Source: an uncultured Candidatus Saccharibacteria bacterium
Lineage (GTDB): Bacteria > Patescibacteriota > Dojkabacteria > J137
Assembly (NCBI GenBank): GCA_964437465.1
Contig: CAYTGI010000001.1
Location: 5,614 to 69,613 of the forward strand
Length of the DNA stretch: 64,000 nt
Direction: 5' to 3'
In this document: positions 1-64,000 of the stretch, one piece after another
Position numbering within the stretch: the stretch's first letter is position 1
Layout of the letters: each line of letters begins with the position of its first letter
Made by a program: the position numbers and the translations under genes
Notes under the pieces: generated by a model
Databases searched by the model: none
Seen by the model: only the letters and a program-made list of their open reading frames with translations
What the model was told of the DNA's origin: nothing

Positions 1-4
1 AAAT

Positions 5-802
5 ATGTTTGTAACTTCCTTATTTCCTACCGATGGGAATGTAGAGATTTTAGGAATAAATACTAAAGAACATCCTGATAAAATAAGGCAAATAATTGGA
101 GTTGTATATCAAAAACCAAGTTTAGACGAAAAACTTACTGCTGAGGAAAATCTTCGATCACACGCTGTTTTATATGAAATAACGACATGGGCTCCTACTT
201 ATAAGATGACAAGTACAGAGTATAAGAATAGAGTAAATCATCTTTTAGAAATCGTAGGTTTAAAGGATAGAATGCATGATGTAGTAAAAACATTTAGTGG
301 AGGAATGAAAAGAAGGTTAGATATTGCTAAAGCATTACTTCATACTCCTAAAATATTATTTCTTGATGAGCCAACAACAGGAATTGATCCACAGAATAGA
401 AGAGAAATTTGGGGTTATCTTACTGATCTTCAAAAAGAGGAAAGATTTACCATTTTTTTAACAACTCAGTATCTTGAAGAAGCTGAAATATGTTCTCGAA
501 TAAGCATTATAGATAAAGGAAAGATTTTGGTTACTGATACACCATCTAAGCTTAAAGACAGAGTTGGAGATGAACTGTTATATATTAGTCCTGTAAACGG
601 TAATGAAAAAAAACTCGAAACAGAACTAAAAAATCTAAACATCCAGTTTCAAACTGATAATATCGGAAACTATATAATTGATTTAGAAAAAGGCTCAGCT
701 CAAAAGGTAATCAGTAACATTAAAACAGAGCTTGATGAGATAAATATAAAAAGAGCATCTTTAGATGATGTATTTATTAAGTTGACAGGTAGAAAGATAT
801 GA
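5..802 (+). CDS. ABC transporter ATP-binding protein (partial; N-terminus lies upstream of the window)
   Basis: ABC signature and Walker B region (FSGGMKRRLDIAKALL...ILFLDEPTTGID); the frame is already open at base 5; stop overlaps the next gene start (ATGA). Confidence 0.85.
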   Translation: MFVTSLFPTDGNVEILGINTKEHPDKIRQIIGVVYQKPSLDEKLTAEENLRSHAVLYEITTWAPTYKMTSTEYKNRVNHLLEIVGLKDRMHDVVKTFSGGMKRRLDIAKALLHTPKILFLDEPTTGIDPQNRREIWGYLTDLQKEERFTIFLTTQYLEEAEICSRISIIDKGKILVTDTPSKLKDRVGDELLYISPVNGNEKKLETELKNLNIQFQTDNIGNYIIDLEKGSAQKVISNIKTELDEINIKRASLDDVFIKLTGRKI

Positions 803-1617
803 GTTTGAAAACTGAAATCAATAAAACATTGATGCTTGCTTGGCGAGATGTAATGAAATTATTAAGAGATCGTCCAAGATTATTAATTAGTCTTTTCTTT
901 CCGGTTATGTTTATGATTGTGTTTGGAGTAACTTTAGATTCAGGATTAGAAAGTTTGGCTGGAGGTGGATTTGGTTTATTGCCAGATGGATTTTTTTTGG
1001 ATTATGTTTTTGCAGGAATTCTTGCCCAATCAATCTTTCAAACAAGTTTTTCTGGAATAGTGTCTTTAGTTTCAGATAGAGAGGAAGATTTTTCTATGAG
1101 CATTTTTGTCGCTCCTATTTCTAGATTTTCTATTGTTATTGGAAAGATTCTTGGTGAAAGCATGGTAGCTTTTATTCAAGTTTTTGGAATTATAATATTT
1201 GGATATGTATTGGGAATAACTATCGATCCAATAAAAGTTTTGACTGTACTTCCATTTGGCATTTTGTTTGCTATAACAGGAGGATGTTTAGGATTACTTG
1301 TAGCTAGTAGAATAGAAGGAAAAGAAAATGCACAAAGAACTTTTCCATTATTAATTTTACCTTTGACTTTTCTTAGCGGTGCTTTTACCCCTGTTAATGA
1401 TCTTCCTTGGTGGTTAGCTTTAATAAAAGATTTAAATCCAATGTATTATGCAGTGGATTTAAGCAGAAGCATTATATTTTCAGACGCAAATCAGATAGTT
1501 CAAGACTTTACGATAAATAATTCTTTTTTAACAAATTTTATTATTCTTAATGTTTTAGGATTAGCTTTTCTTATAATTGGGACTTATCTTTTTACTAGGA
1601 AGGAGGGTAACAGGTAA
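799..1617 (+). CDS. ABC-2 type transporter permease
   Basis: 272 aa with about 6 hydrophobic helices; start overlaps the stop of the ABC ATPase gene. Confidence 0.7.
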   Translation: MSLKTEINKTLMLAWRDVMKLLRDRPRLLISLFFPVMFMIVFGVTLDSGLESLAGGGFGLLPDGFFLDYVFAGILAQSIFQTSFSGIVSLVSDREEDFSMSIFVAPISRFSIVIGKILGESMVAFIQVFGIIIFGYVLGITIDPIKVLTVLPFGILFAITGGCLGLLVASRIEGKENAQRTFPLLILPLTFLSGAFTPVNDLPWWLALIKDLNPMYYAVDLSRSIIFSDANQIVQDFTINNSFLTNFIILNVLGLAFLIIGTYLFTRKEGNR

Positions 1618-1667
1618 AGATGGATAGTTGGTGCTAAAATGAAACTGAAATTATTATTTAAAAATTA

Positions 1668-2870
1668 ATGAACGTTTTAGTCAGTACTTTTCATCTAGGT
1701 TTTACTTATATTAATGGCGCCGCATTTTCTCCAAGATTTTTATCTAAAGAACTTTTAAAGAAAGGTCATAAAGTACAAGTCTATTGTACAGGGTATCCTC
1801 AGGTTTATCTTGATCATGAAAAGGATATCCCTGGATATTTCTATAAGGTGACAATGGTTGATTTCTTTTTTAGGAAAAGAAAGCTATATAGCGATATTGC
1901 TAAATTTCAGCCAGACATAATCTACTCAAATGGGATTTCCTTAGCTGATCAAATATGCTCAAATTATGCTAGAAAATATAACATTCCATTTGTATGTACA
2001 GTTAGAACTAGATATAGGGATTTTATAAGAGAAGCTTTACCTTTTGGAAAATATTATCCAAAGTGGTTAGTTACATCAATTGTTAGCATGCTTGTAACCT
2101 GGTTGAATAGGGCTGACATGGTTTTTGCTTTGACTGATAGTTTAAGAGAGTCTCTTGAGGAAGCAGGTGTTAAAAATGTCAAAACTTTAAGTAATGGGGT
2201 TAATCTTGATGAATTTAGAATAAATGATAAAAAAAAGATCTCAGATAGACCAGTTGAATTACTTTATGTTGCTAATATTGAAGAAAGAAAGAATCAAACA
2301 TTTTTACTGGAAGTATCAAAACACTTACCTGAGAATATTAAAATGAATCTTGTTGGTGGAAGAAGTTTTAGTAGCAAATATTACGACGAATTTTCTGAAA
2401 AACTTGAATCATTAAAAAATAAAAATGTTATTTATCATGGTAAGCAAGATAGAAAATCCACTCAAGACTTTTATTACAATTCACATATCTTTGTATCCTC
2501 CACAAAATCTGAAGCGCAAGGAGTAATATTTCTAGAAGCTATAGCAAGTGGAATCCCAATAGTTAAACTACACTCTGAAGCTGTTGAGGGAGTTACAACA
2601 CATAACCGAAACTCAATTCATGTTCCTATGGATGCTGATCCAAAAACTTTTGCCGACGAGGTAATTAAACTAGTAAATAATCCCAAAAAATATAACAAAA
2701 TGGTTGAGAACTGCAAGGTTGATCGAAATAAATTTTCTTGGGAGAGTAGTGCGAATAAGTTTATTGACTATGTTGAGGATGTGTTACTAAACAAAAAAGT
2801 AAGGAAAAGTAGATTAAGAAGAGCAATTGATTTTGTTACAAATAGAATTCCATTTCGTAATAGTAATTAA
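1668..2870 (+). CDS. Glycosyltransferase family 4 (GT-B fold)
   Basis: C-terminal GT1/GT4 motif (EAQGVIFLEAIASGIPIV) and an N-terminal GT4-like domain. Confidence 0.7.
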   Translation: MNVLVSTFHLGFTYINGAAFSPRFLSKELLKKGHKVQVYCTGYPQVYLDHEKDIPGYFYKVTMVDFFFRKRKLYSDIAKFQPDIIYSNGISLADQICSNYARKYNIPFVCTVRTRYRDFIREALPFGKYYPKWLVTSIVSMLVTWLNRADMVFALTDSLRESLEEAGVKNVKTLSNGVNLDEFRINDKKKISDRPVELLYVANIEERKNQTFLLEVSKHLPENIKMNLVGGRSFSSKYYDEFSEKLESLKNKNVIYHGKQDRKSTQDFYYNSHIFVSSTKSEAQGVIFLEAIASGIPIVKLHSEAVEGVTTHNRNSIHVPMDADPKTFADEVIKLVNNPKKYNKMVENCKVDRNKFSWESSANKFIDYVEDVLLNKKVRKSRLRRAIDFVTNRIPFRNSN

Positions 2871-2922
2871 CGCTTGCATCTATAAACTCTTTTTTGTAGA
2901 ATTCCTCAATTATCTTCTTGGA

Positions 2923-3213
2923 ATGAATGATGAGTTGGAATCTGCTCATATAGATAAAATGATTTCTCCTGATGAATATTACGAAGCTTTGTGGAGAGAT
3001 TTTGAAGCTGGAAGGCTTACTAGACAAACTGATGAAATAGAAAAAAGAACTCCGCAAAGACCTTATTACGATAGAACTGATTATAACCTTAGAAATTTAG
3101 TTAGAAAAGAAAGAAGAAACGAATCTTACATTCCTGACCATAGTTCTTCTAGAATGCGGCTAAGAGGTGCACTGCACCAGATGAGAACTAGAGGGTATTC
3201 TTTAGAACAATAA
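2923..3213 (+). CDS. Hypothetical charged protein (about 97 aa; first ATG downstream of the glycosyltransferase stop)
   Basis: Open frame with no recognisable motifs; the ORF track extends it to 2827, overlapping the upstream gene. Confidence 0.3.
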   Translation: MNDELESAHIDKMISPDEYYEALWRDFEAGRLTRQTDEIEKRTPQRPYYDRTDYNLRNLVRKERRNESYIPDHSSSRMRLRGALHQMRTRGYSLEQ

Positions 3214-3240
3214 AAAAGCCCCGTTAGTTAAAACGGGGAC
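3212..3240 (-). terminator. Rho-independent terminator downstream of dnaK (can fold on both strands)
   Basis: Hairpin gccccgtt / aacggggc with a 6-nt loop, followed on the minus strand by a T6 tract; sits between convergent genes. Confidence 0.6.
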
Positions 3241-3261
3241 TTTAGGTGTTACTACTAAATC

Positions 3262-5190
3262 TTACTCTTTTTTATCCTTCTCTTCAATAACTTCCCCTTC
3301 TTCTACCGCTTCATTTTCTTCTTTTTTGGCTTCACTTTTTTCTTCAGTTTCTGGATTGTTTTCACCACCTTCAGCTTCATAAACTTTAGCTCCAACTTCT
3401 TGCATTATCTCCATTAGCTCATTAGAAAGAGTTTTTAACTTTTCCAAATCAGCATCGTCTTTTTCCAATTCATCTTTAATCTCTTTATTCTTATCTTCGA
3501 TTTTCTTCTTATTGTCGTCATCTATCTTTTCTGCATGATCTTTTAGAAGTTTTTCAGCTTGGAAAACATAACTATCAGCATCATTTCTTATTTTTAGTTT
3601 CTCCATCTCTTCCTTATCTTTACTTGCATTCTCTTCAGCTTCTTTTACTAATTTATCGATTTCCTCCTGTTCTAGTTGAGTAGAAGCAGTAATTGTAATC
3701 TCTTGTTCTTTTCCTGTTCCCTTGTCTTTTGCTTTAACATTTAAAATTCCATTCGCATCAATTTTAAAGATTACTTCGAATTGAGGTACACCTCTTGGAG
3801 CTGGTGGGATTCCATCTAATCTAAAAGTTCCTAATACTTTATTGTCCTTAGCTAAAGGTCTTTCTCCTTGAAGAACTTTTACATCAATTGCTGGTTGGTT
3901 ATCAACAGCTGTTGTAAATCTATCCTCAGACTTTTCTGCAGGAATTGTTGTATTTCTAGGGATTAGAACATGCATCTGACCAGCATTAACTTCTAATCCA
4001 AGAGACAACGGAGTAACGTCCAAAAGAGTAATATCATCTACATCAGTATCTCCAGCTAAAACAGCTCCTTGAAGGGCTGCTCCAACCGCAACAACTTCAT
4101 CAGGGTTAACTGAAATATTAGGCTCTTTTCCAAAAAATTCTTTTACCTTACTTTTAACTAAAGGCATTCTTGTCATACCTCCAACCATTACGATCTCATT
4201 TATCTCACCCTTCTCAATATCAGCATCCTTTAAAGCTTGTCTAACTGAATCGAATGTTTTATCTACAAGGTCAGAAACTAGTTTTTCAAAATCTGACTTC
4301 TTTAAAGTCATTCTGAAATGTTTAGGACCTTTTGCGTCAGCTGTAATGTACGGAAGATTAATCTCAGTTTGCTCAGAGTTAGAAAGCGCGATCTTAGCTT
4401 TCTCAGCTGCTTCTTTTAATCTTTGAAGTGCGGCAGGATCTTCTTTTAGATCAATTCCTTGCTCTTTTTTAAATTCTTCTACAAGATGATTGATTAGGGC
4501 CTGATCAAAGTCGTCTCCTCCAAGGTGAGTATCTCCTGAAGTAGATCTAACTTCATAAACTCCATCTCCAATTTCCAAAACAGAAACGTCAAAAGTTCCT
4601 CCTCCTAAATCGTAAACTATAATTGTTTGATCACCTGATTTTTCTAACCCGTAAGCAATAGCCGCTGCAGTAGGCTCGTTAATAATTCTTTTAACGTCTA
4701 ACCCAGCGATTTTTCCTGCATTTTTTGTAGCTTGTCTTTGAGCATCATCAAAGTAAGCAGGAACTGTAATTACTGCCCCTTCTACAGATTCTCCTAGAAA
4801 AGCTTCTGCATCAGCTTTAATTCTAGCTAGCACTTTAGCTGAAATTACTTCAGGAGCTACCCAATCTGAACCGAATTTGATCTCAACTCCTCCTTTCTTA
4901 CTTTCTCTAATTTCAAATGGTAGAAGATCAAGATCTTTTTTTACATCTTCATCAGTAAACTTTCGCCCGATAAGTCTTTTAATAGAGTAGAAAGTTTGTT
5001 CTGGATTAGTAACCATTTGGTTTTTAGCGGTTACTCCTACGATTTCTGATTTATTGTCTACGTCAATAGCAACAACAGAAGGCGTAGTTCTATTTCCTTC
5101 TTTGTTTGTAATAACCTCAGGTTTACCAGCTTGAACGAAAGCAAAGGCTGAATTTGTTGTACCTAGGTCAATTCCGATAATTTTCCCCAT
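3262..5190 (-). CDS. dnaK: Molecular chaperone DnaK (Hsp70)
   Basis: 642 aa; canonical Hsp70 motifs ([26 protein letters not shown]); acidic C-terminal tail. Confidence 0.97.
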
Positions 5191-5253
5191 GATATAAAAG
5201 TAATATTTATTTTAGTGCGTTTAAACGCAGTTTAATTACAAATTAACACCTAA

Positions 5254-5291
5254 ATATTACAACGCTAGCAGAAGTGAGTCAAGAGTGCTAA
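5254..5291 (-). promoter_or_regulatory. Candidate sigma70-type dnaK promoter overlapped by a half-conserved CIRCE (HrcA operator)-like inverted repeat
   Basis: Minus strand reads TTGACT, a 17-nt spacer, then TAATAT, about 60 nt upstream of the dnaK ATG. TTAGCACTC-N9-TTCTGCTAG overlaps the -35: left arm matches CIRCE perfectly, right arm 5/9, spacer exactly 9 nt. Confidence 0.45.
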
Positions 5292-5324
5292 TTCAATTGT
5301 TAATTATTAATTACTAATTGCTAA

Positions 5325-6245
5325 TTACTTACCAACAATAACTTTCGCGGCTTTTAAAATCCCATCTTTATCTTTATATTTGTAAGCTGAACTTATTACA
5401 GCTACAACTTTATTTTTCATCTCAGGATTAGGTATCGCCTGAATTGCTTCCATTTTTTCTTTATCGAATTCATCTCCAGGTTTTACTTCAATTGTTTCTA
5501 CCCCAGCATTTTTAGCCGTAGATTTCAGTTTTTCTCTCGCATTAGAAATAGATTCTTTAGCTCTGTCTAAATCTAATTCAGAATCGTCTAAAGCTAATCC
5601 TAAATCATCATTAATCTCTAAAAGTTCCTGAATAATCCCCATGTTAGCAATAGCTCCGAAAGTAGCCTTCTCCTGTTCAATTCGTTTCTTATAATTCTCA
5701 AAATCTGCCATTAGTTTTAATCTCTTATTTCTTTCTTCTTCAAACTGAACTTCTATGTACTTTTCTTTGGGCTCAGCATTTTCATCAATACTATTAACTA
5801 TCTCTGAGCTTAAAGGATTTTCTGGAATATAAATAATCACATCATCTCCCATTATTTCTAAAATCTCTTCTCCGTCACTAGATTTTTTAACTTCAGCAAT
5901 TCCTTCATTAACTAAATCCTCTTTAATCTTTAGATACCCAGTAACAGAATAGTCTGGAGCACCTACTTGTTCTTTTCCATCTTCTGGCTTTCTAATTTTA
6001 ATTAGGTTAACCGGTCCATCTACAGTTGCTAATTCATCATCTAAAATATATGTTATGCCTGATGAATCTTCCTTATAAACTTTTCCTAAATTGTCAGCCT
6101 CTTCATTGTACTGATCGTATTCTTTATTTGATTGACAGAATACAGCTACATAATCAAGGCTTGTCTCTAAACTAGATAATTTTTCTTCTCGTAAGATTTG
6201 AGCTTTTTCTACTATTTCTTTTATTCTAGGTACTAATGGTTTCAT
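5325..6245 (-). CDS. grpE: Nucleotide exchange factor GrpE with a long N-terminal extension
   Basis: C-terminal GrpE motifs (ADFENYKKRIEQE ... KAAKVIVGK); directly upstream of dnaK on the same strand. Confidence 0.85.
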   Translation of the reverse strand: MKPLVPRIKEIVEKAQILREEKLSSLETSLDYVAVFCQSNKEYDQYNEEADNLGKVYKEDSSGITYILDDELATVDGPVNLIKIRKPEDGKEQVGAPDYSVTGYLKIKEDLVNEGIAEVKKSSDGEEILEIMGDDVIIYIPENPLSSEIVNSIDENAEPKEKYIEVQFEEERNKRLKLMADFENYKKRIEQEKATFGAIANMGIIQELLEINDDLGLALDDSELDLDRAKESISNAREKLKSTAKNAGVETIEVKPGDEFDKEKMEAIQAIPNPEMKNKVVAVISSAYKYKDKDGILKAAKVIVGK

Positions 6246-6312
6246 GAATTTTTAATTAACTATGGAAATTGTATCATAGAATTAGTTGCTAGTGGCTAGT
6301 TGCAGTGTATTG

Positions 6313-6669
6313 TCATAATTTTAGAGATGTTAATAGCGAGTTAATTTCTCCGTATGTATGTATCTCTTTTGTTAATAGGTGGATTGCTCCAGAGAATTTA
6401 TGATCATTTTTGTGGATAGCAATAATCGGGATCTCTAGAAGTCTTGCCCAACCAAGTTCTATACCTTGGCCAGTTGATGGGTAACTTACTTCTGCAATAA
6501 CTAATTCACACTCCCCAGATTTAAAAAGTTCTAGGGTATTGTATTGTTTGTCACTTTCTTCGTGAGGAAGTATTATTTCATGCTTATTATTTAACTCTGA
6601 ATTCCTAATTGGTGTGTAAAGCTCTTGATTAAAATCAAAAGAAGTAGAGTGGGATACATATATTTTCAT
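6313..6669 (-). CDS. Nucleoside 2-deoxyribosyltransferase-like protein (118 aa)
   Basis: NDT-family core motif (STGQGIELGWARLLEIPIIAI, compare D.GTAFEIGYA.A.GKPV). Confidence 0.55.
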   Translation of the reverse strand: MKIYVSHSTSFDFNQELYTPIRNSELNNKHEIILPHEESDKQYNTLELFKSGECELVIAEVSYPSTGQGIELGWARLLEIPIIAIHKNDHKFSGAIHLLTKEIHTYGEINSLLTSLKL

Positions 6670-6791
6670 ACTTAATTTTACCGGATATCTTAGAGGGTAA
6701 GCAGGTACCTAAGTACTTGTTCAACTATTTCTAAAAAAGAGTTGAATTTAATCTTGTGATCTTTTATCTTACAATAATTAATTTTGTGTAA

Positions 6792-7859
6792 ATGGTAGAA
6801 GTAGTAAAACACATAGAAACAACTATAGATAGTAATCTTAAAAAACTTGAACAAGATATTTATGATTTAGGTATAGATGCAAGTCCGCTTTCTAATTTCA
6901 TTGATTCTAAAATATTTTGTGATTTTAACGATCTCTCAAAACAAGGAATAATATCAATGTTGAGAACAGGTTTAGAAAAAGGGAGTATTAAAGAAGTCAT
7001 GGATGTTATTTTTAATCCTCAAGAACCAAGTCAAGAGAGGTTAGAAATCTATAAGAGAAGGCATAGGGAAATTTATGAGCAGAGAGCTATTGAGCTGGCT
7101 GACATGATAATTGATGGACATGAAACTGTCATTTTAAGAAGTGGAATGTACGGTGGAAAATCTACCTTGGCTACAGCTACTGAGAAAGAATTGAAAAAAA
7201 GGGGATTTACTTCCTCCGTTCTTATAGCAGGTATTTTGGGAGATGATTTTACTACTGCTAGAGCTTACGAAGCTGATGAAGGAGTTTTGCCAGCAGAAAT
7301 GGTTTTACCAGATACGATTGAAAACATTAAGTTTAAGATTCTAGAAGATAGAGGAGATAACGAAAATCATGTTGTGTATTTTGATGAATTTTCGTTTGTA
7401 GATGAAGGGACTGTTAGAGAAATAGTGAATTTTTGTAGTGAGGAAGGTATTAAATTAATTATGGCAGGTTTAGATGCTGATTATCTAGGTCGTGAACTTC
7501 CTACGATGTCTAGGTTTCGTAAGGAATGCACTCATGTTGAAGAGTGTTTTTCTTTTACGATGAATATGGATTATGACTCAGTTGAAAATGGTGAACCTAT
7601 AGGAACACATACAGCTAGATATGTGCGTCTTCCAGAAGGTGGCTATGTGTTAGATGTAGCGAGTCTTCCTCTAGAAGTTTCGAAAGAAAAACCATACATA
7701 CTTTATATTCCTGTAGCAAAGCAACATCATATATCGGGTATTCTTGAAGGGCATCCAGTTCTTGAATGGATAAATTCATATCCAGAGTTTATACCACAGG
7801 AAAGAATGCAACGAGTTTTTCAATTTAATTTGGAGTTACCCTATCAAGAAGTGGCTTAA
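6792..7859 (+). CDS. Thymidine kinase-like protein with an N-terminal extension of about 110 aa
   Basis: TK motifs from about residue 110: P-loop SGMYGGKSTLA, YFDEFSFV (compare IDEAQFF), MAGLDADYLGRELP (compare AGLD.DFRGEPF); C-terminal Cys ribbon is degenerate. Confidence 0.55.
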   Translation: MVEVVKHIETTIDSNLKKLEQDIYDLGIDASPLSNFIDSKIFCDFNDLSKQGIISMLRTGLEKGSIKEVMDVIFNPQEPSQERLEIYKRRHREIYEQRAIELADMIIDGHETVILRSGMYGGKSTLATATEKELKKRGFTSSVLIAGILGDDFTTARAYEADEGVLPAEMVLPDTIENIKFKILEDRGDNENHVVYFDEFSFVDEGTVREIVNFCSEEGIKLIMAGLDADYLGRELPTMSRFRKECTHVEECFSFTMNMDYDSVENGEPIGTHTARYVRLPEGGYVLDVASLPLEVSKEKPYILYIPVAKQHHISGILEGHPVLEWINSYPEFIPQERMQRVFQFNLELPYQEVA

Positions 7860-8197
7860 GCCTCGATTGGATCTTCTGGGGGTAAAACTCTAGTAATAAT
7901 ATTCCAATAACGGTTGTTCTCCTCATTTATCGTTATAGTATAAACTGTTTGGATTCGGCTAGAAGTCAAGTTGAAAAAATCCATTAAATGACTATTTATT
8001 TGAGCAGACAGCTCGTCTCTTGAGCTTATGTTTGGAATTTTTTTAAGAATGATTTCAATCTTGGGGTTACTATCATGAGGATCATAACGGTCTGATATCT
8101 CACTTTTAATTTCATCAACAATTCTATCTATCCAAGTTACTTCTAAATATTGCTCGTTGAAATCATCATAATTATCATCGTTGAAATCGTCACTCAT
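7856..8197 (-). CDS. Hypothetical small highly acidic protein (113 aa)
   Basis: N-terminus MSDDFNDDNYDDFNEQ; net charge about -14; no known motif. Confidence 0.45.
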   Translation of the reverse strand: MSDDFNDDNYDDFNEQYLEVTWIDRIVDEIKSEISDRYDPHDSNPKIEIILKKIPNISSRDELSAQINSHLMDFFNLTSSRIQTVYTITINEENNRYWNIITRVLPPEDPIEA

Positions 8198-8754
8198 TTT
8201 TTCTTTTTATTCTCAGAATCTTTAAATACTTTACTACCAACGGCATCCATCTGTCCTTGGTACTTACTTTTTCTCTCAGGTGCTCCGTATGGACTTTCAG
8301 CAGGGAATCCCATTCTTCCAAAAACTAACTGACAGATTCTTCTTCCAGCTTCAAGTTTAATCGGAACAGAGTTTGCGTTATACAGCTCTAAAGTTATTCT
8401 ACCCTTAAATCCAGGGTCAACCCATCCAGCGTTTTGAATAAATAGTCCCATTCTCCCAATTGAACTTCGTCCCTCAACAAAAGCAATTAAGTTATCTGGT
8501 AATTCAATATATTCCATAGTTGTTCCGAGAAGGAATGTATGGGGCTCAATTATAATTTCTGTTTTTGTAATTTTTTTATATTTAACTGGATTATTTAAAT
8601 CTATAACTTTCGATCTTCTATTATCTACAATTAAGAAATTATCTCCTAATCTACAGTCAATTGAGGCAGGTTGAATAGATTCATCTGTAATTGGTCTACA
8701 GACTAATTCGCCTGAAAGCAGCATTTTTTTAATTGTTCCGTCAGATAAAATCAT
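8194..8754 (-). CDS. dcd: dCTP deaminase
   Basis: 186 aa; N-terminus MILSDGTIKKM..., and a glycine-rich NAGWVDPGFKG motif of the dCTP deaminase/dUTPase fold. Confidence 0.9.
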   Translation of the reverse strand: MILSDGTIKKMLLSGELVCRPITDESIQPASIDCRLGDNFLIVDNRRSKVIDLNNPVKYKKITKTEIIIEPHTFLLGTTMEYIELPDNLIAFVEGRSSIGRMGLFIQNAGWVDPGFKGRITLELYNANSVPIKLEAGRRICQLVFGRMGFPAESPYGAPERKSKYQGQMDAVGSKVFKDSENKKKK

Positions 8755-8755
8755 A

Positions 8756-9373
8756 TCAATCTATTGATTCTAAATAATCTGTAATTGGTTTAGAAAGGTT
8801 CCTCGTCAATTCTAAGAATTTACCAATATTTCCCTCAGCATTTTCGTCATCTATTATGGTTGGAACCTCATCAACGAAAATGAGTATTCGCCTATCTTCA
8901 GTTTCTCCCTCTTCTAGTTCAACACCACTATCTCCAACTTGTTTACTCCCTAAATATATTTTATGTGTGTATTGTTTTTCATCTTCGAATGTGATCGCTA
9001 CTAAAACATGACCTTCTTCTGCGTTTTCAAAGGACCGAGTAACGTCAAACCCTACTTTTGCAAGCTCACCTTTTAATTGAGTTCTAAAAGTTTCATCTAA
9101 AAAGTATTCGTAGACATTTGTGTCAACCTCAATAAAAGGTTCGAAAATGTATGCACCATCAGTCAAGTTAGGAACAAAAACAACACTAACTCCATCATCA
9201 ATGCTAAATTCAAACTTTGGTGGTAAAACTAGCCTTCCATCAATATCAATAGGTACCATTGTGAGTGGTTGATCTTCTAAAAATCTTCTCATTTCTTCTA
9301 GAATATCTTGTGCAGTTATTTGTTCATTTGAAGGATCGAAATCATCATCGTAATTGTGTTTTTGATCAGACAT
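8756..9373 (-). CDS. Hypothetical acidic protein (205 aa)
   Basis: N-terminus MSDQKHNYDDDFDPSNEQ resembles that of the 113-aa acidic protein; no known domain. Confidence 0.45.
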   Translation of the reverse strand: MSDQKHNYDDDFDPSNEQITAQDILEEMRRFLEDQPLTMVPIDIDGRLVLPPKFEFSIDDGVSVVFVPNLTDGAYIFEPFIEVDTNVYEYFLDETFRTQLKGELAKVGFDVTRSFENAEEGHVLVAITFEDEKQYTHKIYLGSKQVGDSGVELEEGETEDRRILIFVDEVPTIIDDENAEGNIGKFLELTRNLSKPITDYLESID

Positions 9374-9458
9374 TCTAGTATTTCTAAATTAGCTGAATTT
9401 TATCACGTATTTTTAAAATCACTTTGATTTTTTTAGATTAGAAAAGTAGTATAAAAAT

Positions 9459-10286
9459 ATGCATGACGAAACTTATCTTAAACAATTAAAATTCGTTTTA
9501 GAAAACGGATCTAGGAGAGAAAATCGAACGGGTGTAGATACTTTTGGTGTATTCGGACTTCAAGCTAGGTATGATCTTGAAAAGGGTTTTCCGGCATTAA
9601 CTACAAAAAAACTTTTTTTTAAGTCAGTAAAAGCAGAACTACTTTGGTTCTTAGAAGGAAGTAATGATTATAAAAGATTAAATGAATTAGGTTCTAAAAT
9701 ATGGGATGCAAACGCTGAAGCTGATTATTGGAAACCTAAGGCTAAATTTGAAGGAGATGTTGGTAGAGTATATGGTGTGCAGTGGAGGTCATGGAACGGT
9801 CCTGATGATAAAGTTATTGACCAGATAGCTAATGCAATTGAAAATATAAAAACAGATCCAGGAAATAGAAGAATAATTGTTAGTGCATGGAATCCAGGTG
9901 AACTAGACCAAATGGCTTTGCCTCCCTGTCACATTATTTTTCAGTTTTATGTTCAAGGTGATGAGCTTTCTCTTCAAATGTACCAAAGAAGTGCCGATAT
10001 GTTTTTAGGAGTTCCTTTTAACATTGCTTCCTATTCATTACTGTTATCCATGATTGCACATGTTACAGGTTTGAAAGCTAAAGAATTTATTCATGTTCTA
10101 GGAGATGCTCACATTTATGAAAACCACATCGACCAGGTAAAAGATCAGCTTGAGCGAGATCCGTATGATCCTCCTAAGTTATGGTTAAATCCAGATGTGA
10201 GTGATATTGATTCCTTCACAATGAAAGATATTAAGCTTCAGGATTATAAGTATCATCCACCTATTAAAGCTCCAATGGCTGTTTAA
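9459..10286 (+). CDS. thyA: Thymidylate synthase (canonical ThyA)
   Basis: RTGVDT, LPPCHIIFQFYV with the catalytic Cys, and QRSADMFLGVPFNIASYSLL. Confidence 0.95.
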   Translation: MHDETYLKQLKFVLENGSRRENRTGVDTFGVFGLQARYDLEKGFPALTTKKLFFKSVKAELLWFLEGSNDYKRLNELGSKIWDANAEADYWKPKAKFEGDVGRVYGVQWRSWNGPDDKVIDQIANAIENIKTDPGNRRIIVSAWNPGELDQMALPPCHIIFQFYVQGDELSLQMYQRSADMFLGVPFNIASYSLLLSMIAHVTGLKAKEFIHVLGDAHIYENHIDQVKDQLERDPYDPPKLWLNPDVSDIDSFTMKDIKLQDYKYHPPIKAPMAV

Positions 10287-10288
10287 AC

Positions 10289-10786
10289 ATGGTTTCAATT
10301 ATTGCAGCAATGACAGAAAAGGATAGAGTTATAGGAAAAGATCAGGATTTACCTTGGAGGTTACCAGAGGATTTAAAACGGTTTAAAAAACTCACAATAA
10401 ATCATCCGGTCATAATGGGAAGAAAGAGTTATGAAGCAATTGGTCATGCATTACCTAAAAGAGATAACATTGTTTTAACGAGACAAGAAGAATACCATCT
10501 CAATGATGCTAAGGTATTTAATACATTAGAAAAAGCTGTTAATTATGCAAAGGAAATTGATTCTGAAATATTTATTATTGGAGGAGAGGAGATTTTTAGA
10601 GAAGCATTAAATCAAGGTATTGTAGATAAGATGTATTTAACAATAATTAAACAAGACTTTGATGGAGATACTTTTTTTCCTGAGATTGACGAATCTAATT
10701 GGAAAATAAGTAGAGATGGTGAGCAAGAAAGTAAAAATAATATACTGTTTGAGTACGTAACTTATTCTAAATCTAGTCAGTTATAA
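10289..10786 (+). CDS. folA: Dihydrofolate reductase
   Basis: 165 aa; IAAMTEKDRVIGKDQDLPW and PVIMGRKSYEAIG motifs; immediately follows thyA. Confidence 0.9.
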   Translation: MVSIIAAMTEKDRVIGKDQDLPWRLPEDLKRFKKLTINHPVIMGRKSYEAIGHALPKRDNIVLTRQEEYHLNDAKVFNTLEKAVNYAKEIDSEIFIIGGEEIFREALNQGIVDKMYLTIIKQDFDGDTFFPEIDESNWKISRDGEQESKNNILFEYVTYSKSSQL

Positions 10787-10915
10787 TCAAATCCATTTTG
10801 ACATCATGATCTTCTGTAGGTAAATCATCAACAATCTGATCAGCAAAACAAATTCCTATTTTGTAATTAACATTGAATGCCTCAAAAAATCTATCATACC
10901 ATCCAGCACCTCGAC

Positions 10916-11296
10916 CTAATCTTTTCCATCCTCTGTAAAAGCAACGCCGGGTGTAATAGAAACATCAATTTCTTCAGTTGGAGTGATAGGTTCTACATCA
11001 AGGTAAGCATTTTTCATTGCATCATAATGAAGATCATCGATATTCTCAAGTTTCCAAATTTTCAGGTTTTTTTTGTGAGGGATATAAACACTGTAATTAT
11101 TTTCAAGAAGGTATTCAATTATTGGTAAAGTGTCAACTTCATAATTAATGTTCATATAAACTAAAAAGCATTTATAATCATTTTCTTTAATAAATCTAAA
11201 AACTTTTTGGTGAATTAATTCAGACTTATTATCTCTATTCAATATGTTGGATCTTTTCAACTCTAGTTTTTTTCGAAGTTCAATCTTATCTTCCAT
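10916..11296 (-). CDS. 5-formyltetrahydrofolate cyclo-ligase (MTHFS), N-terminal 126 aa; the C-terminal ~47 aa continue in another frame down to ~10773 (apparent frameshift)
   Basis: N-terminal LRKKLELKRSNI...ITPGVAFTEDGKD then a stop. The adjacent minus-strand frame reads RLGRGAGWYDRFF...KIGICFADQIVDDLPTEDHDVKMDLIITD, which matches the MTHFS C-terminus. The frame change sits in ggaaaagat. Confidence 0.65.
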   Translation of the reverse strand: MEDKIELRKKLELKRSNILNRDNKSELIHQKVFRFIKENDYKCFLVYMNINYEVDTLPIIEYLLENNYSVYIPHKKNLKIWKLENIDDLHYDAMKNAYLDVEPITPTEEIDVSITPGVAFTEDGKD

Positions 11297-11370
11297 TGTT
11301 TAATACTACATTAATAGTATATAAAAACAAACTTTTTTAATGATATTATGAAAATAATTATAGTATTTTT

Positions 11371-12519
11371 ATGAAGTTAGTATTTAATTCAGGATCTTCA
11401 AGCATTAAAGTAGCATTGTTTAAAGATAAAGAAAGAACGTTTGATCTTCATTTTAAAAACTATTCAGGGGAATCGTTTAGTTTAATAGTAAATAATCAGG
11501 AAGAAGTTGAAATTAATGAGAGTGACTACTCAGACTCATTTAACAAGACAATTGAAATATTGATAAATCATGGAGCTTTAGATTCTAAAGACAATTTAGA
11601 TTTCATAGCTCATAGAGTAGTACATGGTGGAGAAGAATACGATCAACCAGTTGAGATTACGGAAGAAACTATCCAGACGATCGAATCTTTTAACGACTTT
11701 GCTCCACTTCATAATCCGCTTGCTTTAGAAATAATAAAAAAAATTGCTAAGACTGATCCTAATTTGAAGCAATATGCAGTTTTTGATACTGCATTTCATA
11801 CAACCATACCAAAAAAAAATTTCTTATATGGATTACCATATGGATATTATGAAAACATAAAAGTAAGAAAGTTTGGCTTTCATGGAATTTCTTACGAATA
11901 TATTGTAAATAATGTTCCTGACTTCCCTTCTAAAGCGATAATTTGTCATCTAGGTTCTGGTTCAAGTGTTTGTGCTGTTAAGGATAAACAAAGCTTCGCA
12001 ACTTCTTTTGGATTTTCACCTGAAGAAAATTTAATTATGGCAACAAGATCGGGAGAGATAGATTACAGTGCAGTAATGTATCTTAAAAATAAATTAGCTT
12101 TGACAGATAAAGATATAACAACACTTATTAACAAGGAAAGTGGATTGCTAGGTCTTTCTGGATATACAAATAACATGGTTCAGTTGATTGAGGATTATGA
12201 TTCTAATGATAGAGCTAAGCTTGCTATAGACATGTATGTAGATAAAGTAGTTGAGTTTATAAGTAGTTTTTACGTAAAGCTTGGTGGATGTGATTTATTA
12301 GTTTTCACAGGAGGCATTGGAAGTGGTTCGGACTTTGTTAGAAAGAAAATTGGAGAGAAAATAAGAATTATAGGTCTAGGGATAGATGATACAAAAAACA
12401 ATGGCCAAATTAATATCGAAGGAAGTCTCGATATTTCAATAAATGATAATAGAGTACTAGCCGTTAAGACTAATGAAGAGCTTCATATTATCAATCAGGT
12501 AAGTAATACCATTGATTAA
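11371..12519 (+). CDS. ackA: Acetate kinase
   Basis: VFNSGSSSIKVALF, FIAHRVVHGG, KFGFHGISY and HLGSGSSVCAV motifs. Confidence 0.85.
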   Translation: MKLVFNSGSSSIKVALFKDKERTFDLHFKNYSGESFSLIVNNQEEVEINESDYSDSFNKTIEILINHGALDSKDNLDFIAHRVVHGGEEYDQPVEITEETIQTIESFNDFAPLHNPLALEIIKKIAKTDPNLKQYAVFDTAFHTTIPKKNFLYGLPYGYYENIKVRKFGFHGISYEYIVNNVPDFPSKAIICHLGSGSSVCAVKDKQSFATSFGFSPEENLIMATRSGEIDYSAVMYLKNKLALTDKDITTLINKESGLLGLSGYTNNMVQLIEDYDSNDRAKLAIDMYVDKVVEFISSFYVKLGGCDLLVFTGGIGSGSDFVRKKIGEKIRIIGLGIDDTKNNGQINIEGSLDISINDNRVLAVKTNEELHIINQVSNTID

Positions 12520-12570
12520 TCTATAATTTAGGCGTATAATATATAGCTTTTATATAACAATACGCTTGAA

Positions 12571-15264
12571 TTGAAAAAAGATTCAATAATAACAAAATTA
12601 AGTGTTTTCTCTGTAAGGAATTTTAGGCTAACTATTTTAGCCTTCATTTCTATAATTTTATTAGGTAGTATAGCCTATACTAGTTTACTTCCTAGACAAG
12701 GATTTCCTGAATTAGAATTTCCTACAGCTTTTATACAAACAATATATCCTGTTCAGGATGCTGAGCGTGTTGACGATGAAATAACTCTGCCAATAATATC
12801 TGAGCTAAATAGTTTTGAGAGTATTGAATCAGCGGATTCTACATCTTCTAGTAACTTCAGTTTTATTATCATCTCTTTTGAGACCGGTACTAATGTTGAA
12901 GAGGAGGTAGACAAGATTAATGAAGCAATATTATTAGCTGGACTTCCGGAGCAAGTTGAGCCTGAAGTTATTGGATTAAAAGCTAACGCTATTGATGGGG
13001 AGAATGATTTAATTTTAGGAGTTGTAAATGGAAATAATGCGGATTTATTAAAACTGCAAGAAGTCGCTTTGGAAATGACAAACGAGCTTAAAACGTTAGA
13101 TACAGTTCAAAACTCAAATCCAATAAATCAGTTTGAAGAAGTGTTTAATCCAATTACTAACCAATCAGAGCTTACAAAGCTTTCCTTCAATAGATACGGT
13201 GAGAAAAAGAACGGTGAGATTTTAACAAAAGAAACAGTATTGATTGGAGTTCAAAAAGAAGATCAATTTACAACTACGGAACTTTCAGAAGAAGTAAGAA
13301 ACAAAATGGAATCTATAAATGACTCAGAAGAATTTAATGATTTTGAAATAGTTACAATTTATGATGAAGCTGAAGGTTTAGATGAACAGATCTCTTCTTT
13401 GGAAAATAATGCACTTTCGGCACTAATAATTGTTGCAATTACTTTGTTTTTATTTGTTAGTTGGAGAGCATCAATTGTTGCTGTAATCTTTATTCCTACT
13501 GTTATGGCGGCTACATTCCTAACTCTGTTGTTAATTGGAGTTTCTTTGAATGTAATTTCACTTTTTGCACTAATTCTTGTTCTTGGGTTATTAGTTGATG
13601 ATGCAATTGTAATTGTTGAAAGTATAGATTATTACAAAAGAAACGGATTTAAAGGTATTAGCGCTATTAAAGAAGCGATTAATGATGTTGGTAAAGCTGA
13701 CATAATAGGTACAGTAACTACTTTAATGGCATTCTTCCCAATGCTTTTTATAATCGGATTTTTAGGAGAAATTATTAGAGATGTTCCAATTACAGTTATA
13801 GTAACACTTATTTGGTCACTATTTATAGCTTTAACAATTATTCCTCTATTTTCAAATTTTATAATTCCAAGTAGGGATGAGAATCAAAAAAGATCAATTA
13901 TTTACTGGATACTAAACATTTTTAATGAGGTAGTAATTTTCTATGGAAAAATAACTGCATTTATAGTGAGAATCTATACATCAAGATGGTATTTAAACAT
14001 AATAGTTGTTCTTTTTAGCCTTGGTCTTATAGGGGCTGGTGGATACTTTGCATCACAGCTACAGTTTGTTGATTTTCCTGCACAAAAAGATTCAAATTCA
14101 ATCATGGTTAACTTCAGTTTTGATAACGATTTAACTATTTATGAGAAGGAGGAAATTGCAATTTTTGTTGAGGATACTATAATTGAGAATTATGAAGATC
14201 TTGTAGAAGAAATAAAGTATCCTCAAGTTGGAAGAGATTTTACAGGTAGTGATGTTGCAATAATGATGGTTGAGTTAGAATCACTACTAACTAGGTCTGA
14301 GACTTCTGTTGAAATTTCAGAAGACATAACCAAAAAGCTAGGAGAGATTGAAGGTGCAAGTGTAGATGTAGTTTCAAGTTCTAATGGAGGTCCTCCTTCT
14401 CTAGAATATCAATCACAAATTCAGCTTTATGGAAACAATGTAGAAGATTTAGAAAATGCAGCTAATGAAATTGAAGAATTTATATCTAATATTGAATTTG
14501 AAACTGAAGTTGAAGTAGTTGATACAAGAATAAGTAACTTAGATCTAATAGTAAGAAATGACGGTAGAAGATACGTTTTGATAGAATCTAAGCTTGAGGG
14601 TGAGGTTGATGATGCTCAGGTAAGGCTTATTGCTGATGAAGTAAAGAGTGAATTTGATGGGGATAAGTTAGATAGTTTAGGATTGTCAGATGATGCTATT
14701 GGAGATGATAGAGGATTTGCTAGTGAGATATTTGAATCTGTAATTTCAGCAGGAGTAGCTTTACTAGGTTCATTTGTCCTAATTTATCTATTTTTAGTTA
14801 TAACATTTAACTCATTCTCAAGAGCTTTATTGATTATGCTTTCGATTCCGTTTAGTTTTTTTGGCTTATTTGTAGGATTAAATCTTACTAATAACCCAAT
14901 TAGCTTTTTTGTAATAATCGGAATGATTGCTCTTGTAGGAATTGTAGTAAATAATTCTGTAATGTTACTAGATTTTGCTATTCAAGCAAGAAGTGAAGGT
15001 AAGAATATCTCTGAATCAATTGTTGAAGCGGTTAAGCTTAGATTTAGGCCATTGTTAACTACCTCTGCAACAACAATACTAGGTTCAATTCCTCTAGCCT
15101 TAACAGATCCTTTCTGGGAATCATTAGCTTTTGCAATCATCTTTGGGCTACTTTCAAGTACAATTCTAGTAATTACTGCTTTCCCTGCTTACTATGTACT
15201 TTTTGAACAGATTAGAAAGTTTATAAAAGGTTATATCTTTAGAATAAAAGAGTATAGAAACTAG
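12571..15264 (+). CDS. RND-superfamily exporter permease (AcrB/MmpL-like)
   Basis: 897 aa; topology of TM1, a large loop, 5 TM helices, TM7, a second large loop, then 5 TM helices. Confidence 0.7.
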   Translation: MKKDSIITKLSVFSVRNFRLTILAFISIILLGSIAYTSLLPRQGFPELEFPTAFIQTIYPVQDAERVDDEITLPIISELNSFESIESADSTSSSNFSFIIISFETGTNVEEEVDKINEAILLAGLPEQVEPEVIGLKANAIDGENDLILGVVNGNNADLLKLQEVALEMTNELKTLDTVQNSNPINQFEEVFNPITNQSELTKLSFNRYGEKKNGEILTKETVLIGVQKEDQFTTTELSEEVRNKMESINDSEEFNDFEIVTIYDEAEGLDEQISSLENNALSALIIVAITLFLFVSWRASIVAVIFIPTVMAATFLTLLLIGVSLNVISLFALILVLGLLVDDAIVIVESIDYYKRNGFKGISAIKEAINDVGKADIIGTVTTLMAFFPMLFIIGFLGEIIRDVPITVIVTLIWSLFIALTIIPLFSNFIIPSRDENQKRSIIYWILNIFNEVVIFYGKITAFIVRIYTSRWYLNIIVVLFSLGLIGAGGYFASQLQFVDFPAQKDSNSIMVNFSFDNDLTIYEKEEIAIFVEDTIIENYEDLVEEIKYPQVGRDFTGSDVAIMMVELESLLTRSETSVEISEDITKKLGEIEGASVDVVSSSNGGPPSLEYQSQIQLYGNNVEDLENAANEIEEFISNIEFETEVEVVDTRISNLDLIVRNDGRRYVLIESKLEGEVDDAQVRLIADEVKSEFDGDKLDSLGLSDDAIGDDRGFASEIFESVISAGVALLGSFVLIYLFLVITFNSFSRALLIMLSIPFSFFGLFVGLNLTNNPISFFVIIGMIALVGIVVNNSVMLLDFAIQARSEGKNISESIVEAVKLRFRPLLTTSATTILGSIPLALTDPFWESLAFAIIFGLLSSTILVITAFPAYYVLFEQIRKFIKGYIFRIKEYRN

Positions 15265-15322
15265 TTTCTTGCTTGAGAATTATCTATTTATAAGTTAAAA
15301 ATAGTTAGTTAAAACCATTTTT

Positions 15323-15676
15323 ATGACTTTCGAAGAATTAGTTTCAGCAGATATTAAAGAATTAGAAAATAAAGTTTTAGAAGAAGAAGAACTTGAAAAG
15401 CTAATGGAGAATTTTGAGTTTTGGGGACTTGATGACGGAAAGTTAGTAACTAATTTTGAGATGAGTAATTTTGAGGAGGCTTTGAGACTAGTTAATCTAG
15501 TGGGAGATATTGCAGAGAGAGAGGGACATCATCCAGACATAACACTTTATGATTACAAAAATGTTCTAGTTACATTTTTTACTCATGATGTTGATGGTAT
15601 TACTCTTAAAGACCTTGCAATGGCTGCAAAGATAGAGAATGAATTTAATGAGAAAACTGAATCGATAGAAAAATGA
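15323..15676 (+). CDS. Pterin-4-alpha-carbinolamine dehydratase (PCD/DCoH)
   Basis: EREGHHPDITLYDYKNVLVTFFTHD motif. Confidence 0.8.
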   Translation: MTFEELVSADIKELENKVLEEEELEKLMENFEFWGLDDGKLVTNFEMSNFEEALRLVNLVGDIAEREGHHPDITLYDYKNVLVTFFTHDVDGITLKDLAMAAKIENEFNEKTESIEK

Positions 15677-16185
15677 ATCCAATCACTTTATTCTTTACAG
15701 GTTTAGTTATCTTTTTTTGTATTCTTTTTTTCTTTTACAGAAAAGTAATAATTGCAACTCAAGTATTGATTACAATTTTCTTTTTTTTGGGGATTTTTGG
15801 AATATTAAGTGCAGTATTTATACCTAGCTTGTACTCGAAAGTTGTTGAAAATACATTTCAAGAAAACTTTTTTGGCAGACAGCTTCAATATACTGATAAT
15901 ACTCTAACCACAATTGGTGAGATTCCTGATGGTGTTATTGATTCAATAGAAGGAATTTTCGGAAAAAATGATAGAGATGGTAAATTTCAGTCAAACCTAT
16001 ATTCTTCTTTTGTTTCTTTACTTTCAAGTATATTAAGAGGAATAATCTTATTGTTTTCAGTTTTCTTACTAATATTTTCTACATACTTTAGATATTCTTT
16101 TGCTGGACTTCGAGAATACAATAAACTTCAAAAAAGAGTAGAGAAGTTAGAAAAGGATCTTGGTGACTATCACGATAAGGATTGA
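15673..16185 (+). CDS. Hypothetical membrane protein with a C-terminal coiled-coil tail
   Basis: 170 aa; 3-4 TM helices; start overlaps the PCD stop. Confidence 0.45.
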   Translation: MNPITLFFTGLVIFFCILFFFYRKVIIATQVLITIFFFLGIFGILSAVFIPSLYSKVVENTFQENFFGRQLQYTDNTLTTIGEIPDGVIDSIEGIFGKNDRDGKFQSNLYSSFVSLLSSILRGIILLFSVFLLIFSTYFRYSFAGLREYNKLQKRVEKLEKDLGDYHDKD

Positions 16186-16292
16186 TACTGTCATTACCTT
16201 TTGCCAATAATAGATACAGCCCTTCACTCTAGTCAGTATTGACAATCACTGATATACTGAATTTGTTGTAAAAAATCGATGACAAATTCAAA

Positions 16293-17474
16293 GTGAAAAC
16301 AACATACTTTTACAAAGATCTTCCATATATTGAAGATTTTAAAGATATAACTAATGAGCGACTTTTTAAAGATGCTCCAGCCGACTGGTACGTTGTTGTG
16401 TCAGATGTACAAGGTTCGACTATTGCAATTGATGAAGGTAGATATCATGACGTTAATTTTGTAGCAGCTTGTGCTACAACAGCAGTTCTAAATATTGATA
16501 AAAATACTGAATTTCCATTTGTTTTTGGAGGTGATGGATCAGCAATCTTAATACCACCAGAATATACTGAAAAAGCATCTGAAGTATTGAAGGATACTCA
16601 AAAATTCGCAAAAAATCATTTTCAACTTCATTTACGTGTTGGATTAGTTCCAGTTATAGATATTCTTAGAAGTCGACACAAAATTAAAATTGTAAAATTA
16701 AAAGTTTCGGATAATTACTTCCAAGCTGTATTTCATGGTGGGGGGTTAGACCATGCTGAATATCTAGTGAAAAACAATCCTAAATATCAAGTTAAAAAAA
16801 TCAAGATAAAGTCTAAAGCTGATTTCTCAGGATTAAAATGTATATGGCAAGATATCCCTAGTAAAAAAGAGGAGATTGTGAGCCTTTTAATAAAAGCTAA
16901 TCCAGTTTATGAGAATGAAACAAAGATTTATAGCGAAGTTATGAAAGAAATTCAGGATATTTATGGTGAAAAAAATGAAAGATTTCCTGTTAAAGAAGGA
17001 TCAATAAGAATTACCTCAAATAATAAAAAAATATATTTAGAATCGTTAATTGAATCTTATCAATATAAGAAAAATTTGAGAGAAACCTTTATAAGAAACT
17101 ATATCTCGAGCGTCAAAGATGCTGTTATTTCATTTTTTAAACGAGGTTGGAATTCATTAACTTTCAGTGCATATAAGAATACTTTCATTAATGCGATAGA
17201 TTCTGAAAAATTTGACGACATGTTAAGAATGGTTATAGCTGGGACATCTGCTCAAAGGCATAGGTTAGTTGGTTATCTTGAAGAAAAGTACCAAAATGGG
17301 GAGTTAGCTTACGGAGTTCACTCAACTTCAAGCGTTCATATGACATGTTTAATAATTGAAAGAAAAGGAAAGCAAGTCCACTTCATAGACGGCTCAAACG
17401 GAGGCTATACTCAAGCTGCTAAGGAGCTAAAGAACAGAGTCAAGTGGCAAAAGATTTATATGCAGACTTATTAG
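16293..17474 (+). CDS. DUF3095-like protein with an N-terminal class III nucleotidyl cyclase-like (palm) domain
   Basis: VVVSDVQGST (compare F.DI.GFT) and FGGDGSAIL (compare IGD...). The two Asp residues are 43 residues apart, close to the 44-residue spacing of the metal-binding Asp pair in class III cyclases. The C-terminal ~240 aa are unknown. Confidence 0.5.
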   Translation: MKTTYFYKDLPYIEDFKDITNERLFKDAPADWYVVVSDVQGSTIAIDEGRYHDVNFVAACATTAVLNIDKNTEFPFVFGGDGSAILIPPEYTEKASEVLKDTQKFAKNHFQLHLRVGLVPVIDILRSRHKIKIVKLKVSDNYFQAVFHGGGLDHAEYLVKNNPKYQVKKIKIKSKADFSGLKCIWQDIPSKKEEIVSLLIKANPVYENETKIYSEVMKEIQDIYGEKNERFPVKEGSIRITSNNKKIYLESLIESYQYKKNLRETFIRNYISSVKDAVISFFKRGWNSLTFSAYKNTFINAIDSEKFDDMLRMVIAGTSAQRHRLVGYLEEKYQNGELAYGVHSTSSVHMTCLIIERKGKQVHFIDGSNGGYTQAAKELKNRVKWQKIYMQTY

Positions 17475-17563
17475 CTAATATCCTTATATAACAAGCAATT
17501 TCAAGCCTCAATAAGTAGGTTCAAACTTTCTATTTTAATATAATAATGATATAATATGTATAT

Positions 17564-18172
17564 ATGAAAAACACATTTAAGGCATATATATCTCTTATAA
17601 TTGTTCTTATAATCGGAGCTATATCATACTTGTCTGCAGTTTTATTATACACAACACCAGTAAAAGCTACATCTACTCCAATTACTATTCAAAATCCAAG
17701 TAGTGGAGCTAATCTAAACGTTCTGCCTTACAAAGATGTTATTGTGCAAACTTGTACAGGAAACTGGCTTTATATTGACTCAATTGGAAAAAGAATAGAA
17801 TTATCCTATGAAACAGTTACATCTTGGAAATACGAGAGTGATCCAGCGATTTTGAGCGAGACCTTAAACAATAAGAATACCGTGCTTTTAGGACATAACT
17901 ACTGTGAAGGAGGGAATTGTTATAAACCAACAACTGACTTTGGAATGATAATTAATGTAAAACAAGGAGATAAAGCTATGGCATGTGTTGATGGAAACCT
18001 ATACAAAGGTGAAATATTAGTATCAAGACAGATTGATGAAACTGCAACATATATCCTTAGTGATTGGTTAAACCAACCTACAATTACAGCATTTACCTGT
18101 TACGGAGAATGTAAAGATGAAAAATGTGAGACAGTTAGGAGTAGATGGGTAATTGCTTTCAATAAATTCTAA
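17564..18172 (+). CDS. Sortase-family transpeptidase
   Basis: N-terminal TM anchor; His motif LLGHN, Cys motif TAFTCY (compare TLITC), Arg motif VRSRWVIAF; His-Cys spacing 68 and Cys-Arg spacing 13, matching S. aureus SrtA (64 and 13). Confidence 0.7.
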   Translation: MKNTFKAYISLIIVLIIGAISYLSAVLLYTTPVKATSTPITIQNPSSGANLNVLPYKDVIVQTCTGNWLYIDSIGKRIELSYETVTSWKYESDPAILSETLNNKNTVLLGHNYCEGGNCYKPTTDFGMIINVKQGDKAMACVDGNLYKGEILVSRQIDETATYILSDWLNQPTITAFTCYGECKDEKCETVRSRWVIAFNKF

Positions 18173-18537
18173 GCTTCTGGATTAACAAATTTGAAGACGT
18201 GGTTCCAAAAAGCACTAGCCTTTTTAAATCCCATTGCATATGCATCACTGCCTTCATCCTTGTAAGTACTAAGAACAATTGAATTAAGACTTGATATGAT
18301 TTCATCATTTTGAAGCTGAGATGACAGCCTGCCTGTAGATAGTGATTGATCACCTTCATAGTTGGTTGCGTGGAAAATAACTCTTTCTACTACAATTTTT
18401 AAATGAGGTACATTAAACTTATCTAAGAGTTCATCAATGGTACTAGCCTCTACATCTCTAAATTCTGTAGGGATTATTGCTTCATAAATTGTAGAAGCTT
18501 CCTTTTCAAAAACCTTTTTACCATCTGCATTACTCAT
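18169..18537 (-). CDS. Hypothetical protein (122 aa)
   Basis: Open frame with no motif. Confidence 0.4.
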   Translation of the reverse strand: MSNADGKKVFEKEASTIYEAIIPTEFRDVEASTIDELLDKFNVPHLKIVVERVIFHATNYEGDQSLSTGRLSSQLQNDEIISSLNSIVLSTYKDEGSDAYAMGFKKASAFWNHVFKFVNPEA

Positions 18538-18538
18538 T

Positions 18539-19429
18539 TTAATACTTTTCGTAATCTTTAGCTTTAACGAAAGAGTTAAATATAAAGCTGACTAAAATTC
18601 CAATTGTTAAGGCTAATACAGTTAGAAATAAGTCAAACGGTCTATCTACAGTTAGGGAGAATCTAATGAAAATTGTAGAGATAATAAAAGCAGCATTTCT
18701 AAATATCTGTTCATATCTATCCATAAATAAGTAGGAAAGTAATACTAATAAGATATCTGTAAAAATCATTACAGTGAATAGGTCTTGGAAGAATAGTTGT
18801 TGTAAATCAAAAAGATCTGTTGGTATTCCATTTATTAAATCACTTAGCCATCTTATTAAGTAAGTAAAAGCAAATAATATTAAGATTGCGCTTAAACCTA
18901 ACGAAATTCCTTTTTTTATTTTCTGAAATTTTTGGAGATTCTTTTTATTTTCTATCTCATCCTCTTCGTTACGATTTTTTATCGTTCTGTAGAAAACAGT
19001 TACAAGAGCAAATAAAATAATTCCAAAGGTTATGTCTAGCATTATATTTGTGAAAACCTCAGAGTTAAAAGCAAAACTAGCGACTTCATCTAAGTTTGAG
19101 CCATCTTTAAAAACTCTCCATATGACAATTAAGGATATTATTTCATATTGAATTGCTAATGATTTAGACATTGATTTAGGAATAGAAAGTATTAGTAAAA
19201 ATACCTCAAAGAATAGAATCACAGAAAAAGGTGTAAAAATAGCTGATATATAGCTACTATTTGCGTTATCTATTATGTCAATTCCGGTAGTAAACGTATT
19301 TCCTATAAAGATTAGAAATAAATGAAGACAAAATGCAAAAATTGCAAAGTAAACAGTAAAGTGTTCAAAGTGTTTTATATTTTTTTCACAGAAAATACTA
19401 TTATATAGTCCAGGTAATTTTTTTATCAT
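18539..19429 (-). CDS. Hypothetical polytopic membrane protein
   Basis: 296 aa with about 7 predicted TM helices. Confidence 0.45.
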   Translation of the reverse strand: MIKKLPGLYNSIFCEKNIKHFEHFTVYFAIFAFCLHLFLIFIGNTFTTGIDIIDNANSSYISAIFTPFSVILFFEVFLLILSIPKSMSKSLAIQYEIISLIVIWRVFKDGSNLDEVASFAFNSEVFTNIMLDITFGIILFALVTVFYRTIKNRNEEDEIENKKNLQKFQKIKKGISLGLSAILILFAFTYLIRWLSDLINGIPTDLFDLQQLFFQDLFTVMIFTDILLVLLSYLFMDRYEQIFRNAAFIISTIFIRFSLTVDRPFDLFLTVLALTIGILVSFIFNSFVKAKDYEKY

Positions 19430-19480
19430 TTGATTAATCTATTCATTAAATGTACCATCAGAGTATACCATTAAGAATTT

Positions 19481-19687
19481 ATGATTGATTCTATATTCGT
19501 TGCCGACTTATTTGAACTGACAGGAGGTATTCTTATCGCATATACAGTTATTGCAGTTCATCATAGAATTCTTCACGACAAAAAGGTTGATAAAGAAGTC
19601 CTAAAAGTAATGAAGAATGAGCAAGTCCTTGCAGGATTTGGTATTTTGCTACTTATCATTGGTTTTATTGTTAGGTACTTTGTTTAA
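19481..19687 (+). CDS. Hypothetical small membrane protein (68 aa)
   Basis: Two hydrophobic helices. Confidence 0.3.
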   Translation: MIDSIFVADLFELTGGILIAYTVIAVHHRILHDKKVDKEVLKVMKNEQVLAGFGILLLIIGFIVRYFV

Positions 19688-19689
19688 TT

Positions 19690-19974
19690 TTATGCTTCTG
19701 CAACTTCTACCCTAATTTTGTAGAAATACCTATAATTTTCAACTTTAATATGCTCAAGTCCATCAGCTATTTCAACTCCTCTAAAACTTACATCAAACAC
19801 TAAAGGATTAGAATGAAGTTCTCTAATTTTTCTACCATGCTCTGATACAGGTCCAATCTCTTCTCGTGATACATAGCTGGTTCCACTTTCATCATGCTCA
19901 ATAGCATTAGCACCATTAACTAGGGTTTCTGACATGTCGCCATTAATAAAAAACAAACCTAAGAATCGTAACAT
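19690..19974 (-). CDS. Hypothetical protein (94 aa)
   Basis: Open frame with no motif. Confidence 0.35.
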   Translation of the reverse strand: MLRFLGLFFINGDMSETLVNGANAIEHDESGTSYVSREEIGPVSEHGRKIRELHSNPLVFDVSFRGVEIADGLEHIKVENYRYFYKIRVEVAEA

Positions 19975-20049
19975 TTTTTACAATAATTGCAAACTTAATT
20001 TGCTAATTTTTATTAGGAAATGTAATCTTATTTTAGTTACCCAATTTAA

Positions 20050-21378
20050 ATGGAAGATTCTGTTATATTAACGATTTTTGGTGCCACTGGTGATTTAGTA
20101 AGAAAGAAAATTATTCCTGCTTTATACACTTTATACGAAGAAGAAAAACTACCTTCTAAAATTAAAATTTTAGGGTTCGCAAGAAGAGATTTTACAGGAG
20201 GAAAATATAATAATTTTATTAATGAATCACTTCACAAGATTTTAAAGGTTGATGATCCAAATCCTGGATTTTATGATCTTTTTGAGTACGTTCAGGGTGA
20301 TTTAGATAATGATGAAGGATTTAAAAAACTTGAGGAAGCAATTAAGAAACATGACGAGATTTGTAGAGAAAACTGCGTAAAACTTTTTTACTACTCAATT
20401 CAACAAAGCTTTTATGAACCTGTAACTGAACAAATTGCTAAATTTGATATGCCTAAAGATAACTTTAGATTACTAATTGAGAAACCATACGGGCACGATA
20501 CCCAGTCTGCGTCTGAGCTTGATCAGAAAATGAAACATCATTTTGAAGAAGATCAGCTTTACAGAATTGATCACTACATGCACAAAAAAATTGTGAGACA
20601 GATCTTAGATTTCCGATTTGAGAATTCAATTATTAAATCAGTTTGGAAACCATCTGAGATTAATAAGGTTGTTATCTCAACAAAAGAAGATTTTGGTGCA
20701 GAAGGAAGAGGGGCGTTTTACGATGCCCTAGGCGCATTAAAAGATGTTGGTCAGAATCATCTTCTTGCTATTGCCTCACTAATTCTAATGGAAGAGTTCA
20801 AAGATGAGAGTTCTGAACATTTCATTGAAAGAAGAGCAAAAGCACTTCAAAGCTTTAAACCTTTTGAAAACGATGAACAGATAAAAGAAAATACTTTCAG
20901 AGCTCAATATCAAGGTTACAAAGAGATAGAAAATGTAGATCCAGATTCAACTAGGGAAACTTATTTCAAAGTTAAACTCTTTTCATCAAAAGAAGGTTGG
21001 GGAGAAATTCCATTTATTTTAGAAGCAGGAAAAAAACTTGATAAACATATGAAAGAGGTTAAGGTTTATTTTGAAACGAATGTAATCTTTTTTGAATTTC
21101 ATCCAAACGATCAAATTTGTATTGGGCTACATTCTAATGAAGAAAAAGAAACATGTTTATACAAAATGGAAAATGAGTCTCGAAAATATCAATATGTTTC
21201 TGAGTACGCATTAGTTATTGAGGAAGCAATCCAAGGTAAAAGAGATTTCTTTGTTAGCATTAATGAGGTACTTGCTCAGTGGAGTATTGTTGATTCTATC
21301 GAAGATGGGTGGATGCGAGATTTGGTTCCTTTAGTTGAGTATGAGCAAGGAACTACACCGAGAAGTGATATTAATTAA
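20050..21378 (+). CDS. zwf: Glucose-6-phosphate 1-dehydrogenase
   Basis: IFGATGDLVRKKIIPALY, EKPYGHD and RIDHYMHKKIV motifs. Confidence 0.9.
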   Translation: MEDSVILTIFGATGDLVRKKIIPALYTLYEEEKLPSKIKILGFARRDFTGGKYNNFINESLHKILKVDDPNPGFYDLFEYVQGDLDNDEGFKKLEEAIKKHDEICRENCVKLFYYSIQQSFYEPVTEQIAKFDMPKDNFRLLIEKPYGHDTQSASELDQKMKHHFEEDQLYRIDHYMHKKIVRQILDFRFENSIIKSVWKPSEINKVVISTKEDFGAEGRGAFYDALGALKDVGQNHLLAIASLILMEEFKDESSEHFIERRAKALQSFKPFENDEQIKENTFRAQYQGYKEIENVDPDSTRETYFKVKLFSSKEGWGEIPFILEAGKKLDKHMKEVKVYFETNVIFFEFHPNDQICIGLHSNEEKETCLYKMENESRKYQYVSEYALVIEEAIQGKRDFFVSINEVLAQWSIVDSIEDGWMRDLVPLVEYEQGTTPRSDIN

Positions 21379-21482
21379 GAGTCAAATCCTAAATTCTAAT
21401 ATCTAAATTCTAAAAACGAACTAATATTGCATCATATTTTTCTTGCAACTAGCGACTATAATAGTTATTAATTAAATATTTT

Positions 21483-22391
21483 ATGAAAAAGCAAATTGGA
21501 ATAATAGGTTTAGGTAAGATGGGAAAAGGTGTAGCTCTTAATCTTGCTGATGATGGATGGGAAGTTATAGCCTACAACAGAACTGAATCAGTTACTAAAG
21601 AAGTTGAAGAACAATCAGAAAATATAACAGGAGCTTATAGTTATGAAGAATTAGTTAATCAGCTTGATGGTCCTAGAGTGTTATGGATAATGGTTCCTGC
21701 TGGAGATCCTACAAGACAAGTTGTTAGTGATGTTTTACCTTTACTTGAAGAAGAAGATATTATTATAGATGCTGCTAATTCCTACTTTAAGGATACTTTA
21801 GAAATGTCTAAAAGGATTACTGAAAAAGGGGTTAAATTCATGGATTGTGGAGTTTCAGGAGGCCCAAGTGGTGCGAGAAATGGAGCTTGTTTAATGATTG
21901 GAGGAGATCAGGAAACATATAAATATTTAGAAGAATTATTTCAAGATGTTGCTGATGACGAAGCTTATCAATTTTTCCCTGGAATTGCTGCGGGGCATTT
22001 CGTCAAAATGGTACATAACGGAATTGAATATGGAATGATGCAAGCAATTGCTGAAGGTTTTGATGTGATGAAAAATTCAGAGTTTGACCTTGATTTAAAA
22101 GATGTTGCAAGAATCTATAGTAAACGAAGTGTAATCGAGTCTAGACTTATTGACTGGATGCTTAAAGGTTTTGAAACTTATGGTGAAGATCTTGATGAAG
22201 TGTCAGGAAGCGCCTCTCATAGTGGTGAAGGGGAATGGACTATAAAAACAGCTAAAGAAATGGGCATACCTGTAAATGTAATTGAAGATTCGCTAAATGC
22301 GAGAATTAAATCTCAGGAAAACCCTAGCTATCAAGGCAAAATTATTTCAGCATTAAGAAATATGTTTGGAGGGCATTCTATCGATAATTAA
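21483..22391 (+). CDS. 6-phosphogluconate dehydrogenase, short (YqeC/Gnd-like) form
   Basis: NAD-binding IGIIGLGKMGKGVALNL, then GHFVKMVHNGIEYGMMQAIAEG. Confidence 0.85.
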   Translation: MKKQIGIIGLGKMGKGVALNLADDGWEVIAYNRTESVTKEVEEQSENITGAYSYEELVNQLDGPRVLWIMVPAGDPTRQVVSDVLPLLEEEDIIIDAANSYFKDTLEMSKRITEKGVKFMDCGVSGGPSGARNGACLMIGGDQETYKYLEELFQDVADDEAYQFFPGIAAGHFVKMVHNGIEYGMMQAIAEGFDVMKNSEFDLDLKDVARIYSKRSVIESRLIDWMLKGFETYGEDLDEVSGSASHSGEGEWTIKTAKEMGIPVNVIEDSLNARIKSQENPSYQGKIISALRNMFGGHSIDN

Positions 22392-22523
22392 AAAATAATA
22401 ATTATTAATTAAAAATTTTTAGATAAAGTCTGATAATGTAGTTGAGCTCTATCATTATTAATTCTTAATCATTAATTAATAAACTCCTTGTTTTCAATTT
22501 TAGTTTTAACTAAACTATAGTAT

Positions 22524-23432
22524 ATGATCTTTTCAAATCGACCAGAAAACTTTAAATCAGGTATTTTTTTAGATAGTGGGGACCCAAATGAGACTAGAAT
22601 GGTTCTTGATGAGCTTGGCTTCATTGATGGTCAAACGACTAATCCATCTTTAGTAGCTAGAAATCCAGAGATTGCTGCAAAATTTGATAACGGTGAGAAG
22701 CTAACTTCTGATGAGCTTTTAGCTGAATATAGAAAGATCGTACAAGAAATATCAGGGCTAATACCGGGAAGATCTGTTTCGATTGAAGTATATGCTGACG
22801 CTGAAACTTCTGCTGAAGAAATGATCTCACAAGCAGAAGAAATGTATACATGGATTGATTCTGCTCACATAAAGTTACCTACTACACCTGGAGGATTGAA
22901 AGCAGCTAGATATTTAACTGAAAAAGATTTTCGGGTGAACATGACATTAGTGTTTAAGCAAGAGCAAGCGGCTGCAGTTCATAGTGCAACTACAGGAGTA
23001 AAAAGAGGAAATGTTTTTTTATCTCCATTTATCGGAAGACTTGATGATTTAGGGCTTAGAGGAATGGACGTAGCAGGAAATATCTTAAAGATGTATAGAG
23101 ATCAAGGCTCTCACGTAGAAGTACTAGCTGCAAGTATAAGGAGTTTAGATCATTTGTTGTTCTTACTTTTTATGCAAACAGATATTATTACTGTTCCATA
23201 TAAAGTACTGAAAAAGTGGATAAGAATAGGAGCACCATACCCAGATAGAAATGATATGGATGTTTACAAAAGAGTTGATGAAATGGAATTCTTTTTTGGA
23301 GAAGATTTACAACAAATTCCTTTTGAAAGAATCGATATGGATAATGATTTTGGTAGCTACAATATTCAACATAAATTAACTGAAGTTGGACTACAAAGAT
23401 TTGCAGAAGATTGGAATAAATTAATTACATAG
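22524..23432 (+). CDS. tal: Transaldolase
   Basis: FLDSGDPNE and GQTTNPSL motifs. Confidence 0.8.
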   Translation: MIFSNRPENFKSGIFLDSGDPNETRMVLDELGFIDGQTTNPSLVARNPEIAAKFDNGEKLTSDELLAEYRKIVQEISGLIPGRSVSIEVYADAETSAEEMISQAEEMYTWIDSAHIKLPTTPGGLKAARYLTEKDFRVNMTLVFKQEQAAAVHSATTGVKRGNVFLSPFIGRLDDLGLRGMDVAGNILKMYRDQGSHVEVLAASIRSLDHLLFLLFMQTDIITVPYKVLKKWIRIGAPYPDRNDMDVYKRVDEMEFFFGEDLQQIPFERIDMDNDFGSYNIQHKLTEVGLQRFAEDWNKLIT

Positions 23433-23434
23433 AA

Positions 23435-23464
23435 TGTAGGGACAAACCATGGTTTGTCCCTACA
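23435..23464. other. Perfect 30-bp palindrome (15+15, no loop) between tal and transketolase
   Basis: tgtagggacaaacca / tggtttgtccctaca are exact reverse complements; begins 3 nt after the tal stop; no downstream T-tract. Confidence 0.6.
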
Positions 23465-23472
23465 GCCATAAT

Positions 23473-24336
23473 ATGAAGCACACTGGGCAAGAGTTAATCC
23501 AAAAAGCATACGAAATAAGAAAAGACATAATTGATATGTTGTTGGAAGCTGGCTCTGGACATTCAGCTGGACCTTTAGGAATGGCTGATATATTCACTGC
23601 TTTGTATTTTGAAGTATTAAATCATGATCCAAATAATCCAGGAATGCCAGAACGTGACAAAGTAGTTTTATCAAATGGTCATATTTGTCCAGTTTGGTAC
23701 GCTACACTTGCACATGCAGGGTACTTTCCAAGAGAAGAGCTAATGACTTTAAGAAAGATTGATTCACGATTACAAGGTCATCCAAATAGATTAGATACTC
23801 CAGGTGTTGAAAATTCTAGTGGTCCATTAGGACAAGGTTTTTCACAAGCGATAGGTATGGCATTAGCTGATATGTTAGAAGGTAGAAAATCAACAACCTA
23901 CGTTTTACTTGGAGATGGAGAATTAAACGAGGGTCAGTGTTGGGAGGCGTTTATGTTTGCTGGTAATTATCCACTGCACCATTTAACCGCAATTATAGAT
24001 AGAAATAATATTCAAATTGATGGTCATACAGAAAATGTTATGAGATTGGAGCCACTAAAAGAAAAAATTGAATCATTTAATTGGCACGTTTTAGAAATTG
24101 ATGGACATAATATGGAAGCGATTGTTGATGCTTGCAATCATGCTAAATCAGTTTGGGAAAGGCCTACAGCAATTATCGCGAATACAATTCCTGGAAAAGG
24201 TGTTGATTTTATGGAATGGAAACCTGAGTGGCATGGAAAACCACCAAAAGAAGACGAAGCAGAAGAAGCAGATAAGGAATTACTTGATACATTAAATTAT
24301 TTAAGAACATTGAGAGGGAATATTGAGTTTGAATAA
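23473..24336 (+). CDS. Transketolase, N-terminal (ThDP-binding) subunit
   Basis: GHSAGPLGMADIF and GDGELNEGQCWEA motifs. The ORF track starts at 23449 inside the palindrome; the ATG at 23473 (MKHTGQE...) is more plausible. Confidence 0.85.
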   Translation: MKHTGQELIQKAYEIRKDIIDMLLEAGSGHSAGPLGMADIFTALYFEVLNHDPNNPGMPERDKVVLSNGHICPVWYATLAHAGYFPREELMTLRKIDSRLQGHPNRLDTPGVENSSGPLGQGFSQAIGMALADMLEGRKSTTYVLLGDGELNEGQCWEAFMFAGNYPLHHLTAIIDRNNIQIDGHTENVMRLEPLKEKIESFNWHVLEIDGHNMEAIVDACNHAKSVWERPTAIIANTIPGKGVDFMEWKPEWHGKPPKEDEAEEADKELLDTLNYLRTLRGNIEFE

Positions 24337-24343
24337 CTCAATT

Positions 24344-24377
24344 TCCTCCCCCACCCCATCCTGCTAGGAGGGGAGCT
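24344..24377. repeat. GC-rich palindromic repeat unit (core CCTGCTAGGAGGGG)
   Basis: cctcccccaccccatcctgctaggaggggagc, a GC island in an AT-rich intergenic region; same family as the units at 26755 and 27241. Confidence 0.6.
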
Positions 24378-24397
24378 TATATAACAAAAAACTAAAA

Positions 24398-25390
24398 ATG
24401 ATACCGGACATGCGATTACAAAATGAGTGGTGGAATCCAGATAATCTGGAGAATAAACCTACGAGAGATGGGTATGGAGATTGTCTAGTTGAGCTCGGAC
24501 GAGAAAATAAGGATATAGTAGCTTTAAGTGCGGACTTAACAGAATCTACAAGAACTCATTACTTTGCTGAAGAATTTCCTGATCGTTTTTTTCAAACAGG
24601 TATTGCTGAACAGAACATGATGGGGATTGCTGCAGGACTTGCTTTAAATGGAAAAATTCCCTTCGCTGCAAGTTACGCAGTTTTTTCTCCTGGAAGAAAT
24701 TGGGATCAGTTTAGAGTAAGTGTTTGCTATTCAAAAGCTAATGTAAAAATAATTGGAGGTCATGCGGGGCTTTCAGTTGGACCAGATGGAGCTACTCACC
24801 AGGCACTTGAAGATATCGCAATCACAAGAGTATTACCAAACTTAACAGTTATTGTTCCAGCTGATTATGAACAGGCAAAAAAAGCAACTAGAGAAGCAGC
24901 TTTTATGGACGGACCGGTTTATATTAGAGTAAGTAGAGATAAAACTCCAAACTTTACATCTGTCGATACTCCGTTTCAAATTGGTAAAGGACAAGTTCTG
25001 TATAGTGGGGATGATGTAACTATTTTCGCTACTGGTTTAATGGTTCATAAAGCTCTACTCGCAGCAAGAGAACTCCAAGATGAAGGTGTAAGTTGTGAGG
25101 TAATTAATCTTCATACAATAAAACCAATAGATATAGATGCTGTAATAGCTTCAGTTCTTAAAACTAAAGCAGCAGTAACAGTAGAAGAACATCAGGTTAC
25201 TGGAGGTTTAGGAAGTGCAGTTTCTGAAGTGATCTCACAACAACACCCAGTTCCAATTGAAATGGTTGGGGTTAAGGATACTTTTGGGGAATCAGGAAAG
25301 ACGAATGAGCTTTTTGTAAAATACGGACTTGATGTGGAAAATATAAAAAATGCTGCAAAGACTTCAATTGCTCGAAAAGAAAATTCTTAG
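24398..25390 (+). CDS. Transketolase, C-terminal (pyrimidine-binding) subunit
   Basis: FQTGIAEQNMMGIAAGLA and GPDGATHQALEDIA motifs. Confidence 0.9.
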   Translation: MIPDMRLQNEWWNPDNLENKPTRDGYGDCLVELGRENKDIVALSADLTESTRTHYFAEEFPDRFFQTGIAEQNMMGIAAGLALNGKIPFAASYAVFSPGRNWDQFRVSVCYSKANVKIIGGHAGLSVGPDGATHQALEDIAITRVLPNLTVIVPADYEQAKKATREAAFMDGPVYIRVSRDKTPNFTSVDTPFQIGKGQVLYSGDDVTIFATGLMVHKALLAARELQDEGVSCEVINLHTIKPIDIDAVIASVLKTKAAVTVEEHQVTGGLGSAVSEVISQQHPVPIEMVGVKDTFGESGKTNELFVKYGLDVENIKNAAKTSIARKENS

Positions 25391-25399
25391 ATAAAAACT

Positions 25400-26725
25400 A
25401 TGGATAAACCTATTTTTAATTTCAAAGGCTCAATTGAGTTTGATGAAAGGGTAGTTGTTGCTGAAGGTAATAATCTAAGGAAATATATAGAAGTTCTTCA
25501 AGATATTGTTGCTTCAAAAGAATATTTAGAAGATGAGGCTTCATTATCCTTACCTGGAGATGAGGGTATCTTACATAGTTCTCTTCACTTAGCTAATGAG
25601 TATAAAGCAGAAAACCTTAAGTATGTTTTCGTTGTTGGGATTGGGGGTTCAAACTTAGGTACACAAGCGATTTACACTGCTTTAAGGGGGCAGTTTGATT
25701 ATTTAGAGCATACATTTCCAAAAATCATTTTTATAGATGCTGTGTCCTATAAAAATTTAAATCAGATTAACCGAGTTATTGATGATGAGGGAATTAATGC
25801 TGAAGATTTTGTAATTTTTGCGATCTCAAAATCTGGAGGTACTTCAGAAACTATCGCTAACACAAATTTTCTAATTCAAGTTTTAGATCAATATTTAGAA
25901 ATTGAACCAGTAAGGGATAGGCTAATTGTTATTACTGACGAGGGATCAAAATTCTGGGAAAGAGCGGAGAAAGAAAATATTGATAAATTACCAATTCCTA
26001 AAAAAGTAGGTGGAAGGTATTCAGTTTTTTCTAATGTAGGAATTGCTCCATTGAGCTTTATTTTTGGTGAAGACCTCAAAGATTTGATCCATGGAGCTAG
26101 AGTTGCGTTAGAAGATTGTATACAATTTGAGTTTGAATCTAATCCAGCTTTACAATCTGCTTTAGTTACTAATCTTTATCTTCAAAAAGGAACAAGAATT
26201 AATAATAATTTTTTCTTTGATCCAAATTTAGAATATGTTGGAAAATGGTATAGGCAGTTAATGGGAGAGAGTATTGGTAAAGAGAGAAGTATTAAGAATA
26301 AAATTGTTCATGCTGGAATAACTCCAATTGTGAGTATTGGTTCAACTGATCTACACTCAATGGCGCAACTTTATATTGGCGGACCAAATGATAAGTTAAC
26401 TAACTTCGTTTACGTTGATGAAGAAGATGATTTGAAGGTAAGTGAGTACGCTATAACAAAAGATTTAGTTGATGATTTAGAAGGCAAGTCTGCTTATGAA
26501 ATTAATAAAGCAATATATGAAGGAGTTAAAAAGGCATATATAAAAAACGAAAGACCATTTGTAGAGGTAGTTTTCCTTAGGGTAAGTTTATTTACACTAG
26601 GTTACTATCTTCAATTTAAAATGGTTGAGATGATGTATTTAGCAAATTTAATGAATTTAAATGCATTCGATCAGCCTAATGTTGAGGATTATAAGGAGGA
26701 GACTAGAAAATTGTTGAAAGGGTGA
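25400..26725 (+). CDS. pgi: Glucose-6-phosphate isomerase
   Basis: FVVGIGGSNLGTQAIY and ISKSGGTSET motifs. Confidence 0.85.
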   Translation: MDKPIFNFKGSIEFDERVVVAEGNNLRKYIEVLQDIVASKEYLEDEASLSLPGDEGILHSSLHLANEYKAENLKYVFVVGIGGSNLGTQAIYTALRGQFDYLEHTFPKIIFIDAVSYKNLNQINRVIDDEGINAEDFVIFAISKSGGTSETIANTNFLIQVLDQYLEIEPVRDRLIVITDEGSKFWERAEKENIDKLPIPKKVGGRYSVFSNVGIAPLSFIFGEDLKDLIHGARVALEDCIQFEFESNPALQSALVTNLYLQKGTRINNNFFFDPNLEYVGKWYRQLMGESIGKERSIKNKIVHAGITPIVSIGSTDLHSMAQLYIGGPNDKLTNFVYVDEEDDLKVSEYAITKDLVDDLEGKSAYEINKAIYEGVKKAYIKNERPFVEVVFLRVSLFTLGYYLQFKMVEMMYLANLMNLNAFDQPNVEDYKEETRKLLKG

Positions 26726-26754
26726 AGTCTATAAGATTCCAACGAAGCTAATAG

Positions 26755-26830
26755 TCTACCTCCCCTAACCCCTCCTGCTAGGAGGGGGAAGTTGAGTTTC
26801 CTCCCCTAGCAGGGGAGGACTAAGGTGGGG
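26755..26830. repeat. Cluster of GC-rich palindromic repeat units; the first 36 bp form a direct repeat with 27241-27276
   Basis: tctacctcccctaacccctcctgctaggaggggga ... cctcccctagcaggggagg ... taaggtgggg. Confidence 0.65.
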
Positions 26831-26880
26831 TAGAATGTTTTACTACACTTCTTTGTTTTACTTCCCCAATTTTTATCTTT

Positions 26881-27267
26881 ATGATTCCTTATTACAATAA
26901 AAGTAAACTGAATTTCTCCAAGAAAAAGAGGAAAGATGAAACCTATGCTGAAATGAAACTTTGGTCAGAATTAAAAGGAAAAAAATTACTGGGATATAAA
27001 TTTAGAAGACAATATGTAATAGATAAATACATAGTTGATTTTTATTGTATTGAACTAAAATTAATTATTGAGGTAGATGGGGCAAGTCATGATGAAGAAA
27101 AGTATGAGTATGATAAGAAAAGAGAAAATGAACTAAGAAGGTTAGGGAACACAGTATTAAGATTTACTGAATATGAAGTTAGGAGTGATATTGATAATGT
27201 TTTGGAAACTATTGTTTATTTAATAGAAAAGTTTGAACAATCTACCTCCCCTAACCCCTCCTGCTAG
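26881..27267 (+). CDS. DUF559-type (Vsr-like endonuclease fold) small protein
   Basis: 128 aa; YKFRRQYVIDKYIVDFYC...IEVDGASHDE...RENELRRLGNTVLRF; its last 8 codons (STSPNPSC) are encoded by the GC-rich repeat. Confidence 0.65.
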   Translation: MIPYYNKSKLNFSKKKRKDETYAEMKLWSELKGKKLLGYKFRRQYVIDKYIVDFYCIELKLIIEVDGASHDEEKYEYDKKRENELRRLGNTVLRFTEYEVRSDIDNVLETIVYLIEKFEQSTSPNPSC

Positions 27268-27395
27268 GAGGGGGACATGACTTTCATTAAATTACTCCCC
27301 TGCTAGGGAGGAAATATACTCACTTTATAAGTTCATGTTCAAATTGCTAGGAGGGGAAGCAATAATCTACCGAATACTCTCCTGCTAGAAGGGGG
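27241..27395. repeat. Cluster of four GC-rich palindromic repeat units; first 36 bp identical to 26755-26790
   Basis: cccctcctgctaggaggggg; ctcccctgctagggagg; ttgctaggagggg; ctcctgctagaaggggg. Confidence 0.65.
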
Positions 27396-27484
27396 ACGTA
27401 ATGTAGTCTAGTACTTTCTTAATAAATCCTTGTAAACTATCTCTATCCTCTTTAGAATGAAAATATATTATTAAAAATCTTCTT

Positions 27485-29911
27485 ATGGAACAGCACGTCT
27501 TAGATTGGTTTAAAAAGTACCACAGGTTAACAAATTACCTAGGAGCATCAATGCTTTATCTAAAAGATAACTTCTTTTTAGAAGAGGAATTAAAACCTGA
27601 GCACATAAAAAATAGAATTCTAGGACACTGGGGAACTGTTCCTGGGTTGAACTTTATGTACGCTGGTCTTAACTATTTAATTAAACAAACTGGACAGGAG
27701 ATGATGTTTATAGGAGGTCCTGGTCACGGAGCTCCGGCTGTTTTAGCTAATGTTTATGTAGAAGGGACACTCGAAGAATATTATCCTAACGTAGCAAGAA
27801 ATCGAGAAGGTTTTGGACAATTATTAAAACTATTTAGCTGGCCAAAAGGGTTTCCTTCTCATACTTATCCTGGAGTACCTGGATCCGTTCATGAGGGCGG
27901 AGAGTTAGGATACTCTTTAGGGACAGCCTTTGGAACAGTATTTGATAATCCACATTTAATGACAGCATGTGTAATTGGAGATGGAGAGGCTGAGACAGGT
28001 CCGTTAGCAGCTAGCTGGCATTCAAATAAATTTATAGACCCAGCAAGTACTGGTGTTGTTTTACCAATTTTACATCTAAACGGTTATAGAATTTCAGGAC
28101 CGACCATTTTTGGAACCATGGATAACGAAGAAGTTTTAAGTTACTTTAGAGGTTTAGGATATAATCCGATTTTAGTTGATCAATATAACTCAGAAGATAT
28201 TTATAACGATTACCTTCAAGCTCTTCATGATGCATACGATAGTATTCAGTATGTAAGGACTGAATGGCAAAATACTGGAAAGAAACCTAACTGGCCAATG
28301 TTAGTTGTTAGAACAATGAAAGGTTGGACTGGTCCTGAATACTTTAAAGGAAAGAAAATTGAAGATCATAATAACTCTCACGGAATTCCTTTAGAAAAAT
28401 GTAAAACAGATATGGATCAGCTAAAAGCAGTTGAAGAATGGTTAAGAAGTTATAACGTAAATGAACTGTTAAATGAAGATAAAACAATAAAAGAGGAGCT
28501 TTATGAATTTGTTCCTGAAGGAGATTTAAGAATGGGTAAGAATAAGCATGCAGTTGGCGGAAATTTGAGGAAAGAGTTAGTTCTTCCTGACTTAGATAAG
28601 TTAAGTATTAAGTTTGATAAGCCAGGATTTGTAGCTGAAAGTTCAATGGAAGTTATGGGTAAGTATTACGAAGAAGTTTTTAAAAATAATGAACAGGAAC
28701 AGAACTTTAGGATTTTTTCTCCAGATGAATCAGAATCAAACAAACTTGGAGAAATGTTTGATATTACTGGAAGAAAGTATGTTTGGCCAACAAGAGACTG
28801 CGATGAATGCATTTCACCAAATGGCCGAGTTATGGAGCTATTAAGTGAGCATGTTCTTCAAGAGTGGATGCAGGGGTATGTTCTTACTGGAAGACACGGG
28901 GTATTAATCTCTTATGAAGCATTCTTAGGAATCATTACAACAATGATTGATCAACATATAAAGTTCATAAAGATTTCAGAGGAGTTTGAATGGAGAAAGC
29001 CTGTCCCTAGTCTGAACTATGTTGCCTCAAGCACAGGCTGGAGGCAGGATCATAATGGATTCTCACACCAGAATCCAACATTGATAAATACATTACTTAC
29101 AAAACAAGCTGACTTTGTAAGTGTATATTTCCCAGCTGATGTAAATACACTTCTTGCGACCCTTGATGATTGTCTACTTAGAACTAATAATGTAAATCTA
29201 ATAATTTCAGGTAAGAGAGATTTACCTCAATGGTTGAGTATGGATGAAGCTCGTGAGCATGTTAAAAACGGAATTAGTAGATGGGACTTCGTAGGCAATG
29301 TAAAAAATGATCATGAAAATACTCCAGATGTAGTATTAGCTTCTTGCGGGGACTACCAAACTCAAGAGACAATCGCTGCAGCACAAATACTAAGAGAGGA
29401 TCTGCCTGAACTTACATTTCAATATGTAAACGTAAATGAAATTACGAGATTAGGTTTAGGAGATGAACATAATCCATTAATGACGACGCAAGATTATGAA
29501 AAATACTTCACTCATGATAGAGATGTTATTTTCAATTTTCATGGTTATCCAGATGCAATAAAGCAACTTACCTGGGGAAGAAAGATATCAGAACAGTTAG
29601 TTATTCTAGGTTATATAGAAAAGGGAACAACAACAACACCTTTTGATATGCAAGTAGTTAATAAAGCAAGTAGATATCATGTAGCAATGCAAGCAATTCT
29701 TTCTGCTGCTAGATTTAATAATGATGTTGCTGCAAGAGAGGTGGAACTAATAAAAAAGTATACCGAAATTTTAAAGAAGCATTCTGAGTATATAGTTGAG
29801 TATGGGGATGACATGCCAGAAGTTAAGGATTTTAAGTATAAGCTTGGCCAATGCAGTTTTCTAAAATTTTTGAAGGTAGATATGAGTTTGGATTTAATCC
29901 TCCAGTCCTAG
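27485..29911 (+). CDS. xfp: Xylulose-5-phosphate/fructose-6-phosphate phosphoketolase
   Basis: 808 aa; GHWGTVPGLNF and EGGELGYS signatures. Confidence 0.9.
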   Translation: MEQHVLDWFKKYHRLTNYLGASMLYLKDNFFLEEELKPEHIKNRILGHWGTVPGLNFMYAGLNYLIKQTGQEMMFIGGPGHGAPAVLANVYVEGTLEEYYPNVARNREGFGQLLKLFSWPKGFPSHTYPGVPGSVHEGGELGYSLGTAFGTVFDNPHLMTACVIGDGEAETGPLAASWHSNKFIDPASTGVVLPILHLNGYRISGPTIFGTMDNEEVLSYFRGLGYNPILVDQYNSEDIYNDYLQALHDAYDSIQYVRTEWQNTGKKPNWPMLVVRTMKGWTGPEYFKGKKIEDHNNSHGIPLEKCKTDMDQLKAVEEWLRSYNVNELLNEDKTIKEELYEFVPEGDLRMGKNKHAVGGNLRKELVLPDLDKLSIKFDKPGFVAESSMEVMGKYYEEVFKNNEQEQNFRIFSPDESESNKLGEMFDITGRKYVWPTRDCDECISPNGRVMELLSEHVLQEWMQGYVLTGRHGVLISYEAFLGIITTMIDQHIKFIKISEEFEWRKPVPSLNYVASSTGWRQDHNGFSHQNPTLINTLLTKQADFVSVYFPADVNTLLATLDDCLLRTNNVNLIISGKRDLPQWLSMDEAREHVKNGISRWDFVGNVKNDHENTPDVVLASCGDYQTQETIAAAQILREDLPELTFQYVNVNEITRLGLGDEHNPLMTTQDYEKYFTHDRDVIFNFHGYPDAIKQLTWGRKISEQLVILGYIEKGTTTTPFDMQVVNKASRYHVAMQAILSAARFNNDVAAREVELIKKYTEILKKHSEYIVEYGDDMPEVKDFKYKLGQCSFLKFLKVDMSLDLILQS

Positions 29912-30356
29912 CAAAATTTTCATAAAGCTCTAAACTCATCCACTTATAATCAGCGTGGTTATCCTCTAAGTCTCCTGATTCTCTTAAAGTCTTATTGATT
30001 TGGGGTACAACTGGAGCTGTTAAAGTGGCACAGAAAAAGGTCACATCTCTTTCATACTCTAAATTATCAAACTTGAAACAGTAAGCGTATGAATAATCAA
30101 TTTTAATTAGTTCATCAGACTGATAGATGATTTGAGTTTCTTCATAGAGCTCTCTAGAAGCAGCTTTACTAAGAATTTGATCTGTGAGACTATATGCATT
30201 AGAATCTACCTTACCACCAGGGAATTCAAATGCATTAGGATTTTTTGAGTTTTGTCCTTTCTGTAATAGCAACAATAAGTTATTGTAGACTATAATAGTT
30301 CTAACAGTTTGTACTGAATTCATAGTAATAAATACATGAACGAGTTTATCATACAA
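29832..30356 (-). CDS. NUDIX hydrolase
   Basis: Nudix box GGKVDSNAYSLTDQILSKAASRELYEETQI; true start probably the internal Met (MNSVQ); its 3' end overlaps the xfp 3' end. Confidence 0.65.
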   Translation of the reverse strand: MYDKLVHVFITMNSVQTVRTIIVYNNLLLLLQKGQNSKNPNAFEFPGGKVDSNAYSLTDQILSKAASRELYEETQIIYQSDELIKIDYSYAYCFKFDNLEYERDVTFFCATLTAPVVPQINKTLRESGDLEDNHADYKWMSLELYENFARTGGLNPNSYLPSKILENCIGQAYT

Positions 30357-31808
30357 GAAATAAGAAGTATTGACGAATTAATAGAAATTTTGAAAAAAAA
30401 TTCTATTGATTATGACTATGATCTAATTAATAGATCATATGAGTTTGCCTGCTCTAAACATTCTCAACAGAAAAGACTAACAGGGGATGATTTTGTTATT
30501 CATTTACTTACAGTTGCAGGATATATCGGTAGATTAAAACTAGATACTGTCTCAGTTTGTGCAGCTTTATTACACGATGTACTTGAAAAAGCAGAGTGCG
30601 ATATTGATGAATTAGATAAGGAATTTGGAACTGAAATAGCATTTATTGTTGAAGGTCTAAGTAAAATGAGGGATTACTCTAAGAAATTTGACAAAAATGA
30701 AAAACAGGAAGAGTTTACTAACCTGATTTTTAATTCTTCTGAGGATATTAGAATAATAATTATTAGATTAGCTGAAAAGCTTCATAACATAGTAACGATT
30801 GATCTAGTAGATGACAAAGTCAGGCAAAATGCTGCTAGAAAAGCTCTTTACATTTACGCACCTCTTGCAGAATATTTAGGCTTGGGAGTTATTCAAAGAT
30901 TATTAGAAGATTATTCTTTTAAAGTTATTCATCCAAAAGAATATGATGAGATAGAGAAATCTAAAGAAGCATTTTTTAAATCTAAGCAGAATGTTATTAA
31001 CGAATTTGAGGAAGAGATAAGAGAGTTATTAAGCGAATACAATATAAATAAGTATGAAATTTATTCAAGAGAAAAAGGCACATTTAGTGCATATAAAAAG
31101 CTAAAGAATAAATATAAATATATAGAGAAAGGAGAGAGTGTTTCAGATGCAATAAAAAATCATCTCAAAGATATTTATGCAGCTAGGATTATTGTTAACG
31201 ATATTGAAAGCTGCTATATAGTTTTAGGATTGATACAAGCCAACTTTGATACCTTACAAGAAGAGTTTACTGATTACATTGCTCATCCTAAAGATAATGG
31301 ATATAAATCAATTCATGTTTTATTTAAATTTCAAGATATTGTATTAGAGGTTCAGATACGAACTTATGAAATGCACGAACATGCAGAATTTGGCCCAGCT
31401 TCTCACATTGCTTATAAACTACAAAATAAAAATTCAAGTTCGATGACTTGGACGAAAGATCTTGTTGGCTGGAAAGAGAAGACATCACTAAAAAAAGAAG
31501 ACTTTAAGTTAAAAGCATTTCAAAACAGTATTTTTTGTTTTACACCGAAAGGTATGGTTATCTCACTGCCGAAAGATGCATCTCCTATAGACTTTGCTTA
31601 TAGAGTTCATACTGACGTTGGTGACAGGTATAATGGAGCCCTAGTAAACAATAAAATGGTAAGCATGGATCACAAGCTTCAAACTGGAGATATTGTAGAG
31701 ATTAAGACAAAAAAAGATATCAATGTAAGAAGAGATTGGTTAAACCATGCAAAAAGCACTTCAACTAGGGCTAGAATTAGAAGAAGGATAAGAACAAACA
31801 AAAAGTAG
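30336..31808 (+). CDS. Short RelA/SpoT-family (p)ppGpp synthetase/hydrolase (HD, synthetase and TGS domains; no ACT domain)
   Basis: HD motif (HLLTVAGYI...LHDVLE), synthetase motif (YKSIHVLF...EVQIRT) and a TGS-like C-terminus. Confidence 0.8.
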   Translation: MNEFIIQEIRSIDELIEILKKNSIDYDYDLINRSYEFACSKHSQQKRLTGDDFVIHLLTVAGYIGRLKLDTVSVCAALLHDVLEKAECDIDELDKEFGTEIAFIVEGLSKMRDYSKKFDKNEKQEEFTNLIFNSSEDIRIIIIRLAEKLHNIVTIDLVDDKVRQNAARKALYIYAPLAEYLGLGVIQRLLEDYSFKVIHPKEYDEIEKSKEAFFKSKQNVINEFEEEIRELLSEYNINKYEIYSREKGTFSAYKKLKNKYKYIEKGESVSDAIKNHLKDIYAARIIVNDIESCYIVLGLIQANFDTLQEEFTDYIAHPKDNGYKSIHVLFKFQDIVLEVQIRTYEMHEHAEFGPASHIAYKLQNKNSSSMTWTKDLVGWKEKTSLKKEDFKLKAFQNSIFCFTPKGMVISLPKDASPIDFAYRVHTDVGDRYNGALVNNKMVSMDHKLQTGDIVEIKTKKDINVRRDWLNHAKSTSTRARIRRRIRTNKK

Positions 31809-31844
31809 GAGCTTAATGCCCCTACCTTCTAAAAACCTTAATCT

Positions 31845-33008
31845 TTATTTTTTCTTATCTGGATTTTTAGTCTTTTTTTCAGATTTCTCCTTAGGCTTAT
31901 TATAAAGAGCATTGTATTTATTCATAACTATTGCGCCTAATCCCCAGAGTGAGATTCCAAAGGTAATTATTCCAATTAAACCTCCTAGTACTGGTAAGAA
32001 TGCTAATAAACCTAATAAAAGATCAACTATAACAACACCAACAATTAATGTTAATAGTCTTCCTGGATTATCTCTACCTAATCTTTTTAATGCCATTCGA
32101 CCAATCATATACTTTCCGTATATTGATCCAAACATGAAAGCTATAACTCCAAGAAGCATTAATACGAATAATAATCTAATTCCAACTACAGAAATTAGAA
32201 GTAATATAGCTGCAATAAATCCTACTACAAATGTCAAACAACCAACTCCAACTGAGTTCCATGGTGATTTTTGCATTGTTTCAAGAGTCTTTTCACTAAA
32301 TGTTGGGAATACTCTTAGTATGAAGTATCCAGAAATTACAGTTCCGATCAACATCAATATAGCCCATACAACAGCAAATAATGTAAACCCTACAACTAAG
32401 CCTGTTATTGCTGAGTTAAATGTATTTGAAGAGAAAGGCAAGTCCATACTACTTGCTTCCTCTAAAGTAGTAGGGTTATTAGTAGCTCTTTCCTCAATAT
32501 TCCATCCATCTGCATCAATTTCACCTCTAACATCTGAGTTTTGACTAATAGAGATCTGACCTCCTGCAGCTAGAATATCTCCAGCAACCACTTCAGAGTT
32601 AATAAAAATTGCACCACCAAATGCTCTAACATCTCCTAAAACATCACCATTCAGAACAAGGGTTCCACCAGCGAATAGAATATCACCATTTACTTCACCG
32701 TTAATCTCAACAGCACCTCCAGCAACAATGATGTTATCAAGAACATCACCGTTAAGAACAAGCTCACCACCTGCATAAATTAGGTCGTTAGCTATATCTT
32801 CTTCAATTACATCATCTTCTCCAGTAACATATAAAGATCCAGATGTAGTTGATTTTGCCTCTTCGTAATCAGAGAGATCTATCGAATTAGTTTCCTCGGT
32901 TTCTTCAGGAGTAACTTGTGATCCTTCTTGGGCACTTATAGTTAGTGGTAAAAGAAAAGAGAAACTAAAAAATAAAAATAGAAAAGAAAGAAATTTCTTA
33001 CGAATCAT
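31845..33008 (-). CDS. Signal-peptide membrane protein with bactofilin-like (DUF583) beta-helical repeats
   Basis: Repeats of GDVL.AGG.I.I.G.V.GDI followed by 4-5 C-terminal TM helices. Confidence 0.45.
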   Translation of the reverse strand: MIRKKFLSFLFLFFSFSFLLPLTISAQEGSQVTPEETEETNSIDLSDYEEAKSTTSGSLYVTGEDDVIEEDIANDLIYAGGELVLNGDVLDNIIVAGGAVEINGEVNGDILFAGGTLVLNGDVLGDVRAFGGAIFINSEVVAGDILAAGGQISISQNSDVRGEIDADGWNIEERATNNPTTLEEASSMDLPFSSNTFNSAITGLVVGFTLFAVVWAILMLIGTVISGYFILRVFPTFSEKTLETMQKSPWNSVGVGCLTFVVGFIAAILLLISVVGIRLLFVLMLLGVIAFMFGSIYGKYMIGRMALKRLGRDNPGRLLTLIVGVVIVDLLLGLLAFLPVLGGLIGIITFGISLWGLGAIVMNKYNALYNKPKEKSEKKTKNPDKKK

Positions 33009-33077
33009 GTAAGTATAAATAATATCTAATTAAAGAAATGATAAACCCATAGGGAAAATCTTTCAAGAAAGTATTTA

Positions 33078-36000
33078 TTAAAGGAATTTAGAAATAATTG
33101 TTACAGAATGCTCATCATCAATATTTAAGATTCTTTCAATTGTTTTGCTATTACTGTTAGAGCCATATTTAATTCTCACTTTTATCGCAGATTTTGAATT
33201 ATTGTTTTCGTCAAAACAGCGTTTTAACTCTTTAAGCTTTTCTTCTTCTCTTATCTTTGTTATGTCAACCTCTAATGTTTTTGGTGGAACTAATAAGTTA
33301 GCTGGTTCAATTTTATCTACAATAATTGATTTCTCATCGTCCCTTTGGTTTACTGTACCTTCAATTATAAAAGGCCTAGCTTCAGCTACTAGTTCTAAAT
33401 CATTCAACTCTTTAAATGTTTTTGGAAACATTACCGCTTGGCAAGTACTCTCTAAATCTTCAATTTTTAGAATTGCCATCTGTTCGTTTTTAGCTTTAGT
33501 TCTTACGATTTTAATATTGCTAAACATACCTAGAATTTTTACTTTCTCACCAGACTTCTTATCATTAATTTCTGAAGTTTTAGTTAACGCATCTAGCAAA
33601 GAAGCCCATGTGAAATTTTGAAGAGGGTGAGTTGAAACAAACACTCCCATTAGATCTTTCTCCCACCCAACCTTTTCCTTATCAGTAGCTGGAATAAAAG
33701 AGGGAAATATTGTTTTCTCGATATTATTAGAACCATCATGTTCTGTACCAACATTAAATAACCCAGCCTGTCCTATTTCTTCAGCTTTTTCATTTTTGCT
33801 GACCTTTTCAAAAACCTCTTGAATGATTAGTAACAATCCATTTCTATCTCCAAACTCGTCTAGAGCACCAGCTTTAATTAAACATTCTACAGTACGTTTG
33901 TTTAGGTTTTTTGTTCCAACTCGATTAACGAAATCGTCAAAATGTTTAAAACTTCCGTTTTTATTTCTTTCATTAATTATTTTTTCACATACTTTTCTAC
34001 CTACGTTTTTAATAGCTCCAAGTCCAAATCGAATTCCATCGTCACCTTCAGGATTAAAGTAAACATCAGACTCATTAATGCTTGGTGGAAGGACTTTATA
34101 GCCAAGTCTTTTTGCCTCACCAATATCAACAACTATACGGTCAGTATTTTCAAGATCGGCATGCATTAAAGCAGTCATGAACTCAAGGGGATAATTACCT
34201 TTAAGATACGCACACCAATAAGCAACAGCAGCATAACTAGAAGCGTGTGCTTTGTTAAATCCATAAGAAGCAAAAGGTTCGAGTTGCTTCCAAATCTCAC
34301 TAGCTATCTCTTCTCCATACTGAGGGTAGTTTTCGACAAAATATTTTTTAAAATCTCCCTCTTTTTGCTTAAGAATATCTAGCTGTTTTTTCTTTAAAGC
34401 ATTTCGAATGACATCTCCTTCTCCAAGAGTAAATCCACCTAGTTTCATACAGATTTGAAGAAGTTGTTCCTGATAAACTGGATAACCTAAAGTGGCCTTT
34501 AGAATTGGTTCAAGTTCAGGAATTAGGTAATCAGCCTCTTTATTACCGTTCTTAATCTTAATGTAGTCAGGGATGTAAGCCATCGGTCCAGGCCTATAAG
34601 CAGCAGCCATAAAACATATATCCCCCATTGTTGTTGGTTGTAATTCCATTAGATACTTTTGCATAGGTGGAGACTCAAATTGAAATACACCTATAGTTTC
34701 TCCGTTTCTAAAAACATCCATTGCTTTTTGATCATAGACCTCGGGTGGTTCATCTGGGTTAACGTTAATTGTCGATAGATCTATTTTTTTACCATGTCTT
34801 TTCTCAACATATAAAATGCAGTCTTTTAAAATCGTAAGCGTTCTTAGACCAAGAAAATCAAATTTCATATAATCTAATTTATCTACCCACGTTCCGTCCA
34901 TCTGAGTAACAAGAAGATTTGGATCTTTTGTATCTTTTTGATAGGCCATAAAGTCATCAATTGGTCCTGGAGTAATTAAATATCCAGCAGCGTGAACTCC
35001 TGTATGTCTATTCAAGCCTTCAATTTTTTTAACAGTTTCTCCTAGTTTTTGAAGCCTAGGATCAGCATCAACCATTGCTTTAAATTCTGGATCAGTCTCC
35101 ATCATCTTCTCAAAAGTGAATGGTTTTCCAAAAAGGACTGTAACTTTTTTTGATAGTTTATCTGCAAGAGCTAAATCAATTCCCATAACCCTAGCTACAT
35201 CTCTAATCGCAGCTTTAGTTGCTAGTTTTCCAAAAGTTATTATTCCAGCAACAGCATCCTCACCATATTTTTCCCTTGCATAATCAATTAATTCTTCTCG
35301 CCTATCGTCCTGAATATCCATATCAATATCTGGTGGAGAAGCACGTTCTAAATTCAGGAATCTTTCAAAAACAAGCCCCCATTTTATTGGATCAACATTT
35401 GTAATCTCTAGGCAATATGAAGCTAAACTTCCTGCAGCACTACCTCTAACACCAACAACAATCTCTTGTTTTCTTGCATACTGCATTAGATCTCCAACTA
35501 CAAGAAAGTAATCGTTATATCCCATCTTATCTATAACCATAAGCTCGTATTCTAGTTGTTTTGTTATATCTTCAGGTAGTTCTTTCTTAATCTTTTTTAT
35601 TGATGGAATTTCACCATTTCCACAATATTTCTTGAATGCACCTTCATAAGTCTGCTTCTCAAGCTCTTCTTTAGCAGTTGAATCTTTAGGTAGATTCCAG
35701 TAATGAGGTTGAACTCGATCTGGCTTAAGACTTATCTTTTCAATTTTTTCACTAACCTTAAGTGTTTCTTCTAAAACTTCAGGAATATCAGCAAAATCCT
35801 CTTTTAATTCTTCTGGGGTTTTGATGTAAGTTTCAACATAACCATTCATTCCGCTTGGATCATCTATCATCTTTCCATCTCGAATACAGAATAAAACTTT
35901 CTGAGTCTCTTTATCATCAGCATTTAGAAAGTGTGCGTCAGTAGTAGCAATAATAGGGATATTATATTTCTTTGAATAGTCGTAAAGCTTTTTATTAACT

Positions 36001-36629
36001 TTGACCTGTTGTTTTAATGTTTCTAATTGTTCATCTTGTTCGCCAACTGGTAATGAATTTATAAGATTCGTGTCGAGTTCATCCTCGCATCTAATTCCAT
36101 TTCTCTGAATTTCAAGATAAAAGTCGTCTTTAAATAAACCATGTAGTTCTTTTAACCACCATTCAGCTTTTTCGTATTCACCTCTAGTAATGTGCCTAGA
36201 AAGCGGTCCTGCTAGACAAGCAGAAGTACAGATTAATCCTTCCGAATGTTTTTTAAGTAAACTTAAATCAATTCTAGGTTTATAGTACATCCCCTCAAGA
36301 TGCGAACGAGTTACTAACTTCACTAGATTTCTATATCCAACGCTGTTCTTAGCAATTAGAAGTAAATGGTAATATCTAATGCCATCAACATCAGATCTTA
36401 ATGTCATATCCTTAGGGGCTAAGTACATTTCACAACCGATAATTGGCTTAACATCAAAATCTTTCGACATCTTCCAAAATTCGGGAACTCCGTATAAAAC
36501 ACCATGATCAGTTATTGCAACAGCATCCATTCCATTCTCCTTAACTTTTTCAAAAAGTTTATCAGTACGATTAAGCCCATCTAGAAGGGAATACTGTGTA
36601 TGTACATGAAGGTGAACAAAATCAGCCAT
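33078..36629 (-). CDS. dnaE: DNA polymerase III alpha subunit
   Basis: 1183 aa; PHP domain HLHVHTQYSLLDG; polymerase core and an OB-fold-containing C-terminus. Confidence 0.95.
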   Translation of the reverse strand: MADFVHLHVHTQYSLLDGLNRTDKLFEKVKENGMDAVAITDHGVLYGVPEFWKMSKDFDVKPIIGCEMYLAPKDMTLRSDVDGIRYYHLLLIAKNSVGYRNLVKLVTRSHLEGMYYKPRIDLSLLKKHSEGLICTSACLAGPLSRHITRGEYEKAEWWLKELHGLFKDDFYLEIQRNGIRCEDELDTNLINSLPVGEQDEQLETLKQQVKVNKKLYDYSKKYNIPIIATTDAHFLNADDKETQKVLFCIRDGKMIDDPSGMNGYVETYIKTPEELKEDFADIPEVLEETLKVSEKIEKISLKPDRVQPHYWNLPKDSTAKEELEKQTYEGAFKKYCGNGEIPSIKKIKKELPEDITKQLEYELMVIDKMGYNDYFLVVGDLMQYARKQEIVVGVRGSAAGSLASYCLEITNVDPIKWGLVFERFLNLERASPPDIDMDIQDDRREELIDYAREKYGEDAVAGIITFGKLATKAAIRDVARVMGIDLALADKLSKKVTVLFGKPFTFEKMMETDPEFKAMVDADPRLQKLGETVKKIEGLNRHTGVHAAGYLITPGPIDDFMAYQKDTKDPNLLVTQMDGTWVDKLDYMKFDFLGLRTLTILKDCILYVEKRHGKKIDLSTINVNPDEPPEVYDQKAMDVFRNGETIGVFQFESPPMQKYLMELQPTTMGDICFMAAAYRPGPMAYIPDYIKIKNGNKEADYLIPELEPILKATLGYPVYQEQLLQICMKLGGFTLGEGDVIRNALKKKQLDILKQKEGDFKKYFVENYPQYGEEIASEIWKQLEPFASYGFNKAHASSYAAVAYWCAYLKGNYPLEFMTALMHADLENTDRIVVDIGEAKRLGYKVLPPSINESDVYFNPEGDDGIRFGLGAIKNVGRKVCEKIINERNKNGSFKHFDDFVNRVGTKNLNKRTVECLIKAGALDEFGDRNGLLLIIQEVFEKVSKNEKAEEIGQAGLFNVGTEHDGSNNIEKTIFPSFIPATDKEKVGWEKDLMGVFVSTHPLQNFTWASLLDALTKTSEINDKKSGEKVKILGMFSNIKIVRTKAKNEQMAILKIEDLESTCQAVMFPKTFKELNDLELVAEARPFIIEGTVNQRDDEKSIIVDKIEPANLLVPPKTLEVDITKIREEEKLKELKRCFDENNNSKSAIKVRIKYGSNSNSKTIERILNIDDEHSVTIISKFL

Positions 36630-36734
36630 TAGTTAGAAAATTTTTCTGTAAGTTTGGTTATTTTTACACAAAGATATTGAATTATCAATTTGGAATTAAT
36701 TAATAATTATTAATTAAAAAATTATTAATTAATA

Positions 36735-37988
36735 TCAGCCCATCACAGCTCTCATTGAAAGCCATAAATCATTTTTTGTACTAAATGCAGAAACATAAGA
36801 AGCTATATCGTAATAAGCATCTTTTCCAGTCTTTACAGGAACTCTTCTCATTTCGCCATTTTTGTTATACATAGTTATATTACTTCCAATCAACATAAAG
36901 TTTACCTTATTTTGTACTGCGAATCGTTTTACTTTGCCTTCAAAATTTACTTCTTTATTTTCTCTTCTTCCTAAAAGTATTCCTAACTCTTTAAGATCTA
37001 AAACAAAAACTATTTTCTCTACAAAATCTAATAGTACTAGATCAACCAAAGATGAAGATGATCCTGTTACTACCCATGTTTTCCCATGGTATTGTTGCAT
37101 AATGTGTTTAACAGTTGCGTATTGAACTAACTCGTTGTTTATATCTCCTAAAAAAATTGTATCTGACTCTTGGACTAATCTTTCAAGCTCATTCGCTCTT
37201 ACTCTTTTTTTTGTAGTTACATTATCTGTTAAATGTTCAAATGTAAAAATTGATAGATTAGTAGAGTAGTCTTTACAAGCTTTAATTACGTTGTCGTTTA
37301 TTTTATCGGTTTGGGCAATATACAAAAGGTTTCCATTCTTATTTAAGTGGGTCTTTTTATTTGGAACCCATAGTGCTTCTCTTTCACCAGGACCACAGTA
37401 CATCTGAATTTCTCTAGGTAGCTTTATATCAATTACTTGTGCGTTTTCTACTTTCGGAAATAAAATAGAAAAAGTAGAATCGGCAGAGTAATGAGGTGTA
37501 GGTTGATCAATTGCAACAATTGGAGCTCCAAAGTGCGCTATTCGCTTAATTATATCTTTAAACCGTTTTAATAATTTTTCTCCTTCAAACCCTGTTCCAA
37601 CTAAGGCTTCAATAATTACATCACCTTTTTTTACATCCTTTGCAAAAACATCTTGATTAACTTCTAAGTTTTCTTCTTCTTTTGCTCTTTCTAGGACATC
37701 TTCAAAGATATTTTTAGTTATATCATTTTCTATATATTGCTTTCTTGTGGCTAGGTAGACATTAACTTTTTTTACCCCCAAACAGCTTAAGTGAAAAGCT
37801 GTCGTTAATCCATCACCTGCATTTCCTGCTTTTCCACAAATTACTGAAAAAGTCTTTTCCTTGCCATATTTCGAAATAATTTTTTCAGCAATTAATCTTC
37901 CAACCTCATCGTAGAAAGCGATTAAATTCACCCCTAATGCTTCAGCATTTTTTAACATAATATCTGCCTCAGAAATGTGCTTTTCCAT
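36735..37988 (-). CDS. YjeF-N (NAD(P)H-hydrate epimerase) domain protein with a divergent C-terminal domain; possibly bifunctional Nnr
   Basis: ICGKAGNAGDG motif in the N-terminal half; the C-terminal half resembles YjeF-C only weakly. Confidence 0.5.
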   Translation of the reverse strand: MEKHISEADIMLKNAEALGVNLIAFYDEVGRLIAEKIISKYGKEKTFSVICGKAGNAGDGLTTAFHLSCLGVKKVNVYLATRKQYIENDITKNIFEDVLERAKEEENLEVNQDVFAKDVKKGDVIIEALVGTGFEGEKLLKRFKDIIKRIAHFGAPIVAIDQPTPHYSADSTFSILFPKVENAQVIDIKLPREIQMYCGPGEREALWVPNKKTHLNKNGNLLYIAQTDKINDNVIKACKDYSTNLSIFTFEHLTDNVTTKKRVRANELERLVQESDTIFLGDINNELVQYATVKHIMQQYHGKTWVVTGSSSSLVDLVLLDFVEKIVFVLDLKELGILLGRRENKEVNFEGKVKRFAVQNKVNFMLIGSNITMYNKNGEMRRVPVKTGKDAYYDIASYVSAFSTKNDLWLSMRAVMG

Positions 37989-38062
37989 AAACTAGTTTAC
38001 AAAAAACTTAACATAATGAATAGTAAGCTTTAAATATCATTTAATTATGATAGGATATAGAT

Positions 38063-39124
38063 ATGTTTGAGGAGATTTTTAATAATAATACACCACAAGA
38101 TTATATAATTTCTTTAATGATCATGGCTACTGGTGTAATTATTGGAACGTTTATTCAGTTTATCGTTGTAAGGAAATTTAGCCAGTTAACAAAAAAATCT
38201 CGAAATAGCTCTGATGATAGAATAATTAAGGCAATTGGGAATAGTCCGCTATTTTTTTCAATTTTGATTTCTCTTTTTCTAACATCGATATCACTTGGTC
38301 TAAGTGCTTCTTATAGATCTGGATTAAATAGTTTTTTGATTGCTACAGGGATATTAATCGGTACAAGTGTATTAGCTAGAATTTCTACTGTAGGTGTAGA
38401 AACATACCTACAAAATCAGAGTGGAGGTGGTGAATCTTCCTCGTTATTTAAAAATGTTGGTAGAATTATTACTTATGTTATTGGTCTATTAGTCATATCC
38501 CAAACTCTAGGGATTGATATAACAGCAGCTCTTACAGCACTAGGAGTTGGGGGAATTGCAGTAGCCCTTGCACTACAAGATACACTTTCAAACCTTTTTG
38601 CAGGTTTTTATATTATTGCTGCAAGAAAAATAGTACCAGGAGATTATATTGAACTTAGTTCTGGGGAGAGGGGATATGTTGAAGATATATCTTGGAGAAA
38701 CACTACTGTTAGAACTTTACAAAACTACATTATTATTATTCCAAACGCTATACTTTCAACTGTAATCTTAACTAATTATGATTTACCGATTACAGATGTA
38801 GCTATTTTAATGAATGTCGGTATTAGTTACGATTCTGATTTAGATTTTGCGGAGAAAATTACAATAGAAGTTGCTAGAGAAGTAATGAGGGAAGTTGAAG
38901 GAGGAATTAAAGACTACGAACCATTTATTAGATATAATGAGTATGGTGACTCAAGTATAAATTTTACAGTTATTATGAGAGGTAAGACTTATGTTGATAA
39001 ATATCTTATCAATCATGAATTTATTAAAAGACTTCATAAAAGATACAGACAAGAAGGAATTGAATTCCCTTTCCCTCAATTAGATGTAACATTGAAAAAT
39101 CCTGTTAAAATAGAGAAATCTTAA
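38063..39124 (+). CDS. Mechanosensitive ion channel, MscS family
   Basis: LALQDTLSNLFAGFYIIAARKIVPGDYIEL with three preceding TM helices. Confidence 0.85.
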   Translation: MFEEIFNNNTPQDYIISLMIMATGVIIGTFIQFIVVRKFSQLTKKSRNSSDDRIIKAIGNSPLFFSILISLFLTSISLGLSASYRSGLNSFLIATGILIGTSVLARISTVGVETYLQNQSGGGESSSLFKNVGRIITYVIGLLVISQTLGIDITAALTALGVGGIAVALALQDTLSNLFAGFYIIAARKIVPGDYIELSSGERGYVEDISWRNTTVRTLQNYIIIIPNAILSTVILTNYDLPITDVAILMNVGISYDSDLDFAEKITIEVAREVMREVEGGIKDYEPFIRYNEYGDSSINFTVIMRGKTYVDKYLINHEFIKRLHKRYRQEGIEFPFPQLDVTLKNPVKIEKS

Positions 39125-39771
39125 AGTCTATAACTATCTTTATTTTCAAGTGCTAATTTCATCTCAGAAATAAATCTATCTTTTGCATCCTCAATCGATA
39201 TCCCAGATATATTTCCTCCACCTGCACCAAAATGGCCTCCTGCTTTAAAACCAATAGATTCAAGTACTCGTTGAATTGAAACATTATCTCCAAAATTCCT
39301 AGTACGCCATCCAACCATTACATCTCCTTCAATATTGGTTTCAAACATTATCCCATAGTTATATCCAACAACTATTCTCATAAAAACTTCTACATAGTAT
39401 TTATGTATGCTTTTTAATCTCCAGTTTTTGCCAAATCTTTCTATTAAAATATCATCTTTTTCTTTATCAATGATCAATATAGTTGTTTCTATTTCAGGTT
39501 GAAACTCTGAGTTTTCTATTCCAAAAGCTAAAAATTCCATACTATCCTTATCGACGCTTAAGTTCACAACTTCGTCGTGCCTTGCTCCGTATTTAATCAT
39601 CTCCTCTGCAAAAGTATATATACCTGGATACATTTCATTTTTGAAATATCTAGAATCATCAATAAGTGCATAATACATCCATGTAGCTACATCTTCAGTT
39701 GGTTGTACATTTGAATCTTTAATTAGATGGTCAAAGATAATTTTAGTAGTACATATATCATCTTTTCGCAA
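39121..39771 (-). CDS. DHH-family phosphoesterase (NrnA-like), C-terminal DHHA1 portion
   Basis: GGHFGAGGG DHHA1 motif; first codon is a TTG adjacent to an A-run; forms one gene with 39723..40169. Confidence 0.6.
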   Translation of the reverse strand: MRKDDICTTKIIFDHLIKDSNVQPTEDVATWMYYALIDDSRYFKNEMYPGIYTFAEEMIKYGARHDEVVNLSVDKDSMEFLAFGIENSEFQPEIETTILIIDKEKDDILIERFGKNWRLKSIHKYYVEVFMRIVVGYNYGIMFETNIEGDVMVGWRTRNFGDNVSIQRVLESIGFKAGGHFGAGGGNISGISIEDAKDRFISEMKLALENKDSYRL

Positions 39772-40169
39772 AGCAATTGAAACATCATCATGAAAGCTAT
39801 TGTATGATGGTCAATAGATATAAATTTATCTAGACCTACTTTTTCCAAAACCTCATTATATTTATTTGTTAGAAGAAGAGGCCATGAGGAAGAATCTACT
39901 AAAATAATAAGGTCATATTCTTCCCAATTAACTTTTCCAACTTGAGACTGATCAATTTGATTAAGGTTAGGGAATGATTTTAATTTTTCAGGTATAGAGG
40001 AGAATATTACCAAGCTAGAAGATTTAGAAAACTCATTCTCAATCCACCATTTTATTGTTAACCCACTTCCTAAAGAATCCGGATCGACAGGTCTTGAACA
40101 TATAATCAGAATATTTTTAGAATCTTGAATCCTTTTATATATTTGTTTAGAGATATCTTTTAGATCCAT
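39723..40169 (-). CDS. DHH-family phosphoesterase (NrnA-like), N-terminal DHH portion
   Basis: DPDSLGSG, ILVDSSS and SIDHH motifs; the frame ends 20 codons after DHH while the next frame carries the DHHA1 half. Confidence 0.6.
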   Translation of the reverse strand: MDLKDISKQIYKRIQDSKNILIICSRPVDPDSLGSGLTIKWWIENEFSKSSSLVIFSSIPEKLKSFPNLNQIDQSQVGKVNWEEYDLIILVDSSSWPLLLTNKYNEVLEKVGLDKFISIDHHTIAFMMMFQLLCEKMIYVLLKLSLTI

Positions 40170-40720
40170 TAGTTAACTAGTATTTCAATAGTTTCAGTTT
40201 TAGTGATTGCACCTATCGATACCCTAGCTGTTATTGTATTTAACCCAACTTCTAGATATTCATCAATACCCCCTGGATTTTCTTCACTTATAGCCATTTC
40301 CTGCCTCATTATTGTTCTACCTGCCTTATTTATTTCCCAAGAAACATTAAACTCAAAGTTTTCTTGTCCCCAGGCATTATTATTTATATAAGGAGTAACC
40401 ATAATGTTGTAAAGGTTTAGCGGATCATCAATTACTTCATATTCAATTTCTAATCTTATATCTTCTTGGTCAGTTACAGAAATTCCGTCAGGAGTTTCTG
40501 CTGGTTTAAGATAGATAGCCCCAAAGGTTCCAAATCCTACAAGCATAATTGCTGCAACTGCTAGAGGTTTACCCATGAATCCATATCGAGGAGTTGTTAA
40601 ATATTTAATTTTTTTTCTCTGTTTATAAAGAATAAAGCCCATCACAGCTATTGAGATTATTGTAATTGCTAGGGCTCCTAGTAAAAGTGTGTATTGTTCA
40701 GAAGAAATAGTATTATCCAT
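40169..40720 (-). CDS. Hypothetical membrane-anchored protein
   Basis: 183 aa with two TM helices. Confidence 0.4.
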   Translation of the reverse strand: MDNTISSEQYTLLLGALAITIISIAVMGFILYKQRKKIKYLTTPRYGFMGKPLAVAAIMLVGFGTFGAIYLKPAETPDGISVTDQEDIRLEIEYEVIDDPLNLYNIMVTPYINNNAWGQENFEFNVSWEINKAGRTIMRQEMAISEENPGGIDEYLEVGLNTITARVSIGAITKTETIEILVN

Positions 40721-41339
40721 TATTGATTTGTAATGTATTTAAAAATTGTATGAATTCATTTAGTTCAGATTTATTTATATCAACATCATCCACATATAAT
40801 AACCCAGAATGAATGCAAATATTTTCAGCTATACATCCATAAAGTTGTCTAATCATTTCTTCACCTTCAAATGGCCAGTAGAATTCTGTATTTAAATTAT
40901 AACCTCCAATAGATCTTTGGTCATATGATCCTATTTGATTTGCTGTATGGTTTATCTCGGATCCTATTGATATATAATAATTTTCTTCTGACGAAGAATA
41001 AATCTCAAATATCTCACATTTCTCCCCAAGACATTCAAATGGAGTACCTACTGTGCTTCCAAATCTAGACATTACCTCGTAAGATTGGCCTATAGATATT
41101 ATTATACCTTCGGAAGTTGAAATTGTTTTTGGGTCTTCTACTGGAAGAAGTTCAACTTCAAGTGTTTTCTGAATTTCATCTGACGCATCAGCAGTTTGTA
41201 TCGAACTAACAGAAATATCCTCGTTTTTTTCTTTATTATTAATTAGAAAGGTTAAAGTCACAGTCATAAGTAACAAACCCAAAAAGGTTGTTATGAAAAT
41301 TCCGTAAAGCGCTCCAGTTGCAGATTTTCTTGGATCCAT
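40713..41339 (-). CDS. Hypothetical membrane-anchored protein
   Basis: 208 aa with one N-terminal TM helix and several Cys residues. Confidence 0.4.
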   Translation of the reverse strand: MDPRKSATGALYGIFITTFLGLLLMTVTLTFLINNKEKNEDISVSSIQTADASDEIQKTLEVELLPVEDPKTISTSEGIIISIGQSYEVMSRFGSTVGTPFECLGEKCEIFEIYSSSEENYYISIGSEINHTANQIGSYDQRSIGGYNLNTEFYWPFEGEEMIRQLYGCIAENICIHSGLLYVDDVDINKSELNEFIQFLNTLQINNG

Positions 41340-41391
41340 TGATTTATGATAATATAAGTTAGTATAAATAATTTCTTACTCCCTGTAAACG

Positions 41392-41667
41392 ATGAGGAAA
41401 GAGCTTGAAAGAAAATTGAGAGATAAAAAACTTAAAGTTGCTCCTGTTGATCAGGAAACATCGGAACTTATCAAAGAGCTAGCGAAGCTAACCGATGAAT
41501 ATCCATCAGATATAATTAAAGCAGCGATATTAATGCTATCAAAATCTCTAGGACATCAGGTAGTTTTAAGAGACCCTGATTCTGACTGGGAGTTAATTAT
41601 TAATGGTTTTAGGAGTTATAAAAGTAAATACAAGTTAAATCCAGGAAGTAATGAGCGATCAAGATAA
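41392..41667 (+). CDS. Hypothetical protein (91 aa)
   Basis: Open frame only. Confidence 0.35.
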   Translation: MRKELERKLRDKKLKVAPVDQETSELIKELAKLTDEYPSDIIKAAILMLSKSLGHQVVLRDPDSDWELIINGFRSYKSKYKLNPGSNERSR

Positions 41668-42079
41668 CTCCAAAGTCTCAGAAGTTGATGATCTAATTGA
41701 TGATTATGATCTTATTGATGAAGAATTATTAGAAGAGGAATTTTCAGATGGATATGAAGAAGGATATGAGGCAGCAAAAAAAGAAGTTACAGGTGAGTTA
41801 GAACCTAGAGCTGAAACTATAGCTGAAAGTAACTCAGATTCTATTTACTCAAAAAGAGAAGACACAAGAAGCCGATTAGCTATAATCTATACTGTTCTTA
41901 CTTTTATAATTTTCTTTTCAGGAATGCTTATTGCTGTTGTAGATGGATTAGCTAGAAATGTAAGTATAATTGAAAACCTTGAAGTAATTATTCCGTTGAT
42001 CTCCGGAGTTTTCTTAGGAACTTTAGGTTTTGTCCTTGGATATTACTTCCGAAAGGCAGAAAAGGATGATGTTGTATAA
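41651..42079 (+). CDS. Hypothetical acidic protein with a C-terminal membrane anchor
   Basis: Acidic N-terminus (DDLIDDYDLIDEE) and two C-terminal TM helices. Confidence 0.35.
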   Translation: MSDQDNSKVSEVDDLIDDYDLIDEELLEEEFSDGYEEGYEAAKKEVTGELEPRAETIAESNSDSIYSKREDTRSRLAIIYTVLTFIIFFSGMLIAVVDGLARNVSIIENLEVIIPLISGVFLGTLGFVLGYYFRKAEKDDVV

Positions 42080-42085
42080 TCCATC

Positions 42086-42514
42086 ATGTCGCTACAAATA
42101 TTAATCCCTAAAACATCAAAAAAGGTAAAACTACCATTTTTTGGGACATCAGTTAACGCTGGCTTCCCAAGTCCTGCTGATGACTTCGTAGAACGTAAGC
42201 TTGACTTGAATGAATATTTAATAAAGCATCCAGCCGCAACTTTTTTTGTTAGAGCAACAGGGGATTCAATGAAAAACATAGGGATTCATTCAGGAGATTT
42301 ACTTATTGTTGATAGATCCCTTGATGTTGTAGATGGAAAAATTGTTATAGCTGCAATTGACGGTGAATTTACTGTAAAAAGAGTAAAAAAGATTAATGGG
42401 GAGTTATTTCTTGTTCCTGAAAACGAGAACTATAAACCGATAAAGATAGATAGTGAGGATGAGTTTCAGATCTTCGGTGTTGTTAAGAATGTTATAAAGA
42501 ATTTGTTAAATTAA
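42086..42514 (+). CDS. umuD: UmuD-like S24 peptidase (LexA C-terminal domain fold, no HTH)
   Basis: ATGDSM Ser motif, a Lys in FTVKRVKK, a candidate Ala-Gly cleavage site (VNAGFP); 142 aa. Confidence 0.75.
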   Translation: MSLQILIPKTSKKVKLPFFGTSVNAGFPSPADDFVERKLDLNEYLIKHPAATFFVRATGDSMKNIGIHSGDLLIVDRSLDVVDGKIVIAAIDGEFTVKRVKKINGELFLVPENENYKPIKIDSEDEFQIFGVVKNVIKNLLN

Positions 42515-42650
42515 ATAAATATATATATTAGTGTATTTTTATAGCTGATTCTAAGATGATGGATGTAATGGCAGATGACAATTATGATTATGATAATTCA
42601 CCTGAAGAGAATGATCATGAAAGGCTAAGAGATCTTCTTGAAGGTGAAGA

Positions 42651-43457
42651 TTAATATAAAATAGTTAAAAACTTTAATTTTACTGCATCCTTTCCCACAA
42701 GCAACTCTTTAGTTATTTCTATTTTTTCTTTTTTCCGTAGGTATAAATACCTATTTAATACACATACCTGAGCAGCGTTTCTCATAATTACTGAAGCAGG
42801 ACAATGTACATATCTGGTAGGGTTTGCAGAAGCTTTGGCTCTGAAGTAGTTTGGAGCATAATAAGTTGTTAATCTTGTTTGTAACTCATTAAAAAAATCT
42901 AATGGACTGAGTTGAAAAGGCATATTCTCTAAAAGTTTATTAACTTTACCTCCTTGCGAAGAGATAATTCCATGCTCTCTTAAAATCTCAAGATAATAAT
43001 CATCTGACAACATACTAAATCTGAAGCCTGAATTTCTAAGCGGGTCAACAATAAGCGCTGCTTGATGTCCATAGTTTCCCGCAAACAAATGAATATGTCG
43101 TAAGAATGTACTTACTTCACCTGCGTAACTATCTGACACCTGGTTCAAAACTCCTTCTGTTCTAAATTCTTCAATAAAGGCAGGACCTAAAACAAGCGCG
43201 GCAGACATTGCATTCTGCCATCCAATATTATATTTAGATATCCAGTTATCTGCTACTGCAATCATACCTACAATTTCTCCTGTTAATCGTCTTACTATTT
43301 CATTACGATCTCCTGGGTAGTAAGTGTAATGAGCACCATTTTCTGTAAGAGTTCTAATATCCATACTCGGAACAACACCTTTTGACAAAGCATCATCTAA
43401 ATACTTTCTTTTTGAACCTTCATAGTTATCTGGCTTTTCCTCAAAAATGTCAGGCAT
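42651..43457 (-). CDS. Hypothetical protein (268 aa) inserted on the opposite strand between umuD-like and the Y-family polymerase gene
   Basis: Open frame with no recognisable motif. Confidence 0.4.
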   Translation of the reverse strand: MPDIFEEKPDNYEGSKRKYLDDALSKGVVPSMDIRTLTENGAHYTYYPGDRNEIVRRLTGEIVGMIAVADNWISKYNIGWQNAMSAALVLGPAFIEEFRTEGVLNQVSDSYAGEVSTFLRHIHLFAGNYGHQAALIVDPLRNSGFRFSMLSDDYYLEILREHGIISSQGGKVNKLLENMPFQLSPLDFFNELQTRLTTYYAPNYFRAKASANPTRYVHCPASVIMRNAAQVCVLNRYLYLRKKEKIEITKELLVGKDAVKLKFLTILY

Positions 43458-43488
43458 ATTGATATAATTAAGCTAGAAATTTTAACAG

Positions 43489-44766
43489 ATGAAACAAAGG
43501 GTATTTGGTTTAATAGACTGCAACAACTTCTTTGCTTCCTGCGAGCGTGTATTTGACCCTAAACTGATTAGAAAGCCTATTGCGATTCTTTCTAACAATG
43601 ATGGTTGTATTATCGCAAGATCATCGGAAGTAAAAAAAATGGGGGTGCCTATGGGTGCCCCTCTTCATGAGTGGAAAGATTTGATTGAGCGAAATCATGT
43701 AAATATTTACTCGGCTAACTTTCACCTTTATGGAGATATGTCAAATAGAGTTATGCAAATCTTAGAGAAGTTTTCTCCTGATGTTCAAGTTTATTCAATA
43801 GATGAGGCGTTTATTGACTTAACTCACGTTAAAACAGGAGATCTTTATGAATATGGCAAAAAGATTAGGGATACAATTATGAAATGGACAGGACTTCCGG
43901 TTTCTGTTGGAATAGCTTCTACTAAAACACTGTCTAAAATTGCTGTTGAACATGCTAAGAAAAATGAAGAAGATCAAGGTTGTTATGTTTTAGATTCTGA
44001 AGAAAAGATTAATAACTATTTAGACACACTTCCAGTTCAAGAAATTTGGGGAATAGGGTACAGGCTTTGTATGAGACTAAACGGACAGGGAGTATACACT
44101 GCTCTTGATTTTAAAAAGCTAGATGAGCGAAAAGTTAGACAAGACATGAGTGTGACTGTTCAAAGAACTTTAAATGAATTAAATGGAATTCATTGTATCG
44201 AAGGAGTTGAAAATAAGGAAACTAAGAAACAGATAATTAGTTCTAGATCTTTTGGAAGAAGGGTCACTTCTTTGAGTGAACTAAAAGAGTCGGTTGCAAG
44301 TTACGTAGCGAGAGCTTCTGAAAAGCTAAGAAGACAGGGTTCTGTCGCAAGTTTTATAGGAGTTAGTGTAAGAACAAATAAATTTGCGAAAGATGAAAAA
44401 CACTACCATAATTCATACTATATGAGCCTAGAAACACCAACAGATTATTTAGCAGATCTAACTAAAGCTGCACACTTTTGTTTAGAACAGATTTATAGAA
44501 AAGGAGTTGTCTATAAAAAATCAATGGTACAATTAGGAGGATTAGTCCCAAGAGATAGTCAAAAAATTAATATGTTTGATCCTGAGTATGATACTGAGAA
44601 AAATAAGATAGTTATGGGGGCTTTTGATCAAATTAATAAAGAGTGGGGAAGTGGAACTATTAAAACTGCCGCGATGGGGAATAAGCAAACATGGAAAGCT
44701 AAAAGCAATCTAAGAAGTCCAAGGTATACGACTAGTTGGGAGGAGATAGTGAAAATTAAGAATTAA
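43489..44766 (+). CDS. Y-family DNA polymerase (UmuC/DinB)
   Basis: IDCNNFFASCERVFDP and SIDEAFIDLT motifs. Confidence 0.9.
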   Translation: MKQRVFGLIDCNNFFASCERVFDPKLIRKPIAILSNNDGCIIARSSEVKKMGVPMGAPLHEWKDLIERNHVNIYSANFHLYGDMSNRVMQILEKFSPDVQVYSIDEAFIDLTHVKTGDLYEYGKKIRDTIMKWTGLPVSVGIASTKTLSKIAVEHAKKNEEDQGCYVLDSEEKINNYLDTLPVQEIWGIGYRLCMRLNGQGVYTALDFKKLDERKVRQDMSVTVQRTLNELNGIHCIEGVENKETKKQIISSRSFGRRVTSLSELKESVASYVARASEKLRRQGSVASFIGVSVRTNKFAKDEKHYHNSYYMSLETPTDYLADLTKAAHFCLEQIYRKGVVYKKSMVQLGGLVPRDSQKINMFDPEYDTEKNKIVMGAFDQINKEWGSGTIKTAAMGNKQTWKAKSNLRSPRYTTSWEEIVKIKN

Positions 44767-46306
44767 TAATTACCTATAAACTTCCTTGCCTCTAAAATTT
44801 CATCCTCAACTAACTCATGACCACCTTCATGAATAAATGTTGACACCTCTGCAGCTCTTTCAGAAAGTAGTCGCTCTAGACGGTCAATTTCGTCAGGCGT
44901 TCTAAGATAAATATCTTTTTTACCGCTGGTAATAAAAATATTAGTTCCAAAGAGATCTATTTCTTCAGGTTCAAAAGGGATCATTGGATGAAATAAAATT
45001 GCATTTTTTACTATTCCTGGATTTTTAAGAATAAAACTAAGCGCAAAATTAGCTCCATTTGAATAACCTACAAAAATTGCTTTATCTAAATTAACTTTAT
45101 CTTTCATTTTTTCTAAAAAGCTTTTTAACTTATCTACTTCAGAAAAAATACTTTCCTCTCTAAAAGTACCATCAATATTTCTTTCAAAAAATCTTAATAA
45201 GCCTTCTTCATTAATATTTCCTCGAAGTGACAGAATATTTGCCTTGTCGTCTAAACACATAGCAAGAGGAATTAAATCTCTTTCATTTGCTCCAGTTCCA
45301 TGAAAAAGAATTAAGGTTTTGTCTGAATCGTTATTAATGAATCTATAGGTAAATTCAATTTCTTCTTCCTCTTCATGATTCTCTTCATTAGTAATTATTG
45401 GGTTAAGCATCGCCTCGTAATATTTTCTATTGGGTTCGTACTGTGAGGGTAGTTTTAAATCTTCACCTAAAGTCTCTATTGATTCATCTATTAGCATTCC
45501 TGGTGGATCTGTAGCTATCTCAAAAAGAATTCCTCCTGGTTCTTTAAAATAGACTGAATGAAAATAATTTCTATCTATTACAGGTGTTGGACTCAAATTA
45601 TCCTTTTCAATTTTTTTTCTTAATTCAATTTCTTTAGTATCATCTTTAGCTCTAAAGGCAATGTGGTGAACTGTACCTGCACCTTGGATTCCTTCTGGCC
45701 ACCCCTTCATTTCGAATATATCAATTACGTTACCAATTTTGTGATTCTTATCTTTAAATCTTGTATGAAAGCCTTCAGAATCGACTTCTTCAAAATCAAA
45801 GAATTTTTCTAAAACTTTTTGAGTTGGTCCTTTAAGACCTACTGAAAGTTCTGCTCCAAAGAATCCTCTAATTGCATATTTCTTGTCTACTATTTTGTTC
45901 CAAATATCAATATTTTTATCTTGATCATTCATAACAAGCTCAAGTTGGAGTCCATCAAAATCGTAAAAGGTCAAAATTTTATTACCAAACATCTCTGAAG
46001 GTTGTTCGTGTTTTACACCATGCTTTTGTAATCTTTCTATCCAAAAACCCATAGATTCTTTAGGAATAGAAAACATTATTTTAGTAACTTGTCCTATGCC
46101 TCTCATTCCCGTTCCAGCATCTTCGAAGGGAAAAAGCGTCATTAAAGTACCGGGGTTTCCTTTTTTATCTCCAAAGTAAAGATGGTAAACATCAGGAGCA
46201 TCAAAGTTAACAGTTTTTTCACAAACCTTAACCCTAAGACATTAGTATAAAAATCATAAGTCTTTTGAGCATTGGAACTGATTGTTGTTATGTGGTGAAT
46301 TGACAT
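44763..46306 (-). CDS. Fusion of a two-domain VOC (glyoxalase/ring-cleaving dioxygenase, MhqA/MhqE-like) protein with a phospholipase/carboxylesterase (MhqD-like alpha/beta hydrolase). The N-terminal ~55 codons are in a different frame (frameshift in a T6/A6 run at 46214-46219)
   Basis: Track ORF 44763..46142 begins in mid-VOC domain. Upstream, in a frame offset by one nucleotide, the minus strand reads MSIHHITTISSNAQKTYDFYTNVLGLRFVKK, and after the A6 run continues TVNFDAPDVYHLYFGDKKGNPGTL straight into MTLFPFEDAG. VHHIAF and LILFHGTGANERDL...GYSNGA motifs. Confidence 0.65.
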
Positions 46307-46363
46307 ATAAGATATTAACCTACATTTTTGAACATTTTATGAATTTATTTTCCTTTCATGTTT

Positions 46364-46686
46364 ATTTTGATACAAGATACTTAACATTTTCAAACTCGAA
46401 AATATGAAAATCTGTATTTAAACTGATTATTTCTTTATTTGGTCTAATCATATTAATTTCACGTTCACCCTTTTTATGTACAATTCAATTTAAAAGAATT
46501 TTTCTTTTTTGAGCAAAACTACCTGGAATAAAATCAACAACTCTTTTACCTATAATCTCATCCTCATTGTAGCCGGTGAGTGTTAATGCCTTTGGGCTGA
46601 CCCAATCAAAAGTTTGAGAGAAGGTATCCACTAATATCCGGATCTTCAATATACTCACTAGCTTTATTTAATAACTCTTTATTCAT
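46364..46686 (-). pseudogene. Decayed third tandem PAS-domain paralogue (two or more frame disruptions)
   Basis: Three frames together read MNKELLNKASEYIEDPDISGYLLSNF / DWVSPKALTLTGYNEDEIIGKRVVDFIPGSFAQKRKILLN / VHKKGEREINMIRPNKEIISLNTDFHIFEFENVKYLVSKI, which is co-linear with the two intact paralogues. Confidence 0.55.
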
Positions 46687-47020
46687 CAACAATTTTTGCG
46701 ACAATATATAAAACTCTATCTAAAGTAAAGATTCTAAATTCAGCTTCGATAGGAAATTCTTCTCCTTTTGAATTTTTAAAAGTTATTTTCCTTTGCCCTT
46801 TTTTAGATGAGATCAAATCAAGAAGGATTTTTCTAGATTCGTTTGGAGTTGTTGTTAGGTAATCATAAACTTTCTTAACTTCTAATTCTTCTTTAGAACA
46901 GCAAAACATATCTAGAGCTTTATCACTAACATACTCGAATGTGGCTGAGTACATATCAATTATAAAATCTGGTTCTGTAAAAAATTCATTTCCTTTTTCA
47001 AATACTTCTTTTTTAAGCAT
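46679..47020 (-). CDS. Single-domain PAS protein
   Basis: 113 aa; paralogue of 47026..47376 (PDFI(I/V)DM...WVS...IV(A/S)KI). Confidence 0.6.
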   Translation of the reverse strand: MLKKEVFEKGNEFFTEPDFIIDMYSATFEYVSDKALDMFCCSKEELEVKKVYDYLTTTPNESRKILLDLISSKKGQRKITFKNSKGEEFPIEAEFRIFTLDRVLYIVAKIVDE

Positions 47021-47025
47021 AGGTA

Positions 47026-47376
47026 TTATTCTATAGTTACTTTTTCAATTATTTTCGAAACTATATACATAGTATTTTCATGAGTAAATGTTTGAAATTC
47101 AGTTTTAAGAATACTTTCACCACCATCTTTTCGATTAATCTTTAATTCTCTTTCTCCAGAATCGTTTACAATTCTATCTACTACTTCCTTTCTCTTTTCA
47201 AAAAAAGTTCCTTTTAGAAATTTTGTTGCTTGTTGACCTACTAACTCACTCTCTTCGTATCCACATAATTCCAAAAGTTTTGGACTTACCCATTGAAGTG
47301 TTACGTCAAACATGTCGACTATAAAGTCTGGGGAATCTGAAAGTTCTTTTGCTTTTGAGAGTAGGTCTTCTTTCAT
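47026..47376 (-). CDS. Single-domain PAS protein
   Basis: 116 aa; paralogue of 46679..47020. Confidence 0.6.
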   Translation of the reverse strand: MKEDLLSKAKELSDSPDFIVDMFDVTLQWVSPKLLELCGYEESELVGQQATKFLKGTFFEKRKEVVDRIVNDSGERELKINRKDGGESILKTEFQTFTHENTMYIVSKIIEKVTIE

Positions 47377-47406
47377 ATGCGGCTTTTCAAGGAGTTAAAT
47401 TAATTA

Positions 47407-47480
47407 TGGAGCCGGAGGGAATCGAACCCACAACCTCATGAATGCCATCCATGCGCTCTAGCCAATTGAGCTACGGCCCC
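47407..47480 (-). tRNA. tRNA-Ala (anticodon GGC)
   Basis: Manual fold gives a 7-bp acceptor stem with G3:U70, D-arm GCTC/GAGC, anticodon loop AT-GGC-AT and T-loop GGTTCGATTCC; no encoded CCA. Confidence 0.85.
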
Positions 47481-47529
47481 TATTTGTAATTATACTCTAA
47501 CTTAATAAAAGGGTATAATTCAATGCTTT

Positions 47530-49299
47530 ATGAAAAATATAATTAGATTACTAAAAATTTCCAAACCATTAAATGGAATAATGTACTTCATTCTATTTCT
47601 TTCTATTTTTACTGGAATTTTAAGTCAGATAATACCTATTGTATCAAAAGTTGTTGTTGATGAGATTCAAAAGAATATCCAAACTGGTGAAGGGAATATA
47701 AACTACATGTTTATGTTTATTAGTATTGGCTTTGGATTAAGTATACTAAATGTGGCTTTAGGTTCAGTTTCTCAAAGAGTTGGAGATCATTTTGGTGGGG
47801 AGTTAAGAAGATTTTTAATCTCAAAATTTTATAATCATATCTTTAGATTGCCACAAAGTTATTTTGATACAGAAATCTCTGGGAAAATTGTTAATCAACT
47901 AAACAGGGGAATTGTTTCAGTTCAGGGGTTTATGAATGCTGCTTCGAATTTTATCTTTCCAAATATTCTGCTAAGTATTTTCACAATCATAACAATGTTT
48001 ATCTACAGTCATCCTGTAGCTATTTTTACAATAATACTTTTTCCAATTTATACATATCTAAGTTACTACTCATCTAAAAAATGGGGTGAAGAAGAAGTTA
48101 AGAAAAATAAACATGAAGATATAACAAGAGGAAGAATTCAGGAGGTTATTACGAATATGAAGCTGGTTAAAGGATATTCCAATCAATTAAATGAATATAA
48201 ATTTGTTGATAAGGAGCAGGCTACAGTAAATAAAATTTATGCAAAGCAAAGTAGGACATTCCATATCTTTGATTTTCTAAGAAACTTTAGTTTGGAGCTG
48301 ATTCTTTTAGGCATGAACGTAGTTATTTTCTACAACGCATTTCAAGGAAACTACACTTTTGGAGATGTTGTTTTATTAATGCAGCTAATTATGCAAATTA
48401 GGAGACCTCTTTTTGCAATGTCATTTATTCTTACACAGTTACAGCAAACTGAAGCTGGTACTAAAGAATTTTTTGAAATTTTAGATTTACCAGAGATTGA
48501 AAACTATGAAGACTTCAAAACTGATATAGAAGTTAAAGGAGCGTCTTTAGAGTTTAAAGATGTTTCTTTCCACTATGATCGATCTGATGAAACTGTATTA
48601 AAGAATCTAGATTTAAAAATTCAAAAAAATGAGAAAGTTGCATTAGTTGGGCATTCTGGAGCTGGTAAATCTACTCTGATTAACTTAATAATGAAGTTTT
48701 ACGATCCATCAGAAGGTGAGATTTTAATTGATAAGCATGAATACTCTAAATTATCTCATAACGAAGTTAGATCATTAATCTCCCTTGTTTTTCAAGAAAA
48801 TGAATTATTTTCTACAACAATTAGAGAGAATGTTGCGTATGGAATGGAAGTAAAGGATGAGGAAATAATTAAAGCTTTGAAGGCAGCTAATGCATGGGAC
48901 TTTGTAAAGAAGTTTAAGAAAAAATTGAAAACTGAGGTGGGTGAAAGAGGAGTTAGACTTTCTGGAGGACAGAAACAAAGAATTCAAATTGCTAGAGCTC
49001 TTTTACACGATAGTCCTATTGTTATTTTAGATGAGGCAACAAGCAACTTGGATTCTAAATCTGAGAACGAAGTTCAAAATGCTATGGAAGTATTAATGAA
49101 GGATAGGATTGTAATCATTATTGCTCATAGATTTTCAACTATTCAGAATGTAGATAAAATCATTGTACTTAGCGGAGGTGAAATTGTAGACTCAGGTACT
49201 CCAAAAGACTTGTCGAAGAAAGATGGTATATATCGAGATTTATTAAAATATCAGATAGAAGGAGATAAAAAACTGTTAGAGAATTTTGAATTATTTTAA
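47530..49299 (+). CDS. ABC exporter, fused permease-ATPase (MsbA-like)
   Basis: N-terminal 6-TM domain; Walker A GHSGAGKST, signature LSGGQKQR, Walker B ILDEATS. Confidence 0.9.
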   Translation: MKNIIRLLKISKPLNGIMYFILFLSIFTGILSQIIPIVSKVVVDEIQKNIQTGEGNINYMFMFISIGFGLSILNVALGSVSQRVGDHFGGELRRFLISKFYNHIFRLPQSYFDTEISGKIVNQLNRGIVSVQGFMNAASNFIFPNILLSIFTIITMFIYSHPVAIFTIILFPIYTYLSYYSSKKWGEEEVKKNKHEDITRGRIQEVITNMKLVKGYSNQLNEYKFVDKEQATVNKIYAKQSRTFHIFDFLRNFSLELILLGMNVVIFYNAFQGNYTFGDVVLLMQLIMQIRRPLFAMSFILTQLQQTEAGTKEFFEILDLPEIENYEDFKTDIEVKGASLEFKDVSFHYDRSDETVLKNLDLKIQKNEKVALVGHSGAGKSTLINLIMKFYDPSEGEILIDKHEYSKLSHNEVRSLISLVFQENELFSTTIRENVAYGMEVKDEEIIKALKAANAWDFVKKFKKKLKTEVGERGVRLSGGQKQRIQIARALLHDSPIVILDEATSNLDSKSENEVQNAMEVLMKDRIVIIIAHRFSTIQNVDKIIVLSGGEIVDSGTPKDLSKKDGIYRDLLKYQIEGDKKLLENFELF

Positions 49300-49607
49300 T
49301 GTCTAAAAAATACGAAAAAGACTCGAAAACTAGCTTCATAACTAACCAATTCATCCCTCAAAATGAATTAGACTTTCATATATATCCTAAGCTAGATCAT
49401 GTTGAAGTAGAAAAATTACTTAATGAATTTTTGGAAGATAACCAACTGATTGGAAATAAATTTCTTTTGGTAATTACAGGTAAGGGAAAATTAGTTCGCC
49501 CAACAGTCAGGAAAATACTTGGAAAACATCCTTTAGTAGAAAGTTTTAAAGTAGCTGGATACTTTAACGGTCAAGATGGTGCTTTTGAAATAATTGTTAA
49601 GGATTAA
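49299..49607 (+). CDS. Smr-domain protein
   Basis: LDFH...LLVITGKGK... pattern of Smr domains; translationally coupled to the ABC exporter gene. Confidence 0.6.
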   Translation: MSKKYEKDSKTSFITNQFIPQNELDFHIYPKLDHVEVEKLLNEFLEDNQLIGNKFLLVITGKGKLVRPTVRKILGKHPLVESFKVAGYFNGQDGAFEIIVKD

Positions 49608-49610
49608 GTT

Positions 49611-50504
49611 ATGAGTGATATGGAAAAGGGTGATGATGACCCCAGGCTAACAACCAATGAAATGGTTGCTGTATATGTAGATCCTATTTACAGTTTGGCG
49701 ACTAATATTAACGATTCTAGAGAAAGAATTATTAGTGCAAGAACCGAAACTCCTGACAATATTCCAGATATTGTAATTGAACAATCTTCTAGTGCAGCAC
49801 TACATTCTGAATCAAACTCTTGTTTAATTACAATGAACCCATCACTTCAACAGTTAATATTAGATAAGTCATTGCAATCTAAAGCTGAAATTCAAAATGC
49901 AGCTAAGATTATTCCATATATTGTTGACTCAACAATGATTGTAATGAAAATTCTTGATGATATACACATAACTTTAAGATCTCATTCTGGTAAATCTGAT
50001 ATTCCTGAAATAATTCTTGATTATGTTATGAGTACTGATCAGTTAACAGAGAGAATAAAAATGGCAAGTATATCTAGCGAACAAGAAATTGAATTTTTTA
50101 CTTTAGCACAGCTTAACCAAACAATGCGAGATGAGTTTTTATACAACATAGCAAGTGCTATTTATAGTGCTTCTCATCAAAACCCCAATGAAACACCAAA
50201 GGTTAAGCTTCTTAGAAGAGCATCAGCAGGGTTATTTGGGTTAGGAGTTGCTAGGCTGGCTTACACGAGAGGCAGAAGAGAAGTGGATGATGAAAACTGG
50301 AAAAGAGTACAGAAACGAATTCTTAGATCTAGAGTTAGAATGCTACAAGACCTAGATATTTTAGATACAATGATAACCTTAAAGATCAATAATGGAAATC
50401 CAAATATGATAGCCAGCAATGATGAAATAAAAGATCTATTAATGAAGATGGCGTCATGTAATCCTATAATTGCCATGGATAAAATTCTTTTTGGAGAATT
50501 CTAA
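49611..50504 (+). CDS. Hypothetical protein (297 aa); tandem paralogue of 50600..51472
   Basis: N-terminal LTTNEMVAVYVDPIYSL compares with LHTLELAAVHKDPIEAL in the neighbouring gene. Confidence 0.4.
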   Translation: MSDMEKGDDDPRLTTNEMVAVYVDPIYSLATNINDSRERIISARTETPDNIPDIVIEQSSSAALHSESNSCLITMNPSLQQLILDKSLQSKAEIQNAAKIIPYIVDSTMIVMKILDDIHITLRSHSGKSDIPEIILDYVMSTDQLTERIKMASISSEQEIEFFTLAQLNQTMRDEFLYNIASAIYSASHQNPNETPKVKLLRRASAGLFGLGVARLAYTRGRREVDDENWKRVQKRILRSRVRMLQDLDILDTMITLKINNGNPNMIASNDEIKDLLMKMASCNPIIAMDKILFGEF

Positions 50505-50599
50505 CAGTATAAAAAATGTTTTTTTAACCTAAGAAAATTTGACATTTTTATCTCTGGTAAAATATATTGTTGAGATAGAAAATTTGTTACTATTTTATA

Positions 50600-51472
50600 A
50601 TGTCAGATGAACCCCAGATCGATGAGGATCAGCCTCACTTACATACTCTAGAACTAGCTGCAGTTCATAAAGATCCAATAGAAGCATTAAAAGAAGGTGG
50701 GAAAGTGATATTAGATTCAAGAAAATACAATCTAAGTGTTCGTTTACAAATAGATAGTACTGTTATTGTTAAGTTTGAGGAACTTGCTGATCTCTATGGT
50801 TCAACTACTGATGTTGAACTTGAGAAATTTTATGCCTATTTAATATCCTGCACATATGATCTAATGGATATTTTTGGAGAAACAGGATTTACTGTAGAAA
50901 GAGATCATCCACTGAGAATACATTTATTTTTTGGTGGATCAACTACGGGCGAATTAGATAAGAAATTACTTCATAGAAGGAAAATAACTGATATCGTTCT
51001 TATGAGAGCAGAAGTTGAAAATCTTAAACCATTCCCTCTAATGTTTAAGCTTGCAAGAAGTCTTTACATGTCTAATCAGATAAAGCTTGCAGAAGATAAA
51101 GCTGAAGAAAAGGATGAAAGGCCTCCTGCAATTCACTTTTCTAATTATGTTCTTGATATTATTGCTCTGTTAGCTTGTAAAGCAAAATTCTTTGAGTTTG
51201 AGTTAAGAGATATTCCAAGATATAAACTAACACCGAGAACTTGGGATAGATTGAAAAGTGAACTTCTTGGTAATCCTACAAGGACTGAGTCTGGAGAGGA
51301 TTATACAAACCCTTTATTAAATTATGTCTTTAGTCATCTTGATAAATTACCTTATAATGAGTTTATGGGATTCTTTAGAAATATTGTAAATAAAGATCCT
51401 GAATATCTCTTTAAACTATTTATCAGCAAAAAATCTAGTGATAACCGAAGACCTAAGACCGAAGAATCTTGA
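50600..51472 (+). CDS. Hypothetical protein (290 aa); tandem paralogue of 49611..50504
   Basis: See the previous feature. Confidence 0.4.
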   Translation: MSDEPQIDEDQPHLHTLELAAVHKDPIEALKEGGKVILDSRKYNLSVRLQIDSTVIVKFEELADLYGSTTDVELEKFYAYLISCTYDLMDIFGETGFTVERDHPLRIHLFFGGSTTGELDKKLLHRRKITDIVLMRAEVENLKPFPLMFKLARSLYMSNQIKLAEDKAEEKDERPPAIHFSNYVLDIIALLACKAKFFEFELRDIPRYKLTPRTWDRLKSELLGNPTRTESGEDYTNPLLNYVFSHLDKLPYNEFMGFFRNIVNKDPEYLFKLFISKKSSDNRRPKTEES

Positions 51473-52631
51473 TGAATTCGTAGGTCAAAAACACATTCTA
51501 GGAAAAAATAAACCACTTCGAAAGTTAATTGAAAGTGGAAATATCTCTTCAATGATTTTCTGGGGGCCTCCAGGTTGCGGTAAAACTACTCTTGCAAGAT
51601 TAATTCCTATCTATACAAAAGCTCATTTTGAACCTTTCTCGGCTGTAACTGGAAATTTGGCTGAAGTAAGAAAAATTATAAAAGCGGCTGAAGATAGAAA
51701 GTTAGAGGAGGGTAGAGAGACAATTTTATTTGTTGATGAAATTCATAGATTTAATAAAGCTAGGCAAGATGCTTTTCTTCCATATGTAGAAAATGGAACA
51801 ATAATTCTTATTGGAGCTACAACGGAAAATCCTGGTTTTGAAGTAAATGCTCCTTTAATCTCTAGAAGTAGAGTATTTAGATTTGAGAAACTAAGCGATA
51901 CAGAATGCTTAGAAATTTTCAACAACACTGTTAAAGAGTTTAAAAAGCTTTCATTTGAGAAAGATGCTATTGATTTTTTAGTAGCTTTTTCAGACGGCGA
52001 TGCTAGAAAGATTATAAATTCAATTGAGTTTGCATCAAAAGTTAAAAAAAAGATCAAGCTTAAGGATATAAAAGAAATATTACAAGCAAAGTTCGGAGTT
52101 TATGACAAGGGAGGTGATGCCCACTACGATACAATTTCAGCCTTCATAAAATCAATGCGTGGAAGTAAACCTGATGCAACACTTCATTATTTAGCTAGGA
52201 TGATTGAGGCTGGTGAAGATCCAATGTTTATTGCAAGAAGAATGGTTATATTTGCTAGTGAAGATATTGGCAATGCTAAACCTACAGCCCTTGTTGTTGC
52301 AACATCAACAATGCAAGCAGTAAGTATGATTGGGATGCCTGAAGCAAAGTTAACCTTAGCCCAGTGCGCTACCTATTTAGCTTCTTGCCCAAAGTCTATA
52401 GCGGTAACAGTTGGGATAGGAAAAGCTATTTCTGATTTAAAAAGTATGTCTTTAGATCCGATTCCGTTACACTTGAGAAATCCTGCTAACAAAGTTATGA
52501 AAGAACATAATTACGGGAAAGGTCATATAAGATATCCATGGTTAGAGGGAGATACTGAACAAGAATATATGCCAAAAAATTTAGTAGGTAAAAAATACTA
52601 TGAATTTAATAACTTTTCTGAAAAGATATAA
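51438..52631 (+). CDS. rarA: Recombination factor RarA/MgsA (AAA+ ATPase)
   Basis: [18 protein letters not shown] and [35 protein letters not shown] motifs; probable GTG start. Confidence 0.9.
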
Positions 52632-52633
52632 TT

Positions 52634-52909
52634 ATGGAGATAATAGATATTTTTGGTAGCATAGGAGCAATAATTGCATTAATAGCATTTATTCTTATTC
52701 AAACTGATAGATTAAAAAATTCTGATTTTACGTATGATTTTTTAAATTTTTTATCAGGTTTTATATTGGCAATTTATGCTTATATAATCGCTTCCCTACC
52801 ATTCCTTATAATTAATTTGGTTTGGGCATCGTTTTCTCTCTTTGATCTTATTTTCAAAGATAGAAAGTCTTCATTTAAGAACGAGTTGAAGTCTTTCTTG
52901 AAAAAATAA
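52634..52909 (+). CDS. Hypothetical small membrane protein (91 aa)
   Basis: Two TM helices. Confidence 0.35.
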   Translation: MEIIDIFGSIGAIIALIAFILIQTDRLKNSDFTYDFLNFLSGFILAIYAYIIASLPFLIINLVWASFSLFDLIFKDRKSSFKNELKSFLKK

Positions 52910-52910
52910 C

Positions 52911-53876
52911 TTATTCTTTTTCAATCCGATCTCCTAGATTTCTAAATATTGTTGTTTCGGATTCAAGTACATATGCACTATCATTAATTTGGACAAGTAG
53001 CTTACTGAAATCTGGAGTAGTAATTTCTAAAGTGTTACTTGCAGTAATATCTATCGGTTCACCTGGAATAAATCCACCTTCAAATCTAACTATTCCGTCT
53101 GACTTAACAACTAAATTACTAACTGAAAGGTCTGTTGAGATAAATGCATTGAAAAAATCAATTTTTTCTTCAGGTTTATAAAGTGTAAAGTTCATCTCAG
53201 TTTTAGATCCTAGAGAGTTTTCTGAAACTATATTAAAACTTGTTTCAAGTTCTGTTGTTGGAAATGATTCGGTTGTAAATGTGTAATCAGAATTAAGAGT
53301 GATAGGAATTGAGTTTACTAATATAGAGCTTCCTTGTTCAACTGATCCTTTAAAAATAATTTCATCTGACTCGTAAGCAATTCTTCCTTCGTATTCACCC
53401 TCTATCTCAAACGGTTCAAAAATATTTAACTCAGGCTTACTGAAAGTTCTTCGAAGAATATTAGTAACAAGTATTCCAACAAATACTAAAACTAAAATTG
53501 AAGACAGAATAACTACATGTTTCTTTGTAACAACAACTTTAGGAAGTTTAATTTTATTTTTTTCAATTTTTTCTTCTATCTGTTCCTCATCATCAAACTC
53601 TATCTTTCTCTTCATATCAATATTTTCATAATCTCTTCTATAAAGTGCTACAATCATCTCATGATTTAACCCAAGAAATTTTGAATAGTTTTTTAAAAAT
53701 CCTTTTGCTTGTACTGCTGAGCTAAATGCTTGGAATCGATTTGATTCAATTATTGAAAGATATTTTTTCTTTATTTTTAACTCTTTTTCAACTGTTTCAA
53801 GGCTTAATCCTAGAGAGGATCTCTTATCTTTTAGAATGTCTCCAACTGTTTGGTTATTTATTTTTCTAGAATGCAT
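52911..53876 (-). CDS. RodZ-like cytoskeleton protein (N-terminal HTH, a TM helix, C-terminal DUF4115-like domain)
   Basis: HTH region QTVGDILKDKRSSLGLSLETVEKELKIKKKYLSIIE, followed by a TM helix. Confidence 0.65.
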   Translation of the reverse strand: MHSRKINNQTVGDILKDKRSSLGLSLETVEKELKIKKKYLSIIESNRFQAFSSAVQAKGFLKNYSKFLGLNHEMIVALYRRDYENIDMKRKIEFDDEEQIEEKIEKNKIKLPKVVVTKKHVVILSSILVLVFVGILVTNILRRTFSKPELNIFEPFEIEGEYEGRIAYESDEIIFKGSVEQGSSILVNSIPITLNSDYTFTTESFPTTELETSFNIVSENSLGSKTEMNFTLYKPEEKIDFFNAFISTDLSVSNLVVKSDGIVRFEGGFIPGEPIDITASNTLEITTPDFSKLLVQINDSAYVLESETTIFRNLGDRIEKE

Positions 53877-53882
53877 GCTTAA

Positions 53883-54176
53883 TTATATCTCATTAGAAAC
53901 TTCTTCTCCTTCACACCTCCTATTCCAGTAATATTCTGGATTTGTTAAAAGATCATTTTCGATACACTCAACATATTCTCTTGAAATTTCATTATTTAAA
54001 ATTCTAGTTTCGATGATGTTTCTAGCTACATGTCCTATAAACTTACTAATCTGATCTGGCTTTGAATACGTATAGTTAAAGTTAGCATGCCATAGTAATG
54101 TTTCAATAGAAGATTTTTCTAGTGTTTTATGAATTTTGTAGAAATCTATTCCATCTCTAGAGCTGAACCATTCCAT
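53883..54176 (-). CDS. Hypothetical protein (97 aa)
   Basis: N-terminal MEWFSSRDG echoes DWFSSRFG near the C-terminus of the upstream glycosylase. Confidence 0.35.
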   Translation of the reverse strand: MEWFSSRDGIDFYKIHKTLEKSSIETLLWHANFNYTYSKPDQISKFIGHVARNIIETRILNNEISREYVECIENDLLTNPEYYWNRRCEGEEVSNEI

Positions 54177-54184
54177 ACAATTTT

Positions 54185-55009
54185 TTAAACATAGGGATTA
54201 TATCCTCTTATGTACTCAAAAAGAAGTTGTCCGGCATATGAAGTATGTTCGCCAAATCTACTTGAAAACCAGTCACGCTTCTCTTCATATTTTTTTAGAT
54301 TCTTTATGTCGTATAGATCTTCTATTATTCTTTCAGACCAACGATCTATAGGAGTTAAATTTTTAAATCCTAGTGAGAAAGTCATTACACAATCTGCTAT
54401 TTTATTTCCAATTCCATGAACACTTTTTAAAGAGTCCAATGTTCTAGGGTAATCATCTGTAATTATTAAAGATTCAAATTTTTTAGCTAAATCTTTTAAA
54501 TATTTTGTTCGATATCCTGTACCGGATTTAGAAATTTCATTGATACTTGCTTTATTAAAATATTCAATGTTTGGAAATAAATAATAGTTTTTACCATCAA
54601 TCTTTATTCTTCTATTCTGTTGAAATTTAAGAATATCTAAAGACTTTCTTATCGCTTTTATATTTTTATTCGAGGCAAGAATAAAGGAAATAATTGTTTC
54701 CTCAAATGGTTGATTTAAAACTCTTATTCCGTTGTACTTTTTATAAGCATTAACTACATGGTTGTCAGTGTTAAATTTATTAACAAAAGCACCTTCATTA
54801 ACTTCTACTCCAAAGTATTTCTTAATGAATTCATAATTATCCTTTTCAGGGTAAGTTTGCCAATACCAATCGCTATTAACCTGTTCAAGAATAACAATCT
54901 TATCAATGAAGCTCCCTATAATTTTTTTCTCGGTTTTTTTCCAAAGAAATGTTTGACCACTAAGAAGTGTTATTATTGGGTCTATTTGTTTTATATCTAA
55001 TTTATTCAC
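54185..55009 (-). CDS. HhH-GPD DNA glycosylase (Ogg-type 8-oxoguanine glycosylase/AP lyase)
   Basis: LKSVHGIGNKIADCVMTFSLGF HhH-GPD motif with an Asp in PIDRW. Confidence 0.7.
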   Translation of the reverse strand: MNKLDIKQIDPIITLLSGQTFLWKKTEKKIIGSFIDKIVILEQVNSDWYWQTYPEKDNYEFIKKYFGVEVNEGAFVNKFNTDNHVVNAYKKYNGIRVLNQPFEETIISFILASNKNIKAIRKSLDILKFQQNRRIKIDGKNYYLFPNIEYFNKASINEISKSGTGYRTKYLKDLAKKFESLIITDDYPRTLDSLKSVHGIGNKIADCVMTFSLGFKNLTPIDRWSERIIEDLYDIKNLKKYEEKRDWFSSRFGEHTSYAGQLLFEYIRGYNPYV

Positions 55010-55019
55010 AAATAATTAT

Positions 55020-55445
55020 ATGACAGATTCACTAGATGAAGAAACTTTAGATATTTCTAAGGATTCAGCTATCTTATATTCTGAAATATTTGGAGAAGGA
55101 GAATATGAAGATGGGAAAACATTAGCTTTACATGCAGTAAACTTACTAAAAAGTAGAAGTGGAAGATATGAAAACATAAATTCAGAATTAAGGACTGAAT
55201 TGATTATTAAAATAGGATTACTTTCTGAAATGATGGATTTTGGAGATAATAGAGCTGAAACAGTCAGACAAGGATTCATTTCTTATCTACTTAGTCTTGA
55301 GAAAGATTCACTATCAGACTACGCTCCTCACGCTGCAATTGAGTATATAACTATTTTTATTGATAGTAAATTTTTAAAGAAACTGCCTAAATTCTTGAGA
55401 GATTCTCGAACAGGTGTATTGAATTTAATCGAATTTGAAAGTTAG
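55020..55445 (+). CDS. Hypothetical protein (141 aa)
   Basis: Open frame only. Confidence 0.35.
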   Translation: MTDSLDEETLDISKDSAILYSEIFGEGEYEDGKTLALHAVNLLKSRSGRYENINSELRTELIIKIGLLSEMMDFGDNRAETVRQGFISYLLSLEKDSLSDYAPHAAIEYITIFIDSKFLKKLPKFLRDSRTGVLNLIEFES

Positions 55446-55504
55446 TTGGTTATTTTAAAAAGAAAGATATTTAACTATAAATGATTTGGTTTAAAGTTTA
55501 TGAA

Positions 55505-55691
55505 GGAGAGATGGCCGCTAAAGAGATTACATCAGAGCGAAGCGATGATAGTAAGATCTTTGTCCTGCGAAGCTAGTAAAGTAGGAAGTGGTTTAAGGTG
55601 CATCGCCTCTAACATGCTCCCGATTATATCGGGGCGCAGGTTCGCCACAGACATGTGTCGTGTCGCCATGATGAATATCATGGTGAATCCT
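55505..55691 (+). other. tRNA-Ser-like element with a 70-nt insertion in the D-loop, a 41-nt insertion in the T-loop and no 3' acceptor strand (pseudo-tRNA or intron-bearing tRNA remnant)
   Basis: Carries the same blocks as tRNA-Ser at 55956, namely GGAGAGATGGCCG, GTGGTTTAAGGTGCATCG, GCAGGTTCG and AATCCT. The anticodon/variable region is 30 nt long, the same as in the intact gene, but its sequence differs. Confidence 0.45.
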
Positions 55692-55700
55692 ATAACAACA

Positions 55701-55954
55701 ATGTACTATATTTAGCTACTAAGACAAAGAATAAGCAAATCTACACTGGTTATACTTCTAATTTAAGAAGGAGAGTAAAAGAACATAAATCTGTCTAAGT
55801 AAAGTTTACAAGTAAAAGATTACCAGTTGAACTTATTCATTACTAAGCCTATCTACTAGAGACAGATGCAAGAAGAAGAGAAAAATATCTCAAATCAACA
55901 GAAGGAAAGAAGATGCTAAAATTACAAATAAGAGACTTACTCCAAGAAATTTGA
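55701..55954 (+). pseudogene. Decayed small GIY-YIG nuclease gene (about 84 codons spread over three frames)
   Basis: Frames read MYYI / VLYLATKTKNKQIYTGYTSNLRRRVKEHKSV* / VKFTSKRLPVELIHY* / DARRREKYLKSTEGKKMLKLQIRDLLQEI*. Together these match the GIY-YIG core (YxYIL...IYxGxTxNLxxRLxEH, RxPxxLVY) and C-terminus; ends 2 nt before tRNA-Ser. Confidence 0.55.
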
Positions 55955-55955
55955 A

Positions 55956-56042
55956 GGAGAGGTGGCCGAGTGGTTTAAGGCGCATCGTTGGAAACGATGT
56001 TTATGTTTATTCATAACGCAGGTTCGAATCCTGTCCTCTCCG
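55956..56042 (+). tRNA. tRNA-Ser (anticodon GGA), class II with a long variable arm
   Basis: Acceptor GGAGAGG/CCTCTCC, anticodon stem CATCG/CGATG with loop TT-GGA-AA, variable-arm hairpin and T-loop TTCGAAT. Confidence 0.85.
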
Positions 56043-56274
56043 TATCTTTTAAATTTGAATCTTTAGATTCAAATTTGGAAGATGGAGATAGAAATGGTTT
56101 GATCTCACGAAGTGAGTTCGGTGCGAAGCACTGCGCAAATGAACGAAGTGAATGCGCTTACATCCTGTCCTCTTCGCCAGACTTCGCTAAAGCTTCGTCT
56201 GGCTGGAATTGAAACTAACACCAAAATCAATTTGAATGTTAAAGTACTTTTATATTGAATTATAAAATTGTCGG

Positions 56275-57603
56275 ATGTTTGGATTAATAGGATTTTGGTT
56301 GTTTCTTAACTTTCATAGAGATAGTATTTTTCCGCTCAGCCAATCTTCTAGCCAAATTTTGATTGCTATTTATTCTGCTTTTGGATTCTTATTGTTACTA
56401 TTTTTTTTCGTAATCTCTAGGAACTCAACATTAAATTTTGATATATCTAAAAAGTATCAAACGATTTTATTACAAAGTTTTCTTTGGTTAAATTTTTTAA
56501 TTCTTGAATTTTCTATTTACAGATTATGGCAAGCGGAGAGTGAACTGATTCATACTGACAAGTTTTATATTGTCTCTGTAATTCTATTTATTTTAACAAT
56601 ATTATCCTCTATAGTAGTTTCTAATACATCAAGGCTTGGAAGGGTCCGAACAATATATTCTTTTCTATTTTTGGCTTCATTAATGAGCATTTCTATAATG
56701 TATCTAGTACCCGCGTCCGCTAAGCTCGGAGATTTAATTCCTATCATTAATGAAATGATCAGCTCTTTATTTAACGGTGAAAATATTTATCAATATTACT
56801 TGCTAGATAATGGAGTAGCTACTCAAGCTGTTCGGCAGCCTGGCAATATCTTATTCTATATACCATTTCAACTATTAGGTATTGATATAAGGTTTGCAAA
56901 TATATTTTATTTCTCACTAACAATATTTTTATTAGTTAATATTTACCAAAAAGAGATTCAACATAATTTTGTTGGTTACTTTAGTATACTTTTATTAATT
57001 TTCTTCCCATATAGAATTTTTAGAACAGATCTATACGATGTACCATATTGGTTTATATTTGTTCTATTTATATATTTTTTTAAAAGAAAAAAAGATTTAA
57101 TAGCTCCTATAGTCTGGGGTTTCAGTATTTTTACTCAGGTTTGGAGCTGGATTTTCACACCAATACTTTTTATTTACTTATATAAAAAAAGAGGAATTAA
57201 AAATACAGCAAGATTCATAGCTATTTCAGGGATTACAGCTTTAGTATTATTCCTACCGTTTGTATTTAATAATATAGATAATTACTACGAGCATGTTTTT
57301 GGTTTTTACAATAGCTCAAGAGAAGCAGGAATAGAATTTGGTTCTAGCATCCACTTAAGTCAAGTCATACAGTTTTTATTAGATTCAAGCATTTTCCCTT
57401 TTCTACAGTTGTTTCAAATGCTAACAATTTTCATTATATTTTTGTTCTTAAAAAAAAATTTACCGAACCTTTTATTTAGTCTAGGGTTAGCTTTTTTTGC
57501 ATTTATGAGTCTAAATACTCATACTTGGCCATATATGTACTTGCTCATTTTCTTGGCTATGATTTTTATTATATTTGAAGAAGGAAGGAGATCTAACACT
57601 TAA
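56275..57603 (+). CDS. Polytopic membrane protein (about 12 TM helices), GT-C-like glycosyltransferase or DUF2029-like candidate
   Basis: 442 aa dominated by hydrophobic helices; identification is by topology only. Confidence 0.4.
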   Translation: MFGLIGFWLFLNFHRDSIFPLSQSSSQILIAIYSAFGFLLLLFFFVISRNSTLNFDISKKYQTILLQSFLWLNFLILEFSIYRLWQAESELIHTDKFYIVSVILFILTILSSIVVSNTSRLGRVRTIYSFLFLASLMSISIMYLVPASAKLGDLIPIINEMISSLFNGENIYQYYLLDNGVATQAVRQPGNILFYIPFQLLGIDIRFANIFYFSLTIFLLVNIYQKEIQHNFVGYFSILLLIFFPYRIFRTDLYDVPYWFIFVLFIYFFKRKKDLIAPIVWGFSIFTQVWSWIFTPILFIYLYKKRGIKNTARFIAISGITALVLFLPFVFNNIDNYYEHVFGFYNSSREAGIEFGSSIHLSQVIQFLLDSSIFPFLQLFQMLTIFIIFLFLKKNLPNLLFSLGLAFFAFMSLNTHTWPYMYLLIFLAMIFIIFEEGRRSNT

Positions 57604-57726
57604 AACTTGCTAATAATTATCTTTTTTAAATTGTAAAGGGTTAAGTATGTATTAAAAAGTTAATATGTTTTTATTACAGTATGATTGCATAATCTAAGAA
57701 ATTTACAGAAAAATGTCTTAAAGATG

Positions 57727-57755
57727 TTGACTTCGTAATTTCACATTCATATACT
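57727..57755 (+). promoter_or_regulatory. Sigma70-type promoter for the pilin gene
   Basis: TTGACT, a 17-nt spacer, then TATACT, about 40 nt upstream of the pilin ATG. Confidence 0.5.
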
Positions 57756-57796
57756 AGTAGTATAAATAGAAATAATTTAATTTTTATGTTTCATTC

Positions 57797-58288
57797 ATGA
57801 ATAACCATGAGGAAAATAACAACAAGGAAGGATTCACATTGATTGAGATCCTAGTTGTAGTTGCTTTGATTGCGATCTTAGCAACAATTACATTCATCGC
57901 TATTAATCCAGCGAGAAACTTTAGAGATACAAGAAATGCACAGAGAAGTTCAGATGTGTTGCAGATTTTAAATGCTGTTACTCAGTACACTTCAGAGCAA
58001 GGAAACGATCTTGACTCTCTTGCTGTAGCTTCAACTACTGTTTGGGGAACAGGATTAACTGCACTTCCACTATGTTCAGCAACTCCTGCGCCAATCGGAA
58101 CCACAGCTGATGTTTCTGTAGATATCTCTGCTGTATTAGTTCCTGATTACATTGTAGGTATTCCATCTGATCCTTCTGTAACAACTGCACCAGGAAATAC
58201 TGGATATACAATCTGTGAAGAAGCTAGTGGTAGAGTAACTGTTGCAGCACCAAATGCTGAATCAACAACTATTTCTGTTTCTAGATAA
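57797..58288 (+). CDS. Type IV pilin (prepilin with class III signal peptide)
   Basis: Leader MNNHEENNNKEG, then FTLIEILVVVALIAILA (G|F cleavage site, Glu at +5). Confidence 0.85.
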   Translation: MNNHEENNNKEGFTLIEILVVVALIAILATITFIAINPARNFRDTRNAQRSSDVLQILNAVTQYTSEQGNDLDSLAVASTTVWGTGLTALPLCSATPAPIGTTADVSVDISAVLVPDYIVGIPSDPSVTTAPGNTGYTICEEASGRVTVAAPNAESTTISVSR

Positions 58289-58362
58289 TGTTGCAAATTA
58301 GCTCCTATTTTTTTAAACTGAAAAGTAGGAGTTTATTTTAATTAATATATAAAATTACTGTT

Positions 58363-58827
58363 ATGGAAAATAACAAACAAACGAAAAAAGGATTCACATT
58401 GATTGAGATCCTAGTTGTAGTTGCTTTGATTGCGATCTTAGCAACAATTACATTCATCGCTATTAATCCAGCGAGAAACTTTAGAGATACAAGAAATGCA
58501 CAGAGAAGTTCAGATGTGTTGCAGATTTTAAATGCTGTTACTCAGTATACTTCTCAACAGGGAAATAGTTTAGATGGATTAGCAACTGCTATCGGGGTTG
58601 TTGGCGGAAGCTTTACAGACTGTGGTTCTGGAACTGATGACATTGGAACTGGTGATGCAGATCTAGCTGCAGCGTTAGTACCTGACTTTATAGTTGGGAT
58701 ACCTCAGGATCCAGACGGAGCAAGTACAGCAGTAGATACATTATATGATATCTGCGAAGAAGCAAGCGGTAGAGTTACAATTTCTGCACCTTCTGCTGAA
58801 TCTACAACAATTACTGTTTCTAGATAA
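58363..58827 (+). CDS. Type IV pilin, tandem paralogue
   Basis: Leader MENNKQTKKG, then FTLIEIL...; about 160 bp (58389-58547) are nucleotide-identical to 57829-57987. Confidence 0.85.
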   Translation: MENNKQTKKGFTLIEILVVVALIAILATITFIAINPARNFRDTRNAQRSSDVLQILNAVTQYTSQQGNSLDGLATAIGVVGGSFTDCGSGTDDIGTGDADLAAALVPDFIVGIPQDPDGASTAVDTLYDICEEASGRVTISAPSAESTTITVSR

Positions 58828-58848
58828 GGAATTAAAATAAAAATAAAA

Positions 58849-58875
58849 GGGCCTCAGAATTGAGGTCTTTTTTTA
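58849..58875 (+). terminator. Rho-independent terminator after the second pilin gene
   Basis: Hairpin ggcctca-gaat-tgaggtc followed by a T7 tract. Confidence 0.6.
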
Positions 58876-58893
58876 TTTTGTATAAACTAAAAT

Positions 58894-60156
58894 ATGGCAA
58901 AGAAGTCTTTAAACACATCAATAGATGGGAACAATACTAATGAATCCACACTTTCAGCAGGAAAACAATCCACAGAAGAAAAAGGTATAACAGGTATGCT
59001 TAATGATATTGTATTAACAGCTCTTAATAAAAGAGCTTCAGATATTCATATCGAACCTCACGAGAACTCTGTTGTTGTAAGATACAGAATCGATGGAATT
59101 TTAAAAGACATATACACAATTGAAAAAAAATATGAGGAAACTTTAGTCTTTAAGATTAAAGTTAACGCTAAGCTGAGAACAGACGAACACTTTGCACCTC
59201 AAGATGGAAGAATATCTTTTAATTTTGAAGATAAGTTAGATACTAGAATATCAATTCTTCCAACAGCAAAAGGAGAAAAAGTAGTAATTAGGTTGTTAAC
59301 TCAGAAAGGAAGATCTTTTACTCTTAAAGATCTTGGATTTAAAGAAAAAGAGTATGAGATTGTTCAGAAAGCATTTAAAAAACCATATGGATCTATTTTT
59401 GCTTCTGGTCCGACTGGATCTGGTAAAACTACAACACTTTATTCAATTCTGCAGACTTTAAATTCTCGAGATATAAATATTACTACTGTTGAAGATCCTG
59501 TAGAGTATGAAATTGACGGAGTAAACCATGTTCAAGTAAATAAAAAAGCTGGTTTAACATTTAGTAATGGTCTTAGGTCTATTTTAAGACAGGATCCCAA
59601 TGTAGTTATGATTGGAGAGATTCGTGATTCAGAGACTGCAAAAATTGCAACAAACGCAGCAATGACTGGACACTTAGTATTATCAACTATTCACACTAAC
59701 GATGCAGTTACTACGATTCCAAGGCTTATTGATATGGGTGTAGAACCTTATCTTGTAGCTACAACTGTTAACGTAGTTATTGCTCAAAGACTTGCAAGAA
59801 AAATTGATGAACAGTACAGGTCAGAAACTAAATTATCACAGGAAGAATATGACGAACTTAAAATCTATAGACCTGACCTTGCTTCATACTTAAAGGTTGG
59901 TGAAACATTATATGTTCCTAACGTTCCAGAAGGATCAGTAGATAGTGGTTATAAAGGGAGAATTGGTTTGTATGAAGTATTAGAAATAAATGAGCCAATA
60001 AGAAAAATAATAATGGCTGGAGCTGACACAGACCAAATCTTTACACAGGCTAGAAAGCAAGGATTAAAGTTAATTGTAGAGGACGGTGTCGAGAAGTTAA
60101 GAGCGGGTGTTATTTCATTATCAGAGCTTGTAAGAGTTACAGCGTTAAAAGAATAA
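58894..60156 (+). CDS. pilB: Type IV pilus assembly ATPase PilB/GspE
   Basis: Walker A GPTGSGKTTT, Walker B VMIGEIRD, and a GspE N-terminal domain. Confidence 0.9.
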   Translation: MAKKSLNTSIDGNNTNESTLSAGKQSTEEKGITGMLNDIVLTALNKRASDIHIEPHENSVVVRYRIDGILKDIYTIEKKYEETLVFKIKVNAKLRTDEHFAPQDGRISFNFEDKLDTRISILPTAKGEKVVIRLLTQKGRSFTLKDLGFKEKEYEIVQKAFKKPYGSIFASGPTGSGKTTTLYSILQTLNSRDINITTVEDPVEYEIDGVNHVQVNKKAGLTFSNGLRSILRQDPNVVMIGEIRDSETAKIATNAAMTGHLVLSTIHTNDAVTTIPRLIDMGVEPYLVATTVNVVIAQRLARKIDEQYRSETKLSQEEYDELKIYRPDLASYLKVGETLYVPNVPEGSVDSGYKGRIGLYEVLEINEPIRKIIMAGADTDQIFTQARKQGLKLIVEDGVEKLRAGVISLSELVRVTALKE

Positions 60157-60157
60157 T

Positions 60158-61444
60158 ATGGAACAACCAAGTTTTTCACAAACCATGAAAACTGATCTTG
60201 ATGCTTCAGTTAATAATCAACCCCAACCTCAACAGCAGATTCAAGAACCACAACAAGTACAAGCACAACCTCAACAACAACCTGAAGCTCCTGTTCAACA
60301 AGAACAATCATCAGCTATTGCTCCTTCAAATGGGGACTTGGCAGTTCCAAAAAGACGTAGAAAGAAAAAAAAGAAGAAAAAAGGAGGGCAAGTTTATTTT
60401 TCTGGAATATCTAAGCTTATAATTCTAGTTTCAATTAGAAATCTTTACTTAATGCTCAAATCTGGGTTAGCGCTTAATGAGGCAGTAAGAACATTAACTG
60501 AACAAACTCCAGATGAAAGGCTAGCAAGAATATATGATGAGATAGCGAATAAAATAGACGAGGGAATGACTTTAGCAGAATCAATGAGACTTTATCCAAA
60601 AGCATTTTCAGACATCATAGTTTCAGTTGTTTCAGTTGGTGAACAGGGAGGAACTTTGGAGAAAAATCTTTTGTTTCTCGCTGATTATTTAAAAAAGGCT
60701 CATACATTAGGTAAGAAGATCCAAGGAGCATTAATCTATCCAGCAATTGTGTTTTTAATGACATTTGTTGAAATGCTTGGAGTAATTTTCTTGATTTTAC
60801 CTAAGCTTGAAGAACTGTTCTCTTCATTTGATGATGTACCATCAATGACAAAAACTATTTTAGCTGGGTCTCAGTTTATTAGAGAAAATGCAATTTTCCT
60901 AGCTGGAGGCTTAGTAGTATTTATATTTTTATTTACAATGTTTCTGAGGACAAAAGCTGGAAAAAGATTTAAGGATATAGTCAGCATAAATATTCCGGTT
61001 ATAAAAAAATTAACCAAGTTTAATTTACTCGCCTCATTTTCCAGAACGTTAAGTATTTTATTAGAAACAGGTATTCCTTTGGTAAATGCTCTTGATATTG
61101 CAACAAGTACTGTTAGTAATACTATTTATAGAAATATCCTTGAAAAAGTAGCTGCTGATGTAAAAAGTGGTAGAAGTTTAGCTGATTCACTTTCTGATTA
61201 TGAAAAATACTTTCCACCAACGTTTGTAAAACTTATTGAAGTTGGTGAAAGCACGGGTACTTTAGAAGAGAATCTAGCATATTTATATGATTATCATGCT
61301 GAAGAGGTTGAGGAGATGTCCAATAATTTATCTACTTTGCTGGAACCATTGTTACTGATTGTGATTGGTGGAATGATTGGGCTTCTTGCAATTATTATCG
61401 TTGGACCTATATACCAATTAACTGGAAGTATTAACACAGTATGA
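60158..61444 (+). CDS. pilC: Type IV pilus platform protein PilC (two T2SS-F domains) with a Q/P-rich N-terminal extension and a poly-Lys tract
   Basis: Two GspF-like repeats each followed by TM helices; N-terminal QPQPQQQIQEPQQVQAQPQQQ and KRRRKKKKKKKG. Confidence 0.85.
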   Translation: MEQPSFSQTMKTDLDASVNNQPQPQQQIQEPQQVQAQPQQQPEAPVQQEQSSAIAPSNGDLAVPKRRRKKKKKKKGGQVYFSGISKLIILVSIRNLYLMLKSGLALNEAVRTLTEQTPDERLARIYDEIANKIDEGMTLAESMRLYPKAFSDIIVSVVSVGEQGGTLEKNLLFLADYLKKAHTLGKKIQGALIYPAIVFLMTFVEMLGVIFLILPKLEELFSSFDDVPSMTKTILAGSQFIRENAIFLAGGLVVFIFLFTMFLRTKAGKRFKDIVSINIPVIKKLTKFNLLASFSRTLSILLETGIPLVNALDIATSTVSNTIYRNILEKVAADVKSGRSLADSLSDYEKYFPPTFVKLIEVGESTGTLEENLAYLYDYHAEEVEEMSNNLSTLLEPLLLIVIGGMIGLLAIIIVGPIYQLTGSINTV

Positions 61445-61884
61445 AAAAGGCATATACTTTACTGGAATTACTTCTTGTTTTAACTCTTTTTTCATCAGTA
61501 TCAGCAATTGTAGTTCCCTTTACAATTCGACAAATTTCACAAGGTAATGTAGAGAGTGAGGCAGATAAGGTTAGGTCAGCAATATTTCTAACTCAACAAA
61601 ACGCATATACAGGTAGAAATTCCTCAGATTATGGTATTAAATTTAATAGTGATAGTTACGAAATATATGAAGGAGCCAGTTATGCTGGAGCATTGAACAT
61701 TGATGTAGAAAATTTGCCGTCCTCTGTACAGTTTACAGCAGTTAATCTTGGTGATCTTGGAGATGAGGTTCATTTTAGCTTAGGATCAGTCATACCTTCT
61801 ACAGATGGAGTTTTAACAATATCAGACGGGACAAGTACGAATACAATAACTATAACTAGTCAAGGATCAATTTTAATTCAATGA
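61441..61884 (+). CDS. Minor pilin / pseudopilin-like protein
   Basis: N-terminal MKKAYTLLELLLVLTLF with a Glu at +5 relative to the presumed cleavage site. Confidence 0.55.
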   Translation: MKKAYTLLELLLVLTLFSSVSAIVVPFTIRQISQGNVESEADKVRSAIFLTQQNAYTGRNSSDYGIKFNSDSYEIYEGASYAGALNIDVENLPSSVQFTAVNLGDLGDEVHFSLGSVIPSTDGVLTISDGTSTNTITITSQGSILIQ

Positions 61885-63809
61885 TAGATACAAAGGTTAA
61901 AAAAGCATTTTCACTGGTTGAAATTCTACTAGCTTTAGGAATCTTCCTAATTGTTTTTGCTACTGTTGGTTTATTTGCCGTTGATTCAATTAGAAATGCT
62001 AGAAGTAATAGGGAGAGGTTTTATGCATCAATTGGAATAAACGAAATGAGCAAAGCCTTAGAAATTATGGCTCGTGAAAATTGGGCAGAGATTTTCAATA
62101 GTCCAACAGGAACTCAACTCTATCCTCAATTTAGTAGCGGTGAATACACTCTTGAAGTAGGGACTTATGATAATGGTGGAGTAACGATATATCTTGAATT
62201 AGATGATGTTTATAGAGATGGAGCAACTGGTAATATTGTAATCACTGGAGGAGTTTTGGATCCAAGATCTAAAGAGATTAATTTTACAGCGCAGTGGACA
62301 GACGTAGTTGGTGCAATTCAGACTGTTAACTCAACTGGATATATTAATGATTGGCATACATTTACATGGGAACAAACTTTAGAAAGTGAGTTTTTAAATG
62401 GAAATACAACTGACTCTTTTGTAGTTAATAATGATGATGGAGAAATTCAGCTTGCCTCACAGGTTTATGCAGATTGGTGTTCTCCTGAGTTAGGAGTTAA
62501 CACATTTGATTTACCTGGAAATGGAATATCGAAATCTATCTCTGCAATACCTGGAGTTGCTCATGTTGGGACTAATCAAGGTTCTGGCATTTCATATTCT
62601 AATATTTTAATTTCTGATGATGATCCCCCACTAATAACAATTCCTGATACATTCACTGGCTATAACGTTGTAAGTGTGCATGGAGACGAAAACTATGCTT
62701 ATCTAGCTACAACAAATGATAGTAAAGAGGTTGTTATTTTAGACATTTCAAGTACCCCTTTTACAGAGGTTGGTCACGTAAATCTATCTGGAAGTAGAGA
62801 TGCAGTAAGTATCTTTGTTAATAACGATATTGGATATGTAACTCAACATGAGACTTTATATACTTTTGATTTATCTTCTAAGACTGGAAGTAGACCTATT
62901 ATTGATTCTCATAGTCTTTTTAGAAGAGGATCTTTTATGCATGTTAGGGATGATTATGCGTATATTTTAATTGCTGGAGCTGTTGAAGAACTTGAAATTA
63001 TAGACCTTTCAAATCCAAATAATCTTCAAACTGTTGGTTTTGCTAACGTTAATGCCGGAGTAGCAGTTAAAGCTATAACAGTAAACGAGGCACAGACAAG
63101 AGCATATATCGGGGCTAATGCCTCAAGTCAATACAACGAAATTTTTGTTTTAGATATTGAGGAAAAAACAGGAGAAAGGCCTATAATTGGAAGTTTTGAC
63201 ACTAATGGGATGAATGTTACAGATTTAATTGTAGTACAAGATGATACAATTGTAATTTCTGTAGGTACAAATTCTCAAGAATATCAGGTTGTTGATATTT
63301 CTGATGAGGCAAATCCTACATATTGTGGAGGATTAGAATTTAATACAGGGTTAAATGGGATTGCTGGTGCAGTATTTTCAGATACAGGTAATAGATATGT
63401 GTATGTTGTTTCAAATGATCCAAGTGAGGAACTGAAAGTTATTAGAGGTGGCTTAGCAGGATCAGGAGGATTTATCGGTGAGGGTTATGTACCTGAAGGA
63501 ACTTTTGATTCTGAGATTTTTGATACAGGGGTTTCAAATCCTTATTATTATGTTTTAAGCTGGGATGAGACTGTTCCTGGGACTACAAATGTCAGATTTC
63601 AACTTAGGTCTAGTGATGATCCTGGAATGAGCGGGGCAACATGGGTAGGTCCTGATGGAACTAGTGGAACATATTTTGAGATGCCTGAAGGAGATCCTAT
63701 TCCTGGAGTGTTACAAAACAATAGATATTTACAGTACAGAGCATACCTACAATCTGATGCTGCGAATACACCCTTTTTAAATTCTGTAATAATAAACTAT
63801 CAAAGATGA
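61881..63809 (+). CDS. Pilin-like protein with a C-terminal LVIVD-repeat beta-propeller (candidate pilus-associated adhesin)
   Basis: N-terminal KKAFSLVEILLALGIF (Glu at +5); four or more repeats of the form ..YAY(L/I)A.....(L/V).(I/V)(L/I)D(I/L)S(D/N)P. Confidence 0.6.
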   Translation: MIDTKVKKAFSLVEILLALGIFLIVFATVGLFAVDSIRNARSNRERFYASIGINEMSKALEIMARENWAEIFNSPTGTQLYPQFSSGEYTLEVGTYDNGGVTIYLELDDVYRDGATGNIVITGGVLDPRSKEINFTAQWTDVVGAIQTVNSTGYINDWHTFTWEQTLESEFLNGNTTDSFVVNNDDGEIQLASQVYADWCSPELGVNTFDLPGNGISKSISAIPGVAHVGTNQGSGISYSNILISDDDPPLITIPDTFTGYNVVSVHGDENYAYLATTNDSKEVVILDISSTPFTEVGHVNLSGSRDAVSIFVNNDIGYVTQHETLYTFDLSSKTGSRPIIDSHSLFRRGSFMHVRDDYAYILIAGAVEELEIIDLSNPNNLQTVGFANVNAGVAVKAITVNEAQTRAYIGANASSQYNEIFVLDIEEKTGERPIIGSFDTNGMNVTDLIVVQDDTIVISVGTNSQEYQVVDISDEANPTYCGGLEFNTGLNGIAGAVFSDTGNRYVYVVSNDPSEELKVIRGGLAGSGGFIGEGYVPEGTFDSEIFDTGVSNPYYYVLSWDETVPGTTNVRFQLRSSDDPGMSGATWVGPDGTSGTYFEMPEGDPIPGVLQNNRYLQYRAYLQSDAANTPFLNSVIINYQR

Positions 63810-64000
63810 TGAAAGGATATAGAAAAGCAATTACATTAATTGAGACTGTGATTTACTTGGCGTTAATTGGGTCTGCATTTTTTTTAATAGTTAATTTTGG
63901 ATTTACAATAGCGGACTTTAATAGAGATGCTGGCGTGAATAATGAGATTCAACAAAGTTTAGTTTTTTTGAATCAGCATTTTGAAGAACATATTGAACTT
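63806..64000 (+). CDS. Minor pilin-like protein (partial; continues past the window end)
   Basis: MMKGYRKAITLIETVIYLALIGSAFF with a Glu at +5; start overlaps the previous stop (ATGA). Confidence 0.5.
   Translation, partial: MMKGYRKAITLIETVIYLALIGSAFFLIVNFGFTIADFNRDAGVNNEIQQSLVFLNQHFEEHIEL

Follow-up and report, generated by a model that had tools for sequence, protein, structure and literature searches.

Tyrosine integrases reportedly use tRNA genes as targets, cross over in the anticodon loop or T-loop, and leave a duplicated tRNA segment at attL/attR. Small mobile repeats made of hairpins include the double-hairpin elements of chytrid mitochondrial DNA, the repetitive hairpin elements of sponge mitochondrial DNA, and the REP/MITE palindromes of bacteria. 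Slx1 cuts branched and stem-loop DNA; it has a C-terminal zinc finger and requires Slx4. To our knowledge, YhbQ and YazA have not been reported to be tRNA-linked or mobile. The GIY-YIG nuclease SegB of phage T4 has a separate DNA-binding region.

SegB is a free-standing homing endonuclease encoded in the phage tRNA gene cluster; it recognizes an asymmetric 27-bp site that is separate from the points of cleavage (PMC2330249). Because this site contains the T-loop motif GGTTCRANTCC, tRNA genes of many kinds are cleaved by SegB. The cut ends have 2-nt 3' overhangs, and SegB spreads by homing together with the flanking tRNA genes (PMC2330249). YhbQ and YazA are grouped with Slx1, a structure-selective nuclease, and YhbQ-type proteins are encoded by chromosomal genes in model bacteria (PMC7017083). 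A survey of group I introns in bacterial tRNA genes reports no GIY-YIG, a term with 0 occurrences in it (PMC13011429).

In this study, we analysed a 64-kb window (the whole stretch of 64,000 nucleotides) from a Dojkabacteria-like CPR bacterium, in which a decayed GIY-YIG gene lies between a disabled tRNA copy and an intact tRNA-Ser gene. As an alternative, an initial annotation had read the locus as the scar of a mobile element, with a GIY-YIG remnant and partial tRNA duplications. This reading was essentially right, and the scar is a member of a large recurrent family. Sequence comparison suggests that the locus is probably a decayed copy of a recurrent selfish GIY-YIG cassette residing inside tRNA transcription units of uncultured bacteria. 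The window should be annotated with one functional tRNA-Ser, one GIY-YIG pseudogene, and two disabled tRNA fragments, the last to be recorded neither as tRNAs nor as introns.

Organization of the tRNA-Ser locus

The features of the locus are listed in Table 1. The intact tRNA-Ser proposed in the initial annotation was confirmed by ARAGORN and by the Rfam tRNA model, neither of which called the copy at 55505-55691. A single nucleotide separates the intact tRNA from the pseudogene stop codon, a TGA ending at 55954. The palindromic hairpin directly 3' of the tRNA might have a terminator-like function, although this is a guess.

Table 1. Features of the tRNA-Ser locus in the window.
Feature	Position	Strand	Basis
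Start of 5' copy: 4 nt of 5' flank (TGAA) and tRNA positions 1-13	55501-55517	+	17-nt direct repeat, 16/17 vs 55952-55968
D-loop insert: two hairpin units, 30-nt internal repeat, GC-GAA-GC in each	55518-55586	+	Alignment to intact tRNA; DNA and RNA folds
Copy of tRNA positions 14-32 (D-loop 3' part, D-stem, anticodon stem 5' strand)	55587-55605	+	19-nt repeat, 18/19 vs 55969-55987
Divergent 29-nt segment in place of anticodon loop and variable arm	55606-55634	+	Sequence; fold
Copy of T-stem 5' strand and T-loop TTCG	55635-55644	+	10/10 vs 56017-56026
Diverged double hairpin in T-loop at TTCG/AATCC, CCACAGACATGTGTCGTG-T-CG-CCATGATGAATATCATGG-TG	55645-55685	+	Covariance model R1
AATCCT: T-loop 3' part resumes, copy then ends	55686-55691	+	Alignment; same layout in class I loci
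GIY-YIG pseudogene, YhbQ/Slx1-like, ~85 aa	55701-55954	+	Translations; PF01541; tblastn vs family consensus
Intact tRNA-Ser(GGA)	55956-56042	+	ARAGORN; Rfam tRNA 60.7 bits; near-identical to tRNA of syntenic L093
18-bp AT-rich palindromic hairpin directly 3' of intact tRNA	56044-56083	+	Inverted repeat; DNA fold z-score -5.1
Disabled tRNA 3' fragment: GAGTTCG, 41-nt insert, then ATCCTGTCCTCTTCG (T-loop 3' part, T-stem and acceptor 3' strands)	56114-56176	+	Repeat, 14/15
CC..GG hairpin module CCAGACTTCGCTAAAGCTTCGTCTGG, directly after discriminator base of 3' fragment	56177-56202	+	Fold

The tRNA-like copy with D-loop and T-loop inserts was found as described. It has four blocks in common with the intact tRNA: TGAAGGAGAG[A/G]TGGCCG (16/17), AGTGGTTTAAGG[T/C]GCATCG (18/19), CGCAGGTTCG (10/10), and AATCCT. 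Sequence and alignment agreed with the earlier observation that it has no 3' acceptor strand; hence, it cannot yield a tRNA. Its anticodon arm does not pair, and neither an ARAGORN call nor any Rfam family was obtained for it, even at E ≤ 10. The region has a G+C content of 46% against a background of ~29% and an RNA fold z-score of -3.6.

The presence of the D-loop insert was verified, while its length, given as 70 nt, is ambiguous by 1 nt (69-70 nt). Its internal repeat comprises 55537-55556 and 55567-55586. D-loop hairpins in the disabled copy also occur in six other loci (L001, L003, L016, L027, L037, and L078). The divergent anticodon/variable region had been described as equal in length to that of the intact tRNA, at 30 nt; the match in length stands, but the segment has 29 nt. 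It contains a GC-rich hairpin, CCCGATTATATCGGG, at 55619-55633, which seems to resemble the CC..GG hairpin modules of other loci, such as CCCCGATATCCATCGGGG of L026. The segment is suspected to be a further hairpin module and not a tRNA variable arm. The T-loop insert is 41 nt long.

It is extremely improbable that 55505-55691 is an intron-bearing tRNA gene whose D- and T-loop inserts are removed from the RNA to give a second tRNA. The inserts do lie exactly at loop positions and fold as hairpins, and a full-length tRNA copy bearing the double hairpin in L026 (2040-2156) still scores 30.4 bits as a tRNA. However, the window copy stops after AATCCT with neither an acceptor 3' strand nor a paired anticodon arm, it went uncalled by ARAGORN and Rfam, the host is a bacterium of the CPR, and the intact tRNA-Ser adjoins it. 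The same inserts occur in truncated tRNA copies of dozens of genomes, in a hairpin family that crosses phyla; they are alike on both strands, and the hairpin of the sister subfamily is found in either orientation. The suggestion that they are non-canonical introns of archaeal type was accordingly not sustained. As an identity for this copy, an intron-containing tRNA was rejected, given that the exons do not rebuild a cloverleaf with both acceptor strands. A search for an intron ribozyme at the locus matched no Rfam intron family, even at E ≤ 10.

The decayed GIY-YIG gene was recovered by profile search. With its two TAA stops masked, the translation scored 46.7 bits against PF01541 (cutoff, 22.6 bits; E=3.9e-12) and covered positions 3-74 of the 78 in the profile. 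Four lesions, namely TAG at codon 5 (55713-55715), a frameshift near 55722-55729, and TAA at 55796-55798 and 55844-55846, leave no intact reading frame for an active enzyme. Over residues 11-84, it shares 77% identity with the family consensus; its identity to intact homologues is 60-76%.

The downstream copy of the tRNA 3' end was likewise confirmed, with ATCCTGTCCTCTTCG at 56162-56176 matching at 14/15 positions. It is preceded by GAGTTCG and a 41-nt insert of C-GAA-G mini-hairpins (56121-56161), neither of which appears in the initial annotation. The recurrence of CGAAG noted there was also seen: 8 of the 61 CGAAG sites of the window fall within 55538-56197, and two of them form C-GAA-G mini-hairpins. 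Covariance model R1 (see below) gave no match to the 56121-56161 insert, which, from position and length only, may be homologous to the double hairpin. The same 'right-end' layout of the 3' fragment is present in L026, L058, L067, L017, and L034. CCAGACTTCGCTAAAGCTTCGTCTGG aligns with the sequence 3' of tRNA-Ser genes in L035 and L030.

The 15-nt repeat of the tRNA 3' end, 134 nt downstream, could be read as an integrase attL/attR scar. A lost island would then have left the duplicated tRNA-Ser 3' end, with the GIY-YIG gene and the 5' copy as unrelated debris, and an island with a serine recombinase and a HamA-helicase does lie near the same tRNA-Ser in the syntenic locus L093. This is very unlikely to be the explanation. 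No integrase is encoded in the window and no recombinase between or beside the repeats; GAGTTCG with its insert is the cassette right-end layout seen in L026, L058, and L067; and the family as a whole has such a 5' copy, a double hairpin in the T-loop, and an ORF abutting a tRNA. The 'attL/attR type' label is also too narrow in view of the spacing of only ~120 bp between the tRNA and its 3' fragment and in view of the family, in which the duplicated part is usually the tRNA 5' portion up to a loop and not the 3' end.

The GIY-YIG cassette family in other genomes

Intact homologues were found in Patescibacteria, Lentisphaerota, Kiritimatiellia, Cloacimonadota, Omnitrophota, and other MAGs. They comprise 76-143 aa, with PF01541 as their only domain. 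The family alignment has 24 invariant columns, among them the YTG, R, H, and E positions (Y15, T16, G17, R25, H29, E49, E61, and E68). With a family profile, the nearest solved structures were the UPF0213 proteins 1ZG2 (BH0048, E=2.7e-12) and 1YWL (EF2693, E=3.2e-11). The family falls among the UPF0213/YhbQ-like proteins, which have a single domain, a length of ~80-110 aa, and similarity to solved UPF0213 proteins. The homing endonuclease profile TIGR01453 gave 17.5-18.3 bits against a cutoff of 56.05 and matched over its first ~33 positions only. Unlike proven GIY-YIG homing endonucleases, the family proteins consist of the catalytic domain and have no DNA-binding domain. Searches gave no match to defence families beyond the common GIY motif and no family member in viral contigs (IMG/VR).

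In 59 of 80 genomes, a same-strand tRNA gene directly adjoins the GIY-YIG gene. For 45 of the 80 genome loci, the distance from the ORF end to the tRNA is -10 to +13 nt, and in 14 further loci a tRNA ends 0-54 nt upstream of the ORF. The tRNA type varies, and at least 12 types are partnered with the GIY-YIG gene. An exact copy of the locus's own tRNA (matches of 37-72 nt), running from about its 5' end to a loop, lies 5' of the ATG, and hairpins break the copy after the exact-match stretch. Class II loci have a mirror-image layout. Tandem arrays occur in L010 (three units) and L030 (two units). The window copy conforms to this pattern: its ORF ends within ~15 nt of an intact same-strand tRNA, and its partial tRNA copy is broken in a loop by the conserved double hairpin. 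The arrangement of a partial hairpin-broken tRNA copy, a GIY-YIG gene, and an intact tRNA is a widespread and apparently undescribed cassette; we found no published description of it.

In 74 of 83 loci, the partial copy of the local tRNA is broken by a conserved double hairpin of 40 nt, usually at T-loop TTCG/AATCC. Covariance model R1 was built from 37 double hairpins, all of other genomes. Its sole match in the window was at 55643-55685 (28.8 bits, E=2e-4). Scores in the family are mostly above 40 bits and the weakest is 27.5 bits, and the low score of the window insert is consistent with decay. Among the 14 base pairs of the double hairpin, 11 have changes on both sides; 99.4% of cells are paired, a figure inflated because the outer 5 bp of each hairpin were an alignment selection criterion. 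R1 matched in 74 of the 83 loci, in each case beside the ORF, and solo copies also occur away from ORFs. A 2-nt direct repeat at the double-hairpin flanks is CG in 46 of 53 instances. In L001, L002, and L014 the flanks are CT, TG, and CA, respectively, and each flank is reverse-complementary to the middle dinucleotide. The local T-loop of L067 reads TTCAATT, which does not fit the CG flanks there; the 2-nt repeat thus cannot in every case be a true duplication of the target site.

The hairpin-bearing tRNA-like region could be a functional structured RNA, either a tRNA-mimic leader or trailer controlling processing, stability, or translation of the GIY-YIG mRNA, or a nuclease guide. Its high G+C content in an AT-rich genome, its fold z-score, the strong covariation of the hairpin stems, the location of the hairpins within tens of nucleotides of the ORF, and the embedding of the ORF in a tRNA transcription unit would all suit such a role. 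We consider it unlikely. In class I loci the double hairpin precedes the ORF, but in class II loci it is over the ORF 3' end; hairpins accumulate in variable number and position across loci; solo copies stand away from ORFs (e.g., L042 at 4073); and the ORF is dead in the window, so that any such function would be gone there. Furthermore, the double-hairpin family is symmetric, with an R1 score equal on both strands, and the hairpin of the second subfamily was found in both orientations on the ORF strand. Taken together, the strand symmetry and the either-orientation sister hairpin point to DNA-level modules rather than introns.

Related genomes, to which the initial annotation had pointed for comparison, do vary in arrangement, with RarA 74-80% identical among the three Dojkabacteria loci and synteny that is only partial. 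The closer relative, L092, has the tRNA-Ser(GGA) without any cassette. At the syntenic L093, the cassette at the same tRNA-Ser(GGA) is intact, belongs to a 40%-identical subfamily, and differs in both its hairpin and its break point; the recombinase island mentioned above lies ~280 bp downstream of this tRNA. The window holds a pseudogene. The second subfamily, that of L093, has the same architecture: a tRNA follows within 20 nt of the stop codon in 42 of 80 metagenome loci. The tandem arrays, the subfamily swap at L093, and the empty site at L092 may be taken as signs of mobility.

The GIY-YIG protein could instead serve the host in housekeeping or defence, perhaps in the repair of tRNA or DNA. 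It would then be co-transcribed with tRNAs for the sake of regulation, and the partial tRNA copies would arise as by-products of local recombination. The very strong protein conservation, the lack of family members in the viral contigs searched, and the chromosomal location of YhbQ-type genes in model bacteria (PMC7017083) would favour a host role. Nevertheless, this role is quite improbable. The family is patchy across phyla despite 60-76% identity, the partner tRNA varies by locus, and tandem arrays exist. Presence, absence, and subfamily replacement were observed at one orthologous tRNA, the window copy is a pseudogene, and defence families matched only in the common GIY motif.

Comparison with known elements and proposed mode of spread

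The cassettes resemble tyrosine-integrase sites in their tRNA gene targets, their use of the anticodon loop or T-loop, and the regeneration of an intact tRNA by a duplicated segment. Unlike integrase islands, they have no integrase and carry just one gene, for an 85-aa nuclease; what is duplicated is usually the tRNA 5' part, and one junction bears a conserved hairpin insert. Like the hairpin repeats described above, the cassette modules are short, GC-rich, and made of one or two hairpins, sit at tolerated positions in structured-RNA genes or spacers, and occur in either orientation. They are set apart, by description, in being tied to one nuclease family and to CG-adjacent loop positions of disabled tRNA copies. 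The reported cutting preference of Slx1-type nucleases would fit a protein tied to cruciform-capable hairpins.

By analogy, T4 SegB appears to be the nearest precedent. The cassettes likewise have a GIY-YIG catalytic domain and a gene embedded among tRNA genes. In contrast to the phage-borne SegB, the cassette proteins are catalytic domains of ~85 aa that are chromosomal and absent from IMG/VR. SegB loci have no duplicated partial tRNA or hairpin modules, and SegB cuts near the tRNA 3' end, whereas the T-loop, anticodon loop, or D-loop holds the breaks and inserts of the cassettes. Group I introns that carry homing endonuclease genes also place a selfish nuclease gene in a Patescibacteria tRNA gene with tRNA function preserved (PMC13011429). 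Unlike them, the cassettes have no ribozyme (no Rfam intron match), and function is kept by DNA duplication instead of splicing.

The most likely mechanism suggested by the sequences is homing into tRNA genes that is driven by the nuclease and rescued by duplication of the target. The cassette consists of an ~85-aa domain-only GIY-YIG gene of the YhbQ/YazA/Slx1 lineage. On one side it has a partial copy of the local tRNA in which GC-rich hairpin modules of the form CC...GG interrupt loop-coding positions; the signature module is the double hairpin of 40 nt at T-loop TTCG/AATCC. The opposite side holds the same tRNA in intact form, starting 0-13 nt after the nuclease stop codon, and this copy would keep the cell alive. 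The nuclease may cut tRNA genes in loop-coding DNA beside CG with the 2-nt stagger typical of GIY-YIG enzymes. The break would be repaired from the filled allele, conserved tRNA sequence providing the homology arms, and the partial duplication would retain one functional gene, so that insertion into an essential gene could be tolerated. The hairpin modules may destroy the target site in the spare copy, may serve the nuclease as structure-specific substrates, or both. Transcripts started at the tRNA promoter would read through into the nuclease gene, and the 3' end of its mRNA would be set where RNase P cuts at the intact tRNA. In the window, the nuclease gene has died, the double hairpin has drifted, and the disabled 5' copy has gained extra hairpins, with the 3' fragment and its insert as a second disabled piece downstream.

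Simple site disruption cannot explain immunity, because an intact and presumably cleavable tRNA remains in every filled locus. A bolder reading, which we hold only tentatively and regard as possible rather than probable, is that of a new class of autonomous mobile element. Its domain-only YhbQ/Slx1-type nuclease would invade CG-adjacent D-, anticodon, or T-loop positions of tRNA genes, persist in an essential gene through partial duplication of the target, and mobilise 18-36-nt CC...GG hairpins as non-autonomous passengers. Hairpin mobilisation could proceed by cutting and rejoining via 2-nt overhangs, which would explain the xy-hairpin-y'x'-hairpin-xy flank rule. If true, this would be transposition or homing with no transposase, integrase, reverse transcriptase, or ribozyme.

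The small 'GIY-YIG nuclease family protein' genes of CPR and other uncultured bacteria, routinely annotated without comment, fall into two or more subfamilies. The two described here share a physical linkage to tRNA genes, with a stereotyped architecture and conserved covarying hairpin modules. If they are selfish elements, homing would colonise essential single-copy genes in streamlined genomes by means of a spare target copy and not a self-splicing intron. Such elements would account for many tRNA-like pseudogenes and for odd extended ORFs running into tRNAs. They would also supply a very small nuclease whose activity, possibly structure- or tRNA-gene-specific, could be assayed directly in vitro.

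Simple homing gives no account of how a cassette reaches a new tRNA type without making a chimeric tRNA. The ORF tree, which is weakly resolved and built from 80-aa proteins, shows switches between tRNA types. In the same weakly resolved tree of these 80-aa proteins, the window ORF falls within a tRNA-Gln clade, yet it is located at a tRNA-Ser.

The tRNA-Ser(GGA) locus of the window

The anatomy of the locus in the initial annotation was correct: the tRNA blocks, the inserts, the GIY-YIG remnant, the intact tRNA, and the 3' tRNA fragment were all recovered. The positions are listed in the table.

Features of the tRNA-Ser(GGA) locus and their positions in the window
Feature	Position	Description
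Disabled tRNA-Ser copy	55505-55691	Upstream of the intact tRNA; four tRNA blocks, order kept
D-loop insert, 69-70 nt	55518-55586	Between blocks of the disabled copy
Divergent stretch, 29 nt	55606-55634	Between blocks of the disabled copy
T-loop insert, 41 nt	55645-55685	Between blocks of the disabled copy
tRNA-Ser(GGA), intact	55956-56042	Called by ARAGORN and Rfam
AT-rich palindrome, 18 bp	56044-56083	Directly 3' of tRNA-Ser; ATCTTTTAAATTTGAATC TTTA GATTCAAATTTGGAAGAT, nearly perfect; DNA fold z = -5.1
Hairpin CCAGAC...GTCTGG	56176-56203	CGCCAGACTTCGCT...GCTTCGTCTGGC; right after the 3' tRNA fragment

The blocks of the disabled copy are TGAAGGAGAG[A/G]TGGCCG (16/17 identical to the intact tRNA-Ser), AGTGGTTTAAGG[T/C]GCATCG (18/19), CGCAGGTTCG (10/10), and AATCCT. 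The copy ends after AATCCT and hence lacks the 3' acceptor strand. Two readings had been proposed, an intron-bearing tRNA and a mobile-element scar. ARAGORN and Rfam called a single tRNA-Ser(GGA); the disabled copy received no tRNA call from either tool and matched no Rfam family even at E ≤ 10. On these grounds, and because the acceptor strand is missing, the intron reading is rejected. The idea that the 5' copy and the 3' fragment together form a split or trans-spliced tRNA was also rejected, since the locus has an intact tRNA and the acceptor changes of the two pieces do not compensate each other. The region of the copy has a G+C content of 46%, versus roughly 29% for the genome, and folds better than shuffled sequences (z = -3.6). 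A 71-aa ATG-started ORF spanning the tRNA-like copy (55500-55715) was not retained as a gene and most likely reflects only the scarcity of stop codons in this GC-rich region.

Between the disabled copy and the intact tRNA, one frame reads ...VLYLATKTKNKQIYTGYTSNLRRRVKEHKSV, stop, VKFTSKRLPVELIHY, stop, AYLLETDARRREKYLKSTEGKKMLKLQIRDLLQEI, stop. With the stops masked, the translation matches Pfam GIY-YIG (E = 3.9e-12), as expected of the decayed GIY-YIG gene noted initially. The ATG at 55701 starts MYYI and a stop in another frame. Judged by the family consensus start, MxYVYILLLNNxQLYTG, the original start of the window gene was MYYIYLL, and the gene now has four lesions: codon 5 is TAG, the frame shifts about 20 nt further on, and two codons have become TAA. 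A single substitution separates each of the stops from the consensus residue (Y, K, E). Recoding of TAA and TAG as the cause of the stops was dropped, because there is a frameshift too and the stops are single substitutions from consensus codons. The window gene is a pseudogene, and the locus is a dead relic.

The AT-rich palindrome is not followed by a T-run and is therefore not a canonical terminator. Downstream of it lie GAGTTCG, 41 nt of C-GAA-G mini-hairpins, and ATCCTGTCCTCTTCG, which is 14/15 identical to the tRNA-Ser 3' end; this fragment and the hairpin behind it agree with the initial description. The hairpin opens with CCA immediately 3' of the discriminator base, and CCA is not encoded in the intact tRNA-Ser of the window. 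It aligns with the sequence directly 3' of intact tRNA-Ser(CGA) in unrelated MAGs (loci L035, 2835-2880, and L030, 3205-3250), and may be another CC...GG hairpin module, targeting the tRNA 3' end. The reported recurrence of CGAAG holds as well, with 8 of the 61 window sites inside 660 bp. Dense runs of GCGAAG/CTTCGC palindromes flank, 3' or 5', tRNA-Ser and cassette loci in other genomes (L075, ~2865-2935; L042, ~2800-2930; L002, 2820-2960) and resemble this enrichment.

The cassette and its hairpins in other genomes

The repaired window protein has 257 homologues, the best 60-76% identical. All are proteins of about 85 aa with PF01541 only, from Patescibacteria, Omnitrophota, Lentisphaerota, and other metagenomic bacteria. 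Among solved structures, the UPF0213 proteins BH0048 (1ZG2) and EF2693 (1YWL) are closest. Against the NCBIfam model of GIY-YIG endonucleases from group I introns, the protein scored 18 bits, short of the cutoff of 56; its matches in NCBIfam, PADLOC, and PHROGs were weak, partial, and confined to the shared GIY motif. No relatives were found in IMG/VR viral contigs scanned with the GIY-YIG alignment.

In the first three homologue contexts examined, a partial tRNA copy with GC-rich hairpins is followed by the ORF and then by an intact tRNA-Gln starting 1-6 nt past the stop. A GTDB scan with one genome per species, a collection without the window's own genome, gave 222 relatives, the best match being 72% identical. 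Among the best 80 of the 222, the ORF ended -10 to +13 nt from a same-strand tRNA in 45, with Gln, four Ser isoacceptors, several Arg, Tyr, Lys, Pro, and Ala among the partners; in a further 14 of the 80, a tRNA ended 0-54 nt upstream of the ATG. Several family ORFs have no stop codon of their own and end inside the tRNA, and gene callers extend them into the tRNA for this reason. Some family proteins, among them the database entry P0009, have C-terminal tails (e.g., ...MERCPSGLRSRS) that appear to be the neighbouring tRNA gene read as protein.

The cassettes also occur in tandem. L010 carries three units with a 394-bp period and L030 carries two. In L010 (2404-3610), three perfect units, each composed of a tRNA-Gln 5' part, a double hairpin, and a GIY-YIG ORF, precede one intact tRNA-Gln, and the identity reaches 409 nt upstream of the last copy. 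The array is a recent expansion.

In class I loci, where the disabled copy lies 5' of the ORF and the intact tRNA after it, the ATG is preceded by an exact copy of the tRNA of that same locus, starting at about the tRNA 5' end, with exact matches of 37-72 nt; in most loci, identity extends only 0-12 nt 5' of tRNA position 1. The copy breaks in the T-loop at ...GGTTCG or, for tRNA-Ser(CGA) and tRNA-Pro(CGG), in the anticodon loop at ...TCG. A 40-nt insert follows, CC-NN-GTC-ATYC-GAC-NN-GG / CG / CC-NN-GTC-GRAT-GAC-NN-GG / CG, after which the tRNA resumes for 5-19 nt as the local T-loop variant (AATCC, ATTCC, or AGTCC), with the ATG another 5-50 nt beyond. In the mirror-image class II, the intact tRNA comes first and the ORF second; the 3' end of the ORF enters ..GGTTCG, and the double hairpin and then the 3' tRNA portion follow. 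In the window, L026, L058, L067, L017, and L034, the intact tRNA is flanked on either side by disabled pieces.

The stems of the double hairpin covary. Both-side changes were seen in 11 of 14 pairs, in an alignment for which the outer 5 bp were used as a selection criterion, and slid controls collapsed. A single long hairpin formed by pairing of hairpins A and B was rejected, as the variable stem positions covary within the hairpins and not between them. The loops of hairpins A and B, ATYC and GRAT, are reverse complements of each other, and the element therefore looks the same from either strand. R1, a covariance model of the double hairpin built from other genomes only, matches 74 of 83 loci, always adjoining the ORF. 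Its single match in the whole 64-kb window (55643-55685, 28.8 bits, E = 2e-4) coincides with the T-loop insert, which was present as first described and is identified by this match as a diverged member of the family. Near the only other tRNA of the window, tRNA-Ala(GGC) at 47407-47480 (-), there is neither a GIY-YIG relic nor an R1 match.

Additional single hairpins are often found in the D-loop and anticodon loop of disabled copies (L003, L016, L027, L037, L060, and L083), a pattern that the window D-loop insert fits. In L058 (575-639), a further hairpin is nested in the first hairpin of a double hairpin (ccctgtcacccgagtcatacgacggggtaaattcgacaggg); hence, modules can insert into each other. 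In L026 (2040-2156), a full-length tRNA-Ser copy has the 40-nt double hairpin in its T-loop and, at 30.4 bits, still exceeds the gathering score of the Rfam tRNA model; annotation could mistake copies of this kind for intron-containing tRNAs.

The dinucleotides flanking the two hairpins follow the rule xy-[A]-y'x'-[B]-xy, with CG/CG/CG in 46 of 53 strict instances. In the three clean non-CG cases (CT/AG/CT, TG/CA/TG, and CA/TG/CA), xy is the local tRNA sequence, and its reverse complement stands in the middle; the exceptions to the rule are single-transition differences. The templated middle dinucleotide might come from insertion chemistry or from later palindrome-perfecting template switching. 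L067 has CG flanks but CA in its local T-loop, which indicates that the hairpins can also carry their flanks along.

Dojkabacteria relatives and a second subfamily

The RarA protein of the window is 73-74% identical to Candidatus Dojkabacteria proteins. A Dojkabacteria contig, L093, has the same gene order as the window: RarA, CBU_0592, HTH_25, OGG, hypothetical, GIY-YIG, and tRNA-Ser(GGA). Its GIY-YIG gene is intact (82 aa) and only 40% identical to that of the window. Its upstream copy comprises tRNA positions 1-35, with the anticodon loop broken by a different 36-nt hairpin, CCCGCCTGCAACGCTATGCGTAGCATTGCGGGCAGG. In L092, which has the closest RarA (80%), tRNA-Ser(GGA) follows the HTH_25 gene and the cassette is absent. 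The comparison with related genomes called for initially, across genomes 74-80% identical in RarA and with partial synteny, thus shows the probably orthologous tRNA-Ser(GGA) in three states: empty (L092), occupied by subfamily 2 (the L093 type), and occupied by a decayed member of subfamily 1 (the window type). The L093 tRNA-Ser is nearly identical to that of the window despite the different cassette. The tRNA is therefore native, and carriage of the tRNA as cassette cargo was dropped.

A metagenome scan with the L093 protein gave >414 relatives. Among the best 80 of these, a tRNA (Gln, Leu, Asn, His, Lys, Met, Ile, Val, or Thr) lies within 20 nt past the stop in 42. The upstream copy runs from tRNA position 1 to position 10-20, followed by the hairpin, about 9 more tRNA nucleotides, and the ATG. 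Read on the ORF strand, this hairpin has one orientation in 38 cases and the other in 16, which speaks against a strand-specific RNA and in favour of modules at the DNA level. The mobile-element scar reading is upheld and sharpened.

About 280 bp downstream of its tRNA-Ser(GGA), L093 (11596-14841) encodes a large serine recombinase (Resolvase/Recombinase/Zn-ribbon), then a HamA protein and a ResIII/DEAD helicase, interpreted as a defence pair of Hachiman type. At this position, the window encodes a 442-aa protein without a Pfam match; tRNA-Ser(GGA) is therefore also a hotspot for a conventional island. A metagenome scan with the 442-aa protein gave no matches, exact look-ups of it and of a 100%-identical database entry led to no contig, and its homologues (33-41% identity) show no synteny.

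Relation to homing endonucleases

The dead window locus led to two subfamilies of tRNA-locked GIY-YIG/hairpin cassettes. No description of either was found in Rfam (E ≤ 10 for the window locus and E ≤ 0.01 for four canonical loci; both returned tRNAs and chance matches only). The literature searched contained no description of small GIY-YIG genes abutting tRNAs or of the double hairpin, and one may exist outside it. T4 SegB comes closest as a precedent: this GIY-YIG homing endonuclease lies in a tRNA cluster, its recognition site includes GGTTCRANTCC, and it cuts many tRNA genes, leaving 2-nt 3' overhangs (PMC2330249). Like SegB, the cassette places a GIY-YIG gene beside tRNA genes, and the 2-nt repeat at its flanks fits a 2-nt stagger, being what such a staggered cut would leave. 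We rate the cassette as a variant of the free-standing GIY-YIG homing-type element targeting tRNA genes.

In the mechanism considered most likely, the nuclease would cut loop-coding tRNA-gene DNA next to CG, and the cassette would be copied into the break, with the tRNA sequence as homology. The duplication would keep a working tRNA. The hairpins may inactivate the spare target, serve as nuclease substrates, or both, and the cassette could be expressed from the tRNA promoter. The homing model has weak points: the nuclease has no DNA-binding domain, and an intact target remains in every filled locus. Plain homing also does not explain jumps between tRNA types, which are suggested by the ORF tree; in this weakly resolved tree, the window ORF lies among tRNA-Gln-associated genes.

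Follow-up and report, generated by a model that had tools for sequence, protein, structure and literature searches.

Two complete tandem genes for type IV major pilins, here called A and B, lie in the window, i.e. the whole stretch of 64 kb of DNA analysed, and share an exact direct repeat of 160 nt that encodes the alpha1 helix. A and B are old tandem paralogues, and their identity over 160 nt very probably goes back to a recent, non-reciprocal intrachromosomal gene conversion. What was found is a further example of something already known, namely concerted evolution affecting one segment of tandem paralogues, from a lineage that has been little studied; it is nothing out of the ordinary for adjacent paralogues that undergo homologous recombination.

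Results

Two tandem pilin genes head a type IV pilus locus

Pilin A (57797–58288, forward strand) is a prepilin of 163 amino acids and pilin B (58363–58827, forward strand) one of 154 amino acids. Each is encoded by a complete open reading frame and matches PF07963 with a score of 34 bits (34.3 bits for B; Pfam cut-off: 21.2). Both carry a class III signal, in which a short charged leader ending in Gly-1 is followed by Phe+1, Glu+5 and the hydrophobic N-terminal part of alpha1 (MNNHEENNNKEG followed by FTLIEILVVVALIAILATITFIA in A, MENNKQTKKG followed by FTLIE... in B; the mature sequence begins with FTLIE in either case). The complete reading frames, the PF07963 matches and the class III signals bear out the preliminary description of this region as a pair of tandem major-pilin genes. 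Both proteins conform to the lollipop fold, in which alpha1 forms a long helix that lies against an antiparallel beta-sheet, and the globular domain contains a pair of cysteines (C93 and C140) that is invariant in 36 homologues and may close a putative disulfide-bonded loop.

The two pilins are approximately 68–70% identical overall and 57% identical in the globular domain, which also differs by indels, in agreement with the divergence of the central globular regions reported earlier. Their leaders (MNNHEENNNKE in A, MENNKQTKK in B) and their alpha-beta loops, which lie outside the repeated tract, are unrelated in sequence. The N-terminal 53 residues are almost invariant across all Dojkabacteria pilins. 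Both A and B formed singleton clusters from one NCBI contig. They belong to a member of Candidatus Dojkabacteria (WS6), a lineage within CPR/Patescibacteria that also supplied their closest named homologues, and the GC content of the window is 32%. No further members of the A/B clade came up when the globular domain of B was used in a second protein search.

The pilins stand at the head of a cluster with the gene order pilA-pilA-pilB-pilC-minor pilins, all on the forward strand. Directly downstream of them are the genes for a PilB-type assembly ATPase (58894–60156; PF00437 T2SSE, E = 2e-118) and a PilC-type platform protein (60158–61444; PF00482 T2SSF with two repeats, E = 1e-51). These are followed by a minor-pilin-like gene (61441–61884; KKAYTLLELL..., class III signal motif, weak PF07963 match with E = 1e-3), a gene for a large pilin-like protein of 642 amino acids with an LVIVD repeat (61881–63809; class III signal motif, PF08309 LVIVD, weak PF07963 match), and the first part of a third minor-pilin-like gene, which continues past the end of the window (63806–64000; motif MMKGYRKAITLIE, weak tblastn match). 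No gene for a prepilin peptidase was detected in the examined part of the window; in the syntenic genome L002, a Peptidase_A24 gene is located approximately 5.6 kb downstream of the pilin, and the equivalent place lies beyond the end of the window. The 642-amino-acid protein, with its class III signal and LVIVD repeat, is conserved downstream of pilC in the related loci L001, L084 and L087, and its sequence makes it a candidate large minor pilin of the tip-adhesin type. PilC starts with an unusual Gln/Pro-rich N-terminal extension of approximately 75 amino acids (60158–60390, forward strand) that ends in KRRRKKKKKKKGG, and the DNA encoding this extension includes an A8 run at 60364–60371.

Upstream of pilin A, the window has a promoter-like site, TTGACT-17-TATACT (57727–57755, forward strand; sigma-70-like, 10 of 12 consensus positions). 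The same block is conserved 5' of the first pilin gene in L001 and L002, and it probably acts as the promoter. A terminator-like hairpin with a U-rich tail separates A from B (58300–58333, forward strand; terminator scan; RNA fold of −17.8 kcal/mol, z = −4.7) and would function as a terminator; an intrinsic-terminator-like hairpin with a T-run follows B (58845–58872, forward strand; terminator scan; fold of −16.1 kcal/mol, z = −4.9). Directly 5' of pilin A, an open reading frame for a polytopic membrane protein of 442 amino acids (56275–57603, forward strand) had no Pfam match even at E = 0.1. It is missing at the syntenic position of L002, where the tRNA-Ser gene is followed almost directly by the pilin. 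Pfam searches with this and the other neighbouring proteins revealed nothing relevant to pilin modification or recombination.

An exact direct repeat covers the alpha1-coding segment

Base-by-base match extension delimited an exact direct repeat of 160 nt on the forward strand, the copies of which, at 57828–57987 (the proposed conversion tract) and 58388–58547, are spaced by 560 nt from start to start. This is the longest repeat of any kind within the 64-kb window. The repeat search scored the same pair as 178 nt with 97% identity, and a 35-mer taken from the repeat occurred at only 2 sites in the window (0 expected in shuffles). Nucleotide identity had been reported for 57829–57987 and 58389–58547; this is true, and the full exact run extends one base further upstream. 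The first difference, previously placed at 57987/58547, is in fact found one base later, as a C/T mismatch at 57988/58548 that changes a Tyr codon silently from TAC to TAT. It is followed by 5 further identical bases, after which the sequences diverge.

Both copies are in frame within the complete reading frames of A and B. At the protein level, the repeat extends from the last base of codon −2 over Gly-1 and the whole alpha1 helix to approximately mature residue 53 (GFTLIEILVVVALIAILATITFIAINPARNFRDTRNAQRSSDVLQILNAVTQY), and the tract ends no more than six bases beyond mature residue 53. In the metagenome contig collection, no match was found to an exact 32-mer taken from the repeat. A second and much weaker repeat (58117–58288 versus 58656–58827, 71% identity) corresponds to the similar C-termini of the two pilins (ICEEASGRVTVAAPNAESTTISVSR and ICEEASGRVTISAPSAESTTITVSR); the C-terminal similarity that had been pointed out before was thus confirmed, although it amounts to only approximately 71% identity in nucleotides. 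Elsewhere in the window, a GC-rich element of 40 nt with the palindromic core CCCCTCCTGCTAGGAGGGG occurs four times (24336–24375, 26750–26789, 27236–27275 and 27357–27396) and may, by its sequence, be a shared terminator or a REP-like intergenic repeat.

Silent divergence collapses within the tract

Synonymous and non-synonymous divergence between A and B was estimated by the Nei-Gojobori method. Over the 55 codons of alpha1, dS was 0.05 (two silent differences) and dN was 0, compared to a dS of approximately 1.2 and a dN of 0.41 over 90 codons of the remaining gene sequence; in the conserved C-terminus (30 codons), dS was 0.70 and dN was 0.18. Among codons that specify the same amino acid in A and B, 2 of 55 differed silently in alpha1 versus 26 of 50 elsewhere (Fisher p = 8e-9). 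This contrast in silent differences inside and outside the tract indicates that the gene bodies are old and that the 5' segment is young. The identity had originally been attributed to either recent duplication or gene conversion. The local collapse of silent divergence argues for conversion, and the dS of approximately 1.2 outside alpha1 speaks against recent duplication.

A relative with the same tandem pair dates the duplication

The closest long-contig relative, L001 (Logan SRR33375180), also has the tandem pair, likewise located 5' of pilB and pilC. Its first gene displays the A-type insertions (STTxW...LTAxPxC; TADxSVD) and its second gene the B-type pattern (GVxGGxF..C; IGxxDAxL), and the alpha1 segments of the two differ at 46 of 165 nt and 11 of 55 amino acids. 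As L001 possesses orthologous A and B genes with differing alpha1, the duplication predates the split between L001 and the window, and homogenisation occurred later, in the lineage of the window only. The window pilins, L001-A and L002 have an identical alpha1 protein of 55 residues, yet 18–24 of the 55 codons differ. The alpha1 DNA of the window shows 19 nt differences from L001-A and 47 from L001-B; since it is closest to L001-A and far from L001-B, A is favoured as the donor. Support for this direction is modest, as it derives from one comparison in which L001-B could simply be fast-evolving.

Located 5' of its tandem pilins, L001 also encodes two extra paralogues (3368–3916 and 3937–4482) with a pilin-type globular domain. 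They are 55% identical to residues 36–163 of pilin A, including the RNAQRSSDV..ILNAVT helix and the Cys pair, and have an ordinary N-terminal membrane segment in place of the Gly-1/FTLIE class III signal. Judged by these features, they could be membrane-anchored pilin-head proteins.

A single pilin gene is present in L002 and L003

L002 (GCA_964635995.1) and L003 have one pilin gene, and the region upstream of it is syntenic with the window (OGG glycosylase, HTH_25, tRNA-Ser). In L002, the single gene is preceded by the conserved promoter block of the A type and encodes a leader similar to that of A (MNKNEEKNKEG, compared to MNNHEENNNKEG). Its globular domain shows the B-type indels, which pilin B also has in common with the L001 gene at 5211–5687, and is 73% identical to that of B and 67–68% identical to A-type domains. 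In a neighbour-joining tree of PilB and PilC, the window, L001 and L002 formed a trichotomy, with window and L002 grouped at 50% bootstrap. The single gene of L002 corresponds to the predicted product of a deletion between the 5' repeats or, equally, to an ancestral single gene; in the latter case, the upstream copy (A) would have diverged after duplication. The reading frames of pilB and pilC in L002 (6533–8907; likewise in L003) are interrupted by in-frame stops (EQ*KKE, KLR*GV) and, near 7243, by a frameshift; either the pilus machinery has been pseudogenised or the assembly is error-prone. Because of this frameshift and these stops, L002 is a poor functional reference.

Pilin arrays of Dojkabacteria vary in copy number and show sporadic tracts of probable conversion

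We surveyed 42 non-redundant Dojkabacteria pilin loci obtained from same-contig matches, a genome scan, and a degenerate alpha1 pattern applied to metagenomes. The degenerate pattern yielded 44 Dojkabacteria loci, none of them a close relative of the window, and the genome scan, performed with the pilin alignment and generic patterns, yielded 80 loci of which 2 were from Dojkabacteria among the matches listed. The number of major-pilin genes was one in 35 of the 42 loci (many of these on short contigs), two in 5 and three in 2. These loci comprise 11 paralogue pairs. Silent differences affected 1 of 53 alpha1 codons in the window pair, compared to 13–29 of the 40–53 codons compared in each of the other 10 pairs, the alpha1 proteins of which are identical at 40–53 of 53 residues. 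As a background, the longest exact match between neighbouring pilin genes of other phyla was 20 nt (161 pairs, among the matches listed).

Shorter exact tracts were detected in three further arrays: 74 nt in alpha1 of L084 (5025–6081; permutation p = 3.5e-4), 52 nt in L087 (3966–4948; p = 0.003), and 67 nt in the C-terminal part of the minus-strand pair of L120. These shorter tracts suggest that patchy gene conversion is recurrent in the tandem pilin arrays of Dojkabacteria. The tract in the window is the longest and the most recent seen among the arrays surveyed. Comparison of pilin loci for copy number and mosaicism, as recommended in the preliminary description, thus revealed one to three copies and tracts of shorter length, while a repeat like that of the window was lacking in the 10 other pairs.

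No element of a known pilin-variation system was found in the window

The repeat had also been proposed to be a substrate for pilin or antigenic variation, and silent pilin cassettes had been suggested as something to look for. Using A and B as tblastn queries, we found no silent or truncated pilin cassette within the 64-kb window; the only matches were both complete genes and a weak one to a minor pilin. The G3+N1-7 x4 motif was absent from both strands of the whole window, inverted repeats of at least 35 nt were absent from the window, and Pfam revealed no recombinase domain among the neighbours from 49.6 to 63.8 kb. With silent cassettes, G4 motif, inverted repeats and recombinase all missing from these regions, the proposal is unsupported. 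We rejected a cassette system of the Neisseria type, as the window contains neither silent cassettes nor a G4 motif and it is the constant region that A and B share. Inversion of the Piv type was rejected as well, because the repeats are direct, the window lacks inverted repeats of 35 nt or longer, and no recombinase domain was detected from 49.6 to 63.8 kb.

Discussion

We propose that the alpha1-coding segment of one paralogue, from Gly-1 to approximately mature residue 53, was copied onto the other by homologous recombination, most likely from A onto B. The tract would be confined to alpha1 because strong purifying selection on the protein keeps only the alpha1 DNA similar enough for a heteroduplex, and it would end where similarity collapses, at the leader on one side and at the alpha-beta loop on the other. 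The mapped ends fit these expected limits of conversion. Such an event would have changed at most a few residues and left both of the distinct, surface-exposed globular domains intact, so that the cell would still encode two pilins that differ in their surfaces but have the same helix in the filament core. As a by-product, it would have created direct repeats that may serve as a substrate for RecA-type deletion or amplification, and the deletion product would be a single gene consisting of the promoter and leader of A and the body of B.

Several other histories could produce identical 5' segments. A partial re-duplication by which B received a new 5' end would lead to the same result and is indistinguishable from conversion. 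The possibility that an assembler or a consensus step homogenised or mis-joined the two 5' segments deserves consideration, as the source is a contig of a metagenome-assembled genome with a singleton NCBI record, and as an exact repeat of 160 nt exceeds typical assembly k-mers and approaches short-read length, a region where assemblers struggle. We nevertheless regard an artefact of assembly or polishing as very unlikely: the tandem architecture, with its distinct leaders, intergenic hairpin and downstream regions, was recovered independently in L001 from a different data set, sequences that are approximately 25% divergent (the level between A and B of L001) are not normally rewritten to identity by assemblers, and both reading frames are intact and in frame, with tract ends that coincide with the biological limits of homology. 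A recent duplication of the whole gene, with the globular domain then diversifying very rapidly under selection before alpha1 had diverged, is highly improbable. The near invariance of the N-terminal 53 residues in Dojkabacteria pilins means that zero non-synonymous change in alpha1 is expected anyway, but positive selection does not explain the saturation of silent sites outside the tract (dS approximately 1.2; 0.7 in the conserved C-terminus), A differs from B in its leader and in the sequence upstream of it, and each of the two has its own orthologue in L001. The silent-site contrast and the orthologous pair of L001 refute a recent whole-gene duplication. Selection at the nucleotide level, e.g. 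on an mRNA structure or a regulatory element in the 5' coding region, could in principle keep the copies identical, and the tract does begin near the translation start; nothing more specific speaks for this explanation, which we consider scarcely credible. It does not account for the identity, since orthologues with identical alpha1 protein differ at 18–24 of 55 codons, and the other tandem pairs also differ at 13–29 alpha1 codons.

A further reading concedes recombination and assigns it a purpose: the repeats would be a programmed switch, in which RecA-dependent deletion fuses the promoter and leader of A to the body of B, and unequal exchange amplifies or rebuilds the arrays. If this were true, episymbiont subclones would carry different pilus surfaces and so differ in their specificity for hosts or phages. 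The single pilin of L002 and L003, with A-type promoter, A-like leader and B-type domain, is exactly the predicted deletion product. The terminator-like hairpin separates A from B, so that deletion would alter the expression of B; copy number ranges from 1 to 3 among Dojkabacteria, and the patchy conversion in L084, L087 and L120 would be traces left by such switching. However, the trichotomy of window, L001 and L002 with its bootstrap of 50%, together with an L002 domain about equally near to A-type and B-type domains (67–73%), implies that the single copy may be ancestral. Since the two copies are in direct orientation, the sole outcomes of recombining them are deletion and amplification. 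The predicted products are a deletion with the leader of A and the body of B, the mature protein of which is B, or a triplication; neither yields a new mature sequence, and deletion is irreversible. Silent cassettes, G4 motif, inverted repeats and site-specific recombinase are missing from the window or the neighbours examined, and 10 other paralogue pairs are without such repeats, so that the repeat does not count among the conserved features of the pilin system. A programmed switch therefore appears unlikely, and gene conversion between old paralogues remains our preferred explanation.

Concerted evolution of tandem bacterial paralogues by patchy gene conversion is exemplified by the tuf genes. 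In such cases, as in the pilin pair, paralogues that have otherwise diverged contain a tract of nucleotide identity whose limits are those of the stretch that was most similar beforehand, and we see no essential difference between the two. In Moraxella bovis and Moraxella lacunata, Q and I pilins alternate by inversion of a DNA segment catalysed by the invertase Piv. That system likewise combines two alternative pilin bodies with one common constant N-terminal coding segment, whereas the copies in the window are direct, each with its own 5' segment, and have no inverted repeat or recombinase nearby. Antigenic variation of Neisseria pilE/pilS, which proceeds by gene conversion (PMC4534519, PMC4023411), is comparable in other respects. 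As in the event proposed for the window, DNA passes there from one pilin paralogue to another without reciprocity, by transfer of the RecA type. The donors in Neisseria are silent promoterless cassettes without the 5' constant region, it is the variable 3' part that is transferred, and a G4-forming element upstream of pilE is needed. In the window, by contrast, both genes are complete, the constant 5' region was probably the part transferred, the variable parts stay distinct, and neither a G4 motif nor a silent copy is present. The identical tract is the constant alpha1, and the variable regions, with a dS of approximately 1.2 and a dN of 0.41, are not what was exchanged, unlike in variation of the pilE/pilS type.

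Streptococcus sanguinis has two tandem major pilins, PilE1 and PilE2, that form a heteropolymeric type IV pilus; they co-polymerise stochastically, and either alone supports piliation (PMC6497953, PMC10628169). The window similarly has two tandem major-pilin genes with identical mature N-termini in a pil locus. PilE1 and PilE2 are 78% identical overall, compared to approximately 68–70% overall and 57% in the globular domain for A and B. The likeness is one at the protein level. Co-assembly is demonstrated for PilE1 and PilE2 and conjectural for A and B, which by analogy could co-polymerise or else be used alternately. Either use depends on the identity of the alpha1 protein, which is present in all Dojkabacteria pilins regardless of conversion.

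Type IV pili are enriched across CPR (PMC6744442), and in cultivated Saccharibacteria they function in host binding, competition and twitching (PMC9894109, PMC11623550). The locus described here resembles the latter as a type IV pilus system of a CPR lineage with several pilin genes. It belongs to a different class-level lineage, however, and the papers on Saccharibacteria describe two separate pilus systems rather than tandem paralogues with a common 5' tract (PMC9894109, PMC11623550). By analogy with the cultivated Saccharibacteria, host binding, competition and twitching may be roles of CPR type IV pili more generally.

Type IV pili are thought to be central to the attachment of CPR/Patescibacteria to their hosts and to life on them (PMC6744442, PMC9894109, PMC11623550), and the evolution of major pilins therefore matters for host specificity. 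The locus provides a clean and datable case, in which an old tandem pair with distinct surface domains has had its filament-core helix recently homogenised in DNA. Recurring arrays of two to three major pilins with sporadic conversion tracts make the hypotheses of heteropolymeric pili and of copy-number switching testable.

Follow-up and report, generated by a model that had tools for sequence, protein, structure and literature searches.

An LVIVD beta-propeller minor pilin as a candidate pilus tip head in a Com-like operon of a Dojkabacteria-like bacterium

[quoted passage not shown] The operon is a compact, Com-pilus-like type IV filament locus on the + strand at the end (57.8-64.0 kb) of the window, the 64-kb stretch of DNA that was analysed. 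The bacterium that carries it is an ultrasmall member of the Patescibacteria (CPR). Bacteria of this kind live attached to other microbial cells, and among their attachment organelles type IV pili have the best support. We infer the processing of the protein, its location at the tip, its binding and the nature of its ligand; a role as a host-attachment adhesin or in DNA uptake is suggested by synteny and by analogy.

Organization of the operon and its relatives

The first two genes of the operon, upstream of pilB, encode canonical major pilins (G|FTLIE). Paralog 1 (163 aa; 57797..58288, on the + strand like every feature below) has a leader ending in NKEG|FTLIE, cysteines at residues 93 and 140, and matches to N_methyl (1.6e-08) and TIGR02532 (30.9 bits) that both exceed the cut-off. 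It is the ortholog of the pilin found 5' of pilB in relatives (58% identity, 1e-34 in L002). Approximately 40 nt upstream of the gene lies a match to the sigma-70-like promoter consensus (TTGACT-17-TATACT; 57727..57755), which is a consensus match only; the region has no more of these than expected from shuffling. Paralog 2 (154 aa; 58363..58827) has the leader end TKKG|FTLIE and shares 108 identical residues with paralog 1, the ends being near-identical and the middle variable. The tandem pair is also present in the nearest relative, L075. Directly 3' of each major pilin gene is a terminator-like hairpin with a T tail (58300..58333 and 58845..58872).

Downstream of these, pilB (58894..60156) encodes a PilB/ComGA-type extension ATPase of 420 aa (PF00437, 2.3e-118) in which no MshEN N-domain was found. 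pilC (60158..61444) encodes a PilC/ComGB-type platform protein of 428 aa that matches PF00482 in two stretches (1.2e-51) and whose translation has a Q/P-rich N-terminal extension with poly-Lys. Three minor pilin genes follow, joined by 4-nt ATGA overlaps at the pilC/minor pilin 1, minor pilin 1/642-aa gene and 642-aa gene/minor pilin 3 junctions. The first encodes an H-like protein of 147 aa (61441..61884; MKKA|YTLLE), which matches NCBIfam ComGD (3.6e-09), GspH (4.9e-06) and TIGR02532 (20.1 bits, above the cut-off) and has orthologs in the equivalent position in relatives (4.7e-17 in L002), one of them with a weak PF12019 GspH match. The second is the 642-aa gene (61881..63809; KVKKA|FSLVE). 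The ORF of the third is cut by the window end, leaving its first 65 codons (63806..64000; MMKGYRKA|ITLIE), and is orthologous to a gene of 161-184 aa at the equivalent position in relatives (7.8e-06 in L002). The preliminary description of this DNA had reported three coupled genes after pilB-pilC with class III N-termini, Ala at -1 and Glu at +5. The ORFs and the ATGA junctions confirm this chain, but the two major pilin genes upstream of pilB had gone unmentioned.

The leader of a class III signal peptide is short and hydrophilic and has Gly or Ala as its last residue; next comes a stretch of ~21 hydrophobic residues in which position +5 is Glu (PMC7212644). Searched in all six frames with a regex for this motif, the 64-kb window gave seven matches. 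Pfam N_methyl HMMs are sub-threshold for all three minor pilins in the window, and TIGR02532 passes for the 147-aa protein only. Ala at -1 had been called atypical, a view that is not supported: streptococcal Com pilins have it as a rule, among them all five ComG pilins of S. sanguinis (PMC7212644), and among 66 members of the 642-aa family position -1 is Gly in 42, Ala in 18 and Ser in 3. Judged from these sequences, Ala at -1 in the three minor pilins is not anomalous.

Seven related loci from six lineages were compared. The large gene comes after PilB, PilC and a ~150-aa H-like pilin in all seven, and its flanking genes are orthologous between the window and the relatives. In the six loci, from five lineages, with sequence beyond the large gene, a gene for a ~165-aa pilin comes next and then one of ~82-140 aa, so that the large gene stands second in a set of four for minor pilins. 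Four pilin genes were noted in L001-L006 and L076, and the L075 contig ends at the large gene. The fourth gene has no Glu5 in any of the four loci in which N-termini were read (L002, L004, L005 and L006, with T, I, I and T at +5). By the published rule, minor pilins of the H-I-J-K set share an operon and assemble into a tip complex, and Glu5 is missing from the last of them (PMC10790768); the Glu5-less fourth gene of the relatives matches this rule, suggesting that it is a K-like cap. A prepilin peptidase, whose presence had been proposed as a check, is found in or next to the operon of Dojkabacteria-type relatives (PF01478 in L001-L003 and L076; 41.9 bits, cut-off 26.5). No A24 peptidase gene was found elsewhere in the 64-kb window, which ends before this position; from the relatives, this genome presumably carries both the fourth pilin and the peptidase.

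Structure and conservation of the 642-aa protein

In the AlphaFold2 model a seven-bladed propeller sits, with high confidence, on an N-terminal module of the pilin type, in agreement with the domain picture first drawn from the sequence. The leader MIDTKVKKA (residues 1-9; 61881..61907) has a predicted cleavage site after Ala9, and the N-terminus MIDTKVKKA|FSLVEILLALGIFLIVFATVG fits the class III signal peptide criteria. The lollipop fold of type IV pilins, an alpha1 helix of ~50 residues packed on an antiparallel beta-sheet, is predicted for the pilin module (residues 10-157; 61908..62351), with the helix at 11-66 and the sheet at 80-156. Residues 158-199 (62352..62477) contain short strands and the invariant W199-C200. 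When modelled alone this segment is disordered (pLDDT 44-52, vs 81-95 in the full-length model); since it is confident only in the latter, the C-terminal part of the protein is its probable packing partner. The LVIVD propeller (residues 200-527; 62478..63461) has 28 strands and is followed by a C-terminal beta-sandwich (residues 528-642 plus the stop codon; 63462..63809), with AF2 strands at 534-641 (pLDDT >90), a conserved WVGPDGT..TYF motif and no Pfam match. The original picture of pilin and propeller stands but lacked this sandwich, and the 'four or more' LVIVD repeats then counted are seven blades, approximately six of which have the hydrophobic-x-hydrophobic-x-D pattern. The LVIVD HMM match that had been expected is present above threshold (PF08309, 31.4 bits, E 1.2e-07, gathering cut-off 20.2), but the pilin N-methylation HMMs fall below theirs (PF07963, 18.0 bits, cut-off 21.2; TIGR02532, 13.5 bits, cut-off 16.3). 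LVIVD repeats were predicted to form a beta-propeller when the family was first described (PMC2447325), and the AF2 model agrees.

The Patescibacteria family to which the protein belongs is large and uncharacterised, and the gene is real and widespread. There are 238 full-length homologs (32-57% identity), named, where a name is given, as Dojkabacteria, Levybacteria, Gottesmanbacteria and Saccharimonadia, and a profile search found 2,573 clusters at E<=1e-30. PF08309 matches 60 of the 66 members and PF07963 matches 30 (E<=0.01). Cys200 and Cys482 are invariant; together with the Cys pairs of the major pilins they fit an extracytoplasmic protein. The propeller is the best-conserved region, with 42% identity vs 23-36% for the pilin module, a pattern not expected of a host-specific adhesin. 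This conservation may point to a conserved ligand, or to a structural or assembly role. Family variants carry from one to about six propellers and keep the pilin N-terminus; of 19 multi-propeller variants compared, 17 have retained the sandwich at the C-terminus.

Known systems and alternative explanations

The kind of protein is already known. Proteins combining a pilin with LVIVD repeats (IPR012902 - IPR013211) were catalogued in the census of Raynaud et al. (PNAS 2021; PMC8179133, Dataset S1), with about 30 proteins in seven architectures, among them a Candidatus Falkowbacteria protein with 12 LVIVD copies. IPR013211 is the LVIVD repeat (PMC10210494), which the census calls a motif 'of unknown function'. 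The domain order is that of the 642-aa protein, the class III pilin motif preceding the LVIVD repeats, but the census is a catalogue only and says nothing on structure, on position in the genome or on the size of the family. New here are the model of a seven-bladed propeller with a beta-sandwich, the location as second of four minor pilin genes beside PilB/PilC, and the extent of ~2,570 clusters.

A Patescibacteria minor pilin with a seven-bladed propeller, likewise encoded among other minor pilins, is PilX2 of Nanosynbacter lyticus TM7x (Saccharibacteria), which was proposed to be a tip adhesin (Grossman et al., ISME J 2025; PMC12206443 / PMC11623550). A TM7x-type PilX2 sequence was located via the published primer (L079:2917-4647). 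Its propeller is of the RCC1 type (PF00415, 9.1e-49), whereas no RCC1 match was found in the 642-aa protein or in the 66 family members. Moreover, this PilX2 has no Glu5 (G|YSLVL), is the fourth (K-position) pilin gene and has no C-terminal sandwich, unlike the 642-aa protein with its Glu5 and I position. BLASTP (E 0.28) and hhalign against the family profile (probability 2%) both fail, and homology was therefore rejected; the two are analogous only.

Other systems resemble the 642-aa protein in layout. [quoted passage not shown] In Pseudomonas, Neisseria and Myxococcus the propeller protein PilY1 / PilC is held at the tip by four core minor pilins and acts in adhesion and assembly priming (PMC11623550, PMC8179133). 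PilY1 is a non-pilin, while in the 642-aa protein the propeller is fused to a pilin; with this N-terminus, and with no match to the PilY1 propeller family IPR008707 (E<=1 in the 642-aa protein, E<=0.01 in the 66 members), identity with PilY1 / PilC was discarded. GspI, ComGE and XcpV, the 'I' subunits among the core minor pilins that form the H-J-I-K tip complex, also belong to the closest known systems.

It is unlikely that the operon is one for competence (Com-type), making a pilus or a short pseudopilus whose large pilin serves DNA capture or crossing of the wall or S-layer, not cell-cell adhesion. The locus is as minimal as in Com (pilins, ATPase, platform and peptidase, with no PilT/M/N/O found in the window or in Dojkabacteria loci), Ala at -1 is the streptococcal Com rule, and CPR bacteria depend on scavenged nucleotides. 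The best NCBIfam matches of the minor pilins are indeed ComGD, ComGE, ComGF and ComGG, but all lie far under the equivalog cut-offs (ComGD 37.2 vs 70 bits; ComGE 16.5 vs 49). The major pilins, of 154-163 aa and with a Cys pair, are not ComGC-like either (15-17 vs 75 bits). A Com pilus proper (ComGA-GG + ComC) was thus rejected, only the minimal gene content being alike. The propeller has a net charge of -27 (family mean -16) and the other modules are acidic too, unlike known DNA-binding pilins, which disfavours direct DNA binding by the propeller. In TM7x, T4P-2, the pilus for which testable pilin mutants exist, made no contribution to competence (PMC11623550).

The head might instead be mainly structural, serving the tip complex as a conserved cap or as a plug for priming, or opening a way through the wall, with no external ligand; to this reading we give a small chance. 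PilY1, which primes assembly in Myxococcus, is a precedent. The high conservation of the propeller, whose blades hold the top-scoring conserved 12-mers of the family, agrees with this, as do the end-to-end conservation across Patescibacteria lineages that presumably have different partners and the fixed position of the large gene inside the core minor-pilin set. The variation from one to about six propellers, with the pilin N-terminus and mostly the sandwich retained, resembles a display or avidity module rather than a fitted plug. Moreover, known minor pilins of the I type do without such a domain, and the modular pilins so far studied are adhesins (PMC8179133).

It is very unlikely that the 642-aa protein stays outside the extended pilus, its class III signal peptide only exporting or anchoring a cell-surface propeller protein: the sub-threshold N_methyl score and the very large passenger (~55 kDa) would suit this, but the gene is coupled within the minor-pilin set straight after pilB-pilC in every locus examined, 65 of the 66 members keep Glu5, and the predicted structure has a complete pilin head (alpha1 + beta-sheet) rather than a mere transmembrane helix. 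Glu5 is needed for subunit-subunit contacts in pilus filaments. In Patescibacteria, surface proteins of diverse kinds commonly start with a pilin-like N-terminus, and the varied passenger arrangements of the family agree with this; archaeal sugar-binding proteins carry pilin-type signal peptides.

Proposed mechanism and significance

The reading as a tip head has precedents: modular pilins elsewhere present adhesion modules (PMC8179133), and deletion of the propeller-bearing PilX2 in TM7x roughly halves host binding (PMC11623550). In the proposed mechanism, the prepilins would insert into the membrane via their hydrophobic N-terminal helix, and the A24 peptidase would cut leaders of four (minor pilin 1), eight (minor pilin 3) and nine residues (642-aa protein) after Ala-1. 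The four minor pilins would build a priming complex on PilC, capped by the small Glu5-less fourth pilin. PilB would then polymerise the major pilin beneath, so that the complex with its ~55-kDa propeller/sandwich head would reach the distal pilus tip. There the head would bind a conserved extracellular ligand, most likely a glycan or protein on the surface of the partner cell.

The current picture of type IV pili is unchanged by this finding. To our knowledge, the pili of Saccharibacteria are the only Patescibacteria pili that have been studied genetically, and we know of no genetically tractable member of Dojkabacteria or Microgenomates. For these two groups the LVIVD-pilin family provides a concrete, widespread candidate for the binding head of the pilus, and the recombinant head (residues 158-642) would be a tractable reagent for glycan and protein binding screens. 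A propeller appears to have been grafted onto pili twice independently, as LVIVD on an I-position pilin and as RCC1 on a K-position pilin (TM7x), and the conservation of the LVIVD propeller predicts a conserved ligand or role. More tentatively, the LVIVD-propeller pilin could be a near-universal core tip component at the I position in Dojkabacteria, Microgenomates and some Saccharimonadia, a possibility we hold to be doubtful. If true, one conserved ligand, or an essential assembly step, would be common to episymbionts with very different hosts, and CPR pili would have a general 'docking head' whose evolution was separate from that of the RCC1 propeller on the K-position pilin of TM7x.

The pilus operon and its surroundings

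ORF reading revealed an unbroken row of genes on the + strand from 57.8 kb to the window end. It opens with two major pilin genes (57797-58288 and 58363-58827; 163 and 154 aa), each with a canonical leader ending G/FTLIE (slash, cleavage site), followed by pilB (58894-60156; PF00437, 2.3e-118) and pilC (60158-61444; PF00482, 1.2e-51). Next are minor pilin 1 (61441-61884; 147 aa), which starts MKKA/YTLLE, the gene for a 642-aa protein (minor pilin 2, 61881-63809), which starts MIDTKVKKA/FSLVE, and the ORF of minor pilin 3, which starts MMKGYRKA/ITLIE at 63806 and extends beyond the window end. ATGA overlaps were found at the last three junctions, from pilC through to minor pilin 3; these and the three starts bear out the preliminary description of coupled pilin-like genes with Ala at position -1 of their signals. 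Minor pilin 1 is H-like, with matches to ComGD (3.6e-09) and GspH (4.9e-06). A motif scan of the whole 64-kb window in six frames found the class III signature at the ORF start of the five pilin genes only, and Pfam scans of the window's other ORFs of at least 120 aa, together with one of 97 aa, revealed no further pilus genes. A terminator-like hairpin is found 3' of each major pilin gene and a promoter-like site upstream of the first, both as consensus matches only. Such an arrangement is usual where major pilin is to be made in excess. The G+C content of the window is about 32%.

The tandem major pilins share 108 identical residues in all. They are almost the same over the first ~65 aligned positions (leader apart) and the last ~45 residues but diverge in between, which could let the pilus shaft vary in antigenicity or function. 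The same tandem pair is present in L075, a Logan contig and the nearest relative. PilC begins with a low-complexity extension of ~90 residues (60158-60430), Q- and P-rich and ending KRRRKKKKKKKGG; PilC in relatives is shorter (348-410 aa). PilB is short (420-467 aa) and without the MshEN N-terminal domain (PF05157) in the window and in Dojkabacteria-type loci; in two loci whose proteins are named Saccharimonadia (L005:4670-6472) and Levybacteria (L006:4786-6462), PilB is 558-600 aa and has this domain. The gene directly 5' of the pilin genes (56275-57603) encodes a 442-aa protein that crosses the membrane several times and has no Pfam match; speculatively, it may be a glycosyltransferase of the envelope or of pilins. 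Upstream neighbours in L005 and L006 include PMT/PMT_2 and other glycosyltransferases.

Several other loci of the window were recorded. A short ORF ending YTGYTSNLRRRVKEHKSV, GIY-YIG-type-like by eye (55655-56042), adjoins an 87-nt tRNA (55956-56042) and overlapping small ORFs; a mobile element or a homing endonuclease may have left this remnant. Within 12 kb (33078-36629, 42086-42514 and 43489-44766) are found an S24 peptidase resembling LexA, a polymerase of the Y family (IMS, IMS_C, DUF4113) and a pol III alpha of the DnaE type, possibly genes that serve SOS or mutagenesis functions in a reduced genome. On the - strand, four consecutive ORFs of 216, 148, 183 and 208 aa (39121-41339), three overlapping and the fourth abutting, gave no Pfam match and no pilin motif. 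A contiguous sugar-phosphate cluster (20050-29911) encodes G6PD, 6PGD, transaldolase, a split transketolase, PGI and phosphoketolase (XFP), and a DUF559 endonuclease-like gene is inserted in it at 26881-27267.

Predicted structure and family of the 642-aa protein

LVIVD repeats had been proposed for the 642-aa protein, and PF08309 does match it (31.4 bits vs a gathering score of 20.2). The proposed pilin N-terminus has the Glu+5 signature; the scores of the pilin N-terminal HMMs are just under their cut-offs. The AlphaFold2 model, built with 66 homologs, is confident (mean pLDDT 90.8). Residues 11-66 form the alpha1 helix (56 residues) and 80-156 an antiparallel sheet, so that residues 11-156 are, in the model, a pilin 'lollipop'. 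Between residues 161 and 195 are short strands, followed by 28 strands at 206-523, which are predicted to be seven four-stranded blades, in agreement with the propeller originally suggested, and by a beta-sandwich at 534-641. When residues 1-200 were modelled alone the pilin module was retained; the pLDDT of residues 161-200, however, fell to ~50 (81-95 in the full model), which suggests that they pack against the C-terminal part. Searching PDB sequences with family profiles gave matches confined to the N-terminal helix of pilins, and Foldseek with a model of the N-terminal part gave no significant match in the PDB.

Word-sharing homologs (n=238) are nearly all 630-690 aa and align end to end at 32-57% identity, and an exhaustive profile search gave 2,573 clusters (50% identity) at E<=1e-30. 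Named homologs are Patescibacteria without exception, mostly Candidatus Dojkabacteria. In a 66-member alignment, Glu+5 is found in all but one member (65/66), and Cys200 and Cys482, the sole cysteines of the 642-aa protein, are invariant. LVIVD was detected in 60 members and N_methyl in 30, and a domain scan found RCC1 and PilY1 domains in none of the 66. The residue at -1 is Gly in 42, Ala in 18 and Ser in 3. The earlier view of Ala at -1 as atypical is thus not upheld, as the definition of a class III signal peptide admits 'Gly or Ala' at its end, and S. sanguinis has Ala there in all five of its ComG pilins, which are cut by ComC (PMC7212644, PMC10790768). Conservation is highest in the propeller (on average 42% identity to the window protein, vs 23-36% for the pilin module), which is also strongly acidic, with a net charge of -27 in the window protein and a family mean of -16. 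Longer variants carry two to about six propeller copies and keep the pilin N-terminus, and 17 of 19 compared keep the C-terminal sandwich; the head appears expandable. Six of these variants (P0121, P0191, P0198, P0241, P0245 and P0252) are 950-2,000 aa with tandem propellers and a sometimes duplicated sandwich.

Gene order in relatives and the I position

Synteny was compared in a sample of seven related loci from six lineages. The relatives comprise a Dojkabacteria genome and two related contigs (L001-L003), Logan contigs (L004, L075), L005, L006 and a 1.1-Mb NCBI contig (L076). Their common order is (major pilin), T2SSE, T2SSF, a ~150-aa pilin, the ~640-aa gene, a ~165-aa pilin and a gene of ~82-140 aa; L075 stops at the large gene and shows the upstream part only. 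L002 has orthologs of the window's minor pilins 1 and 3 in corresponding positions (4.7e-17 and 7.8e-06). The N-terminus of the fourth gene product was read in four loci, and in each it is without Glu5. From these relatives we infer that this genome also carries genes 3 and 4, along with the peptidase. For the H-I-J-K core minor pilins, the published signature is a single operon, a last subunit without Glu5 and a tip complex that primes assembly (PMC10790768). The gene set matches this signature, and the large protein is therefore placed at the I position. Weak sequence and fold matches to ComGE, GspI, XcpV and EpsI agree with this placement but are no proof of it.

A prepilin peptidase, on which the preliminary description depended, was found in relatives but not among the window ORFs scanned. 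An A24 peptidase is directly 3' of the minor pilin set in L001-L003 and beside it, on the opposite strand, in L076; PF01478 was confirmed for the Dojkabacteria-type loci (41.9 bits vs a cut-off of 26.5). In L001-L003 the peptidase (L002:12808-13395) is a 195-aa protein with PF01478 as sole domain on record. No N-terminal methyltransferase domain was detected in it, so in Dojkabacteria pilins cleavage may occur without N-methylation. In L076 the peptidase (L076:11115-11873) is 252 aa, and a 365-aa ORF of a TM7x-like locus (L071:1087-2184) is a putative PilD by position and a GDVKLG motif. In L005 (10881-11645) and L006 (10804-11466), a conserved 220-254-aa gene with no family match, 3' of the fourth minor pilin, occupies the slot of the Dojkabacteria peptidase.

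Proposed propeller display at the pilus tip

The analysis shows the genes and their motifs, a predicted fold, a conserved gene order and, in relatives, the peptidase; beyond this, a mechanism is proposed. The A24 peptidase would cut after Ala-1, and the four minor pilins would build a priming complex on PilC, with the small Glu5-less subunit as cap. Major pilin would be polymerised by PilB below this complex, and the propeller and sandwich head would thus be displayed at the distal tip, binding an extracellular ligand.

Neither a retraction ATPase nor PilMNO was found at the pilus locus, a composition like that of a minimal Com pilus. This Com-like gene content would suit a DNA-uptake pilus; however, ComG scores are below threshold and the net charge of the acidic head disfavours DNA binding, making that role improbable. 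The unusual conservation of the head would suit one that serves mainly in structure or priming; this reading is equally improbable. Less probable still is a surface protein merely borrowing a pilin signal, given the fixed, translationally coupled place within the minor pilin set and the near-invariant Glu5.

[quoted passage not shown] The census in that paper lists ~30 proteins that carry IPR013211, the LVIVD repeat (PMC10210494), in one to thirteen copies after IPR012902 (Dataset S1; PMC8179133). The pilin and LVIVD architecture was therefore already catalogued, with 'unknown function' (PMC8179133), and no LVIVD-pilin link was found in the literature beyond this dataset. A functional analogue is already known in a related phylum: in TM7x, one of the Saccharibacteria, a seven-bladed RCC1 propeller is borne by the minor pilin PilX2, and deleting PilX2 lowered host binding from ~10.6% of host cells to 4.6% (PMC11623550).

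TM7x-type loci of PilX1 and PilX2 were retrieved with published primer sequences. Unlike the 642-aa protein, PilX2 (L079:2917-4647) is the fourth, Glu5-less pilin, with RCC1 repeats (9.1e-49) and no LVIVD; homology was rejected at protein and family level (BLASTP E 0.28; hhalign probability 2%). PilX1, the jelly-roll pilin of the essential T4P-1, is likewise the fourth pilin of its locus without Glu5 (L071:4206-5348), and orthology was rejected (BLASTP E 0.085 over 42 residues). PilY1 is a further analogue but not a pilin, and its domain is absent from the 642-aa protein and its family.

The finding is real and its first reading was essentially correct; the family is one of very widespread, uncharacterised modular minor pilins of an already known kind. 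New are the I-position placement in a conserved four-gene set, the model of seven blades and a sandwich, the family size, the unusually conserved propeller and the non-homology to PilX2. By sequence comparison, propeller display at the pilus tip would thus have arisen at least twice in Patescibacteria, with different carrier pilins and propeller families.
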